From positions 127,412,001 through 127,476,000 of the forward strand of contig NW_024704742.1 of the NCBI RefSeq assembly GCF_018977255.1: a stretch of DNA of 64,000 bases. Reading direction: 5' to 3'. Below the pieces are notes generated by a model, which was given only the letters and a program-made list of their open reading frames with translations, ran no database searches and was not told the origin of the DNA. The translations under genes were made by a program, and so were the position numbers. Each line of letters starts with the position of its first letter. Positions within the stretch are counted from its first letter, which is position 1. The DNA is from Callorhinchus milii. Its lineage: Eukaryota. Of the stretch, positions 1 to 64,000 are shown one piece after another.

Positions 1-525
1 GAGGACTCGGAGGAGGCCAGACCCAGAGGAACGGAGGCAACGGGTACTGTTTTGAGGAGAGAAGTCAGAGAGGTAGGGGGTTGCAGAGGAGTGCAGGGAC
101 TTGAATATAAGGGTGAGGATCTTGAAATTGATCCTCTCTGGGATAGGCAGCCAGTGCAGTCTGGCAAGGACTGGGGTGATCGGGAAGCGGAGTTTCGTAC
201 GGTGAGAATGCGGGCGGCAGAGTTTTGAATGATTTGGATTTTATGGATAGTGGTGGATGGGAGACTGGTGAGGAGGGCGTTAAGAGTATTCCAGCCGAGA
301 GGTAACAAAGGCATGGACCAGGGTTTCAGCGGCTTTTGGGGAGAGGTATTGGTGGAGACGGGCGATCCGTCGGAGGTGGAAGAAAGTGGTGCTGGTGAGG
401 GACCGGATATGGGAGAGGAAGGATAATTGGGGGTCGAACCTGACGTCTAGGTTGCGTTCGGGTTCGGAGAGTTTTAGGGGGAGGTCGGGTAGGTGGAGGA
501 GGTGAGAGCCGTGAGATTTTAGATG
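1..525 (-). mobile_element. Older L2 subfamily fragment
   Basis: Similar to 16740-17275. Confidence 0.85.
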
Positions 526-2033
526 TGATTCCTAAAATCTTAGATAGAATTTTAGATGAAATCTAAAACGAGATTTTAGATAAGATTCCACTCCTGTACA
601 GTACTTGGATGGTACAGTACAGAAGTGGATGTATGGAATTGGAGGGAGGAAGAAACTCCCTTCTCTTTTTGAAACTGTAGTGCTACAGGATCTTTAACAT
701 CCACCTGAACAGGCAGATGGTACCTCAGTTTAATGTCTCATCTGAAGGACGGCACCTCTGACAATGCAACACTCCCTCAGGACTGTATTGGAGTGTCAGT
801 TGAAGCTATGTGATTCCAAATCTTGACGTGGATCTTAAACCCACAACTTTCTGACTCAGATGTGAGAGTGCTACCACTGCACCAGGCTATTGCTATGGCT
901 AGATTATTACAATCTCCTCTGGACCACCTCTGCCACATACTCCTTCAGCTCTACAAATATGTTCCTCGTTGCACATTCTGAGATCAATGTCAGGAATGAA
1001 ATGCTTGTGTTCTAGATGAATTCATACTGCTGACCATTAACTCAAAAGGTGAAATGCATGGGTCAGCCCGATTACTTATGTGCGCTGTTACCAACAGATC
1101 ACAGGCAGAAAATATCTTCACGAAATGTTTCTCTCTCTATAAACAATATTTATTTGTCATTTTTAACTCAGTCTAATTTCCTACAAGTTGCAACTTCCAA
1201 TACACAACACCGCACGCCATTTTTACGCCATCATCTTCTACTCTGAAAGAAGTGGGGTCTCCTCGGAGCTGAACTGGCTACAAGGTGGCATACTTGGCAA
1301 AGAAATGTCAGAATCGAGTCTGTCAGTGGTTATAGTTGTCAGTGATTTGTCCCTCTGATTCAAGTCAGTCGTGTCCGAGCCAAGAGATCTCGATTAACAT
1401 TTTGCTTGTAATTGGGTTGATGTGTATAGGTAACATCCCTCACGTTAATAAATATTTTAGCATACACCGCACAAGACCACCACACCGCTTACATGATGAT
1501 TAACCTTCAGCGCCCAAAATCAGATTGTCCTACTTTATGAACACGCTTTTATTTTTCACAAACACGCCGTTGGTTCATTCCGTGCAGCCAAAGGGGCACG
1601 GAGCGCACACCGGGCACTTAGGAAAGGCTCAGAGAAAGGGCTGCTGCCACCGCTGCCAAAACAACACAACTGAAACTGAAACCGAAGCCGGAGGGCGGAG
1701 TGAACCTGGAAAGGGAACAATGTAACAGAATATTATTAATAAGAATAATAATCCTTGGATTTGGTATAGCGCCTTATCATGTCAGAATTCATCTATTTGT
1801 TGAACTTATTGGCTGTCATGGAGTCTAAACCTTTATTACACACAGGAGACTGACACCTGCAAAACCACTGACTGACTGTTTTGTTTTGTTTACTTCGTCA
1901 GCGGTTCCCCCCCCGCGGGCCCGGGTCTCCGCAGGGGGTCGGGGGGTGGGGAGACCGGCGAAAGCGGTCGCTGCCGCCGGTGCGGGCCGCGGGAGGGGGG
2001 AGAGTGAGGAGCGGTCACGGCCGTTGCCTGTAC

Positions 2034-2084
2034 CTGGGCTTTACTCGTCTGCTTAGGTTTCTTGGAGCGAACCACTTCCGCCAT
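2034..2084 (-). CDS. EPG5: Probable first coding exon MAEVVRSKKPKQTSKAQ, possibly EPG5 (autophagy tethering factor); rest of gene beyond the left edge
   Basis: Strong Kozak context (acgATGG) in a CpG island and donor CAG|gtacag. Resembles the basic EPG5 N-terminus (human MAEAVKPQRRAKAKASRTK, from memory), and EPG5 neighbours SLC14A genes in amniotes. Only 17 codons, and the donor is uncertain. Confidence 0.5.
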
Positions 2085-2201
2085 CGTCGGCCTCTGCGCG
2101 CAGGGCGAGTCACGAGGGGCGGGCGGGTCACGTGCGGCGTAACGGTCGCTCGCTCGCTCGCTCGCGCGGCTCCGAGCCAGCCAGCCCGGCGCGTGCGCAC
2201 C

Positions 2202-2360
2202 GAGCTCCCCGCCCACCCACGCGCAGTCCCGACCCAGCCCAGCGCAGGCGCACTGAGCTCACCGCCCACCCACGCGCAGTCCCGACCCAGCCCAGCGCAG
2301 GCGCACTGAGCTCCCCGCCCACCCACGCGCAGTCCCGACCCAGCCCAGCGCAGGCGCACT
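2202..2360 (+). repeat. 3 x 53-bp tandem repeat (gagctccccgcccacccacgcgcagtcccgacccagcccagcgcaggcgcact)
   Basis: Units at 2202, 2255 and 2308; one substitution in unit 2. Confidence 0.95.
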
Positions 2361-3205
2361 GAGCACGACGTCGTCCCTCCCACCCCCCCCCCCCCACCCC
2401 GACCCCCCCCCCCGTGTCCAGATTGGGTCAAAATTCAGTCAATAGGTTGTCCCTCCTCCTCTGCCTCCTCCCGGCTTCAGGTTGACGGACTTGGCCACAG
2501 ATTGCCGGGATTCGGCCAACCCTCTGCCGGTGGTCTCCACAACCACTTGTGTGTGTACAGCGCTCCCTCGCGTGGCGGAGGGGCCGCCGTGCCGTGCCGT
2601 GCCGTGCCGTGCCGTGCCGGGGTGGGGTTGGGGTGGGGGGTGGGGTGGGGTGGGGAGGTGGCCGTGGACGCGGCCGAAGAGGAAGGTCCTTCAGCGTCGA
2701 CTTGAAGTTGGGGAAGGAAGGGGTCGGGCGGAAGGATAGAGGAGGAGTGTTCCAAGGTTTCGGGGCTTACCGGCTGACAGGCGCGGCCACCGACGGTGGA
2801 ACGGAGGAGACGACGGACGTGCAGAGGCCGGAGCTAAATCGAGCGGCGGCAGCGCACAGTGAGCCGCGCGGGTCCGCCATACTCTGCTGGTGACAGATCA
2901 GCCAGAACCAGTTGCGGAGAAGGAATTCATTCCCACTCAGCTCCTGTTAACCCCGCAATCCAAAGCCCTAATGGCTAGGGTGGTCCGAGCTGGACAAGCA
3001 GCGGGAAAGCTTGCCAAACGGTGTTCACAGTGGCAAGCTACGTGTTTTTCAAAAACACGTTAAACTCCAGCAGTACCCCCAACGCATACTGGTCTGCAAG
3101 TCTTGGCTCTTGCTAGCTGACCAAACAAAAGGGTGGACTGATAATTATTTTAAAATTGGTTGTGGCTGGGCTTTCTATTAACAATACAACTTGCATTCAT
3201 ACAGC

Positions 3206-3527
3206 ATAATAATAATAATCCTTGCATTTAATATAGCGCTTTTCACGTCGGGAGGACGTCCCAAAGCGCTTCACAGAACACACTGTAAAGTGAATTGACT
3301 GTATATTTGTGGGCGAACGCGGCAGCCAATTGTGCACATCAATGTCCCATGAACAATCGTAGATTGAAAATGACCAATTTATTATTGTTTTTTGTTTTGG
3401 AGGGATTATTATTAGGCTCTGTGTGGAGTAAGGAAACTTGCCCAACGTTTCGCCCTCTGCCTGGAATTGAACTCAGGTCTCTCACTTGCAAAGCGAGTGC
3501 TCTAATCACTGAGCTACAGGACTCCAC
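3206..3527 (-). mobile_element. tRNA-Ala SINE copy
   Basis: Reverse complement of the 47072 family. Confidence 0.92.
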
Positions 3528-3691
3528 ATCCTCCACATAGTGTAAAGCTTTGAGCACTGTACAAAGATGGGATAATAATAATAATAATCCTTGCATTTGA
3601 TATAGCGCCTTATCACGTCTTTGAATCCCCTCAAAGCGCTTCATGGAACATACTGTAAAGTGAATTGACTATATTTTGTAGGCAAAACACA

Positions 3692-4166
3692 GCAACAACA
3701 ACAAGATTCCATTTATAGAGCGCCTTTCACGTCGGGAGGACGTCCCAAGGCGCTGGACAGTTGGGTCAGGACCCGAGCAGGGGGGAAATGGTCAGGGTGA
3801 GGGGAGGGAAGGGAGGGAGCGAGGAGGGGGTAGAGAGTCGAGAGGGGAGCTGAAGGCACCGTCAAAGAGAAAGGTCTTGAGACCGACCTTGAAGGAGGAA
3901 AGGGAGGAAGCGGCGAAGGCACTGGGGGACAGAGTTCCAGAGCCTCAGGGCTGAGAGGCTGAAGGCCCAGACACCGATGGTAGGGCGGTTGGGGCGGGGG
4001 ATGTGGAGCAGACCGGAACCAGAGGAACGGAGGGTACGGGCAGGTAAGTAGGGGGATAGTAGGTTGGAGAGGTAGGAGGGAGCGAGGCCGTGAATGGCCT
4101 TGTAGGTGAGGATGAGGATCTTGAATTCGATCCTCTGGAGGATGGGAAGCCAGTGGAGACGAGCAG
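3692..4166 (-). mobile_element. L2 3' fragment inserted in a SINE
   Basis: LHWLPI...GLAPSYL...LWNS; shared 3' stem-loop and CAA tail. Confidence 0.9.
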
Positions 4167-4869
4167 TAGGTGCCGTGCAAATGAGAGAAGGCAAATGTTG
4201 CCATGAGTGGTTGAAGAGAGGTGGCATGTAAGTTGTGGGTGTGTGGAGACAGGGCGAGATGGAGGGGTAGAGGGTGGGTATTCCAGAGGCTAAAAGAGTA
4301 GACTCCGAAGGCTTGGTTATCGACGAAGGCTCAAGAGAGGGTGAGAAACATGCAGCAAGCCACAGTTTGCTGAGTAGAGGGGCAAGCAAAGGAGCGGGTA
4401 GGAGAAGATCGGAGTGATAAGGAGCTAGATAAACTTTATTTTAGTTTCTGCTTAATTGTTTGTTTAGTTATTTATTAGAGCATATTTAATATATATGTAG
4501 TGTATTTTCGATGAGTAGGAGCTGTAAATAGATACCAGTACTAGATACTAGGTACAGTTGTAAAGTAAATAGAGAAATATGTATTAGTGAGAGAGGAAGG
4601 TGTCTTGGTATCCCCACATCAGCAAGTGTTCAATAAATTGATAAAACCTGAGGCATTAGAGATGGCATCTTAGCTCATTGGTAACCTGTGTGGTCTTTTA
4701 GCATGTAGTCTAGTTGATGAATTGTCAGATGTACCATCCTTCAGGTGAGAAGTTAAACTGAAATACTATCTAGCTGTTCAGGTGAACGATGAAGATTTCA
4801 TGGACAATTCAAAAGGATAAGGGCGTTAATAATTATCCAGATAAAATTGGTCGTTCACTTTAAGACAGT

Positions 4870-5252
4870 TAATAATAATAATCCTTGCATTTGATATAGC
4901 GCCTTATCACATCTTCGAAACGTTTCAAAGCACTTCAAAGAATATATCACAAAGTAAATTGACCTTATATCTGTGGGTGAAACACAGCAGCCAATTGTGC
5001 ACAGCAGGGCTCCATAAACAGTTGTGGATTAAGGGACCAAATTTTTAAAACATTTTTTTTGGAGGGATTATTTTATTACCCTTGGGAAAAGCAATCCACT
5101 AATTGACTAACAACCGGGTTCCTACTTACTGCTTGGTAAACAGGCGTGTGGAGTAAGAAAACTTGCCTAAGGTTTCGCCCTCCTTGGGAATCGAACCCCG
5201 GTCCTCTCGCTTGCGAGGCGAATGCTCTAACCACTAAGCTACAAAACTCCAC
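4870..5252 (-). mobile_element. tRNA-Ala SINE copy (long subtype)
   Basis: Same head and tail plus an extra tgtttacc.agcagtaagtaggaacc segment. Confidence 0.88.
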
Positions 5253-6151
5253 ATGTTTGAGATGTACCAGAACAAAGCTATTTGACGTTTAGTTCATCTA
5301 TTCCCTGGTAAATACTAATGGAAACAGTAATGGACACGGCTTGTTTAAAACTTTTATTTCACTTTTGGAAAGCAGAATTTAATTACTCACTTTGGACTGG
5401 TGTGGTTACAATTGTTATACATTGTTATACAAAAACAAAATGCTCCCTCTGGTGCCTGTTGTAGGAAACACCGTCAATAAGAATTATTGTCATCAATTTT
5501 CAAAACAAATCAATTTGAAATTGTTTCATCAATTTAAACTTACGGAACAAATGGATCCTTTTGGAAATATTGAAATTACGTCCTTACATAATGCTAACAC
5601 GCAACTTAGTTTGCATGTGTAGTTTTGCTTTCTTAGTATACTGTAAGATAAGAACCCAAACTATACCAAACACTCGTGTTGTGGTTGACAAGTGATGGTG
5701 TGTGCCCTGTACAGAATTCAAGGATAAATAGTACCATACAAATATAGATTTTGCGGTACGTCTGTCAAGGGTTAAACAGAAGTAACACAACAATAAGGTA
5801 CAAACTTAAAATACGAGGGAAAGTTTTATGAAATAACTCCTAACACTTGGATGGAATACTATCCTGAACAAATACAGATCAACAATTTGAACACGGAACC
5901 AATTGATTCTTCCTTTGTATTTTTAGATACTGTATATAGGACACAGAACACAGAATGTGGAATTGAACCAGTTGTGTGTTTTACTGAGATTTTTGGGAGG
6001 AGAGGAGTCATTTTTATTAAAATTAAGTCTCTTTCATCATTTCCTCAATTGTCTTGGTTGTCTGAGTGGATTGGCCCTCTTTTGAGGTGGGGGAGGGTCT
6101 GAATTATAACTCTTTTACGTACATTTCCAGAAGGAAGTAAATTAACACTGT

Positions 6152-7395
6152 AACAACAACAACAACAACAACAAGATTCCATTTATAGAGCGCCTTTCAC
6201 GTCAGGAGGACGTCCCAAGGCGCTGCACAGTTGGGTCATGACCCGAGCAGGGGGGAAATGGTCAGGGTGAGGGGAGGGAAGGGAGGGAGCGAGGAGGGGG
6301 AAATGGTCAGGGTGAGGGGAGGGAAGGGAGGGAGAGAGGAGGGGGGAAATGGTCAGGGTGAGGGGAGGGAAGGGAGGGAGCGAGGAGGAGGAAGAGAGTC
6401 GAGAGGGGAGCTGAAGGCACGGTCAAAGAGAAAGGTTTTGAGACCGGCCTTGAAGGAGGAAAGGGAGGAAGCAAGGCGAAGGCACTGGGGGATGGAGTTC
6501 CAGAGCCTCGGGGCTGAGAGGCTGAAGGCCCGACCACCGATAGTAGGGCGGTTGGGGCGGGGGACGTGGAGCAGACCGGAGCCAGAGGAACGGAGGGTAC
6601 GGGCAGGTAGGTAGGGGGATAGTAGGTTGGAGAGGTAGGAGGGAGCAAGGCCGTGAATGGCCTTGTAGGTGAGGATGAGGATCTTGAAATCAATCCTCTG
6701 GGGGATGGGGAGCCAGTGGAGGCGAGCGAGGGTGGGAGTGATGTGATCGCGAAGCCTGGTGCGGGACAGTACACGAGCTGCAGAGTTCTGAATGACCTGC
6801 AGCTTGTGGAGGGAGGTGGCGGGAAGGCCGGCGAGGAGAGAGTTCCCATAGTCCAGCCTTGAGGTGACAAAGGCGTGAACCAGGGTTTCAGCAGCGTGAG
6901 GGGTGAGGTAGTGCCGTAATCTGGCGATATTCCGGAGGTGATGGAAGGCGGTGCCAGTTGTGGTGCGGATGTGAGGGAGAAAGGACAGCTCAGGGTCGAA
7001 CAAAACGCCGAGGTTCCTGACTGGCTTTGAGAGGTGGAGAGTGCAGCCTTGGATGCTGATGGTGTCAGCGCCTGAGGTGCGGAGGCGCTGACGTGAGCCA
7101 ATCAGGAGGGCCTCGGTTTTTGCACGTTGAGCTGAAGAAAGTTGTCTCTCGTCCAGGACTCGATGTCGGACAGGCAGGCTGTCAGGACATCGGTGGTCGT
7201 GGAGTTGAGAGTAGAGGAGGAAAGGTAGAGTTGGGTGTCATCCGCATACATGTGGAAGTTAACCCCATGTTTGCGGATGATGTCACCAAGGGGGAGCATA
7301 TAGAGGGTGAAGAGGAGGGGACCAAGGACAGAGCCCTGAGGGACACCACATGAGACAGTACGGGGGGTGGAGGAGAAGCCATTCGTTGAGACGAC
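6152..7395 (-). mobile_element. 5'-truncated young L2, same subfamily as 25708-29181
   Basis: Near-identical RT C-terminus (YADDTQ...FDRAFSS); (CAA)n at the left end; three copies of the ~43-bp 3'UTR repeat. Confidence 0.95.
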
Positions 7396-7929
7396 AACAA
7401 AAACAACAACAAAAGCTTGAACTTATACAGAACCTTCTAAGCAAATGTGTCAAAGCAAATTACAAGCATGGTGTGGTAAGGAGGGTAAGGGATAATTGAG
7501 GGTCTGGTTGAAGGAGTAGGTTTTTAGAAGAGTTTGAAGGCAGTGATGGAGGGTCTGAGGTAGAGGGATTTGGGGAGAGAATTCCAAAGATCAGAGCATA
7601 GTGGCTAAAATATTGGCCGCTGATGATGGAGTGTGAAACATGCCACAGAGTTTGCATAGTAGAGGAAGTGGATGGAAGAGTGGGACTGGAGGAGACCGCA
7701 GAAATAGGACACTGGCAAGGACACTTGGAGAAACTCCCTTCTCTTCTTGAATATTGCTTTAGGATCTTTAACGTTGATCTGAACAGACAGATGAGACCTT
7801 GGTTTAACATCTCATCCAAAGGATTGCACCTCCAATAATGCAGCAACAACAAATTATATTTGTATAGCGCCTTTTACATTGGTGGGACGTCCCAAGCCTC
7901 TGCGTGCTACAAGCCTCCAGTACCACAGT

Positions 7930-9075
7930 CTGCAGGAAATTTACGCTCATCAGCTCTTGATGTCTGACAGACAAGCTGACAGAACATCAAGGAACTGGGG
8001 GTCGCAGCTGGAGGTGGAAAAGTAGAGTTGAGTGTCATCCGCATACATGTAGAAATGTAAGAAATGTAGTGCTGGCTCCTGGACCTTTTGCTGCGTTCGA
8101 CACAGTCAATCATGCCATCACACCTGTCCTCCATCTTCCACCTCAGTGGGACCGCACTCGCTTGGTTCGATTCCTACCTTACAAACTGCCAGCATTACAT
8201 TTCTGCAAATGGCTTTTCTTCTTGCTTCCTCCTGGTCACCTGCGGAGTACCCCATGGATCCATCCTTGGCCCCCTTCTCTTCCTCATCTATTGCTCCCTC
8301 TCAGTGAATTCATCTGCAGATACGGGATTAATTGCAGACCTCCTGAATCTACCCGACCTGACCTTAAAACTCTCCAAACCCGTGCGCAACTTAGATGTCA
8401 GGTTCGATCCCAGTTATCCTTCCTCCCCCACATCCGGTCCCCGACCAGCATTGCTTTCTTCCACCTTCGCCACATTGCCCATCGCTGACAATACCTCACC
8501 CCAAAAGCTGCCGAAAGCCTTATCCATTCTTTGTTACCTCTCGGCTGGACTACTCTAATGCCCTCCTTGCCGGTCTCCCCTCAGATAATTCAAAACTCCA
8601 CCACCCACATTCTCACCTGCACCAAACTTCGTACCCCATTATGCCAGTCCTTGTCAAACTCCACTGGCTCCCTGTCACACAGCGAATTGACTTCAAGATG
8701 CTCACTCTAGTAGTTAAATCCCTCCATTCCTTGGCACCCCCCTATCGCTCTAACCTCCTCTCTTCCCACAGCAGCACGCTCTGCCTCCGCTCTACTGGGT
8801 CCAGCCCCCTCTGTATTCCCCGTATCCTCTGCTCCACCATCGGCAGCCATGCCTTCAGCCACTAATCCCTGAAATTTTGGAACTCCCTCCCTCAAGCCCT
8901 TCGCCTCGGCCCCTCATTCCCCATCTTCAAGTTGCACCTGAAGACCTTCCTCTTTGACCACGCCTACGGTCACTTTCCCTCCACCCCTGGTTCGGCCTCG
9001 GGCTCTGCCATTGTTAAGCGCTCTGAGATGCTGCCCGGCGTGGAGGGCACTATATAAATGCAAGTTGTTGTCGTT
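7930..9075 (+). mobile_element. Degenerate L2 (8080-9075 +) preceded by a short inverted piece (7930-8050 -)
   Basis: [29 protein letters not shown] motifs; L2 tail. Confidence 0.85.
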
Positions 9076-11369
9076 AATGCTGATAGACTAGGTTTCTAGT
9101 TTTATTTCATATTTCCAACAATGCAATTAATTGTTCTTTTCATACTCAACATCAATTAGGGAATTTCTGCAAGATTTTGTAGAGAAGTAAATTATATTGC
9201 GACTCTCACAAGCCAAGCCATTTTCTGGATACATATTTTGGAGAGTAAATACATGCTGTAAATACAAAGTGTATGTATTTAGAGTCTTAAGCATGCATTT
9301 TTACCTTCTGAAATCACACCATTTGCTAAGTCTCCTTTATACTATATATTGCATTGTGAACACCTTTCAAAAGCTCTGAACAGTGGACAAGACTTTACAA
9401 AACTTACACACACTTCATGGATGTTTATTATACATTTATTATACATAGATTATACGTCAAGCCACATTACAAAGTGTTCTCAAAATTACATGTTTTGGCC
9501 AATAACATTATCAAAAAATACAGAAACCAATTAATACCAGAGATAGAATTTGTATAATGTCCTGTATATTTAATAGTCAAGTTTTCATATATTGTAAATA
9601 CTAATAAATATTGCATGGGCAATAGATATTTTTTACACCTGACTTTTTTGCAAAAGCTTTTTACAATGCATTGCGAAAAACCATATATTTTTTAAAAAAT
9701 GTATAATTCATGGTTCACTGGTTGCCATCTGTTGGTGAAAAAGTAATTCAAATCGTAAGATGTAAAATAGTCAGAAACCTGTGTGAAATATTTATACAAA
9801 ATGTAATGAGAATTTCATACTCATTGTCAGTACAAAACAAACCTCAGAATTCTTCCTACTTCAAACAAGAGACAGGTTTAGCCATTTAGTGGCAAGTGCC
9901 AACTCTGGTGCTAATTATCATTGCTGAAAATAGCAGTTACAGGTTTGACTTACCTCCACCCCCCACTCCTGACTTCAGCATGATGGTTGTGTCGGAAGCT
10001 ATTAGAATTGTAGGCCATGGGGTCATTTGAATGCTGATGTGCCCTGGCTACCAGTTTATAAGATTATTTTTTGTTGAGTTAAAATACTATTTTGGGAATC
10101 ACCATTCAAATGCTCCACTCCATAGTGTGGGCAGCAGCTTTGGGCCCAACCATTGTGCTTTAATTGGCAACTGAGGGGATGGGTTAGTTGGGGTGGGATA
10201 TGGGGTGTCACTGGGCTGAAGCACATTTACTGCCAGTGATCAATTTCACATCCAAAAGTACAATTTTCACATCAAACAGCACAATTTTCACCATTTGAAA
10301 TATAAAACATAATAAGAAAGCATTGCATGAGCACGAGAAACGAGAAAAGGTATTTGGCCCCCTCGCTCCCTCATCTAACACAATCTCTGTCATGGACCTC
10401 ATCACCCCATCCACTCTATCTCCCTAAACTCCCAAAGTCAGTGATGCAAAAACTCTACAATATACTCTATAATCTCTATAACCCCAAAATTAAACCTGCC
10501 TTCAAACTTCACATACTGTGGTCCAACTGGCGGCCCACTAATGAGCCTGTTGTAAATAAAACATTAGATGGTACTTGAAAGGAGGGAAAAATTGAACACT
10601 TACAGAAATAGGGAAAATAAGGCACTTATCCATAGGAGGAAAGTCATGAAAAATCTGTTCTTTAAAAAAAACTGACCTGGTAGACAGGATGTATTATATA
10701 TTCAGTGGATATATTTACATTTTAGGTAAGCTTTTTCTGGAAGATTGTTCTGCGTGGTTGGAACTCATGGAACAAGGGAGAGCTTCTGAATTGGATTGAA
10801 AATTGTCTGAATCAGAGAACCAAAGCGTAGCTGTGTAGGGATCTGATTAGCATGAAGTGATAAGTGTAATGCAAAATGCCTTAGTCCTTGGATCATTATT
10901 GCTTACGTTATATATAATACAGATAGAGCTATCACAATTTACGGATGAAACTGATTAAAAAAAGCAAATCTTGTGCTGAGAAATGATTGTTTTCAGGCTC
11001 CTAGCCACTAGGTAAGCATGCCTCTGACCATGTCTGGAGAGAAGTTGCAGATTGATCTTAAAATAAAAGTTCTCGATTTCCAAAGACTTACTTTGCAATA
11101 ACAGATGTTTCAGGGCGAATTGTTTTCAGAATTCCTATGGTTACAATATCAATCTGCCTCAGTTATCATGTAACACAAATGGTTCTGGGTCAAAACTTAG
11201 AATTTAAGCTGACATTCCAGTACAGTTCTGGGGATGTGTTGTGTTATAGGCGTTCGCCTACAAAATACACGACTATTCCACCTCTTTGTTGTTTATGGGC
11301 TGTTGTCGATGCTGATAGGTACCATGTTTGCCTACATAATATTCAACAAAGTAACTCTTTGTATGAAGT

Positions 11370-11842
11370 GCGTGAGGTGATCCTATCACCCCATCATCGC
11401 TGGGCTCCACTGGTTCCCCATCCCCCAGAGGATATAGTTCAAAAACCTCGTCCTCCCCTTCAAAACCCTCCACAGTCTTTCTCCTCCCTACTTCTGTGAC
11501 CTGCTAACTCCATGTCGACCTGTTCACTCCCTTTGCTCAGGGGGCTCCGACCTGCTCCATGTCCCCCACCCGGCCCTCCCCACCATCAAGTCTGGCCTTC
11601 AGCCTCTCTGCCCTCACCCTTTGGAACTTTATTCCACAGTCCCTTTGCCTTGCTCCCTCCCTTGCCTACTTCAAAGCATGTCTCAAGACCCTTCTCTTCC
11701 ACAGTGCCTTTGGCCACCCGCCTACGCCTACGCTTCCTGCCCTCCATCCCTCCCAATCTCAACCCCCAGCTTTGGGTCCAAATCCCAGACTGTCCTCCCG
11801 ACGTTCAAAGATGCTACAAATGTAATTTGTTGTTGTTGTTCT
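11370..11842 (+). mobile_element. Degenerate L2 3' fragment
   Basis: AFSLSALTLWN...FKACLKTLLF; tail with gtt repeats. Confidence 0.8.
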
Positions 11843-12577
11843 TGAGATCTTTTGACATGGTAAGATGATAATTCAAATGCTTTTTTTTATTATTTATGCA
11901 TCAGTTCTTTTATGGCAGTTTGTTACCTGCTTTGTATTTCACTCAAAGGCAATTCTGTTCTGACTGACACAATAATGCAATACAATTTACATTTATATAG
12001 CACCTTTCATGTTGGGAGAATGTCTCAAAGCGCTTGACATTGATGCTATTTTGAAAGGAATGTTTGGAATAAAAAACAAGATAACTTGCTGTTTGGTTGA
12101 ATTTGTAACAGTTTTAAGTGTCCTTATAATGTTTCTTCTTCATTCAAAATCCTCCAAACACTCCTGGAGTTCCAGTTAACTGCATTCAGTATAGCCTAAC
12201 CAAGGGAACAAAAATCAGTGGTAATATCCCCTTCAAGAAATAGTGATGTCATGCCCTTTCGGACGTTATTGACTATGTCAACCTGGGTTGATACTAAGCT
12301 ATGAATTGCCTGACAGCTTGTGGAATATATACTATGATATTATTATCTTGTGGGCAATAAATTCTCCAACAAAATCAATCCTCTTTCTATTCATTGTACT
12401 AGAAATTCCCAGACAACTATGGAACAAAACAAATTTCAATTTGTTGTAAACTGGCTACTAGAGTAGCCACAAAATTGTAAGAAACAATATTGCTTTGATC
12501 TGTCTAAAACCAAATACTGTCGATAGTACTTGTGGTTAGAGCCTACGCACACACAGTTATCCTCTTCTATCTATTTT

Positions 12578-12876
12578 GTGGAGTCCTGCAGTTCAGCGGT
12601 TAGAGCACTTATCTTGCAAACAAGACACCTGGGTTCCATTCCAGGCAGAGCGAAACCTTGGGCAAGTTTCCTTACTCCACACGCCTAATAACAATCCCTC
12701 CAAAACAAAACAATAAATTGGTCATTTTCAATCCACGACTCTGCGCAATTGGCTGCTGCGTTTCGTCCACAAATATACAGTGAATTCACTTTACAGTATA
12801 CTCCGTGAAGTGCTTTGTGACGTCAAGAAGACGTGAAAAGCGCTATATCAAACGCAAGGATTATTATATTATTATT
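12578..12876 (+). mobile_element. tRNA-Ala SINE copy
   Basis: gtggagtcctgcagttcagcggttagagc head; att tail. Confidence 0.88.
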
Positions 12877-13509
12877 TTACTATTTGCTCAGTCAGTGCTG
12901 TATGTAAAATACTATAATTTGGGAAGTACTGTATCATTTCTATAATTCCTTAGCGAGTTATGGTCAAGAACTTTGGAGGAGTAGGGGTTGAGGTTATTGC
13001 ACAGAGAAAGAAAAGATCCTTTGTGGGGATTATGTGGGGTTTTCAGCATCACTAAATCATCAAGTGTACATTGTTGCTGTAATTGTTCCCTCTTCAGCAG
13101 AGGGCATAGTAAGGGGAACAATCAAATTGTTTATCTCAGTCATCCTTGCAACTCATTCTTCCAAATCACTATTTTTTAATATTCATATAAAATGTTAGGA
13201 AATAAAAAAAATTAATCGCCTTAAGCAAAGCAGCGAGGGCAATTCTGTTCTCTCCCTTGCCTCCTTCAAGACCAGTCTCAAGACCCCCTCTTCGACCGTA
13301 CCCTTGTAACGCTCCCCACCCTCCACCCCTCCTGATCCCAACCACCAGCTCAGGTGTGGATCCCTGACTGTTCAACGCCTTGAGACATCCTCCTGACGTG
13401 AAAGGTGCTATAAAAATGTAAATTTGTTGCTGTTCTATTTCATACATTCACTATCTGAATTCTTCTGTCATCTAGTTCCTCTCACTCATTTCCTTCTCCT
13501 TTTTTACCA

Positions 13510-13877
13510 TGGAGTCCTGTAGCTCAGTGATTAGAGCACTCGACTTGCAAGTGAGAGACCTGGGTTCAAGGATGAAATGTTGAGCAAGTTTCCTTACTCC
13601 ATACACATGCCTCTGTTTACCTAGCATTAAGTAGGAACCTGGTTGCTGGGGGATTAGCGGATCGCTTTTCCCGGGGTAATAATTCCTTCAGAAAATGAAT
13701 AATAATGAATTGGCCACTCAATCCATGACTGTTTATGGGACGCTGCTGTGCGCAATTGGCTGCCGCGTTTCGCCCACAAAATATGCAGTCAATTCACTTC
13801 ATGGTATATTCTTAGAAGCGCTTTGAGACGTCTCATAATAAGGCATTATATCAAATGGAAGGATTATTATTATTATT
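13510..13877 (+). mobile_element. tRNA-Ala SINE copy (long subtype)
   Basis: Family head, Deu-like core and tail. Confidence 0.88.
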
Positions 13878-14334
13878 GGATAGAATACATCATAACCTTC
13901 ATAACTGTCGTTTTTTTTGTTCAGGACTGCTTAAGAACTTCTTTCTTTGATTGATCACCTCAGCCTGATTTTCATCGTAAGAGATGACCATAGCCCTGAT
14001 CACAACAAAGTCAGATTGGGTGATCTACAGATACACACACAGACCTCTAACAGTATTTATCCCAACATAAACGTTTACTATCCAGTTTACTTTGTTACCA
14101 GGCTTGCCAATTACTAGTGAAGACACTGAAGTACTAAATAAGTGGTCAAGAGCATGTTCAGGATGCGGTAATAGGATCTCAATATGAACGTATTTGTGAA
14201 AAACGTTATGTTTTGAGATATGTGGGCTATGTAACTACCCAGATGCGCTAAAATAGGGATCATTGGATGGGTGAATGGATGATTGGAAGGATAAAGATAC
14301 ATGCATGTCAGTAATTTTCATTTCTGCATTGTTT

Positions 14335-14502
14335 TCATTCATTTTCTTTATTTTTCTTCATTTCCTTGTAATTTTTTCTGTTCTCCTCTGGGTATGTCAC
14401 TGTATTTAATATCAATTTATAGATGGATTTGTTGTTTGTAGTTAACAGCATAAACACAGTTGTGGAAAGACAGAAAGGCCAGGTCCCTGCAGGCAATCCA
14501 AC
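14335..14502 (-). CDS. slc14a2: UT last coding exon ([55 protein letters not shown]), single copy
   Basis: Acceptor ttttttag|GTT, TGA at 14335-14337; LPxxTWPF and VTYPEEN motifs. Confidence 0.95.
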
Positions 14503-17500
14503 CTAAAAAACATCAGAAAATGAAATATTAAACAGTAATGCTCAGCAAAAAGATCGCATAACAATGCTGGAGATGTGAAGTTAGCACTAGTACATTTGTT
14601 TGTAATTATAGAGCAATCAACTTATTTTACAGGTCCTTGTTTAGTACAATTCAGACTCCATAAAAAAAAGTGAACTTTAGTACTGTTTTCATTCATTGTT
14701 TCTTGTTGTTAGCACAGAAAAAAATGATGTCCAACCTACACACTTGCTAGACTGGACAGTAAATTATAATGGGATTTCATTCATTGCTTTTTTTAGCATA
14801 TGGTGCACAATACATTTCATTTGCTATCTCCTTAATTCCCAATAATGATTCACTTAAATCACACCCATCACCTGAGACTGAGAATTTAAAGGTTTCCAGT
14901 TTGTATGTCACCCGATTCCATGCTTACTCTACAATATGAATCTTCCTTCATATATGCAGAAATAAATCAAGCAATATTTCAAGAATAATACATCAATGCG
15001 ACTCTGCCTCTTAGAATATGTTAGAATATACAGCACAGAAACAGGCCATTCGGCCCAACTGGTCTATGCTGGTGTTTATACTCCACATAACCCTCTTCCT
15101 GCCCTTCCTCAACTAAGCCTTCAAGCATAACCTTCTATTCCTTTCTCCCTCATGTACCTATCTAACTTTCCCTTAAATACATTTATGATATTTGCCTCAA
15201 CAACTCCTTGTGGTATCATGTTCCACATTCCCGCTACTCTCTGTGTGAAGACATTTCTTCTAAATTCCCTATTTGATCTATTTGTGCCTATTTTATATTG
15301 ATGGCCCCTGGTTTTGGTCTCCCCCACAAGTGGAAACATCTTTTCTATGTCTACCCTATCAAAACCTTTCATAATTTTAAAGACTTCTAAAGGTCACCCC
15401 TTACCCTCCTCTTTTCAAGAGAAAAGAGTCCAAGTATGTTCAGCCTTTCCTGATAGGTGTAACCTCTCAGTTCTGGGATCATCCTTGTGAATCTCCTTTG
15501 CACCCTCTCCGGTGCCTCTACATACCCTCTATAATGTGGAGACCAAAACCGTACACAGTATTCAGAGTGGGTTTCAACCAAGGCTCTATAGAGATTTACC
15601 ATAACTTCCTTGCTTTTCATTTCTAAACCTCTAGAAATGAACCCCAATGCCTGGTTTGCTTTTTTAATGGCCTTATTAACCTGCATTGCTACTTTTAGTG
15701 AATTGTGTATGTGTACACCTAGGTCCCTTTGCTCATCTACCCCAATTAGGTTTTTATTTTCCAGCGTGTATGTGACTTCCTTATTCCTTCTACTAAAATG
15801 TACCACCTCACACTTTTCTGCATTGAAATGGATTTGCCATTTAAATGTCCATTCAGCAAGTGTATTAATGTCTTGCTGTAATTTGTTGCAGTCCTCCTCT
15901 GTATTAACTACTCCCTCCAAGTTGGTGTCGTCTGCAAATTTTGAAATTGTGCTACTGATTCCCGAATCCAAATCATTAATGTTGATTCAATTTAGGAAGT
16001 CCTGCTGATGTGAAAGGCGCTATATAAATGCAATTTGTTTGTTCAAATAGAATCTTGTTTGAGAATTAATGATACAATGGTTTATTTAATATACCAGGGT
16101 TTTTGCTTGCAGCTTTTAAAATAGATTATGATTTACTGTATACTCCTGAAAAATTATAGGTTAAATGCATAGTAGCCTTACTTTTACCTTCCAAGTTAAT
16201 TAATATATAAGGTTTAAATTAACGTCAATGCCATTTCTTTCTCCATGATTTCTTTGTTACATTGCTATTGAAACACCAGGATTAGCTGGGACTTTCAATT
16301 GTATAGTCTATATATATATATATACACATACATTATATTTACTGTAAGGAGTACAGGAAACTTAGCAGAAATTATTATTTAACACTATTTATTTTCTTGA
16401 CACTCCTATAATGTGCATGGGTGTTTGCCACTTACTGCTGAATTGAATTTAAATCATGCTTTTTGTTTTGCTAACTTGCCAGTTCACCTCATTAACAACA
16501 ACTTGGATTTATATAGCGCCCTCCACGCCGGACGGCGTCTCAGAGCGCTTCACAGTAATGGATCCCGGGACTGAGCCAGGGGGAGGGGGAGGAAGGTGAC
16601 CAAAGGCGCAGTCGAAAAGAAAGGTCTTCAGCAGAGACCTGAAAATGGGAAGGGAGGGAGCGAGACGAAGGGAGTGAGGAAGGCAGTTCCAAAGCCTCGG
16701 GGCATTGTGGCTGAAGGCACGGCCGCCAAGGGTGGAGCGGAGGACTCGGGGGACGAGGAGGAGGTCAGACCCGGAGGAACGAAGGCAATGGGTACTGTTT
16801 TGAGGAGAGAGGAGGTCAGAGAGGTCGGGGGGTGCAGAGGAGTGCAGGGACTTGAATACAAGGGTGAGAATCTTGAAATCGATCCTCTCTGGGATAGACA
16901 GCCAGTGCAGTCTGGCAAGGACTGGGGTAATCGGGGAGTGGAGGTTGGTGCGGGTAAGAATGCAAGTGAAAGAGTTTTGAATGATTTGGATTTTATGGAT
17001 GGTAGTGGATGGGAGACTGGTGAGGAGGGCGTTAGAGTAGTCCAGCCGAGAGGTGACAAAGGCATAGACCGGGGTTTCAGCAGCTTTTGGAGAGAGGTAT
17101 TGGCGGAGACGGGTGATGTGTCGGAGGTGGAAGAAAGCAGTGCTGGTGAGGGACTGGATGGGGGGAGGAAGAATAATTGGGGGTCGAACCTGATGCCTAG
17201 GTTGCGTATGGGTTTGGAGAGTTTTAGTGGGAGGTCACGTAGGTGGAGGAGGTGAGAGCCGTGAGATTTTAGATGTTGACGAGAGCCTTTCACTTTGGAC
17301 CTGTTGGCAACACTGCATATTGCCATCATAATTTATGTGCAGGGTCTAACTTGCAGGTTGTGTTAACTGTGTTTAATATATCTTGAGTGCAGAAGGAATT
17401 GCAGGTGCTTTAAAAAAAAGTGATTAATAGTCAATGAAAAGGATCACAGACCCGGACCATTGGTTTAGTTATGAATCATTTTGTTTAACTCCATCTCCTT

Positions 17501-20500
17501 GAGCTTCCTAATTTATAATGTATTCCTAATCTGCCGATATTATAGTCAAAGTATGCTGAGGTACCTTTCCTGAATTTAATTCAATCTGCAATAGTTCTGC
17601 ACACTTTCAGTTTATTTAGTTATGAGAGGCAAACCTGATTTTGTCCTATGTCTATTTAAAGCAGCCATGAAATTTATGGTTGATACTGCAAACGTTAGAT
17701 GGATGTGAAGGGAAAAGGGAGTGCGATTACAAATGTATTTTACATTGAACATTGCTGCTGACATTTTTAAAGCAAGCTTTTAATGATTAGTAATACAGTA
17801 CTAACTTACCACTGACATCATGTTCATCAGTGCTTCTCCTAAGTAAGCACAGAAAATTGCTATTGAGGAAAAAGAAAGAGGAAAACATTGTGTTTAGTAA
17901 ACTTGAAGCAGTTTTTAGAAAAATAATTATGAAAATGACTGTATTCTCTGTAACATCACAATTGGCACTAGCCAGTTCCAGGTTGAAATCTTGGTACGTC
18001 CATTCAGACTTTCATCTTTTCAAAGTCAATAATGCAAATACCATGCCTGAAAACAATTCTTACCCGTTTCTAAATAGGCGTGCATTCTGTTGGTGCCAAA
18101 CGTACCTCTGAATCAGTAGGTTGTGGGTTGAAGCTCCTCATTGGTACATTTAACTCATAATCTAAGATGTCACTGCAGTGCAGTGCTAGGGACATATTAC
18201 ACTATCAGAGATGTCATCCATCAGATGAGATATTAAACCAAGATGTTATCCTGTGTGAAGAGCTCTATATAAATGCGAGTTCTTGTTGATGCTGTAACCC
18301 AAGGTCCGCTCTGCCAGTTCAGGTGAATATTAAAGATTCCATTACACTATTTGAAAAGAGAATGGGGTATCTCCCACTGTTGTGGTCAACAGGGCCCAGG
18401 TAAACTGGGCATTTATTTTACGTCAGTTTGTGGGACACTGCTATGCGCAAATTGGCTGTTACAGTCGCCTACAAACACATAGTCACTATACATTACAGTG
18501 AATCTTGTGAAGCACTTTGAGATGTTTCAATGACACAAAAAGGTACTCCATAACATGCAAGAATTCTAATGCAATCGTGATAACAGGATTCAGATGATCC
18601 ATATTTTAAAACATACCACACATTATTGACAGGATATGGGTTTCCCATGTCAATGCATAAAACACTCCTCCGATAGCACTGCAAGCCAGAACGCAATTAT
18701 AGCTCCATATTCCATCATAAATTTTCTTGAATGGTGAAGCCAGTGATAATCCTGAAAGGTAAATTGATTAGTAAAATATGTAGCTTCTACACAATTACAA
18801 CAACAGCTTACATTTATACTGTGCCCTTCATGTAGGGTAGTGTCCCGGAGTGCTTTACAAGTAAGTAGATACTTCTGTACTGTTTCAATGAGAGTGTGCC
18901 TGATGTTTCAGCAATCTGAGATGCTACCCCACATGAAGGGTGCTATATATATCAAGTTGTTGTGTAATTATTTAGTAATCTAATGTACTAACCAAATTAT
19001 CTTTTAAAATGTTATATTCTATATATTGTAGTACAATACATAATATAATAAAAAGTATATATTCTTTTAGATATTGGTAAACTATATATTATGGCACAAC
19101 ACTTTATATAATATACTAAAAAATAAACTTACTGATATTATAAATAGTTTTTATTTAATACTGTTCAGTGAGCTCTGATCTGCTTCACATCTCCCGCCTC
19201 GCCCGCCCCACCATTGGCAGGTGGGCCTTCTGTCACACTGCCCCCACCCTCTGGAACTCCAGCCCACAGTCCCTCCATCTCGCCCCCTCCCTTGCCTCCT
19301 TCAAGACCCATCTCAAGACCATCCTTTTCAAACATGCTTTTGATCACTCTCCTTTCCCCCCTGACCTCCAGCCTCCCCAATCCCAACCCCCAGTTCGGGT
19401 CCGAAACACTGACTGTTCAGCGCCTTGGACGTCTTCCTGACGTGAAAGGCACTATACAAATATAGTTTTGTTGTTGAAACCAAAGTCATATTGACGTCTA
19501 TTGAATATTAACTGCAAATAACCAGTTAACTTGTTATTTTGTTTTTAAACAGCACACTTTAACAAAAGAGATTTATTTTGTGTTCTCTGCTTGCATTCTA
19601 ATCTGTAAATGACAAATTATTTTGTGACACCTGTCATTGAACAGCAAAGGCAAATCAGCTGTTGTACTGGATTGTACCACACCGTGTCACTAGTGGTACA
19701 TTTAATGTTTGCAAGTCCATGGAGAAATAATTTTTTGTCTTTTTTTGTATAAGATCATCACCATTAGCAAAGCGGAGGGATTGAGGGGCGAGTCTTCCAG
19801 AGTTTTGGGGTGTAGTGTGCTCCCTATAAACACTGCCTGGGCTTCGCTTTTGCCAAATGCCAAGTTAAGACACAATTGTAGTACGTTTTATGTTTCCATA
19901 ATCACATGTTGGCAACCAGAAAAGGTGGGAGGGTGGGGGGAATGGGGTGGTAGCTCTGTAAGATTTACAGTAAGGTTTCTCAGCATCTTTGCACAAAAGT
20001 CTACTTTCGGAAAAGATAATTTTGTTGCTTTGCAAAAATGAACTCAGTGGTGCCACAGTAAAATAAGAGTTTGCAATATCACTGGAGGATTTCATCTCTT
20101 CGGTGTGTTGACCAGTTTTTCAAACCGTACCAATGAATGGATTATGTAGATGAGATGGTGATTTTTGATGCTTTGCTGGATTCAGCAACTACTTGCCTGT
20201 AGCAAGCAGGAATGTAGCATCTGGATGCAGCGACATTGCTATGCAGTTTTAGCTGGTTAGACCAGCAGTACCCCAACACACACTCTGGAGTCCCCAAGCC
20301 TTGGCTCTTGCTAATCTGCACCTAATAAACTGGTATCAGGTAAGCAGGATGTGTCCCACCCAGGAAAGAGTGCATAATTCCATTCCAATAAATATCTTGG
20401 GAACTTCCCGGTATTGGTGAGATGCACGGAACTCTTAATTTGGTTTGGATACTCCTTATCACAGTGTTGGTTTCTGCAGACGTCAGACACCTGGCTCAAC

Positions 20501-23500
20501 CCTACAAAATAATGATTCATTCAGGCTAATGCAATTATTGAGGTAAGTTTAAGATACGTATTTAATTATACCTGCTAGAATGCCAACGCAAGATCCGATT
20601 GCAGCATGTAGACATATGATCGGAGATGAGATAGCTAACGCAGCAAGGAAAATGCCACCAGTCCAGGGATTGTCACAGCCGTACACCTGTCCAACACCCA
20701 CTGGAATAGCTCGTAGAAGCTGAATAAATATAAAATGTTTGGACATCATGTGATTTTCAAGAATATGAAAGTTGCTTTCACAAATATGTAACAAGCAATT
20801 AATGTTATTAATGTATCAATGTAAAGTAAATTGACTGTATATTTTTGTGGGTGAAATGCACAACTGATGTAAAGCCTTACATCAGTTGTGTGTAAACCTT
20901 TGCAGGCATTAATCAGGGAGCAGAATAGAAATTACGTAGATAAGCAGAAATAATAGCAAAATGTGGCTCAGCTAACTTGGGCTTGCTGTTCGTTCCCCCA
21001 CCCTCTCCAGATCACTATGAGTGGCCGAACCTTCAGTTCCTACACCCTAACCTATGGAACTCTGTCCCTCTTGCACTCCTCTCTCTTTGTATCTTTAAAT
21101 TCCACCTCAAATCCTACCTCTTCAACCTTGTCTGCAGGCTACCTCCCACTCCCTCCTTTCCTTTGCTTGGCATCCCACCCCATCCCTGCACAGTGCTCCT
21201 AGACATTACCCAATGTGAAGAGCGCTATATAAATGCAACTTGCTATAGTTGTTTAATTTTCCTTACCATTAGAATGCTGAGATCTGGCCAGGTGATGTTT
21301 GGGGCTGTGGTCATGGGTTGAATAAGAACCTGAGGGAAATGCTGATTGTAGTGTCCAGTTGCTGCCATGTAGAGACCCACAGATATATTAAAAGGCAATG
21401 TGAAAACAGGCAAATCCCACCGTCCCATCACGGAGGCCAAGGCACTTGAAATAATAGGGCTGTAAAGGAAAATGGTCTGTGACTGTCCTGACAGCCTGCC
21501 TGTCCGACATCGAGTCCTGGACGAGAGACAACTTTCTTCAGCTCAACGTGCGAAAAACCGAGGCCCTCCTGATTGGCTCACGTCAGCGCCTCCGCACCTC
21601 AGGCGCTGACACCATCAGCATCCAAGGCTGCACTCTCCACCTCTCAAAGCCAGTCAGGAACCTCGGCGTTTTGTTCGACCCTGAGCTGTCCTTTCTCCCT
21701 CACATCCGCACCACAACTGGCACCGCCTTCCATCACCTCCGGAATATCGCCAGATTACGGCACTACCTCACCCCTCACGCTGCTGAAACCCTGGTTCACG
21801 CCTTTGTCACCTCAAGGCTGGACTATGGGAACTCTCTCCTCGCCGGCCTTCCCGCCACCTCCCTCCACAAGCTGCAGGTCATTCAGAACTCTGCAGCTCG
21901 TGTACTGTCCCGCACCAGGCTTCGGGACCACATCACTCCCACCCTCGCTCGCCTCCACTGGCTCCCCATCCCCCAGAGGATTGATTTCAAGATCCTCATC
22001 CTCACCTACAAGGCCATTCACGGCCTTGCTCCCTCCTACCTCTCCAACCTACTATCCCCCTACCTACCTGCCCGTACCCTCCGTTCCTCTGGCTCCGGTC
22101 TGCTCCACGTCCCCCGCCCCAACCGCCCTACTATCGGTGGTCGGGCCTTCAGCCTCTCAGCCCCGAGGCTCTGGAACTCCATCCCCCAGTGCCTTCGCCT
22201 TGCTTCCTCCCTTTCCTCCTTCAAGGCCGGTCTCAAAACCTTTCTCTTTGACCGTGCCTTCAGCTCCCCTCTCGACTCTCTTCCTCCTCCTCGCTCCTCC
22301 TCCCTTCCCTCCCTCACCCTGACCATTTCCCCCTCCTCTCTCCCCCCCTTCCCTCCCCTCACCCTGACCATTTCCCCCCTGCTCGGGTCATGACCCAACT
22401 GTGCAGCGCCTTGGGACGTCCTCCTGACGTGAAAGGCGCTCTATAAATGGAATCTTGTTGTGTTGTTGTTGTTGTACCTCAATTAGGTTTTTATTTTCCA
22501 GCGTGTATGTGACTTCCTTATTCCTTCTACTAAAATGTACCACCTCACACTTCTCTACATTGAAATGGATTTGCCATTTAAATGCCCATTCAGCAAGTGT
22601 ATTAATGTCTTGCTGCAATTTGTTGCAGTCCTCCTCTGTATTAACTACTCCCTCCAATTTGGTGTCGTCTGCAAATTTTGAAATTGTGCTACTGATTCCC
22701 GAATCCGAATCATTAATGTTGATTCAATCTAGGAAGTCCTGCTGATGTGAAAGGCGCTATATAAATGCAAGTTATTTGTTCAAATAGAATCTTGTTTGAG
22801 AATTAATGATACAATGGTTTATTTAATATACCAGGGTTTTTGCTTGCCGCTTTTAAAATAGATAAATGATTTACTGTATACTCCTGAAAAATTAATAGGT
22901 TAAATGCATAGTAGCCTTACTTTTACATTCCAAGTTAACTAATATATAAGGTTTAAATTAACGTCAATGCCATTTCTTTCTCCATGATTTCTTTGTTACA
23001 TGGCTATTGAAACACCAGGATTAGCTGGGACATTCAATTGTATAGTCTATATATATATATATATACACATACATTATATTTACTGTAAGGAGTACAGGAA
23101 ACTTAGCAGAAATTATTATTTAACGCTATTTATTTTCTTGACACTCCTATAATGTGCATGGGTGTTTGCCACTTACTGCTGAATTGAATTTAAATCATGC
23201 TTTTTGTTTTGCTAACTTGCCAGTTCACCTCATTAACAACAACTTGGATTTATATGGCGCCCTCCACGCCGGACGGCGTCTCAGAGCGCTTCACAGTAAC
23301 GGATCCCGGGTCCGAGCCAGGGGGAGGGGGAGGAAGGTGACCAAAGGCGCAGTCGAAAAGAAAGGTCTTCAGCAGAGACCTGAAAATGGGGTTCCAGAGC
23401 CTCGGGGCATTGTGGCTGAAGGCACGGCGCCGAGGGTGGAGCGGAGGACTCGGGGGACGAGGAGGAGGTCAGACCCGGAGGAATGAAGGCAACGGATACT

Positions 23501-26500
23501 GTTTTGAGGAGAGAGGAGGTCAGAGAGGTCGGGGGGTGCAGAGGAGTGCAGGGACTTGAATACAAGGGTGAGAATCTTGAAATCGATCCTCTCTGGGATA
23601 GACAGCCAGTGCAGTCTGGCAAGGACTGGGGTGATCGGGGAGTGGAGGTTGGTGCGGGTAAGAATGCAGGTGACAGAGTTTTGAATGATTTGGATTTTAT
23701 GGATGGTAGTGGATGGGAGACTGGTGAGGAGGGCGTTAGAGTAGTCCAGCCGAGAGGTGACAAAGGCATAGACCGGGTTTCAGCAGCTTTTGGAGAGAGG
23801 TATTGGCGGAGACGGGTGATGCGTCGGAGGTGGAAGAAAGCAGTGCTGGTGAGGGATTGGATGGGGGGAGGAAGAATAATTGGGGGTCGAACCTGATGCC
23901 TAGGTTGCGTATGGGTTCGGAGAGTTTTAGTGGGAGGTCACTTAGGTGGAGAAGGTGAGAGCCGTGAGATTTTAGATGTTGACGAGAGCCTTTCACTTTG
24001 GACCTGTTGGCAACACTGCATATTGCCATCATAATTTATGTGCAGGGTCTAACTTGCAGGTTGTGTTAACTGTGTTTAATATATCTTGAGTGCAGAAGGA
24101 ATTGCAGGTGCTTTAAAAAAGTGATTAATAATCAATGAAAAGGATCACAGACCCGGACCATTGGTTTAGTTATGAATCATTTTGTTTAACTCCATCTCCT
24201 TGAGCTTCCTAATTTATAATGTATTCCTAATCTGCCGATATTATAGTCAAAGTATGCTGAGGTACCTTTCCTGAATTTAATTCAATCTGCAATAGTTCTG
24301 CACACTTTCAGTTTATTTAGTTATGGAGAGGCAAACCTGATTTTGTCCTATGTCTATTTAAAGCAGCCATGAAATTTATGGTTGATACTGCAAACGTTAG
24401 ATGGATGTGAAGGGAAAAGGGAGTGTGATTACAAATGTATTTTACATTGAACATTGCTGCTGACATTTTTAAAGCAAGCTTTTAATGATTAGTAATACAG
24501 TACTAACTTACCACTGACATCATGTTCATCAGTGCTTCTCCTAAGTAAGCACAGAAAATTGCTATTGAGGAAAAAGAAACAGGAAAACATTGTGTTTAGT
24601 AAACTTGAAGCAGTTTTTAGAAAAATAATTATCATGAAAATGACTGTATTCTCTGTAACATCACAATTGGCACTAGCCAGTTCCAGGTTGAAATCTTGGT
24701 ACGTCCATTCAGACTTTCATCTTTTCAAAGTCAATAATGCAAATACCATGCCTGAAAACAATTCTTACCCGTTTCTAAATAGGCGTGCATTCTGTTGGTG
24801 CCAAACGTACCTCTGAATCAGTAGGTTGTGGGTTGAAGCTCCTCATTGGTACATTTAACTCATAATCTAAGATGTCACTGCAGTGCAGTGCTAGGGACAT
24901 ATTACACTATCAGAGATGTCATCCATCAGATGAGATATTAAACCAAGATGTTATCCTGTGTGAAGAGCTCTATATAAATGCGAGTTCTTGTTGATGCTGT
25001 AACCCAAGGTCCGCTCTGCCAGTTCAGGTGAATATTAAAGATTCCATTACACTATTTGAAAAGAGAATGGGGTATCTCCCACTGTTGTGGTCAACAGGGC
25101 CCAGGTAAACTGGGCATTTATTTTACGTCAGTTTGTGGGACACTGCTATGCGCAAATTGGCTGTTACAGTCGCCTACAAACACATAGTCACTATACATTA
25201 CAGTGAATCTTGTGAAGCACTTTGAGATGTTTCAATGACACAAAAAGGTACTCCATAACATGCAAGAATTCTAATGCAATCGTGATAACAGGATTCAGAT
25301 GATCCATATTTTAAAACATACCACACATTATTGACAGGATATGGGTTTCCCATGTCAATGCATAAAACACTCCTCCGATAGCACTGCAAGCCAGAACGCA
25401 ATTATAGCTCCATATTCCATCATAAATTTTCTTGAATGGTGAAGCCAGTGATAATCCTGAAAGGTAAATTGATTTAGTAAAATATGTAGCTTCTACACAA
25501 TTACAACAACAGCTTACATTTATACTGTGCCCTTCATGTAGGTAGTGTCCCGGAGTGCTTTACAAGTAAGTAGATACTTCTGTACTGTTTCAATGAGAGT
25601 GTGCCTGATGTTTCAGCAATCTGAGATGCTACCCCACATGAAAGGTGCTATATATATCAAGTTGTTGTGTAATTATTTAGTAATCTAATGCTTTGCTCAT
25701 CTACCTCTACCCAATCTGCGGGATAATGCCATCCACCTGACCGCTCGCTCCCGGTCCCCGCGTGCGCACTATGGCTGCCGCTTTGACCCGAGCCCCCTCA
25801 CCCCTCCCTCCCTCCCCCTCCTCTCTCCCCCCAAACCCTCCCCCCTCTCCATCTCTCCCGCTCTCTCCTCCTCTCTCTCCGTCCCTCTCGTCTTCTATCC
25901 CCACTTGACCCTCCCACAACCTCCCTCTGTTCCAGTCTGGGAATCCTCCGCCGGGCTCACCGCGGCACTCGGCGTTGGCTGTCCAGCAGCAGCCACACCG
26001 ACTGCCCCATTCCCCACCACTCTCGCCAGCCACCCCGGACACAGACCCGGGGAGTCAACCTCTCCTCCCTCATCCCCATCTCCCCCACCCCTGCCTCACA
26101 ACCTGGACCCCCCTCCCCTCCCACACACCCTTCTGTCAACCGCTCCCTCCACATCGGACTGCAAAATGTCCGCTCCCTCTGCAACAAGGCCCTGGTCATC
26201 AACGATCTCATCCTTGATGAGAACGTTGATATCATGGCCTTGACAGAAACGTGGCTCACCCCAGGCGACACCTTCCCCCTCACGGAGGCCACGCCACCCG
26301 GCTACACCTCCCACCACATCCCCCGCCCCAACCGCCGTGGCGGTGGTGTTGCCCTTATCTCAAGGACACCACTTGCCCTATCCCCCTACTCCTCTGGCTC
26401 TTTCCCCTCCTTCGAGCACCTCACCCTCTCCCACCCCTCATTCCTCTCCCTTAAAATCCTCCTCCTCTACCGGCCCCCTAAAACCTCTCCCACCTTCATC

Positions 26501-29500
26501 TCTGACATTTCAACACTCCTCACATCTCTTTGCCTCTCCTCTGATCGCCTCATCATCCTGGGCGACTTTAACCTACACTTCACCCCCTCCTGCTCCATCT
26601 CCACAGACTTCTCTTCCCTGCTCTCCTCACTCAACCTTTCCCTACACATAAACTCCCCCACTCACAGTCACGGCCACCCACTCGATTTGGTGATCACCCG
26701 GGGCCTCAGTGTCTCGGATGTCACTATTACCGACAAGGCCATCTCCGACCACTACTTCATCTCCTTCACCACCTCCACCCCCCTCCCCACCTCCACCAGA
26801 CCCACCACCATCTTCTACCGCCCTTGGAAGAAGTTACCCCCACAATCCCTAACCGATGCCTTGGAGTCCTCTGAACTCCTCTCCCTCTGGCCTTCAACCC
26901 TCACCGACCCCTCTTCTCCTCTCTCCCTCCTCCACAATATCCTCTCCTCCACACTCGATACTCTTGCCCCCATCACTTCCCGCACTGTCTCCTACTCCCG
27001 CTCCTCCCCCTGGTACACCACCCACCTCCGCTCACTGAAATGCCAGGTGCGGGCTGCTGAGCGCACCTTTGTCAAATCCGGCTTAACGGTCCACCGACAA
27101 ATCTGGCTGGACCTCCTCAAAATTTACCGCTCCACTCTAGCCTCGGCCAAGTCGTCCTTCTACTCCAGGATAATCCTGGAGGCGAAGAACAACCCCAGGC
27201 TACTGTTTTCCACCACATCCCGACTCCTCCGTCCCCCCGCCACCCCGCGCAGGTCATCTCCTCCAACCTTCACTGCGAGGAGATGCTGGATTTCCTTGAA
27301 TCCAAGATCAAGGGAATCCGCTCCGCGGTCACTTCCCCTCCAACTTCCACCCACCACCCACCCCTTCCCTCCCACACTCCGACTCCTACCCATCCTCCCC
27401 TACACACCTTCGTACCCGTTTCCCCACCCTCTGTCACTGAACTCATCCTATCCCTAAAACCAACCACCTGCTCCCTTGACCCCATCCCCACTCCACTCCT
27501 TATCTCCCAGCTCCATTTTCTTGCCCCACACATCACTGACATCATAAACCTGTCCCTCTCCTCTGGCTCTGTCCCCATTCCATTAAAAACTGCCATCATC
27601 ACGCCCACCCTGAAAAAACCCTCCCTTGATGCGTCGCAGCTATCAAGCTACCGGCCCATCTCCAACCTCCCCTTTCTCTCCAAGGTCTTGGAAAGAGTTG
27701 TCGCCTCCCAACTGCGCTCTTTCCTCTCCACCCATTCTCTTTTTGAACCCCTTCAGTCAGGTTTCCGTGCTGCTCATAGCACAGAAACTGCCCTGGTCAA
27801 GGTCACCAATGATATCCTGACCATCTGTGACCAGGGCTCCCTCTGTCTCCTCGTCCTCCTCGACCTATCGGCAGCATTCGATACGGTCGACCACGCTATC
27901 CTACTCCACCGCTTGTCCTCCCACCTCAACCTTCAAGGCACTGTCCTTGAATGGTTTAGCTCTTACCTTTCCAACCGTCTTCACTTCGTCTCAACGAATG
28001 GCTTCTCCTCCACCCCCCGTACTGTCTCATGTGGTGTCCCTCAGGGCTCTGTCCTCGGTCCCCTCCTCTTCACCCTCTATATGCTCCCCCTCGGTGACAT
28101 CATCCGCAAACATGGGGTTAACTTCCACATGTATGCGGATGACACCCAACTCTACCTTTCCTCCTCTACTCTCAACTCCACGACCACCGATGTCCTGACA
28201 GCCTGCCTGTCCGACATCGAGTCCTGGACGAGAGACAACTTTCTTCAGCTCAACGTGCGAAAAACCGAGGCCCTCCTGATTGGCTCACGTCAGCGCCTCC
28301 GCACCTCAGGCGCTGACACCATCAGCATCCAAGGCTGCACTCTCCACCTCTCAAAGCCAGTCAGGAACCTCGGCGTTTTGTTCGACCCTGAGCTGTCCTT
28401 TCTCCCTCACATCCGCACCACAACTGGCACCGCCTTCCATCACCTCCGGAATATCGCCAGATTACGGCACTACCTCACCCCTCACGCTGCTGAAACCCTG
28501 GTTCACGCCTTTGTCACCTCAAGGCTGGACTATGGGAACTCTCTCCTCGCCGGCCTTCCCGCCACCTCCCTCCACAAGCTGCAGGTCATTCAGAACTCTG
28601 CAGCTCGTGTACTGTCCCGCACCAGGCTTCGGGACCACATCACTCCCACCCTCGCTCGCCTCCACTGGCTCCCCATCCCCCAGAGGATTGATTTCAAGAT
28701 CCTCATCCTCACCTACAAGGCCATTCACGGCCTTGCTCCCTCCTACCTCTCCAACCTACTATCCCCCTACCTACCTGCCCGTACCCTCCGTTCCTCTGGC
28801 TCCGGTCTGCTCCACGTCCCCCGCCCCAACCGCCCTACTATCGGTGGTCGGGCCTTCAGCCTCTCAGCCCCGAGGCTCTGGAACTCCATCCCCCAGTGCC
28901 TTCGCCTTGCTTCCTCCCTTTCCTCCTTCAAGGCCGGTCTCAAAACCTTTCTCTTTGACCGTGCCTTCAGCTCCCCTCTCGACTCTCTTCCTCCTCCTCG
29001 CTCCCTCCCTTCCCTCCCCTCACCCTGACCATTTCCCCCTCCTCTCTCCCTCCCTTCCCTCCCCTCACCCTGACCATTTCCCCCCTGCTCGGGTCATGAC
29101 CCAACTGTGCAGCGCCTTGGGACGTCCTCCTGACGTGAAAGGCGCTCTATAAATGGAATCTTGTTGTTGTTGTTGTTGTTGTACCTCAATTAGGTTTTTA
29201 TTTTCCAGCGTGTATGTGACTTCCTTATTCCTTCTACTAAAATGTACCACCTCACACTTCTCTACATTGAAATGGATTTGCCATTTAAATGCCCATTCAG
29301 CAAGTGTATTAATGTCTTGCTGCAATTTGTTGCAGTCCTCCTCTGTATTAACTACTCCCTCCAATTTGGTGTCGTCTGCAAATTTTGAAATTGTGCTACT
29401 GATTCCCGAATCCGAATCATTAATGTTGATTCAATCTAGGAAGTCCTGCTGATGTGAAAGGCGCTATATAAATGCAAGTTATTTGTTCAAATAGAATCTT

Positions 29501-32500
29501 GTTTGAGAATTAATGATACAATGGTTTATTTAATATACCAGGGTTTTTGCTTGCCGCTTTTAAAATAGATAAATGATTTACTGTATACTCCTGAAAAATT
29601 AATAGGTTAAATGCATAGTAGCCTTACTTTTACATTCCAAGTTAACTAATATATAAGGTTTAAATTAACGTCAATGCCATTTCTTTCTCCATGATTTCTT
29701 TGTTACATGGCTATTGAAACACCAGGATTAGCTGGGACATTCAATTGTATAGTCTATATATATATATATATACACATACATTATATTTACTGTAAGGAGT
29801 ACAGGAAACTTAGCAGAAATTATTATTTAACGCTATTTATTTTCTTGACACTCCTATAATGTGCATGGGTGTTTGCCACTTACTGCTGAATTGAATTTAA
29901 ATCATGCTTTTTGTTTTGCTAACTTGCCAGTTCACCTCATTAACAACAACTTGGATTTATATGGCGCCCTCCACGCCGGACGGCGTCTCAGAGCGCTTCA
30001 CAGTAACGGATCCCGGGTCCGAGCCAGGGGGAGGGGGAGGAAGGTGACCAAAGGCGCAGTCGAAAAGAAAGGTCTTCAGCAGAGACCTGAAAATGGGGTT
30101 CCAGAGCCTCGGGGCATTGTGGCTGAAGGCACGGCGCCGAGGGTGGAGCGGAGGACTCGGGGGACGAGGAGGAGGTCAGACCCGGAGGAATGAAGGCAAC
30201 GGATACTGTTTTGAGGAGAGAGGAGGTCAGAGAGGTCGGGGGGTGCAGAGGAGTGCAGGGACTTGAATACAAGGGTGAGAATCTTGAAATCGATCCTCTC
30301 TGGGATAGACAGCCAGTGCAGTCTGGCAAGGACTGGGGTGATCGGGGAGTGGAGGTTGGTGCGGGTAAGAATGCAGGTGACAGAGTTTTGAATGATTTGG
30401 ATTTTATGGATGGTAGTGGATGGGAGACTGGTGAGGAGGGCGTTAGAGTAGTCCAGCCGAGAGGTGACAAAGGCATAGACCGGGGTTTCAGCAGCTTTTG
30501 GAGAGAGGTATTGGCGGAGACGGGTGATGCGTCGGAGGTGGAAGAAAGCAGTGCTGGTGAGGGATTGGATGGGGGGAGGAAGAATAATTGGGGGTCGAAC
30601 CTGATGCCTAGGTTGCGTATGGGTTCGGAGAGTTTTAGTGGGAGGTCACTTAGGTGGAGAAGGTGAGAGCCGTGAGATTTTAGATGTTGACGAGAGCCTT
30701 TCACTTTGGACCTGTTGGCAACACTGCATATTGCCATCATAATTTATGTGCAGGGTCTAACTTGCAGGTTGTGTTAACTGTGTTTAATATATCTTGAGTG
30801 CAGAAGGAATTGCAGGTGCTTTAAAAAAAGTGATTAATAATCAATGAAAAGGATCACAGACCCGGACCATTGGTTTAGTTATGAATCATTTTGTTTAACT
30901 CCATCTCCTTGAGCTTCCTAATTTATAATGTATTCCTAATCTGCCGATATTATAGTCAAAGTATGCTGAGGTACCTTTCCTGAATTTAATTCAATCTGCA
31001 ATAGTTCTGCACACTTTCAGTTTATTTAGTTATGGAGAGGCAAACCTGATTTTGTCCTATGTCTATTTAAAGCAGCCATGAAATTTATGGTTGATACTGC
31101 AAACGTTAGATGGATGTGAAGGGAAAAGGGAGTGTGATTACAAATGTATTTTACATTGAACATTGCTGCTGACATTTTTAAAGCAAGCTTTTAATGATTA
31201 GTAATACAGTACTAACTTACCACTGACATCATGTTCATCAGTGCTTCTCCTAAGTAAGCACAGAAAATTGCTATTGAGGAAAAAGAAACAGGAAAACATT
31301 GTGTTTAGTAAACTTGAAGCAGTTTTTAGAAAAATAATTATCATGAAAATGACTGTATTCTCTGTAACATCACAATTGGCACTAGCCAGTTCCAGGTTGA
31401 AATCTTGGTACGTCCATTCAGACTTTCATCTTTTCAAAGTCAATAATGCAAATACCATGCCTGAAAACAATTCTTACCCGTTTCTAAATAGGCGTGCATT
31501 CTGTTGGTGCCAAACGTACCTCTGAATCAGTAGGTTGTGGGTTGAAGCTCCTCATTGGTACATTTAACTCATAATCTAAGATGTCACTGCAGTGCAGTGC
31601 TAGGGACATATTACACTATCAGAGATGTCATCCATCAGATGAGATATTAAACCAAGATGTTATCCTGTGTGAAGAGCTCTATATAAATGCGAGTTCTTGT
31701 TGATGCTGTAACCCAAGGTCCGCTCTGCCAGTTCAGGTGAATATTAAAGATTCCATTACACTATTTGAAAAGAGAATGGGGTATCTCCCACTGTTGTGGT
31801 CAACAGGGCCCAGGTAAACTGGGCATTTATTTTACGTCAGTTTGTGGGACACTGCTATGCGCAAATTGGCTGTTACAGTCGCCTACAAACACATAGTCAC
31901 TATACATTACAGTGAATCTTGTGAAGCACTTTGAGATGTTTCAATGACACAAAAAGGTACTCCATAACATGCAAGAATTCTAATGCAATCGTGATAACAG
32001 GATTCAGATGATCCATATTTTAAAACATACCACACATTATTGACAGGATATGGGTTTCCCATGTCAATGCATAAAACACTCCTCCGATAGCACTGCAAGC
32101 CAGAACGCAATTATAGCTCCATATTCCATCATAAATTTTCTTGAATGGTGAAGCCAGTGATAATCCTGAAAGGTAAATTGATTTAGTAAAATATGTAGCT
32201 TCTACACAATTACAACAACAGCTTACATTTATACTGTGCCCTTCATGTAGGGTAGTGTCCCGGAGTGCTTTACAAGTAAGTAGATACTTCTGTACTGTTT
32301 CAATGAGAGTGTGCCTGATGTTTCAGCAATCTGAGATGCTACCCCACATGAAAGGTGCTATATATATCAAGTTGTTGTGTAATTATTTAGTAATCTAATG
32401 TACTAACCAAATTATCTTTTAAAATTTTATATTCTATATATTGTAGTACAATACATAATATAATAAAAAGTATATATTCTTTTAGATATTGGTAAACTAT

Positions 32501-35500
32501 ATATTATGGCACAACACTTTATGTAATATACTAAAAAATAAACTTACTGATATTATAGATAGTTTTTATTTAATACTGTTCAGTGAGCTCTGATCTGCTT
32601 CACATCTCCCGCCTCGCCCGCCCCACCATTGGCAGGTGGGCCTTCTGTCACACTGCCCCCACCCTCTGGAACTCCAGCCCACAGTCCCTCCGTCTCGCCC
32701 CCTCCCTTGCCTCCTTCAAGACCCATCTCAAGACCATCCTTTTCAAACATGCTTTTGATCACTCTCCTTTCCCCCCTGACCTCCAGCCTCCCCAATCCCA
32801 ACCCCCAGTTCGGGTCCGAAACACTGACTGTTCAGCGCCTTGCGACGTCTTCCTGACGTGAAAGGCACTATACAAATATAGTTTTGTTGTTGAAACCAAA
32901 GTCATATTGACGTCTATTGAATATTAACTGCAAATAACCAGTTAACTTGTTATTTTGTTTTTAAACAGCACACTTTAACAAAAGAGATTTATTTTGTGTT
33001 CTCTGCTTGCATTCTAATCTGTAAATGACAAATTATTTTGTGACACCTGTCATTGAACAGCAAAGGCAAATCAGCTGTTGTACTGGATTGTACCACACCG
33101 TGTCACTGGTGGTACATTTAATGTTTGCAAGTCCATGGAGAAATAATTTTTTGTCTTTTTTTGTATAAGATCATCACCATTAGCAAAGCGGAGGGATTGA
33201 GGGCGAGTCTTCGGAAAAGATAATTTTGTTGCTTTGCAAAAATGAACTCAGTGGTGCCACAGTAAAATAAGAGTTTGCAATATCACTGGAGGATTTCATC
33301 TCTGCGGTGTGTTGACCAGTTTTTCAAACCGTACCAATGAATGGATTATGTAGATGAGATGGTGATTTTTGATGCTTTGCTGGGATTCAGCAACTACTTG
33401 CCTGTAGCAAGCAGGAATGTAGCATCTGGATGCAGCGACATTGCTATGCAGTTTTAGCTGGTTAGACCAGCAGTACCCCAACACACACTCTGGAGTCCCC
33501 AAGCCTTGGCTCTTGCTAATCTGCACCTAATAAACTGGTATCAGGTAAGCAGGATGTGTCCCACCCAGGAAAGAGTGCATAATTCCATTCCAATAAATAT
33601 CTTGGGAACTTCCCGGTATTGGTGAGATGCACGGAACTCTTAATTTGGTTTGGATACTCCTTATCACAGTGTTGGTTTCTGCAGACGTCAGACACCTGGC
33701 TCAACCCTACAAAATAATGATTCATTCAGGCTAATGCAATTATTGAGGTAAGTTTAAGATACGTATTTAATTATACCTGCTAGAATGCCAACGCAAGATC
33801 CGATTGCAGCATGTAGACATATGATCGGAGATGAGATAGCTAACGCAGCAAGGAAAATGCCACCAGTCCAGGGATTGTCACAGCCGTACACCTGTCCAAC
33901 ACCCACTGGAATAGCTCGTAGAAGCTGAATAAATATAAAATGTTTGGACATCATGTGATTTTCAAGAATATGAAAGTTGCTTTCACAAATATGTAATAAG
34001 CAATTAATGTTATTAATGTATCAATGTAAAGTAAATTGACTGTATATTTTTGTGGGTGAAATGCACAACTGATGTAAAGCCTAAACCTTTGCAGGCATTA
34101 ATCAGGGAGCAGAATAGAAATTACGTAGATAAGCAGAAATAATAGCAAAATGTGGCTCAGCTAACTTGGGCTTGCTGTTCGTTCCCCCACCCTCTCCAGA
34201 TCACTATGAGTGGCCGAACCTTCAGTTCCTACACCCTAACCTATGGAACTCTGTCCCTCTTGCACTCCTCTCTCTTTGTATCTTTAAATTCCACCTCAAA
34301 TCCTACCTCTTCAACCTTGTCTGCAGGCTACCTCCCACTCCCTCCTTTCCTTTGCTTGGCATCCCACCCCATCCCTGCACAGTGCTCCTAGACATTACCC
34401 AATGTGAAGAGCGCTATAGAAATGCAATTTGCTATAGTTGTTTAATTTTCCTTACCATTAGAATGCTGAGATCTGGCCAGGTGATGTTTGGGGCTGTGGT
34501 CATGGGTTGAATAAGAACCTGAGGGAAATGCTGATTGTAGTGTCCAGTTGCTGCCATGTAGAGACCCACAGATATATTAAAAGGCAATGTGAAAACAGGC
34601 AAATCCCACCGTCCCATCACGGAGGCCAAGGCACTTGAAATAATAGGGCTGTAAAGGAAAATGGTCTGTGACACAAATATTATCATTAAAGAGAAGTTTC
34701 CACAGATAAAAACAGTTGCACATAATTTGCCTTGTTTTATATTTCAATTTAAGAGTAGCCCATATTTTTTAGCAGTTATATTTTGTTTTCCCTCAAGTCC
34801 AAAGGGGACATTGAACTGTATGTTGGACAGAGTGTTTGTTTTCATGACGGCATAGTATTCTCAAGTGCAATTGTATCATTTTTATATCTTTTTCAATCTT
34901 TAATCATTGTATTTTATTACTGTGCACTTTCTAATTATTATTATTAAGCCAGACTGGCTCGGTGGTAGATCTCTTGTCTCTAGGTCAGAAGGTTGTGGGT
35001 TCAAGCCCCACGTTGGAACTTGAACACACATAGACTAAGCTTACAGTCCAATGTGTTGCATTGTTAGAGGTGCCGTCCTTCAGATGAAACGTTAAATCAA
35101 GGTCTCGCCTACCTGTTCATGTGGACGCTAAAGATTCCATGCCACTATTCGAAAAGAGAAGAGAGTTTCTCCTGCTGCCCTGGCCAACAATCTCCCAAAT
35201 AAAAAAACAAACATTATTCACTTCATGGTTGTTTGTGAGTCATTGCTGTGCCAAATTGTCTGCTGCGTTCGCACACAAATGCACAATTCATAGTAAATCC
35301 TGTGAAGCCCTTTGAGACATCCTCTCAACATGAAAGGTGTTATACCAAATCCAATGATTCCTATTTTTTTCAAGCAATACCTCATTATACTGCCCACTTG
35401 TTCCCGCACAATCCCTCCCCATCTCACCCTCCACGCACACACTTACACATCCCCAACTAATTTCCCATCCATTTACATTTTAGAACATGTAGGATACGAA

Positions 35501-38500
35501 ATGAACAGGAAAATGTGAGCATTTAACTTTAGACTTGGAGTTAGTGAGATAATGAAGGTGAGTAGTTGTGACCAGGAATTAAGCATTGAGAGCAGGAATA
35601 GTACAGCATTTTACTGATTGAGAGCAATGCCAGGCATCTTCAAATGGAGGAGAGGATAATCTATTTTTTCTTACTTTGAAGAATTAACCTGGGATAACTT
35701 TATCATATCATTAAATTATTACACATGTTTCAGTGAAGTCTTTCTGTCATTAACTTACTGGAGTATAATACTTGAACATCTCTAATCTTATGACTCATTT
35801 GTGTTAGAGTTGAAATCACTGGTTGCTCTTTGCAGAATAAAAAGGTTGAACTTGCAGTGTTTTATAACCATTTCCTGTGAGTTATCTAGGCTGACACTGC
35901 AATGAGGTAATGAGTACTGTCATTCGGATGAGAATCTAAACCGGGGTCAGTCCTGTCTGCCTGTTCAGGTGGATGCTAAAGATCCCACGAAACTGTTTGA
36001 AAAGAGAAGAGAGTTTCTTCTCATGATATAGCAAACCAACCCAGAGATAAAATTGTTTCATTCAATTGATAGCTGTTTGTGGCATATTGCTGTGAGTGAA
36101 TTGGATGCAAGGTTCGCCTAAAAGTACAGTCACTGCACAGTAAAAATCATGTGAAAGCACTTTGAGATGTGATAAGATCCCATAACAAATGTAAGTTTTT
36201 TTTTAATCTCTAGGGTGCCCATAGTTTTTAGGGCTGAATGGCTTTCCTCTGTGTCCAAAATTTCTATGGTTTGAAGATTTCCTGTTTAGCAAATTGCTCT
36301 TCTCTTACAAACATTCTCTCCCTATTTTCTTCCCTTTGGACTTTGCATAAAAGGGATTTCTTGTTCCAGTTTAATCAACCTATTCATTAATTTTGGAGCA
36401 TGCCTATGTAGCTTGCAGCTTTCTTTAGAACAATTAGTATTCACAGTTTGTGCCTGTACTGAAAGAAAAGTACTGAAGAACACAGTGCACTATTAAACAT
36501 CAAATGCCCTCCTCACCAGTCTCACCAGCTCCACTATCAACAAAATCAAACTAATCCCAAACTCTGCCATCTGCATACACACCTGCACTAAACCCCTGTA
36601 CCACCATCACCCACTTCTAGTCAGACTCCACTGGCTCCCCATCACCGAATGGATTGATTCACACTCTTTTTCAAATTCCTTCATGCCCTGACACCTCCCT
36701 TCCTTTCCTTCCCCAACTTCAGGTCATGCCTGAAGACCTTCCTCTTTGACCGTGCCTACAGTCACCAGCCTCCTCCCCCGGCATCGTGCTCCTGCATTAT
36801 CTAGCGCTCTTGCACGAGGGCTGCTATATATATGCAAGTTGTTGTTTCTAACAGATCATATAGAAATATTGCAATTTATTTTACTTTTCAATCCATTTAC
36901 TTCTATTTTTTAATTCTTTACGTGTATACTCTTGGTGTAAAAGGTAAAGCAGAAGAATGATTTTCTCAGGATAAAGACTTACTTTCCATTCATACAATTC
37001 CTCTACAATTCCTTTGCAGAAGGAACACACTTTTATATCTCTATAAAGTTACTCTATTATTAATCCTTTCTAAAGAGGAAACATTAGTTAGAATATAGAT
37101 ATCAACAATCCCCAGGCGGTTATTTAAACTGCAGTTAATTTTGTGGTCAGACCATTTGCACAGGTTGACTGATCATGTGGTTTTCCTTTTATTTCCCTTC
37201 TACTTAGATCTGAGTTTATGGAACATTCCCCAGGATGCAAACCATTCTTGTTGATTTAACGTTTCCTTGAGTGTCTCCAAATCACTGTTTTATGAATCTG
37301 GTCCCCAGAGTAAACTCGAGACATAATTCATAGACACATAGATAAATTGAAGATTGAAGATAAATATAGAATATAATGTGTCTGTTAAATTAATTACGAT
37401 CAAACTAATAATTTCAAAGTCCTTATTCAAATTCAATCTAAATCTCAGGCTGTTACGCATCTATAATAGTTAATTAATAATCCTTGCATTTGATATAGCG
37501 CCTTATCACATCTTCAAGAAGTTTCAAAGGTCTTCCCAGAATACATTGTAAAGTGAATTGACTGTATATTTTATGGACGTTACAGGTAGTTATGATGCCA
37601 CCAGCATTTACGTTTATTTATTATTTGGTTTTTTATTTGTCGTCTGATAACATTTTATTTTTTCCTTTGAACCATTTGATAAGAGGTGTGTGCCCTTATC
37701 ATTGTGATTCCTGCCTGAATCATTAAGCTATTGTATTCTTATGCTCCACCCGCTCCAGCCAACAGTAATAAAGGGAGAAAGGTAGATATTTTACGGTTGA
37801 ATACAGAAATTTCACTTCTCAATGAGCATAGAGTGAATGCTTGAGAAATAATTGTCTTCATTTATTTTTCTCTCAGTTACAGTAGCCACTCGCTGTAACT
37901 GAGAGAAAGTTCACTTAAAAGGCACAGTAGTTCATTGGCCCTTGAAGCAAGATTTAATTATCATTTGGGAAGTCAGAATAGAGAGAAGCCAAAACTACAT
38001 TCGAGACGATTACACTCTTGAACACTCAGATTTTTTTTTCCATTTGAGAATACTGTGTTAAAGTTCAACATGCAACGACTCTATTGCTGTGTAACACTAT
38101 CACTATTGCCGCGGATACACCCCAATACACAAAGGGCACGCAGATCTGTGCCAGGTGGGCAGAACCTGGCACGACAACATAAAACAATATGCACAGTATT
38201 TCAATTTTCTTATGCATACACAGAAACCATTTCTACTACAGCACTAATACCAAACTCATGCTAAAATGTGGAGCATAGCCTGGTTCTGAAACTGTATCCT
38301 GAGGTCATTTCAGGAATGGAGTTAATGCCAAGATCAGAGACCACATCACAGACCGGCTGCTTTTACAGATTTGAAAAATAAAATTTATACTTTCTTGACC
38401 TATTGGAGATTCAAGAAGTCTAAATACATCTTTCAATGTTATTAAAGAGTCAGGTGTTTACTCGACTGACTCTCAAAAATATTACCAGATTAATAGCTGT

Positions 38501-41500
38501 TCAGCGTTGGTTTGACCACATGTGTAGTTTCATCAGTTGTGCAGAAATTTGAGTTTATACAAATATTCTAATATTGGAATCTATTATTACATGCAATTAC
38601 CTCTCCCCAGCCACCAAGACACTCATCTACACCTTTAATTTGTGCAGGTTCAATAGTGCCAATGCTTTGCTTGTTGGAATTAGGAAGTAATATTAATCCT
38701 TGATTCCAGGTTCACAGCTGTTCTGACCAATTGGTTGTCAGATCTGGATGAGAGCTAACTTTCTCCAGCTGAATGTCGACAAGACAGTCTTCTGCTTGGC
38801 TACTGTCAGCGCCTTCTCACTTCAGGTGTTGACAGCATCAATCTCTGTGGATGCACACTCCACCCTGTGGAACCAGTGTTGTACCTCACTATCTTGTTTG
38901 ATTCTCAACTGTCCTTACACCTCACATCCTATGAGGATAGGCTGAATAAACTAGGGCTATATTCTCTAGAATACAGAAGAATTAGGGACGATCTTATTGA
39001 AACATATAAGATTCTTAAAGGGCACTGAGGGTCTGTTTCCCCTGGGAGGAGAATCTATAACCAGGGGTCACCGTCTTAAAATTAAGGGTCAGCCTTTTAG
39101 AACAGAGTTGAGGAAACATTTCTTCACTCAGAGGGTAGTGAATTTATGGAATTCACTACCCCAGAAGGCTGTAGATGCTCAGTCCTTGAACATCTTCAAG
39201 GCTGAGACTGATAGATTTTTTNAAAAAATAGAGGGATTAGGGGATATGGGGATAGGGCAGGTAATTAGAGTTAGGTCTGAAGATCAACCATGATCTTATC
39301 AAATGGCAGAGCAGGCTCGAGGGGCCGAATGGCCTACTTCTGCTCCTAATTCTTACATTCTTATGTTCTTATCCACGCTCTTACCCACTCAGCTTTCCTC
39401 TACCTCCCAACATTGCTGACCTCCACCACAACCTCTTCCCTTAGGTTGCTGAGACCCTAATTCATGCATTCATCATATCCAGGCCAAATCACACCAACGT
39501 TCTGCTCACCGGACTGCACAATTCTTCCCTTCACAAGCTGCAGACTATCAAGAACTCTGCAGATTGTGTCCTTTCCCACACCAGGCTCTGTGAGCCTATC
39601 ACCCCCATCCTCGCCCGCCTCCACTGGTTCCACATTCTCCAGCAGATCGAGGTCAAGATCCTCATCCTAAACTTGCACCACCCAACCTCTGCAATGTTCT
39701 CAAACCCTAACAACACAGCTGCTGCCTTCACTCAGTGGGCACAGTACTGGTTCATGTCCTCCACCTTACGCATCCCACAATGGATGGTCGGGCTATCTGC
39801 CCCCACTCTCTGGAACTCCATCCCAGAGTCCTTACAACTCACATCTTTCCTCGCTTCCTTCAAAATTGCCTCAAAATCTTCCTCTTTCACTGCACCTTTA
39901 GTCACCTTTCCCCTCCCCTCTTGGCCCAACAGCCCTAGCTATAGATTGCAGGAAGGTACAGGCAGATAGACATGTAAGTGGAATAGGCAAATTTGTGAGA
40001 AAGGGTTGTACATAGAAAAAGGTTAAGTGTTCCGTTTTGACAGGTGGAATTCTGAATAAAATGGAGGAACCTGCAGATTGGGAGTACGAATACATAGCTC
40101 ATTAACGGTAGGTCCAACCTTCACTCCGAGGAGATGCTGGATTTCCTTGAATCCAAAATCAAGGGAATCCGCTCCGCAGTTACTCCCCCTCCAACTTCCA
40201 CCCACTCCCCACCCCTTCCCTCCCACACTCCGACTCCTACCTATCCTCCCCTACACACCTTCGAACCCTCTGTCACCAAGCTTATCCTGTCCCTGAAACC
40301 CACCACCTGCTCCCTTGACCCCATCCCCACTCCACTCCTTATCTCCCAGCTCCACCTCCTTGCCCCACTTCTCACAGACATCATCAACCTGTCCCTCTCC
40401 TCTGGCTCTGTTCCCTTTCCCCTAAAAACTGCCACCATCACTCCCACTTTGAAAAAACCCTCCCTTGATGCGTCGCAGCTATCAAGCTACCGGCCCATCT
40501 CCAACCTCCCTTTCCTGTCCAAGGTTCTCGAAAGAGTTGTCGCCTCCCAGCTGTGCTCTTTCCTCTCCACCTATGCATTATTCGAACCCCTTCAGTCGGG
40601 TTTCCGTGCTGCCTGTAGCACGGAAACCGCCCTGGTCAAGGTCACCAATGACATCTTGACCATCTGCGACCAGGGCTCCCTCTGCCTCCTCGTCCTCCTC
40701 GACCTATCGGCCGCATTCGATACGGTCGACCACGCTATCCTCCTCCACCGCTTGTCCTCCCACCTCAACCTTCAAGGCCCTGTCCTTCAGTGGTTTAGGT
40801 CGTACCTCTCCCACCGTCTTCATTTTGTTTCCACAAATGGCTTTTCCTCCGGGCCCCGCACTGTGTTGTGTGGTGTTCCTCAGGGCTCTGTCCTCGGTCC
40901 CATCCTCTTCACCCTCTATATGCTCCCCTTTGGTGACATCATCCGCAGACATGGGGTTAACTTCCACATGTATGCGGATGACACCCAACTCTACCTTTCC
41001 TCCTCTACCCTCAACTCCACGACCACCGATGTCCTGACAGCCTGCCTGTCTGACATTGAGTCCTGGACGAGAGACAACTTTCTTCAGCTCAACGTGCGCA
41101 AAACTGAGGCCCTCCTGATTGGCTCGAGTCAGCGCCTCCGCACCTCAGGCGCTGACAGCATCAGCATCCAAGACTGCAGTCTCCACCTCTCAAAGCCGGT
41201 CATGAACCTTGGGGTTCTGTTTGATCCTGAGCTGTCCTTTCTTCCTCATATCCGCGCCACAACTGGCACCGCCTTCCATCACCTCCGAAACATCGCCAGA
41301 CTACGGCACTACTTCACCCCTCACGCTGCTGAAACTCTGGTCCACGCCTTTATCACCTCAGGGCTGTACTATGGGAACTCTCTCCTCACCGGCCTTCACG
41401 GCACCTCCCTCCACAAGCTGCAGGTCATTCAGAACTCTGCAGCTCGTGTACTGTCCCGCACCAGGCTTCGGGACCACATCACTCCCACCCTCGCTCGCCT

Positions 41501-44500
41501 CCACTGGCTCCCCATCCCCCAGAGGATCGAATTCAAGATCCTCATCCTCACCTACAAGGCCATTCACGGCCTCGCTCCCTCCTACCTCTCTGACCTACTA
41601 TCCCCTAGTTACCTGCCCGTACACTCTGTTCCTCTGGCTCCGGTCTGCTCCACATCCCCCACCCCAACCGCCCTACCAGCGGTGGCCGGGACTTCAGCCT
41701 CTCAGCCCGGAGGCTCTGGAACTCCATCCCCCAGTGCCTTCGCCGCCTCCTCCCTTTCCTCCTTCAAGGCCAGTCTCAAGACCTTTCTCTTTGACCGTGC
41801 CTTCAGCTCCCCTCTCGACTCTCTACCCCCTCCTTGCTCCCTCCCTTCCCTCACCCTGACCATTTCCCCCCTGCTCGGGTCCTGACCCAACTGTCCAGCA
41901 CCTTAGGACGTCCTCCGGACGTGAAAGGCTCTCTATAAATGAAATCTTGTTGTTGTTGTAGGATTGCAAATAGAGAAGGCTGTTGAAAGGGCAAACAGGA
42001 TTCTGGGTTTCACGTATAGAGCCATGCACAGCTTTGACCCTTCAACTAGATTCTCAGTTAAGTAGTCACTTTTATTGTGCCCATCACAGATAGCAGAGCG
42101 GTAGAAGACATCAATGACAAGGGATAAATTTAACAGAAATACTTGGGGGAAATTATACGCAGGTGAGTTTCAGATTTCCATTGCCCAATGGTACATTGCG
42201 TTAATCTTGTGACAGAAGGTGAAGAATGACTCTTTATTTGAATTTCTGATGTAAGGGAAAACCACAGAGCACAGATATTAAAGTGTGTGTATGTGTGTGG
42301 TGTGTGTTTACACTTATGAAGCTATTGAGATTCCTTGAAATATAAATAGCATTATTTCTACTTATATTTCCGTGAAATATAAATAGCATCATGTAACTCT
42401 AGTTTGCTGGTCTGACTCTGTTTCACGGTCAACGACATTCATAAGTATTTCGGGGATCTGATTTCAGAGTTAAGGCATTAAGTATGAATAAGTTCAGGCC
42501 AGAGCTTAATAGATTTTTGATGAAAGAAGCAAGGAAGGGTTTAAGAGGTGGAACAATTTGATCCCAGTGATGTAGATTGGATTGGTCTTTTTAGTTCTGT
42601 ACATCCTGCTTTCCTAGGTTTCGTCCCTTTTGTGATTAGTTGCTCCAATGTTTGTGTATCTCTTGTAGTTTGCAAATTATTCTTAAATATTAATGTATTG
42701 TAGGACAGAAAATAAAATAGGAGCCTCAATCATAAAATACCTAAAATCTGGTTCCTATCTTTTCTTAATTTTAACCACAAACTTTACTCAGTTACTATAA
42801 TTTTAACATTCAATCAACTCCGTCCACTGAGAACTGGAATTGGGACCAGAAAGCTCTGATTTCAAATACTGGTTTGTCCAGTCAATCCTTCACGTTTTGA
42901 GGTTAATAAAATTAGTTTTTTGTCCAAAAATAGCTCATTGGGATGGCATTTAGAAATTACAGCACTGGAAGAGGTCTCTCAAGTGTAGGCATATCCTTAA
43001 AGCCCCAACAGTCAATAACAACAAAATTAAATTTATAGAGCGCCTTTCACGTCGGCAGGACGTCCCAAAGCGCTGAACAGTCAGCTGTCGGGGCCCGAGC
43101 ATGGAGGAGGGGTGGTATAGGGGTGAGGGAAGGCAGAGAGGTGGGAGGGAGACCAAAGGCACGGTCAAAGAGAAGGGTCTTGAGACCGGCCTTGAAGGAT
43201 GCGAGGGAGGAAATGAGGCGAAGGGACCGTGGGATGGAGTTCCAGAGTGTGGGGGCAGAGAGGCTGAAAGCCCGGCTACCGATGGTAGGGCGGCTCGGGT
43301 GGGAGTCATGGAGTAGGCCGGAGCCTGGTGAATGGAGGGAGCGGGCAATTTTGGTAGGGAGTCATCAGGTCAGAGAGGTAGGAGGGGGCAAGGCCATGGA
43401 TGGCCTTAAAGGTGAGGACCAGCTTCTTGAACTCGATCCTCTGGGGGTTGGGGAGACAGTGGAGTTGGGCGAGGGTGGGAGTGATAGGGTCGCGGAGCCT
43501 GGTGCGTGAGAGTACATGAGCTGCAGATTTTTGGATGATCTGCAGCTTGTGAAGGGAAGAGTTGGGAAGGCCGATGAAGAAGGAGTTTTCGTAATCAAGC
43601 CTTGATGTGATGAATGCGTGGGTGAGGGTTTCGGCAGCCTGAAGCAGTGGCGGAGTCTGGCAATGTTGCAGAGGTGGTGGTAGGCACTGCCAGTTATGGC
43701 GCGAATGGGTGGGAGAAAGGATAGTTCAGGGTAAAATAAGACACCCAGGTTCCTGACTGGCTTAGTGAGGTTGAGTGTGCAGCCATGGAGGCTGATACTG
43801 CCAGCGCCTGAGGTGTGGAGGCGCTGGTGCGAGCCAATCAGGAGGGTCTTGGTCTTGCTGACGTTGAGTTGGAGAAAGTTGGCCCTCATCCAGGACTTGA
43901 TGTCGGAAGGACCTCAGTTGTCCTGGAGTTCAGGGTGGAGGCAGAGAGGTAAAGTTGGGTGTCATCCGCATACATATGGAAATTTACCCCATGTCTGCGG
44001 ATGATGTCACCAAGGGGGAGCATATAGAGGGTGAAGAGGAGGGGACCGAGGACAGAGCCCTGAGGGACACCACACGAGACGATGCGGGGGCCGGAGGAGA
44101 AACCGTTTGCCGTGATGAAGTGGAGGTGGTGTGAAAGGTAGGACCTGAACCAGTCAAGGACAGAACCTTGAAGGTTGAGGTGGGAGGTCAAGGTGGCCTT
44201 AATTGGTTTAATATCACATGGCAGTTTCAACAATAATGTGTTTTTTGTTAATAAACGCCAAAACAGAATCAGTAATAATAATAATCCTTGCATTTGATAT
44301 AGCCCTTACCATGTCTCAAAGCATTTCACAGAATATATTGTAAAGTGGATTGGCACAGTTGTGTCCCACAAACAATCATGGATTGAGTGACCAATTTTTT
44401 TTTGAGGGATTATTACCCCTGAAAAGTAATCTGCCAATTGAACTGCTAGGTAAACAGAAGCGTGTGGAGTAAGGAAACTTGCCTAAGGTTTGGTCCCGCC

Positions 44501-47500
44501 CGGGATTCGAACTCAGGTCCTTGCCCTTGCAAGGCAATCATGCTAACCACTACACTACAGGACTCCACAATTAGTTAATTATAATTAATTCATAATTAAT
44601 GAATTTGATGCCTACGATTCCCACATTTACTAAATTGTATCAAATTTGGAGAATAACCATTTTCTTAGCATGCATTAAGTTCCAAAAAAGGATTTCAAAA
44701 TTAATGTTCTATTCTCTGTGTCGTTTTGTTTTCAAAATGTTCCTGGATTGAAATAGTTCAGCGTAGAACATTCTATGCTTACATTGTAACTAAGTTTGAG
44801 GTAACTATTCATGAAAATAAAGTCATGTCAAATGGAAAAGTCAACATACCATCCCATCGACATGATGATCACAGCCAGTATCAGCCACCAATACCAGTCT
44901 CCTTTGTTAGAAAATACAGCCATCAGAAGACCAACCAGGATGCCGTTGTATCCACAAAGCCCTGCTGCAATAGCAGACCTGAAAATAATAATAATTAATA
45001 ATTATTGAATAGTCTTTCTGTGCCGGTTAGTGCGCTGGCCTCGCAAGCGAGAGGACCCGGATTTGATTCCCGGGCAGGGCGAAACCTTAGGCAAGTTTCC
45101 TTACGCCACACACACGCCTCTGTTTACCTAACAGTAAGTAGGAACCCACTTGTTGTAATCAATTGGCCTTCAAAAATAAATCCCTTCAAAATTAATAATA
45201 GTAATAATTTGGTTACTCAATCCTCGACTGTTTGTGGGACACTGCTGTGCGCAATTGGCTGCCGCATTTCACCCACAAAATATACAGTTAAATCACTTTA
45301 CAGTACATCCTGTGAAGCCTTTGAGATGTCTCGAAGATGTGATAAGGAACTATATCAAATGCAAGGATTATTATCATGTCTTCGAGATGTCTCAAAGCGC
45401 TTCACAAAATATAAAAAATAAAAACCATAAGATGTGAAGAATAAAGTTACAGAATGCTAATGGTTAACAACTGAGCAGATTTACCTTTTCCGACATCCAA
45501 GATATTTTTCAGACAAGTTTCATAGTGAATTGAATCACAAAGTATTGCTGTTTGACTTGGTTAGCACTTTGGGACACCCTCCCAACATGAAAAGTGTTAC
45601 ATACATGTAAATTTATATTGTATTGTAGGTTGATCCTGAGTTTTAGAGAAATGAGCTATGAGGAAGAATGAGATACATTAGGACTCTTCAACATTGAAAA
45701 GATGTCTCCTCATCTTTTCTAGGCTCCCAGCGCCTTGGGGCGTCGTCCCGATGTGAAATGCGCTATACAAATATAATTTATTGTTGTTGTTTTCCTCATA
45801 TTCTTTCATATTTCTCCTTCCAAGATGTTTAATTTTTTTTTAAAAGTTAAGATGGATTCTGCCTCAACTATAGTTCCAGGAAGGGCATTACACCCATAGC
45901 GTAGACACATTTCCCCTAACCATCCTTTCTCTCTTGGTAATTATCTTAAATCTATGCCCTTTAGGTATTGACTCATTAACTAAGTTATTAAAACCACACG
46001 TAATTTTACAAAGCTTCATCAGGTCTTCTTTCAAGTTTCACTGTTCCAGGGAAAATAGTTATTTCAGTCTTTCCTCAAAAATGAAATCTTCCATCCCTGT
46101 TATCCTGCTGAATCTCCTCTGCACCCTCTCTATAGTCTTGATATCCTTCCTCTAGTGAGGTACTCAAACCACAGTACAACTGCAGCCTAACTAATGATTT
46201 ATGCAGACTTGCACTGTAAACAGTAAATTTATGATAGATCTCAAGATCAAGATCTTGATAATGGCAACCCGGTCTATTAAACACTTTGTCAGATTGTGAC
46301 TTTCCGCATCCATCAGACACCCAACTGACCATAAATAATCAAACAATAAATAGTATTTATTTTTATCACTTTTTGCAGCCAAGTCTATTCATGGTGAAAT
46401 TACCATATAGTGTACGTACCTGTTTTGACTGAGAATAAGTGCTGCTAAAGTTGAGGAAACTGTTCCCACAACGCCGTTCAGTGCCCACCATGGATTCTGT
46501 ACAATCAGCCCGATCAAAATAACAAGTCCACTCAGTGGGTTGTTGACAAACATCACCTGAGCAGCTCCTCGTAAGATCCAGTCAAGAAACTGAAAGATGC
46601 AATTTTGCTCTGCAATGTTTCCAGAAAGAAATGAAACATATTATATGCTATGTTTACCGTGAGATGTGTCTATACTTCTGTGTCTATACCTCCCAACGTC
46701 CTCCCGACGTGAAAGGCACACTATAAATGTAATTTTATTGTTGTTGTTGTTGTCAGGGTAATTAATACTGAAGAGATGAGCGCATCTCTAAATCCATCTG
46801 ATTTCTGAATTGTCACAAGGAAAATATCGAATTCAGTCAAGTCTTGAATTTGATAACAATTTAGCCTAGATTGTCTCACGTGTCCGCAAAGTATCGCCTT
46901 ATCTTGAATCCATTGCATATATAACAATAGTAATATTAATGATTATATATAAGAATCATCCTTGCATAGCGCCTTATCATATTGAAAAATCTCAAAGCGC
47001 TTCAAAGGATTTTACTGTTGTATGGAGCGCCTGGCTATTTATAGGCAAACCCTGCTTTAACATAGGATTATGTGGAGTCCTGTAGCTCAGTGGTTAGAGC
47101 ACTCGCTTTGCAAGCGAGAGACCTGAGTTCAATTCCAGGCAGGGCGAAACCTTGGGCAAGTTTCCTTACTCCACACGCCTAATAATAATCCCTCCAAAAA
47201 CCAAAAATAATAATAAATTGGTCATTTTCAATCTACGACTGTTTGTGGGACATTGCTGTGCGCAATTGGCTGCCGCGTTCGCCCACAAATATACAGTCAA
47301 TTCACTTTGCAGTGTGTTCTGTGAAGCGCTTTGGGACGTCCTCCCGACGTGAAAAGCGCTATATCAAATGCAAGGATTATTATTATTATTATTAATTATG
47401 TTGGTTTACCAGTCCTTGTGGAGTCCTGTGGCATGGTGGTTAGAGCACTTGCCTCGAAAGCAAGAGGATCCAGGTTTGATTCCCAGGAGGGATCAAACCT

Positions 47501-48113
47501 TAGGCAAGTTTCCTTACTCCACATGCCTCTGTTTACCTAGCAGTAATTAGGAACCTGATTTCTAAACGATTGGCAGATTTTTTTTATGGTCACTCAATCC
47601 ATGATTATTTGTGGGACCATGCTGTTCGCAATTAACTGCTGCATTTCGCTCATAAAATGCATAGTCAATTCACTTTGTGGTATATTCTATGAAGCGCTTT
47701 GAGACATCTCAATGACGTGATAAAGTGCTATATCAAATGCAAGGATTATATATGTAATGCTTATACTTTTAAGGAGTCTTTATACTGCTTCACTATCTCT
47801 CTCTCAACATTTTGATCTAATCCTTTTGAGGTACTTCATTGAAAATATATTTCCAATAACTTCCATTATGATCATACTGTATTTCTGATGAAGATTAACA
47901 CCCAGAAACCTAGTTTGCTCTTCCTGATGCTAATCAACCTCTTGTGCAATTCCAACACATTATTTAAGATATTCTCTTACCTTTAATCCAGTCACCAAAT
48001 TCTCTCATGTCACCAGAAATGTAGCCAATTCCTCTGAAAAAAGTTTTCTTGAGGAGATTGCCGTGTTTCAGGGTTACCTTCTCTTGAATCATTTCTGCTT
48101 TCTGTTGCTCCAT
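14335..48113 (-). CDS. slc14a2: Facilitative urea transporter (SLC14A/UT family), spliced CDS of 8 exons, 381 aa: join(complement 47981-48113, 46420-46609, 44850-44978, 34456-34648, 33777-33924, 32031-32165, 31221-31270, 14335-14502)
   Basis: All exons have GT-AG boundaries, the phases are consistent and the total is 1146 nt. The product has UT signatures [40 protein letters not shown], the NIT sequon, [24 protein letters not shown] and VTYPEENR. Internal exon sizes 190/129/193/148/135/50 match the vertebrate UT exon pattern as I recall it. The family call is firm; the a1/a2 label is tentative. Confidence 0.95.
15020..15985 (-). mobile_element. CR1-clade LINE 3' part (RT C-terminus); partial copies at 22475-22720 and 29182-29430
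   Basis: [49 protein letters not shown] motifs. Confidence 0.92.
16495..17290 (-). mobile_element. Older L2 fragment; array copies at 23235-23990 and 29942-30697
   Basis: L2 RT C-terminal homology and stem-loop tail. Confidence 0.88.
17810..17859 (-). CDS. slc14a2: Duplicate of UT exon 7 (copy A)
   Basis: Appears identical to 31221-31270. Confidence 0.85.
18617..18751 (-). CDS. slc14a2: Duplicate of UT exon 6 (copy A)
   Basis: Appears identical to 32031-32165. Confidence 0.85.
19167..19476 (+). mobile_element. L2 3' fragment; array copy at 32582-32891
   Basis: TIGRWAF...LWNS...FKTHLKT and L2 tail. Confidence 0.85.
20572..20719 (-). CDS. slc14a2: Duplicate of UT exon 5 (copy A)
   Basis: Same translation as 33777-33924. 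Confidence 0.85.
21267..21459 (-). CDS. slc14a2: Duplicate of UT exon 4 (copy A)
   Basis: Appears identical to 34456-34648; only 24 nt of native upstream intron remain before the junction into L2 at 21483/21484. Confidence 0.85.
21484..22474 (+). mobile_element. 3' part of the same L2 insertion (copy B)
   Basis: Matches 28191-29181, including the same 3' flank tacctcaattagg. Confidence 0.95.
24512..24561 (-). CDS. slc14a2: Duplicate of UT exon 7 (copy B)
   Basis: Appears identical to 31221-31270. Confidence 0.85.
25322..25456 (-). CDS. slc14a2: Duplicate of UT exon 6 (copy B)
   Basis: Appears identical to 32031-32165, with intact splice sites. Confidence 0.85.
25708..29181 (+). mobile_element. 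Near full-length young L2-clade LINE (APE endonuclease + RT), TSD tacctc (25702-25707 / 29182-29187), (GTT)n tail
   Basis: EN motifs GLQNVRS, ALTETWL, YRPP, GDFN, LDLV, SDH; RT motifs [39 protein letters not shown]. The frame is open from 25787 to about 27250, with one frameshift, then open to 29028. Confidence 0.96.
31221..31270 (-). CDS. slc14a2: UT coding exon 7 ([16 protein letters not shown]), copy C
   Basis: 50 nt, caatag| and |gtaagt. Confidence 0.92.
32031..32165 (-). CDS. slc14a2: UT coding exon 6 ([44 protein letters not shown]), copy C
   Basis: 135 nt, tttcag| and |gtatgt. Confidence 0.93.
33777..33924 (-). CDS. slc14a2: UT coding exon 5 ([22 protein letters not shown]...GILA), copy C
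   Basis: 148 nt, ttcag| and |gtataa. Confidence 0.95.
34456..34648 (-). CDS. slc14a2: UT coding exon 4 ([24 protein letters not shown]...[11 protein letters not shown]), copy C
   Basis: 193 nt, tttacag| and |gtaagg; [11 protein letters not shown] motif. Confidence 0.95.
34945..35350 (+). mobile_element. Second, older Deu-domain SINE family; other copies at 640-890 (-), 18095-18550, 24800-25255, 31508-31962 (+), 35880-36190 (+), 63170-63525 (-), 63630-63800 (+)
   Basis: tggctc.gtggtag...gaaggttgtgggttcaagcccc...gaggtgccgtccttc.gatga.acgttaaa and gctgtg...aaattgg.tgc, as in DeuSINEs (AmnSINE/SacSINE type). Confidence 0.8.
38930..39370 (+). mobile_element. CR1 3' end nested inside a degenerate L2 (38720-38929 and 39371-39925)
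   Basis: TRGHRLK...[17 protein letters not shown]; tail ttcttacattcttatgttctt; the L2 resumes in register, with a possible TSD atcc. Confidence 0.85.
40112..41959 (+). mobile_element. 5'-truncated L2, slightly older, RT with late frameshifts
   Basis: ORF 40134-41885 is homologous to 27283-29028. Confidence 0.95.
43015..44195 (-). mobile_element. Degenerate L2 RT fragment
   Basis: [13 protein letters not shown] and YADDTQ in ORF 43886-44293; L2 tail at 43015-43080. Confidence 0.92.
44272..44568 (-). mobile_element. tRNA-Ala SINE copy
   Basis: Reverse-complement head ...ctacaggactccac. Confidence 0.85.
44850..44978 (-). CDS. slc14a2: UT coding exon 3 ([42 protein letters not shown])
   Basis: 129 nt, ttttcag| and |gtatgt. 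Confidence 0.95.
45020..45376 (+). mobile_element. tRNA-Ala SINE copy next to the UT exon 3 acceptor
   Basis: ctcgcaagcgagagg...gcaagtttccttac...aaggattatt. Confidence 0.85.
46420..46609 (-). CDS. slc14a2: UT coding exon 2 ([62 protein letters not shown])
   Basis: 190 nt, tgcag| and |gtacgt; hand-translated, missed by the ORF track. Confidence 0.95.
47072..47395 (+). mobile_element. tRNA-Ala(TGC)-derived SINE with Deu-like domain and L2-type tail (young, short subtype)
   Basis: A box TAGCTCAGTGG, anticodon arm CTCGC-TTTGCAA-GCGAG, B box GAGTTCAATTCC, GCTGTGCGCAATTGGCTGCCGCG, tail stem-loop, (ATT)n. Confidence 0.92.
47418..47750 (+). mobile_element. tRNA-Ala SINE copy (long subtype), tandem to 47072
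   Basis: Family head and tail. Confidence 0.88.
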
Positions 48114-48128
48114 GAATGGATATATTTC
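47981..48128 (-). CDS. slc14a2: UT first main coding exon ([49 protein letters not shown]); ATG at 48113
   Basis: Acceptor ttttttcag|GAA, donor AAAG|gtaaga; contains the conserved GYxxGDMxEFGDW motif. Confidence 0.93.
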
Positions 48129-48345
48129 CTGAAAAAATAGAAGATCAAGTTCCATTCGTGAGTTCAAAATCTATAAGAGTTTATTATAACTCAAGTGAAA
48201 TGAAATATATATTCTTAAATTAGTTTCAAATATTGAGTATCTTCTGAACATGGCAATAAACCACACTTTAAAGTATCTGTCTTAACTCAGTTAAATATAA
48301 ACATATAATATATCTCAAATGTATCTTCTTTGGAAAACTGCATAC

Positions 48346-48415
48346 CTGGGCAAGTTCAATATCAACCATTCAGGCTTCTTGTCTTCATTCTCTAACATAA
48401 ACTGCTAAACTGCTG
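48346..48415 (-). other. Candidate small 5' exon of UT; in-frame ATG at 48369 gives MVDIELAQ spliced to EIYPFMEQ (394-aa form)
   Basis: Donor CCCAG|gtatgc at 48346/48345 is phase 0 relative to the 48128 acceptor. It lies just downstream of a TATA-like CATAAAAG (48436-48443, minus strand). The 5' end is estimated. Confidence 0.55.
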
Positions 48416-48429
48416 CCAGTGAACTGATG

Positions 48430-48770
48430 AGTTTGCTTTTATGCAGTTGAAGTAAAATGTGTTAAATTCTAAAATAGATTGTTATCAAAACTGTGATGCT
48501 GTTTTTAACATTTTTGTTTAATGAGCGTGTAATTGCCTTTGCCTGGGGTGTTTTATGCACATGGCAAAATGTTTCACTTTCTTATCGATTAATAAATTAC
48601 TTATTCGGATATTTCTTAAATGAGCAGTTTGGGACCTTGGAAAGCTACAATGGCCTTCTCTCAGGAATGAACTAGAGAATTTTAAACTGACTCCAAATAT
48701 GTGACAGAGCATCTGGAGATAAAGCTACACAAGGGGTTCAAATTATTATCTTGATACCAAGTTTCTCACC
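48430..48770 (-). promoter_or_regulatory. Proximal UT promoter: TATA-like CATAAAAG (48436-48443), conserved core 48556-48604 (GATA, ATCGAT ONECUT-like, HNF1-like half sites), TonE-consensus TGGAAAGCTAC (48638-48648)
   Basis: Position upstream of the first exons; the same motifs are kept in the paralogous block at 53520-53860. Confidence 0.65.
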
Positions 48771-49329
48771 TTGAGCTGAAAAGAACTGACAAGATCATGA
48801 GTAATAAAGCAATTACTACTGATTATCAGTTTGAATTCTTGTCAAAAATATCTGGGAGTTAAATAGTAGCTCCACTTGCCTCACATAGCACTCACTCTAT
48901 TGTCAACAAACAGTGACATGGTTAGAAATCCTTCATTACTTTAAAAAGTCTAATTGTATATTCACTAAATACCTCTTCTATCTAATTCTGGTTATATTTC
49001 TGCTCTGTGTGTCATAGGAACATAGGAACAGGAGTAGGCCATTCAGCCCCTTGGCCTTTTCCACCATTATATTAAAATCATGGCTGATCTGTACCTCAAT
49101 TCTAGTTGTGTCAGTCTGGCTCAGTTGTTAGCTCTCTTACCTTAGATTTTCTATGGGAAATCTGACATCTGGCATTATTTGATGATTAATTGATGTCTGT
49201 TTGAAATTGAACTCTATATCGTGACAGATTTTATAATCACTACCATGACATTTTAAATACTGAAACGCAGGATGTGAGATCCCTCCAATAAATATGATGT
49301 ATTGAATTTTCCCTTTCTGCATAATAATA

Positions 49330-49950
49330 AAGTGACAAATTACATTTTGTCCATCTGCGACCAGGGCTCCCTCTGTCTCCTCATTCTCCTTGACCTCTCT
49401 GCTGCCTTTGATCCGTTGACCACTCTATCCTCCTCCACCGCCTCTCCTCTCACCTCAACCTTCATGGTTCTGTCCTTGAATGGTTTCAGATCATACCTCT
49501 CACACCATCCCTACTTCATCTCTACAAATGGCTTCTCCTCTATTCCCGCACAGTCTCGTGCAGAGTTCCTCAGGGCTCTGTCCTTGGTCCCCTCCTCTTC
49601 AATATCTATATGCTCCAGCCTTCCCAACTCCTCCCTCCACAGGCTGCAGAACACCCAGAACTCTGCAACCTGTGTCCTCTCCCACACCAGGCTCCATGAC
49701 CCTTCTGCTGCTCTGCCCCCACCCTCTGGAACTTCATCCCACAGTCTATCTGCCTTGCCGACTCCCTTGCTTTCTTCAAGACTTGTCTCCAGACCCTCCT
49801 CTTTGACCGTGCCTCTGGTCACCCTCTTCCTGCCTTACCCTCCCCGATTCCGACCCGCAGCTCGGGTCCGAAATCCTGATTGTCCAGTTCCTTGGGATGT
49901 CCTCCCGACATGGAAGGTGCTATACAAATGTAATTTTGTTTGTTTGTTGA
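49330..49950 (+). mobile_element. Internally deleted L2 relic
   Basis: [19 protein letters not shown] followed by jumps to later RT segments and the tail. Confidence 0.85.
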
Positions 49951-50299
49951 TGTAAAATCCTTGCATTTATCACATTGTTGAGAACATCTCAAACCACTTC
50001 ACATTACAGTATATTCTGTGAAATGCTTTGAGACATGATAAGGCACTATATCAAATGCAAGGATTATTAATGTTATTAAATACTGTAAAATGAATGAATG
50101 TATATTTTGTGGTCGAAATACGGTAGCCAACTTCACACTGCAGTATTCCACAAACAGTCATGGAATACATTAGAACACATTAGAATATACAGCACAGGAA
50201 CAGCCATTCGGCCCAACTGGTCTATGCCGGTGTTTATGCTCCACATGAGCCTCCTCCTGCCCTTCCTCAACTGAGCCATCAAGCATAACCTTCTAGGGT

Positions 50300-52900
50300 A
50301 TCTGAGAGGTATCTATTGCCTCCCTCAAAATCACAGCAGTCTGTCCTAACCCACAAAATGTTTGCTAAAATCTTATAGTCTATGTTTAACAATGTTATGG
50401 GTCTCTAGTTCTTCATCTTCTTCTCTCCATTGTTCTTATACATCACCTCTGCTCCTCCCAGGGATCTGCTCATTTTCCCCCTTTGCACGTTTCCATATAC
50501 CTCTCTCAACTCCTTCCAAAAGGTGTCACAACTCATTTGGCAGCCTGTCTGCCTCTGGAGCCTTCTCCTTCATCATGCCTCACAGAGCCTCATCCATTTC
50601 TTCCTTCTCAATCTGCCTGTCCATGTATCTCACATCCTCCTCAGATACCCTCACCTCCAACTTACCTAGAAGTTTTTCCAAGAACTCCTCTTTAAAGGCC
50701 TTTGCCCCATTTCATGCAATTTTATATATTCAAGTATCTCCCCCACTTCTTAATTCTTCCATAATTCTCTTCATTTTTTTGCCTTCCTAACAAAGTAGCC
50801 AGTACACCTTTCATTTTCTATACAAGTCTCATTCTCTCCTGCACCATTATAAAAATCACATCCCTGGTCATCAAAGCCTCTCACAATCTATTTCATAATT
50901 TAAACCTTTCACATACCTATTGTTGTCCAGGAGAAACCTCGACACTGCCAAACCTACATCCACATACATCAATCTTTCCAGCATGATTACTTAATCTGCC
51001 TTCACCTCCACATCCCTATTCCCAAACAGAACCCTATCCCAGTTGCTAGGTAGCATCTGATCCCAACCAAACTGACGCCCCTCTCCTCCATTCCTTCTTC
51101 AGTGTTATTTATTTCCTTTTATCTACCATAACCATCTTCTGGGAAAATATTAGTATTGCCAGCAGCCTTTTGACTTCTCTTTCACTTCCTTACTATCCTC
51201 TTTCCTCCTGCTTCCCCTTTCTCCCCTCCGTCCCAAATTTCTTCCTCAGTTCCCTCACCATCATTTGCCTTCTCTGGCATCTCCTCCATTGCTCCGCTTC
51301 CCTCCTTACCATTCCCAGCATCTTCAGTTCTGACAGACATTCTGCACATCTTTCCCATCCCCACTTTCAGATACACCTTCCTTGAACATTACACTCTCTT
51401 CCCTCTCTGTTCCTTGCCTGAATGCATCATGCCCATATCAACCTGTCCACTCCCTCTGCTCAGCAGGCTGTGGCCAATGGCCACAACCCCCGCCCGGCCC
51501 GGCCCGCCCCAACATCAGCGGTCGGGCCTTCAGCCTTTCTACCCCACCCTTTGGAACTCCATCCCACATTCCCTTCACCTTCCTCCCTCCCTTGCATCCT
51601 TCAAGACATGTCTCAAAACTCTCCTCTTTGATCGCGCCTTCGGCCACCCTCCTACCCTCCCTGGCCTTCACCCTTCCCGATCCCGACTTCAAACTGGGGT
51701 TCAAATCCCTGACTGTCCAGCGCCTTGGGACACCCTCCTGACATGAAAGGCACTATACAAATGTAATCTTGTATTGTATTGCATTGATCCCCAAACAACT
51801 CACTATCCCTCCCTTCCACTCCCAGTCTTTTAAATTCCACACACATTGCTTGCTACGTATAGGTGTCCTCCCTCACCAAACAAATCACATTTCCTCAGTG
51901 CCTGGCACCCACCTATCTCATTGTTCTGCCCATATTTATTTCCTTCCAGACAAACAAAGACATAGTTAAAAATTAAAAAAAATGTGATCACTCAATCCAC
52001 AACAGTTTGCGGGATACTGCTGTACAACATTAGCTGCCACATTTCACCCACAAAATATACAGTCAATTCACTTTGCAGTATATTCTGTGGAGCAAGTTGA
52101 GACAACAACAACAACAAGATTCCATTTATAGAGCACCTTTCACGTCGGGAGGACGTCCCAAGGCGCTAGATGATGTGATAAGGCACTATATCAAATGCAA
52201 GGATTATTATTATTATAATTCCTGCACCTCAACCTCAGGGCATCCTGCCACCAAATGCCCTAATCTCCCACACAGCCTTGGCATTTCTTGGTATACAATA
52301 TATCCTCTCAACACTCCTAAAGTTATCATATTCAGCAAGTGTTTTACCACCTCAAGAAACTGAAGATCTAGAAACATACAAACCCCCCACCTTCTTGCCC
52401 CATTCCGCACAGAATCCCGGTCAGTAACCTTTATCACCAGTCCTAGCGCCCAACAACATCTCTTCAGCAAGACCTCTGTATCATGCTCATTCAACTCCTC
52501 ATTGTGAGGCTGTGCAGTCTTTCACCTCCCAGTCTGATAACACCTCCACAGTACAGTCAGAGGTTTATTCTGCTTCTTTGCACCAAATCTCTTCCAAAGC
52601 ACTTTGACCTTACTGTGCATTCTTGAAGCTTATATCAAAATGTCCTCAGTACCCCAAGCAAACAGTTCAGCTCCTCTGGATGAAACCTCAGTTCCTTCTG
52701 AACAACTTTCCTGCTAAACTCAAACCTTTGCAAAGCTGCTCCATTTTCTTCAAACTCAGCCAAACTGTCCATAGCCCCATCATCTTCCTATTGGGCAAAA
52801 AGAGAGCAACACCTTCAAAAGCAGTGGCTGCCTCTGCTTTTCTTCCCCAAGAAACAAGCCCTCTTTCATCTAGCTCAACAGGTACAGGATCTCCAACCCT
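50300..52900 (-). mobile_element. Degenerate L1/Tx1-clade LINE (ZCCHC3-like ORF1 with zinc knuckle, ORF2 remnants), interrupted by L2 (51400-51785) and a SINE with nested L2 tail (51980-52215)
   Basis: Minus-strand peptides FEFSRKVVQKELRF, VKHLLNMITLGVLRGYIVYQEMPRLCGRLGHLVAGCPEV and EEFLEKL...MDRQIEKEEMDEAL...KEKAPEADRLPNE resemble Tx1 ORF1 and the L1 ORF2 KAPGxDGLPxE region. Confidence 0.7.
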
Positions 52901-53149
52901 ATAACGTTTCCAATTTATCCCGTTCCAGTGTCCTTTTGTACTTCTTGTCTTTATCTCTTTGGCTCTTTCTTAATTGCCTTTTAGTTTTTAAAGGGATATC
53001 CTACAGAAATAGTGTTGTCTTCGTTAAGATGGTTTATTAGTTGCTTTGAAATTAGTCCTTTTTTCACCTTCACCTTTCCAAGACCCATTCTCAAACTGCT
53101 TGACCTGACCCTATGGAAATGATTCACTGCAAATATGTGACCAATGTAT

Positions 53150-53860
53150 TTAATTACCTTTGAGCCAATTCCCATGCAGAGATCTCTCCTGATATCTTCT
53201 TGCTTGATGGTTCCGTTGTGTTGTTTGTTTCCTGGTTTATGTTGTTCCATGTCTGGAGACTTCCCTTCTAGAAAAAATCAAATCAAGTTGCATTCAGCCT
53301 TTTTTTTGTGTCAGAAAACAAAATAGATTCCATTTTATGTTCATTGTTAATGCCACTTTTTTTTAACATATTACAAAAAGCCTCCCTGAAATTGAACAAA
53401 AAGATTTGTTTTTGCTACTTTGTCAGAAAGCAAAATATTTCTGGTCAAGTTTAAAATCAAAAGTTTAGGATCTTCTTGTTCCTTGGTTAAAGTAAACTGG
53501 TCAGAATTACAAGATGGTTTTGCTTTTATGCAGTATTAATGAACTGTGAAAAATTATATAACAGATCGTAATCAAGACTATAATACTGGTTTTAACATTT
53601 CTGAATATGTTATCAAGCCATCTCGGGTATTCTGTGCACATGACAAAATGTTTTACTTTCTTATCGATCAATAAATTACTTATGAAATTCATTGAATAAT
53701 TTGTTCCATGGAAAGTTACGATGGCCCTGTTCCAGGATTAAAAGAGAATGCTAAATTGATTTGCGGTCTGTTAAATATCAGAAACATATCTATCACCTTG
53801 ATATTTGGGAGATAAGTCACTCAGGGCCTCAAGGCTCTACTCTGATACCAAACTTCTCTT
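53150..53860 (-). pseudogene. Diverged duplicate of the UT 5' end: promoter plus paralogous exon 53158-53267 (MEQHKPGNKQHNGTIKQEDIRRDLCMGIGSK); relic or alternative first exon
   Basis: Colinear similarity with 47975-48770. The intron/acceptor gaatgcaacttgatttgattttttctag compares with gaatggaacttgatcttctattttttcag. The peptides share MEQxK....Q...T(I/L)K...GIG. It has an AAAG|gtaa donor, a TATA-like box, the core block and the TonE. Confidence 0.85.
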
Positions 53861-53919
53861 TTGTGCCAAAATGGCAAAGGCACAACTGATGGTGTGATTA
53901 ACCAATTTCCAGCATGGAG

Positions 53920-54255
53920 ACGTTATCCATCAATGTTTAAGATTATGAAAGGATTTGATAGGGTGAATGTTCATAGGCTGTTTCCACTTGGTGAGTCCAA
54001 AACAAGAGGCGTAAATATAAGCTAACCAGTAGTAGACCTAATAGGGAGTTTAGGAGGAACATCTTCGCATAGAGGAGGGTGAAAAAAATGGAACTCACTG
54101 CTGGAGGTTGTGGTTGAAACCAAAAGCATCAGAGTATTTAAGAGGATATTTGATGCATACACAATGGAGAAAGGAATAACGGACAAAAGGAAAGGGCAAT
54201 GGGGCTCTTGTGGAGTTTAAACACTGGCATTGAACTGAATGGCCCATTTCCTTGT
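53920..54255 (+). mobile_element. Degenerate CR1 3' end
   Basis: tttaagattatgaaaggatttgatagggt...aatggcc; homologous to the reverse complement of 15020-15400. Confidence 0.8.
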
Positions 54256-54619
54256 CATATCACTCTACGCAATCTGATCTGAGCAACTAGTCACTATCCT
54301 ACTAGTCTAGTGGTGGGAGGGGGAGGTAAGTGGGGTCTCCTTGGAGCTGAACTGTGTTAAAGGTGTCAAGATAGCACCAGATTATGAGATTCAACAACTA
54401 GTGCAGTCAAATCCTGAGCCAGGTGGATCTGCAGTACTTGAGGGCACTGCTGATACAGACCAGTCTGTCTGGCTCATTGGTAGGACTTGGAGGAGCAGGC
54501 CAGTCATTGGGGGCAGGGATTCTTCACACTCAGCTCCTTTTAATCCTGCAAGACAAAAACCTAATGACTAGGGTAATCCTAGCTGGACAAGCAGGAAAGC
54601 TTGCCAGACAGTGCTTTCA

Positions 54620-55272
54620 ACAACAACAACCATAACAACAACAACAAAATGACATTTGTATCGCGCCTTTCACATCGGGAGGACATCCCAAGGCACTGGA
54701 CAGACAGAGTTATGGATCTGAGCTGGGGGAGGGTGGAGGGCGGGGGGGAAGCAGGGAGATCGAAAGCACGGTGGAAGAGGAGGGTCTTGAAGTGGATCTT
54801 GAAAGTAGCGAGGGAGGGGATGAGGTGGAGGGACTGCGGGATGGAATTTCAGAGGGTGGGTGCAGAGTGGCGGAAGGCCTGCCTGTTAATAGTGGGGTGA
54901 GCAAGGCGGGGGACGTGAAGCAGGCTGGAACCCACTGAGCGGAGGGAGCGAGCAGGATGGTAGGGGGTTAGGATGTTGGCGAGGTAGGGGGAAGCAAGAC
55001 CATGGAGGGCTTTGAAGGTAATGACCGGGATCTTGAACTATATGCTCTGTGTGATGGGAAGCCAGTGGAGTTGGGAAAGGATGGGGGTGATAGGATCACG
55101 GAGCCTGGTGCAGGAGAGGACACAGGCTGCAGAGTTCTGGATGATCCGCAGCCTGTGGAGGGAGGAGTTGGGGAGGTCAACAAGCAGTGAGTTTGCATAG
55201 TTGAGCCTCGATGTAATGAAGGCATGTATGAGGATTTTGGTGGCCTGCGGTGTGAGACAGTGTCGGAGCCAA
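54620..55272 (-). mobile_element. L2 fragment inserted into an unclassified dispersed repeat
   Basis: [10 protein letters not shown]...IQNSAA...LHWLPI; CAA tail at 54620. Confidence 0.88.
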
Positions 55273-57261
55273 TACAATAGCAACCTATGCATTTTTTAAA
55301 AGCTGGTTAGACTCTAGCAGTACACCAAAGCACATTCCGGTAATTCCAAACCTTGGCTCTTTCCGATCTGTGCCTAATGCTCTCCAGAATTCCTCCGAAG
55401 AGTGTGCATCCCATTCCAAACACAGGAATTTCCATGTTTAGGTGGGATGCATGGTACTCTCAGTGTAGTTTAGATACTGATAAGCATGGTGATGGGTTTC
55501 CCCATATGTCAGATAACCCTCTGACCACAAAAAAATTAATCTGATTGCTGGTTCGGTTGAATGAGCTACCCAGGATCAAGGCAAGACCATACTTCTACCA
55601 CCCTCAGCCGTGTGAGACTGAGCTAAGCCAGTGTGACCTCTAGTTTGGGGATATTCAAATTTGAGGTCATCCGCCTTCTGGGGGTGGGGGGAGGAACTGA
55701 AGCGCTTTCAGTGAGATGGACACTCAACGCTGGATCAGGAGATCCGGAGGCCTGTGGAGCCAAGAAACTTACATGAATCAGCAGGAGCTGGTGGGGCACG
55801 AAGAGGCAGCTTGCTGAATACTGAATGGATAAATAGACAGAAGTGAGAGAGAACGTCTTCACTCCCACACAAGATCCTGTCAGCTCTCCTTGTCTCAGTG
55901 GCCGGAGACTCTCAGTGGCCGGTTACGAGAGGGAATTCGAATCGCTAGTGTTGGACTTCGGGAGCATGAGAGTAGCTAACCCTCACTATAGGAGGTAGAC
56001 CAGCCTCTGAGCTTTCGCTGTGCTCTGCAAACATTTTTATACAATATTGTCGATGCCCCGGGCAGGATGTTGAAGCCAGAATCAACAGAAGAGCTAGATA
56101 GTTAGTTTTCAGGATGTGAAAACGTCAAGTTAATCTTTGTTGCTTTTATGGTGGGATATTTATCTACATGGTTTGTTTTGGGGTTTATATTAAGCTTTTG
56201 ATTGGGTTAATGAGTAATTGTGAAATATACAGTCCTTGAGTTGACTAACCACCAGAGATTTTCAGGCTTTTATGTTTTTACTGGGAAAACCGAGCTGTAT
56301 AATAAGTTGTGTCAGGCTGGAATCGGAGGCAGCTCTTTAGAGTTAGGAAATGCAGCATAATAGTATGTTTCACACACAAAATCTACAGTTAATTAATTTT
56401 ACAGTATATTCTGTGAAGCCCTTTGAGGTTTCTTGATGATGTGATAAGGCACAATATCAAATGCAAGGATTTATATTGTGCAGCCAATAATTGCTATCCT
56501 TAACTACACTATTTGGTCATTTGGGGAAGAAAGGGAAACATCCAAATGATGTTAGAGAATATTATCTAGGTCATGAGATCTTAGGATAACAACACTGGGT
56601 AATCCTAAATGCTCCGAGACACTTCCCTGTGTGAATGGTGCTAGATAATTGCAAGTTGTTGTTATTGCAGTCATCCTTTTTATTAAAATAGAATTTTTTT
56701 CCTTCATGGATTATTTTCACTGGTCGGTAATCAGTGGGCATGAAATTAAAATAATCCCACTGTGTGCTTTGAGTTTCACAGAGCTACTGTGTTCGATATT
56801 CTGTTATGCTACTTGGATTCTTTTGCTCAACTGCATTGTCTACTGGTGTAAGAGGATAGAATTGCACTGTTAAGAACATAGGAATGCACATGACCGTATT
56901 GCAACTTACCCAGCCAGTGTCAAAATAAAATAAACAATCCTACGTTACTCTTGCTCTCACATCCACCTTGGTTTCTTCTCCAACTTAGTAATATCTAAGA
57001 TGCGTGTTCCTATGCTTGTGGTAACATTGAAAACACATATTGGATGCTAAACTGTGATTGTTGCAGTGGAGCTACTAGTTAGACTGGGACCATTTGCCAC
57101 AAGACCACTACAAGACCAACATCCTAGCGATGTCTCGGTGGGGCAAAAAGATTTAAGTGTTTTAGTACAACAAACTGGAGTTCTTTCATGTTTAGCTGTG
57201 GTCCACTATCCTCCAGCAGGTCTTGAAGTGAGAATCCGAAGAACCAACTCAGTCATAGGGT

Positions 57262-58150
57262 CAAACAACAGCAATAACAATTTGCACTTATGCCCTCCAC
57301 ACAGGGTAGCGTCTCAGAGCCCTTAACAGTGGTGGAGCCTGACTCTGAGATGGAGGGAGGGAGCTTGTGGCCGTAAGCACAGTTGAAGAGGAAAGTTTTC
57401 AGGCAGGACTTGAAAAGGGGGAGAGAGAGGGCAAGGCAGAGGGATTGAGGGAGAGTGTTCCAGAGTTTTGGGGTGTAGTGGCTGAAAACACAACCTCTGA
57501 TGGTGAGACGGAGGGTGCGAGGGACGAGCAGGAGGCCGGTGCCAGTCAAGCGGAGGCGCTGGGTGGTGGATTGGGGAGTAAGGAGGTCGGAGAGGTAGGA
57601 AGGTGCCAGAGAGTGAAGGGATTTGAACACAAGAATAAAGATTTTGAAGTCAATCGTTTGGTGATGGGGAGCCAGTGGAGCCTGGGTCAGAACTGGTGAG
57701 ATGTGGGTACGGAGTTTGGTCCGGATCAGTATGCGGGCGGCAGAGTTTTGAATGAGCTGAATCTTGTGAGTGGTGGAGCTGGGGAGACCGGCGAGGAGTG
57801 CGTTGGTTTAATCCATGTCACAAATGCATACACAAGGGTTTTGGCTGCATTTGGGGTAAGGTACGGTCGGAAGTGGGCTATGTGGTGGAAGTGGAAGCAG
57901 GCAGTCCTGGTCAGGGACTGGATATGGAGGTGGAAGGACAGTTGGGGGTTGAACTGGATGCCTAGATTGTGCACTGGTTCGGTGAGTCTGAGGGAGAGCC
58001 CAGGGAGGTTGAGGAGTTTAAATCCGCAGGAGTGAAGATGTTGACGGGAGCCGAGGAGTATGGCTTCCGTCTTGTCCATATTCAGCTGCAGGAAGTTTAC
58101 ACTCATCCAGGCCTTGATGTCTGCCAGACAAGCTGATAGAACATCTTCAA
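57262..58150 (-). mobile_element. Older L2 fragment
   Basis: [31 protein letters not shown]. Confidence 0.88.
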
Positions 58151-59054
58151 AGCTAGATGTATGCTGCGTCAATGCCACAAAAGATTAACAGTGTCCGAGC
58201 CCTCTGCGCCTATTCAATGACAGATCTGGAGGCTATTTTACCTCGTGCTAGTCTTCAGATCATTTAGGTAATGCTGAGTATTTGGATTTAATGCCTACTT
58301 TGTACTGTGAATACTGTGCATTCGCATGCACTGTCGCAGTCATGCACATCAACTTATTGGATCAAAATCTTTTATTGGAGCGCCTAAGATCTTTTCTGAG
58401 AAAAAGAAAAAAATCGAATTGTTTACTTTTATACTGCGGCAGCGGGAATCAATTTAATGTTGAGATTGTTTTCTCAAGCTGGACTTTAGACTGAATCACT
58501 TAGAGGTTGCTCAGTTTGCATCCATTTCAAAGCGATTTGCTGGGAAAAACATGTGCTGGGTAACAGAGCCTGCTTAAAGCTGATGCAACTAACTGTCGCT
58601 GAAGATAGACCTCAACAATACTCAGCTAATCCAGATCAGCATGTAATTGCAAACATAAATCATCATGTCTTAATACGCATTTTAGTTTTTAAAAGATGTA
58701 TGTGGGAATGTTGATTTTTCCTGTCTTTTAAACAACATTTATTGTTTTGTAGCTTGTATGAAACATTTGATTTGGTTAATAAGTAATAAGTAATGGGAAA
58801 ATATGTGTCTTTTGAAGATTTTTCTGTAACGTTTGAGTTTCTTGAACAACTGTGGGAATCAGAAATGTCTTGCTCACTGGGGAAAAAGGGTTTATTATGT
58901 TGCCAATTGTTCCTGTTATTGATACAGTGGAATTTGGTTAAGCTGGACACAGCGAGGATGGCTGTTTTGTCCAGCTCAAGAGGTGTCTGAGGCAAGCCAA
59001 AGTTCTCTTACTTCAGAGGAGCGACAGCAGGCTTCCTCCATCCCATTGCCACTC

Positions 59055-59369
59055 GTGGAGTCCTGTAGCTCAGTCGTTAGAGCACTCGCTTTGCAAATGA
59101 GAGACCTGAGTTCAATTCCAGGCAGAGGGCGAAACCTTGGGCAAGTTTCCTTACTCCACACAGAGCCTGATAATAATCCCTCCAAAAAAAACAATAATAA
59201 ATTGGACATTTTCAATCTACGACTGTTTGTGGGACATTGCTGTGCGCAATTGGCTGCTGCGTTCGCCCACAAATATACAGTCAATTCACTTTACAGTGTG
59301 TTCTGTGAAGCGCTTTGGGACGTCCTCCCGACGTGAAAAGCACTATATGCAAGGATTATTATTATTATT
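59055..59369 (+). mobile_element. tRNA-Ala SINE copy (young)
   Basis: Near-identical to the reverse complement of 3206-3527. Confidence 0.92.
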
Positions 59370-59429
59370 CTCGTTGCATAGGAAGGGGACCAATTAGCGG
59401 CGGCTCCGAGGTGATTGACAGCCTTAGAG

Positions 59430-59858
59430 CCACACACTCACAGAAAGACAGACAGACAGAGACACACTCACTCACAGAGAGACAGACAGAGACACACACA
59501 CTCACAGAGAGACGCACACTCAGACAGAGAGACACTCATTTAGAGACACTCACAGACACAGACAGACAGACAGACAGACACTCACGGACAGAGACACACA
59601 TACTCACAGACCAAGAGACACACACTCAGAGACAGAGATACACACACACAGACAGACAGAGAGAGAGACACACACTCACAGTGAGACACACATTCACAGA
59701 CAGACAGACGTACACACATACAGACAGACAGAGACATACACACATACAGACACACACTCACAGACAGAGAGACGCACACACACAGATACACACACTCACA
59801 GACAGAGACACACATTCACACACATACAGAGACACACAGACAGACAGAGACAGACTCA
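59430..59858 (+). repeat. Complex (CA/GA/GACA)n microsatellite
   Basis: Direct reading. Confidence 0.95.
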
Positions 59859-59929
59859 GTGACATCAAGTAAACAGTGTGAGGGGCCCCGGACCCGGAGC
59901 TCACTGTGTTTGTACATGTGCGTAGTGTA

Positions 59930-61160
59930 TACGGGTGTGGGGGGGGGGGGGGGAGTAGCAGAGGGTTTGTGTGTAGGGGAGGGTGTGTGTCTGTAGCGCA
60001 GGAGGTGTGTGCAGCGCTGGGGGTGTGTGTAGAGGAGGGGGTGTGTGTAGGGGAGGGGGGGTGTGTAGGGGAGTGGGGGTGTGTAGGGGAGTGGGGGTGT
60101 GTAGCGGCAGGGGGTGTGTGTAGGGGAGGGGGGGGTGTAGCGCAGGGGGTGTGTGTAGGGGAGGGGGGGGTGTAGCGCAGGGGGGCGTGTGTGTAGCAGA
60201 GGGTGTGTGTGTATAGGGGAGGGCGTGTGTGTAGCGGAGGGTGTGTGTGTATAGGGGAGGGCGTGTGTGTAGCGGAGGGCGTGTGTGTATAGGGGAGGGC
60301 GTGTGTGTAGCGGAGGGTGTGTGTGTATAGGGGAGGGCGTGTGTGTAGCGGAGGGTGTGCAGAGGAGGGTGTGTAGTGCAGGGTGTGTGGAGAGGGTATG
60401 TGTGTAGCGGAGGGTGTGTGTGTTTAGCAGAGGGTGTGTGTGTGTAGGGGAGGGAGTGTGTGTGTAGCGGAGGGTGTATGTGTGTGTAGCGGAAGTGGGT
60501 GCACGCACAACAGAGGCGGGTACCAGTGCACAACAGAGGGGGTGTGGGCGCACGATGGAGGAGTGTGGGAGTGTGCAGCAGAGGGGGGTGGATGCGTAGG
60601 GTTGTAGGAATGCGCAGTGGAGGGGGCTGGGCATGCACAGCAGTGCAGGGTGGGCGCGCGCGCACTGGAGGGGCAGTGAGCGCGCGCAGTGTAGGGGGTG
60701 GGTGCGCGTGCAGAGGATGGGGGCACTCGCGCAGCGGAAGGAGCATGCGTGCAGCAGAGAGGGTGCGTGTGTATTGGAGGAGTGCGTGTATAGTGGTGGG
60801 GTTGTGTGTGTAGCGGAGGGCGTGTTTGTGTAGCGGAGGAGGTGTGTGTAGCGGAGGGGGCGGTGTAACCAAGGGGGCGTGTAGTGGAGGAGTGTAACAG
60901 AGATGTGTGTGTAGCAGAGGGTGTGTGGGCAGTGGAGGGGGGCGCGCACGCAGCAGAGTGGGGCGCGCGCAGCAGAGAGGGCACAAGTGCAGTGGAGGGT
61001 GTTGCGCGTGTAGTGGAGGGGGCGCATGTGTAGTGGAGGGGGCGGTGTAGCAGAGAGGGGGTGTAGTGGAGGAATGTAGCGGAGGGTGTGTGTAGCGGAG
61101 GGTGTGTGTGTGGCGGAGGGATATGTGTGTAGTGGGGGGGGGTGTAGCGGAGAGGGTGTT
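59930..61160 (+). repeat. G/T-rich minisatellite, unit ~gtgtgtgtagcggaggg, with a CpG-rich variant block at 60500-60990
   Basis: Direct reading; the long H/T/P-rich ORFs here are artefacts. Confidence 0.95.
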
Positions 61161-61268
61161 TTTAGCGAATTCCGCAGAAAAATTGCGGCTGTACTTTTCT
61201 ATTGGCCCAACTCATAACCTATTGACTTTAATGCAACATTTTACACTCTACAAATGAAAACTAATATA

Positions 61269-61738
61269 CAGTGAAACTTATTAAAGCACCGTCTCACTTC
61301 AGAAGCCACATCCTGGCCACAACCACCACGCAACAGTCCCGACTGATTTTCCATAATAAATTACCTCCATTTAGGAACCACCTGTCCAACACAACCAGTG
61401 ACCACCCTGTTTTAACCCTGTCGGTGTACAGACACCCTTTATAGCGTCCCGTTCTAAGTGAATTTAAGTGTACTTAACCCTAATGCAGCATCAAATTCTA
61501 CAGGCTACGTGTAGACTCCCGCTAGACCTGTAGCACATTACCAACGCTGCCTTGAGCAGTCCATATGATGCCCACGGCTTCCCACCTCACCAGCAGGAAT
61601 CTACACGTGGGCCCACGGAATTAAAAAAAAATGTTTTGGATACAATCAAAGCACCAACAAACCCTTACTCAGAGGCCACCCTTCCATAAAGGCCACTTTG
61701 ATCCAGTCCCGAGCGGTTGCTGAAAACAGGTTTGACTA
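61269..61738. mobile_element. Candidate Tc1/mariner (Tigger/pogo-like) MITE with TA target site
   Basis: TA|CAGTGAAACTT...AGGTTTGACTA|TA, imperfect terminal inverted repeats (8/11); no coding capacity. Confidence 0.5.
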
Positions 61739-61913
61739 TAATCTTATAGAGGTGGATCATTACAATGTGTTCTGTATGTATAGCAGTGATAATAAAGCCC
61801 ACAATGTGATTCCAGAGCCTACAGGTGTAGTTCTGAGACTGTTGCAATATCTTGGTAGCAATTGCATGTTGGATGTGATGATACAAATGTCTTTTGTGAA
61901 TGGATGAGAAACA

Positions 61914-62258
61914 TAGTCCTGCAGCTCAGTGGTTAGAGCACTCGCTTTGTAAGCGAGACACTTGGGTTCAATTCCAGGCAGAGGGCGAAACCTTGGGCAA
62001 GTTTCCTTAATAATAATAATAATTATTATAAGTTTCCTGACTCCACACGCCTAATAATAATCCCTCCAAAACAAAACAATAATAAATTGGTCACTTTCAA
62101 TCCACCACTGTTTGTGGGACACTGCTGTGCGCAATTGGCTTCCGCGTTTTGCCCACAAATATACGGTCAATTCACTTTACAGTCTATTCTGTGAAGCGCT
62201 TTGAGATGTCGAGAAGACGTGAGAAGCGCTATATCAAATGCAAGTATTATTATTATAT
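61914..62258 (+). mobile_element. tRNA-Ala SINE copy with internal (TAA)n insertion flanked by duplicated aagtttcct
   Basis: aagtttcctt-aataataataataattattat-aagtttcctg at about 62000-62040. Confidence 0.88.
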
Positions 62259-64000
62259 TATAGTCACATGGAAGTTGTCATTTTAGTCTCAGCAATGTCT
62301 TTCAGATTGGATATAGGTACTATGGTTACAGCTTAATATTATACTGATCAGATCTATATAATTGAGTTCATTAAATAGTGCTACCTCATTAAGTTACATT
62401 GATCCTATGCAATTAGTTCGAAAGCTTCTTCGGGAATTTGGACTCTGACTTTGCAAATTCAGGAATTATATGGAGATTGTCTCTCTGGAGTGAGTCACAA
62501 TGACTCTATACTTCAAACTTCTTTAAAGCTCTCACAAGCCTCTCACTCAACGAGAGATTGCGAATAGTGCTGAAAGTCAAGGCTCCGCATTCTGGGAATG
62601 TTTCCAGGATTGTAGTGAGAAACAATGAGTCAAATGTACAATGTTATCTGATCTCCTAGACAGGGGGCAAATTAACCTTGTTCAATTGACGTCATTTATC
62701 ACCCTAATAATACAATTAAACTACTGTGTCCAATGGATAAATAAATATTAGTGGGATGAATTAACCCTATGATTGAAAAACTTCTAGAATCCCGGTTTGT
62801 AATGGAGAGATATATTTTTGCTACAAAAATAACAATACTTCAGATTAAAATTATTAAAGGTGCATTATAACAGTCATACAAGATGTTAAGCCTTTAATTC
62901 AGTTAGAGTATCAACCATAATCCTAACAATAAGAAATACAAAATCATTCATGCATACAAAGCATAAAGACATTGTTAGAATACTACCACAGATTATAAAA
63001 TCAAATAATTAGTGGGTATGGATGAAGATCAATCTATCTTAAACTGAATATGTAAAAACGTACATCAACTTGTACATAAAAGCTGAGTTAAATCGTTATT
63101 TCCTGAACCAATACTGAGATGGTGAGATCTGTGTGGCTGTAGATTCATTATAAACAATAATTATTATTTAATACACAACATTTCACATCAGGAGGACATC
63201 ACAAAGCTCTTCACAGGATGTATTGTAAATATCCTGTAGGTGAATGTGGCAGCCAATTTTGTGCTCAGCATATTCTCACAAACAGCCATGAAATGAGTGA
63301 CCAAGTTTATTCAGGGGATTGTTGACCAGGAAACCAGGAGAAACTCCGTTCTCTTTTCTAGTGGTGCTGTAATGCCTCATCCTATGGATAGTATTTATGA
63401 CAATGCCGCACACCCACAGCACTGCATTGGAGTGTCAGTTTAGACTAAATGAGTCTTGACATGGGGCTTGAACCCATAACCTTCTGTCTCAGAGGCAAGA
63501 GTGCTACCAACTGAGCCAGCCTGACACAACTGAGTTTAATGACTCATGTGATAACACTTCATCATGGTTAAGAATATCCAAACCAGACACATATGCATGC
63601 CACTTATGCTTGGAAATTTCCTTTGTGTGTCAGCTTGGCTCAATGGTAGCACTCTTGCCTCTGAGGCAAAAGGTTCAAGCCCCACATAGGGACTTGGAAT
63701 CGCATAGTCTACGATGAAACCCCAGTGTTGTGCTGGGGTGTATTGCATGTTGGAGGTGCCGTCCTTCGGATGAGACGTTAAACCAGAATCCCATCTGCCT
63801 AAGAGTAATATCTCTATATATACTATATTCACTGGACACAACAAATGTTTTTAATTAAATTAAATAAAATTAACTGTTTTGAATTAAATTAATTGTTCAA
63901 TTAAACTTTTTTAACCCAGCTATTGGATAGTGGTGCCAATCCTCCACTGTAGTGCTTGGAGAAAATATTGAATAACAATACTGAAGAGATATAGCATCCT

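Follow-up and report, generated by a model that had tools for sequence, protein, structure and literature searches.

The UT-1 locus and its isoforms

The stretch of DNA analysed (64,000 nt, referred to here as the window) carries the efUT-1 locus of Callorhinchus milii. The 44 residues encoded by 47982-48113 matched one protein, P0001 (417 aa, Callorhinchus milii), with 100% identity. This protein is BAH58773.1, 'urea transporter alpha-long' (UniRef C4B715), in which 31 residues encoded by a copied exon are followed by EIYPF and then by the parent exon. The same cluster holds a short form, BAH58774.1 (P0002), which has 394 aa and starts with MVDIELAQ. Translation of a spliced model joining 53158 to 48128 and continuing at 46609 reproduced the first 143 residues of P0001 exactly, and the remaining exons of P0001 were located by tblastn. 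A spliced model of the short form matched P0002 over 120 residues exactly. The small first exon of the parent, with an ATG at 48369 and a phase-0 donor at 48346, encodes the MVDIELAQ of the 394-aa form and is thus more than untranslated sequence, a small correction to a preliminary description of this sequence.

The two cDNA records show that the locus yields both a 394-aa form beginning with MVDIELAQ and a 417-aa form beginning with the 31 copied residues, and that both have the same membrane domain. Pfam PF03253 was detected at residues 89-383 of P0001 with 356.5 bits (cut-off 25), which makes the protein a member of the SLC14/UT family. The 31-residue extension lies outside this domain, and the best PDB matches begin at residue 47 or later. 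The N-termini of urea transporters are cytoplasmic. The efUT variants described by Kakumura et al. in 2009 reportedly transport urea in oocytes. Since the 417-aa protein predicted from the genomic sequence is the product of a cDNA deposited in 2009, the isoform itself was already known. For elephant fish, the available text of PMC11430647 mentions 5' splice variants of efUT1 and 2 and attributes them to the 2009 study by Kakumura et al. (PMID 19559810).

Elsewhere in the window, large internal direct repeats (97-99.8% identity) were observed at 15738-34672, which hold extra, 100% identical copies of UT-1 exons: two exons are present twice and two others three times, and the cDNA proteins contain each of these four exons once. 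Several of the repeat ends fall in a dispersed repeat that is also found at 6153-7394 and 40113-41959. They reflect a segmental duplication of recent date or else an error in the assembly. Long degenerate simple repeats occupy 59426-61159, beyond the part of the window that was compared with the contigs described below.

Features of the UT-1 locus in the window, with the evidence for each
Feature	Position	Strand	Basis
Candidate promoter TATAAAAA box, just above first exon of long transcript	56034..56041	-	inferred; position
Non-coding first exon of long isoform; 5' end possibly further up	55773..56022	-	contig joint
Copied promoter region plus small first exon of short isoform, both ATG and donor of the exon being lost	53441..53870	-	alignment
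Copy of parent first intron, mostly decayed	53268..53440	-	shuffles, local alignment
Duplicated exon, 110 nt: 17 nt UTR and 31 codons, phase-0 donor	53158..53267	-	tblastn, contig
Intron start resembling parent second intron (47802-47868)	53089..53156	-	shuffles
Parent promoter region and small coding first exon, short isoform	48346..48780	-	spliced model, BAH58774.1
Exon 2 of the parent (148 nt; acceptor in phase 0, donor in phase 1), common to both isoforms	47981..48128	-	tblastn, contig
Remaining UT-1 exons (from 46420-46609 on), membrane domain	14338..46609	-	tblastn, Pfam PF03253

A duplicated 5' block upstream of UT-1

The region 53089-53870 (minus strand) is a colinear copy of 47802-48780 and lies about 5 kb upstream of it. 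Comparison of 52800-54300 with 47600-49200 by BLASTN gave 234 identities over 345 positions (E 2e-41), and the significance of each part was assessed by comparing its score with those of dinucleotide shuffles (300 or 2000 per part). The upstream region together with the small exon (53441-53870 versus 48346-48780) scored 246, compared with a shuffle maximum of 40 (0 of 300 shuffles), and the exon at 53158-53267 scored 57 against 47981-48128 (0 of 300 dinucleotide shuffles). Downstream of the copied exon, 53089-53156 matched the parent second intron at 47802-47868 with a score of 39, which none of 2000 shuffles reached and which was the highest among 223 tiles of the window; this match starts 111 bases into the parent intron. 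The colinearity of 53150-53860 with 47975-48770 noticed in the preliminary description was therefore borne out by BLASTN and by the shuffles, with significant alignment of the upstream region and small exon, the copied exon and the downstream intron, and the block reaches somewhat further, to about 53089. By these shuffle tests the copied exon and its flanks are homologous to an exon of the same gene, as in tandem exon duplication.

Between the matching parts, similarity of the copied first intron to the parent first intron was at chance level (16 of 300 shuffles reached the score), the parent-like remnant in a local alignment being about 27 columns that precede the acceptor. Similarity to the parent was likewise at chance level above 53870 (38 of 300 shuffles) and below 53085 (203 of 300). 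The duplication is partial, as had been suggested, in the sense that the 5' end of the gene is present as a copy; it was either partial from the outset or a whole copy that was later truncated. The reported loss of the donor of the small 5' exon was also seen (CCAG/AA at 53441 versus CCAG/GT at 48346), to which the loss of its ATG has to be added.

Re-phasing of the copied exon

The copied exon has its ATG at 53250 and supplies the first 31 residues of the long transporter. In its first 29 codons, 58 of 87 bases are identical to the parent exon, with a gap of one codon, and after the GGC codon there are 6 bases in the copy versus 43 in the parent, a net loss of 37. Through this loss of 37 coding bases after Gly-Ile-Gly, an exon of phase 0/1 has acquired a donor in phase 0, which matches the acceptor of the same phase at 48128. 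The limits of the exon, its AG and GT ends and the phase-0 donor at 53158 were as described previously. So were the consequences for splicing, in that a spliced model joining 53158 to 46609 is out of frame and meets a stop after 49 codons, and the in-frame joining of 53158 to 48128, with its 417-aa product, agrees with cDNA BAH58773.1, the X1 contig described below and the spliced model.

The route by which the 37 bases were lost is ambiguous because the similarity in the intron is offset by 111 bases. A deletion of 37 nt between TGGCT-like repeats, as originally proposed, is plausible, and a larger deletion combined with a new donor is also compatible with the alignments. That the old donor was kept is the simpler reading, and the original donor would most likely have been retained, as 9 of the 10 bases around the two donors match. 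The somewhat unlikely alternative is that the phase-0 donor is new and arose through a single deletion of about 148 bases extending from the exon into intron 2, or through activation of a cryptic donor, with the same isoform as the outcome. Such an origin would account for the position of the significant intron match, which begins at 47868, 111 bases into the parent intron and directly opposite 53156; moreover, donor consensus alone would give the AAGGTAA match, and the bases right after the copied donor resemble the missing YISGDM codons. Set against this, besides the agreement around the donors, are a global alignment that near the donor favours a 37-base gap after GGAATTGGC, and the poor agreement with the copy of the 7 bases preceding 47868, of which only 1 matches.

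At the other end of the exon, the copied acceptor (53262-53273) reads TAGAAG, with a second AG possible three bases on. Shark models include two exon 2 acceptors six bases apart (EQNPF or NPF).

Transcript structure and first exons

Assembled contigs from four public runs (X1-X4, two studies), which we guess to derive from RNA, were examined over 44800-59300. An 858-nt contig of X1 comprised 56022-55773, a 111-base piece ending at 53157/53158, 48127-47981, 46609-46418 and 44976-44850, joined at GT-AG boundaries and skipping 53268-55772. The joint 53158 to 48128, for which a search had been recommended, was therefore found, in one of the four runs (X1) among the joints listed for these presumed RNA contigs. 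The joint between 55773 and 53267 was present in X1 and X2, which come from two studies, and 53158 joined to 46609 did not occur among the joints listed for the four runs of contigs.

The first exon of the long transcript is situated 2.5 kb above the copied exon and is not part of the copied block. It showed no similarity to the promoter blocks (69 of 100 and 5 of 100 shuffles reached the score), and when translated it resembled none of six upstream peptides taken from elasmobranch models (scores 12-20). It contains one upstream ORF of 14 codons starting at 55967, and its junction with the copied exon creates an in-frame stop before MEQHK. The TATAAAAA box lies 19 bases above the end of the X1 contig, and the window has just one other exact copy of it on the minus strand; as a start site cannot be read from contigs, it is a candidate promoter element only.

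Because its first exon lies outside the copied block, the X1 contig does not use the copied promoter. Initiation of the long isoform near 53500, as envisaged earlier, was accordingly not supported by this contig, which comes from 55773-56022; minor use in other tissues is possible. The proposed two-promoter, two-N-terminus locus holds as far as two first exons and two N-termini are concerned, and is not supported with respect to a start at the copied promoter. The copied small exon has lost both its ATG and its donor, and in the contig a separate non-coding first exon is spliced to the copied acceptor. Depth of cover in X1 for the bin 53028-53511 was 134.4, both expected and seen, from the long contig and one repeat joint. 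For X2 it was 2.34 in the bin 48188-48671 versus 2.35 expected for 44 bases of contig 6, cover that would correspond to the first exon of the short isoform. The bin 53512-53995 had no cover in X1-X3 and a depth of 9.46 in X4, values that do not lend themselves to interpretation.

Conservation of the copied promoter

The copied promoter is 75.6% identical to the parent over 397 aligned columns. The best 50-column window had 47 matches, a value reached in 102 of 5000 permutations. A near-identical core (53635-53683 and 48556-48604) holds ATCGATAAG, for which these are the only two minus-strand occurrences and which resembles CUT-homeodomain and GATA sites. An intact CATAAAAGCAAA word is present at 53530 in the copied promoter.

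Whale shark and zebra shark are given synonymous rates of dS 0.061-0.111 over about 50 My in the available part of PMC13100897. By simple arithmetic these rates predict a distance of 0.5-0.9 over 2 x 421 My, compared with an observed non-coding distance between the copies of 0.30 (Jukes-Cantor, gaps excluded), a comparison in which the exclusion of gaps makes the copies look too similar, chimaeras may have a lower rate than sharks and gene conversion is possible. Taken together with the decay of the neighbouring intron, the low distance gives a hint that the copy has been under selection in a regulatory capacity, and the promoter core may have been retained as such an element.

Distribution and age of the copied exon

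UT-1 records were collected from 27 species of cartilaginous fish (database gene models; three Logan records were excluded from the count). The 31-residue exon preceded exon 2 in at least one record for 15 of the 27 species, namely the chimaera, ten sharks (Heterodontus, Heptranchias, two Scyliorhinus, Cetorhinus, Hemiscyllium, two Chiloscyllium, Stegostoma and Rhincodon), three rays and one skate (Rhinoraja). The Heptranchias model begins at an inner Met and includes only the last 16 residues of the exon. For the other 12 species no record had the exon, which in gene models is no evidence of loss. Several of the sharks and rays have an ETxPx stretch preceding the Met, like EIYPF in the parent. 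Among skate models with a similar upstream peptide, that of Rhinoraja (P0168) includes the copied exon and those of Leucoraja and Amblyraja (P0028, P0170) omit it; these models keep the frame with or without the exon, as a cassette exon would be expected to do.

Eleven exon peptides from the chimaera, sharks, rays and the skate aligned without gaps over the 31 residues, and length and frame of the exon were constant in 14 species. In all 14 species with the full exon, the score across lineages (chimaera/elasmobranch) was higher than that to the species' own exon 2. The copied exons had a mean score of 27.1 to UT-1 exon 2 (shuffled 17.9, maximum 19.2 of 100) and of 19.7 to UT-2 exon 2; for the chimaera copy alone, the two means did not differ in the direction expected (22.9 to UT-1 exon 2 versus 24.4 to UT-2 exon 2). 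Identity to the chimaera copy was 29-52%, compared with 28-59% for the ordinary UT-1 N-terminus and 78-85% for the core. In a tree built from 29 columns, a single branch set the copied exons apart, and its support was weak (76/66; 80% of bootstrap trees).

A search with a profile made from the 11 exon peptides, which is circular where these peptides themselves are concerned, recovered seven proteins among 7133 candidates, all of them from cartilaginous fish, and no other chimaera species turned up. Among the 187 proteins retrieved for the comparison, no domain under iE 1 came from a bony vertebrate, which is weak evidence of absence. The occurrence of the exon in gene models of sharks, rays and a skate had been missed in the preliminary description, as had the deposited cDNA. 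The split between chimaeras and sharks is placed at 421 Ma (interval 410-441) in the available part of PMC3692497. Judged from these sequences, the duplication is likely to predate that split, and selection may have preserved the exon for some 420 million years. We regard it as highly probable that the block represents a copied UT-1 5' end from which an exon is spliced in frame onto exon 2, yielding the 417-residue form already known, following a duplication that is likely to be older than the chimaera/shark split.

Among other histories, it is improbable that the block in the chimaera postdates the split, or has been renewed from the parent by gene conversion, and that the elasmobranch exon had a separate origin. 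The non-coding distance is lower than the shark rates of PMC13100897, as far as its text is available, would lead one to expect, and the support in the tree is weak. However, all copies are alike in length, truncation point and splice target, each of the 14 full-length exons is closer to its counterparts across the split than to its own exon 2, and decay of the copied intron 1 to chance level is more in keeping with a promoter part retained by selection than with a recent duplication. Slightly less probable again is derivation of the exon from the adjacent gene of UT-2 type, or from a third UT gene of the tandem that has since been lost, with subsequent capture by UT-1. UT-2 is apparently arranged in tandem with UT-1, as judged from adjacent accession numbers or locus tags and from fused models (P0006, P0126), and the chimaera copy scores about equally to the UT-1 and UT-2 exon 2 sets. 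This contrasts with the overall scores, which favour UT-1 exon 2, with the Gly-Ile-Gly end, which is a feature of UT-1, and with the non-coding flanks, which match the UT-1 promoter; furthermore, tblastn with P0001, P0125 and P0024 found neither a UT-2 exon nor any remnant of a downstream exon above 48200 in the window. That the block might be a decaying, untranscribed relic, as the preliminary description had allowed, is hardly credible. Loss of the ATG and donor from the copied small exon and decay of the copied intron 1 would agree with it, but for the exon it is refuted by cDNA BAH58773.1, by the spliced contig and by conservation in 14 other species, so that only the copied promoter could still be a relic.

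Relation to known urea transporter loci

The mammalian SLC14A2 (UT-A) locus likewise arose by duplication and has several isoforms and more than one promoter, and UT-A joins two whole transporter domains. At the present locus, in contrast, only the 5' end has been copied and a single membrane domain is made. In PDB, a 910-residue 'Urea transporter 2' chain was matched twice by P0001. Automatic models (P0006, P0126) fuse a second UT gene with UT-1 into two-domain proteins of 655-667 aa, which together with adjacent accession numbers in several species implies a tandem UT-2/UT-1 pair, of which UT-2 lies outside the window; this arrangement, known from automatic models only, is reminiscent of mammalian UT-A1.

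Tandem exon duplication is a source of alternative isoforms, and the copied exon resembles such cases in being an alternative coding exon of the same gene. It differs from the usual situation in that the copy is used in series before the parent and not in place of it, that the phase of its donor has changed, and that it has been captured by an unrelated first exon. The long and short UT-1 variants of elasmobranchs (stingray strUT-1/2, dogfish) are, as here, alternative isoforms of the orthologous gene. According to the available text of PMC5568229 and PMC11430647, however, the stingray and dogfish variants differ at the C-terminus, and N-terminal variation, which is what the exon described here produces, is mentioned there for the elephant fish only.

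The efUT-1 long variant (BAH58773.1) is the product of the transcript described here and does not differ from it as a protein. Three points go beyond that record: the extra exon originated as a copy of exon 2 with altered phase, it is preceded by a separate first exon, and gene models of elasmobranchs contain it too. As the transcript was already known, the main prediction of the preliminary description is confirmed, yet is not new. The literature searched, which reached few subscription papers and not the 2009 efUT report, gave no account of the duplication origin of the exon or of its presence in elasmobranchs; the isoform is thus known and its ancient origin by duplication apparently undescribed.

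Possible function and significance

The exon likely gives a second promoter access to UT-1, and this access may be at least as important as any regulatory or trafficking role of the peptide. The cytoplasmic N-terminus may alter regulation or trafficking, rather than the urea pore. Simple PKC, CK2 and PKA motifs were scanned in ten extensions and none was common to all.

The long forms of sharks have a calculated mass of 45.6-46.8 kDa. For dogfish UT-1, a Western band of 46 kDa versus a calculated mass of 43.4 kDa is reported in the available text of PMC11430647, which mentions glycosylation. The band is nearer to the mass of the extended form than to 43.4 kDa, and glycosylation is an equally possible cause; the single Squalus UT-1 record examined was without the copied exon.

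What appears to be new is the history of the exon: the copy acquired a phase in which it can be spliced in frame, its original first exon dropped out and another captured it, and it persisted. This persistence spans chimaeras, sharks, rays and skates, and no new kind of mechanism is involved. A more far-reaching proposal, which we consider doubtful, is that all cartilaginous fishes have an overlooked N-terminally extended UT-1 stemming from a duplication of Silurian age, in which the exon and the promoter core are both under selection, the one as a trafficking or regulatory tag and the other as either an enhancer or a third site of initiation. Two studies of elasmobranchs deal, in the text available, with C-terminal variants of sharks and rays only; the interpretation of their antibody, PCR and localisation data could be influenced by an N-terminal form. 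Urea retention is central to the osmoregulation of cartilaginous fishes; if the wider proposal were true, the exon would be a lineage-wide innovation tied to urea retention, and the extended form possibly a major form of UT-1.
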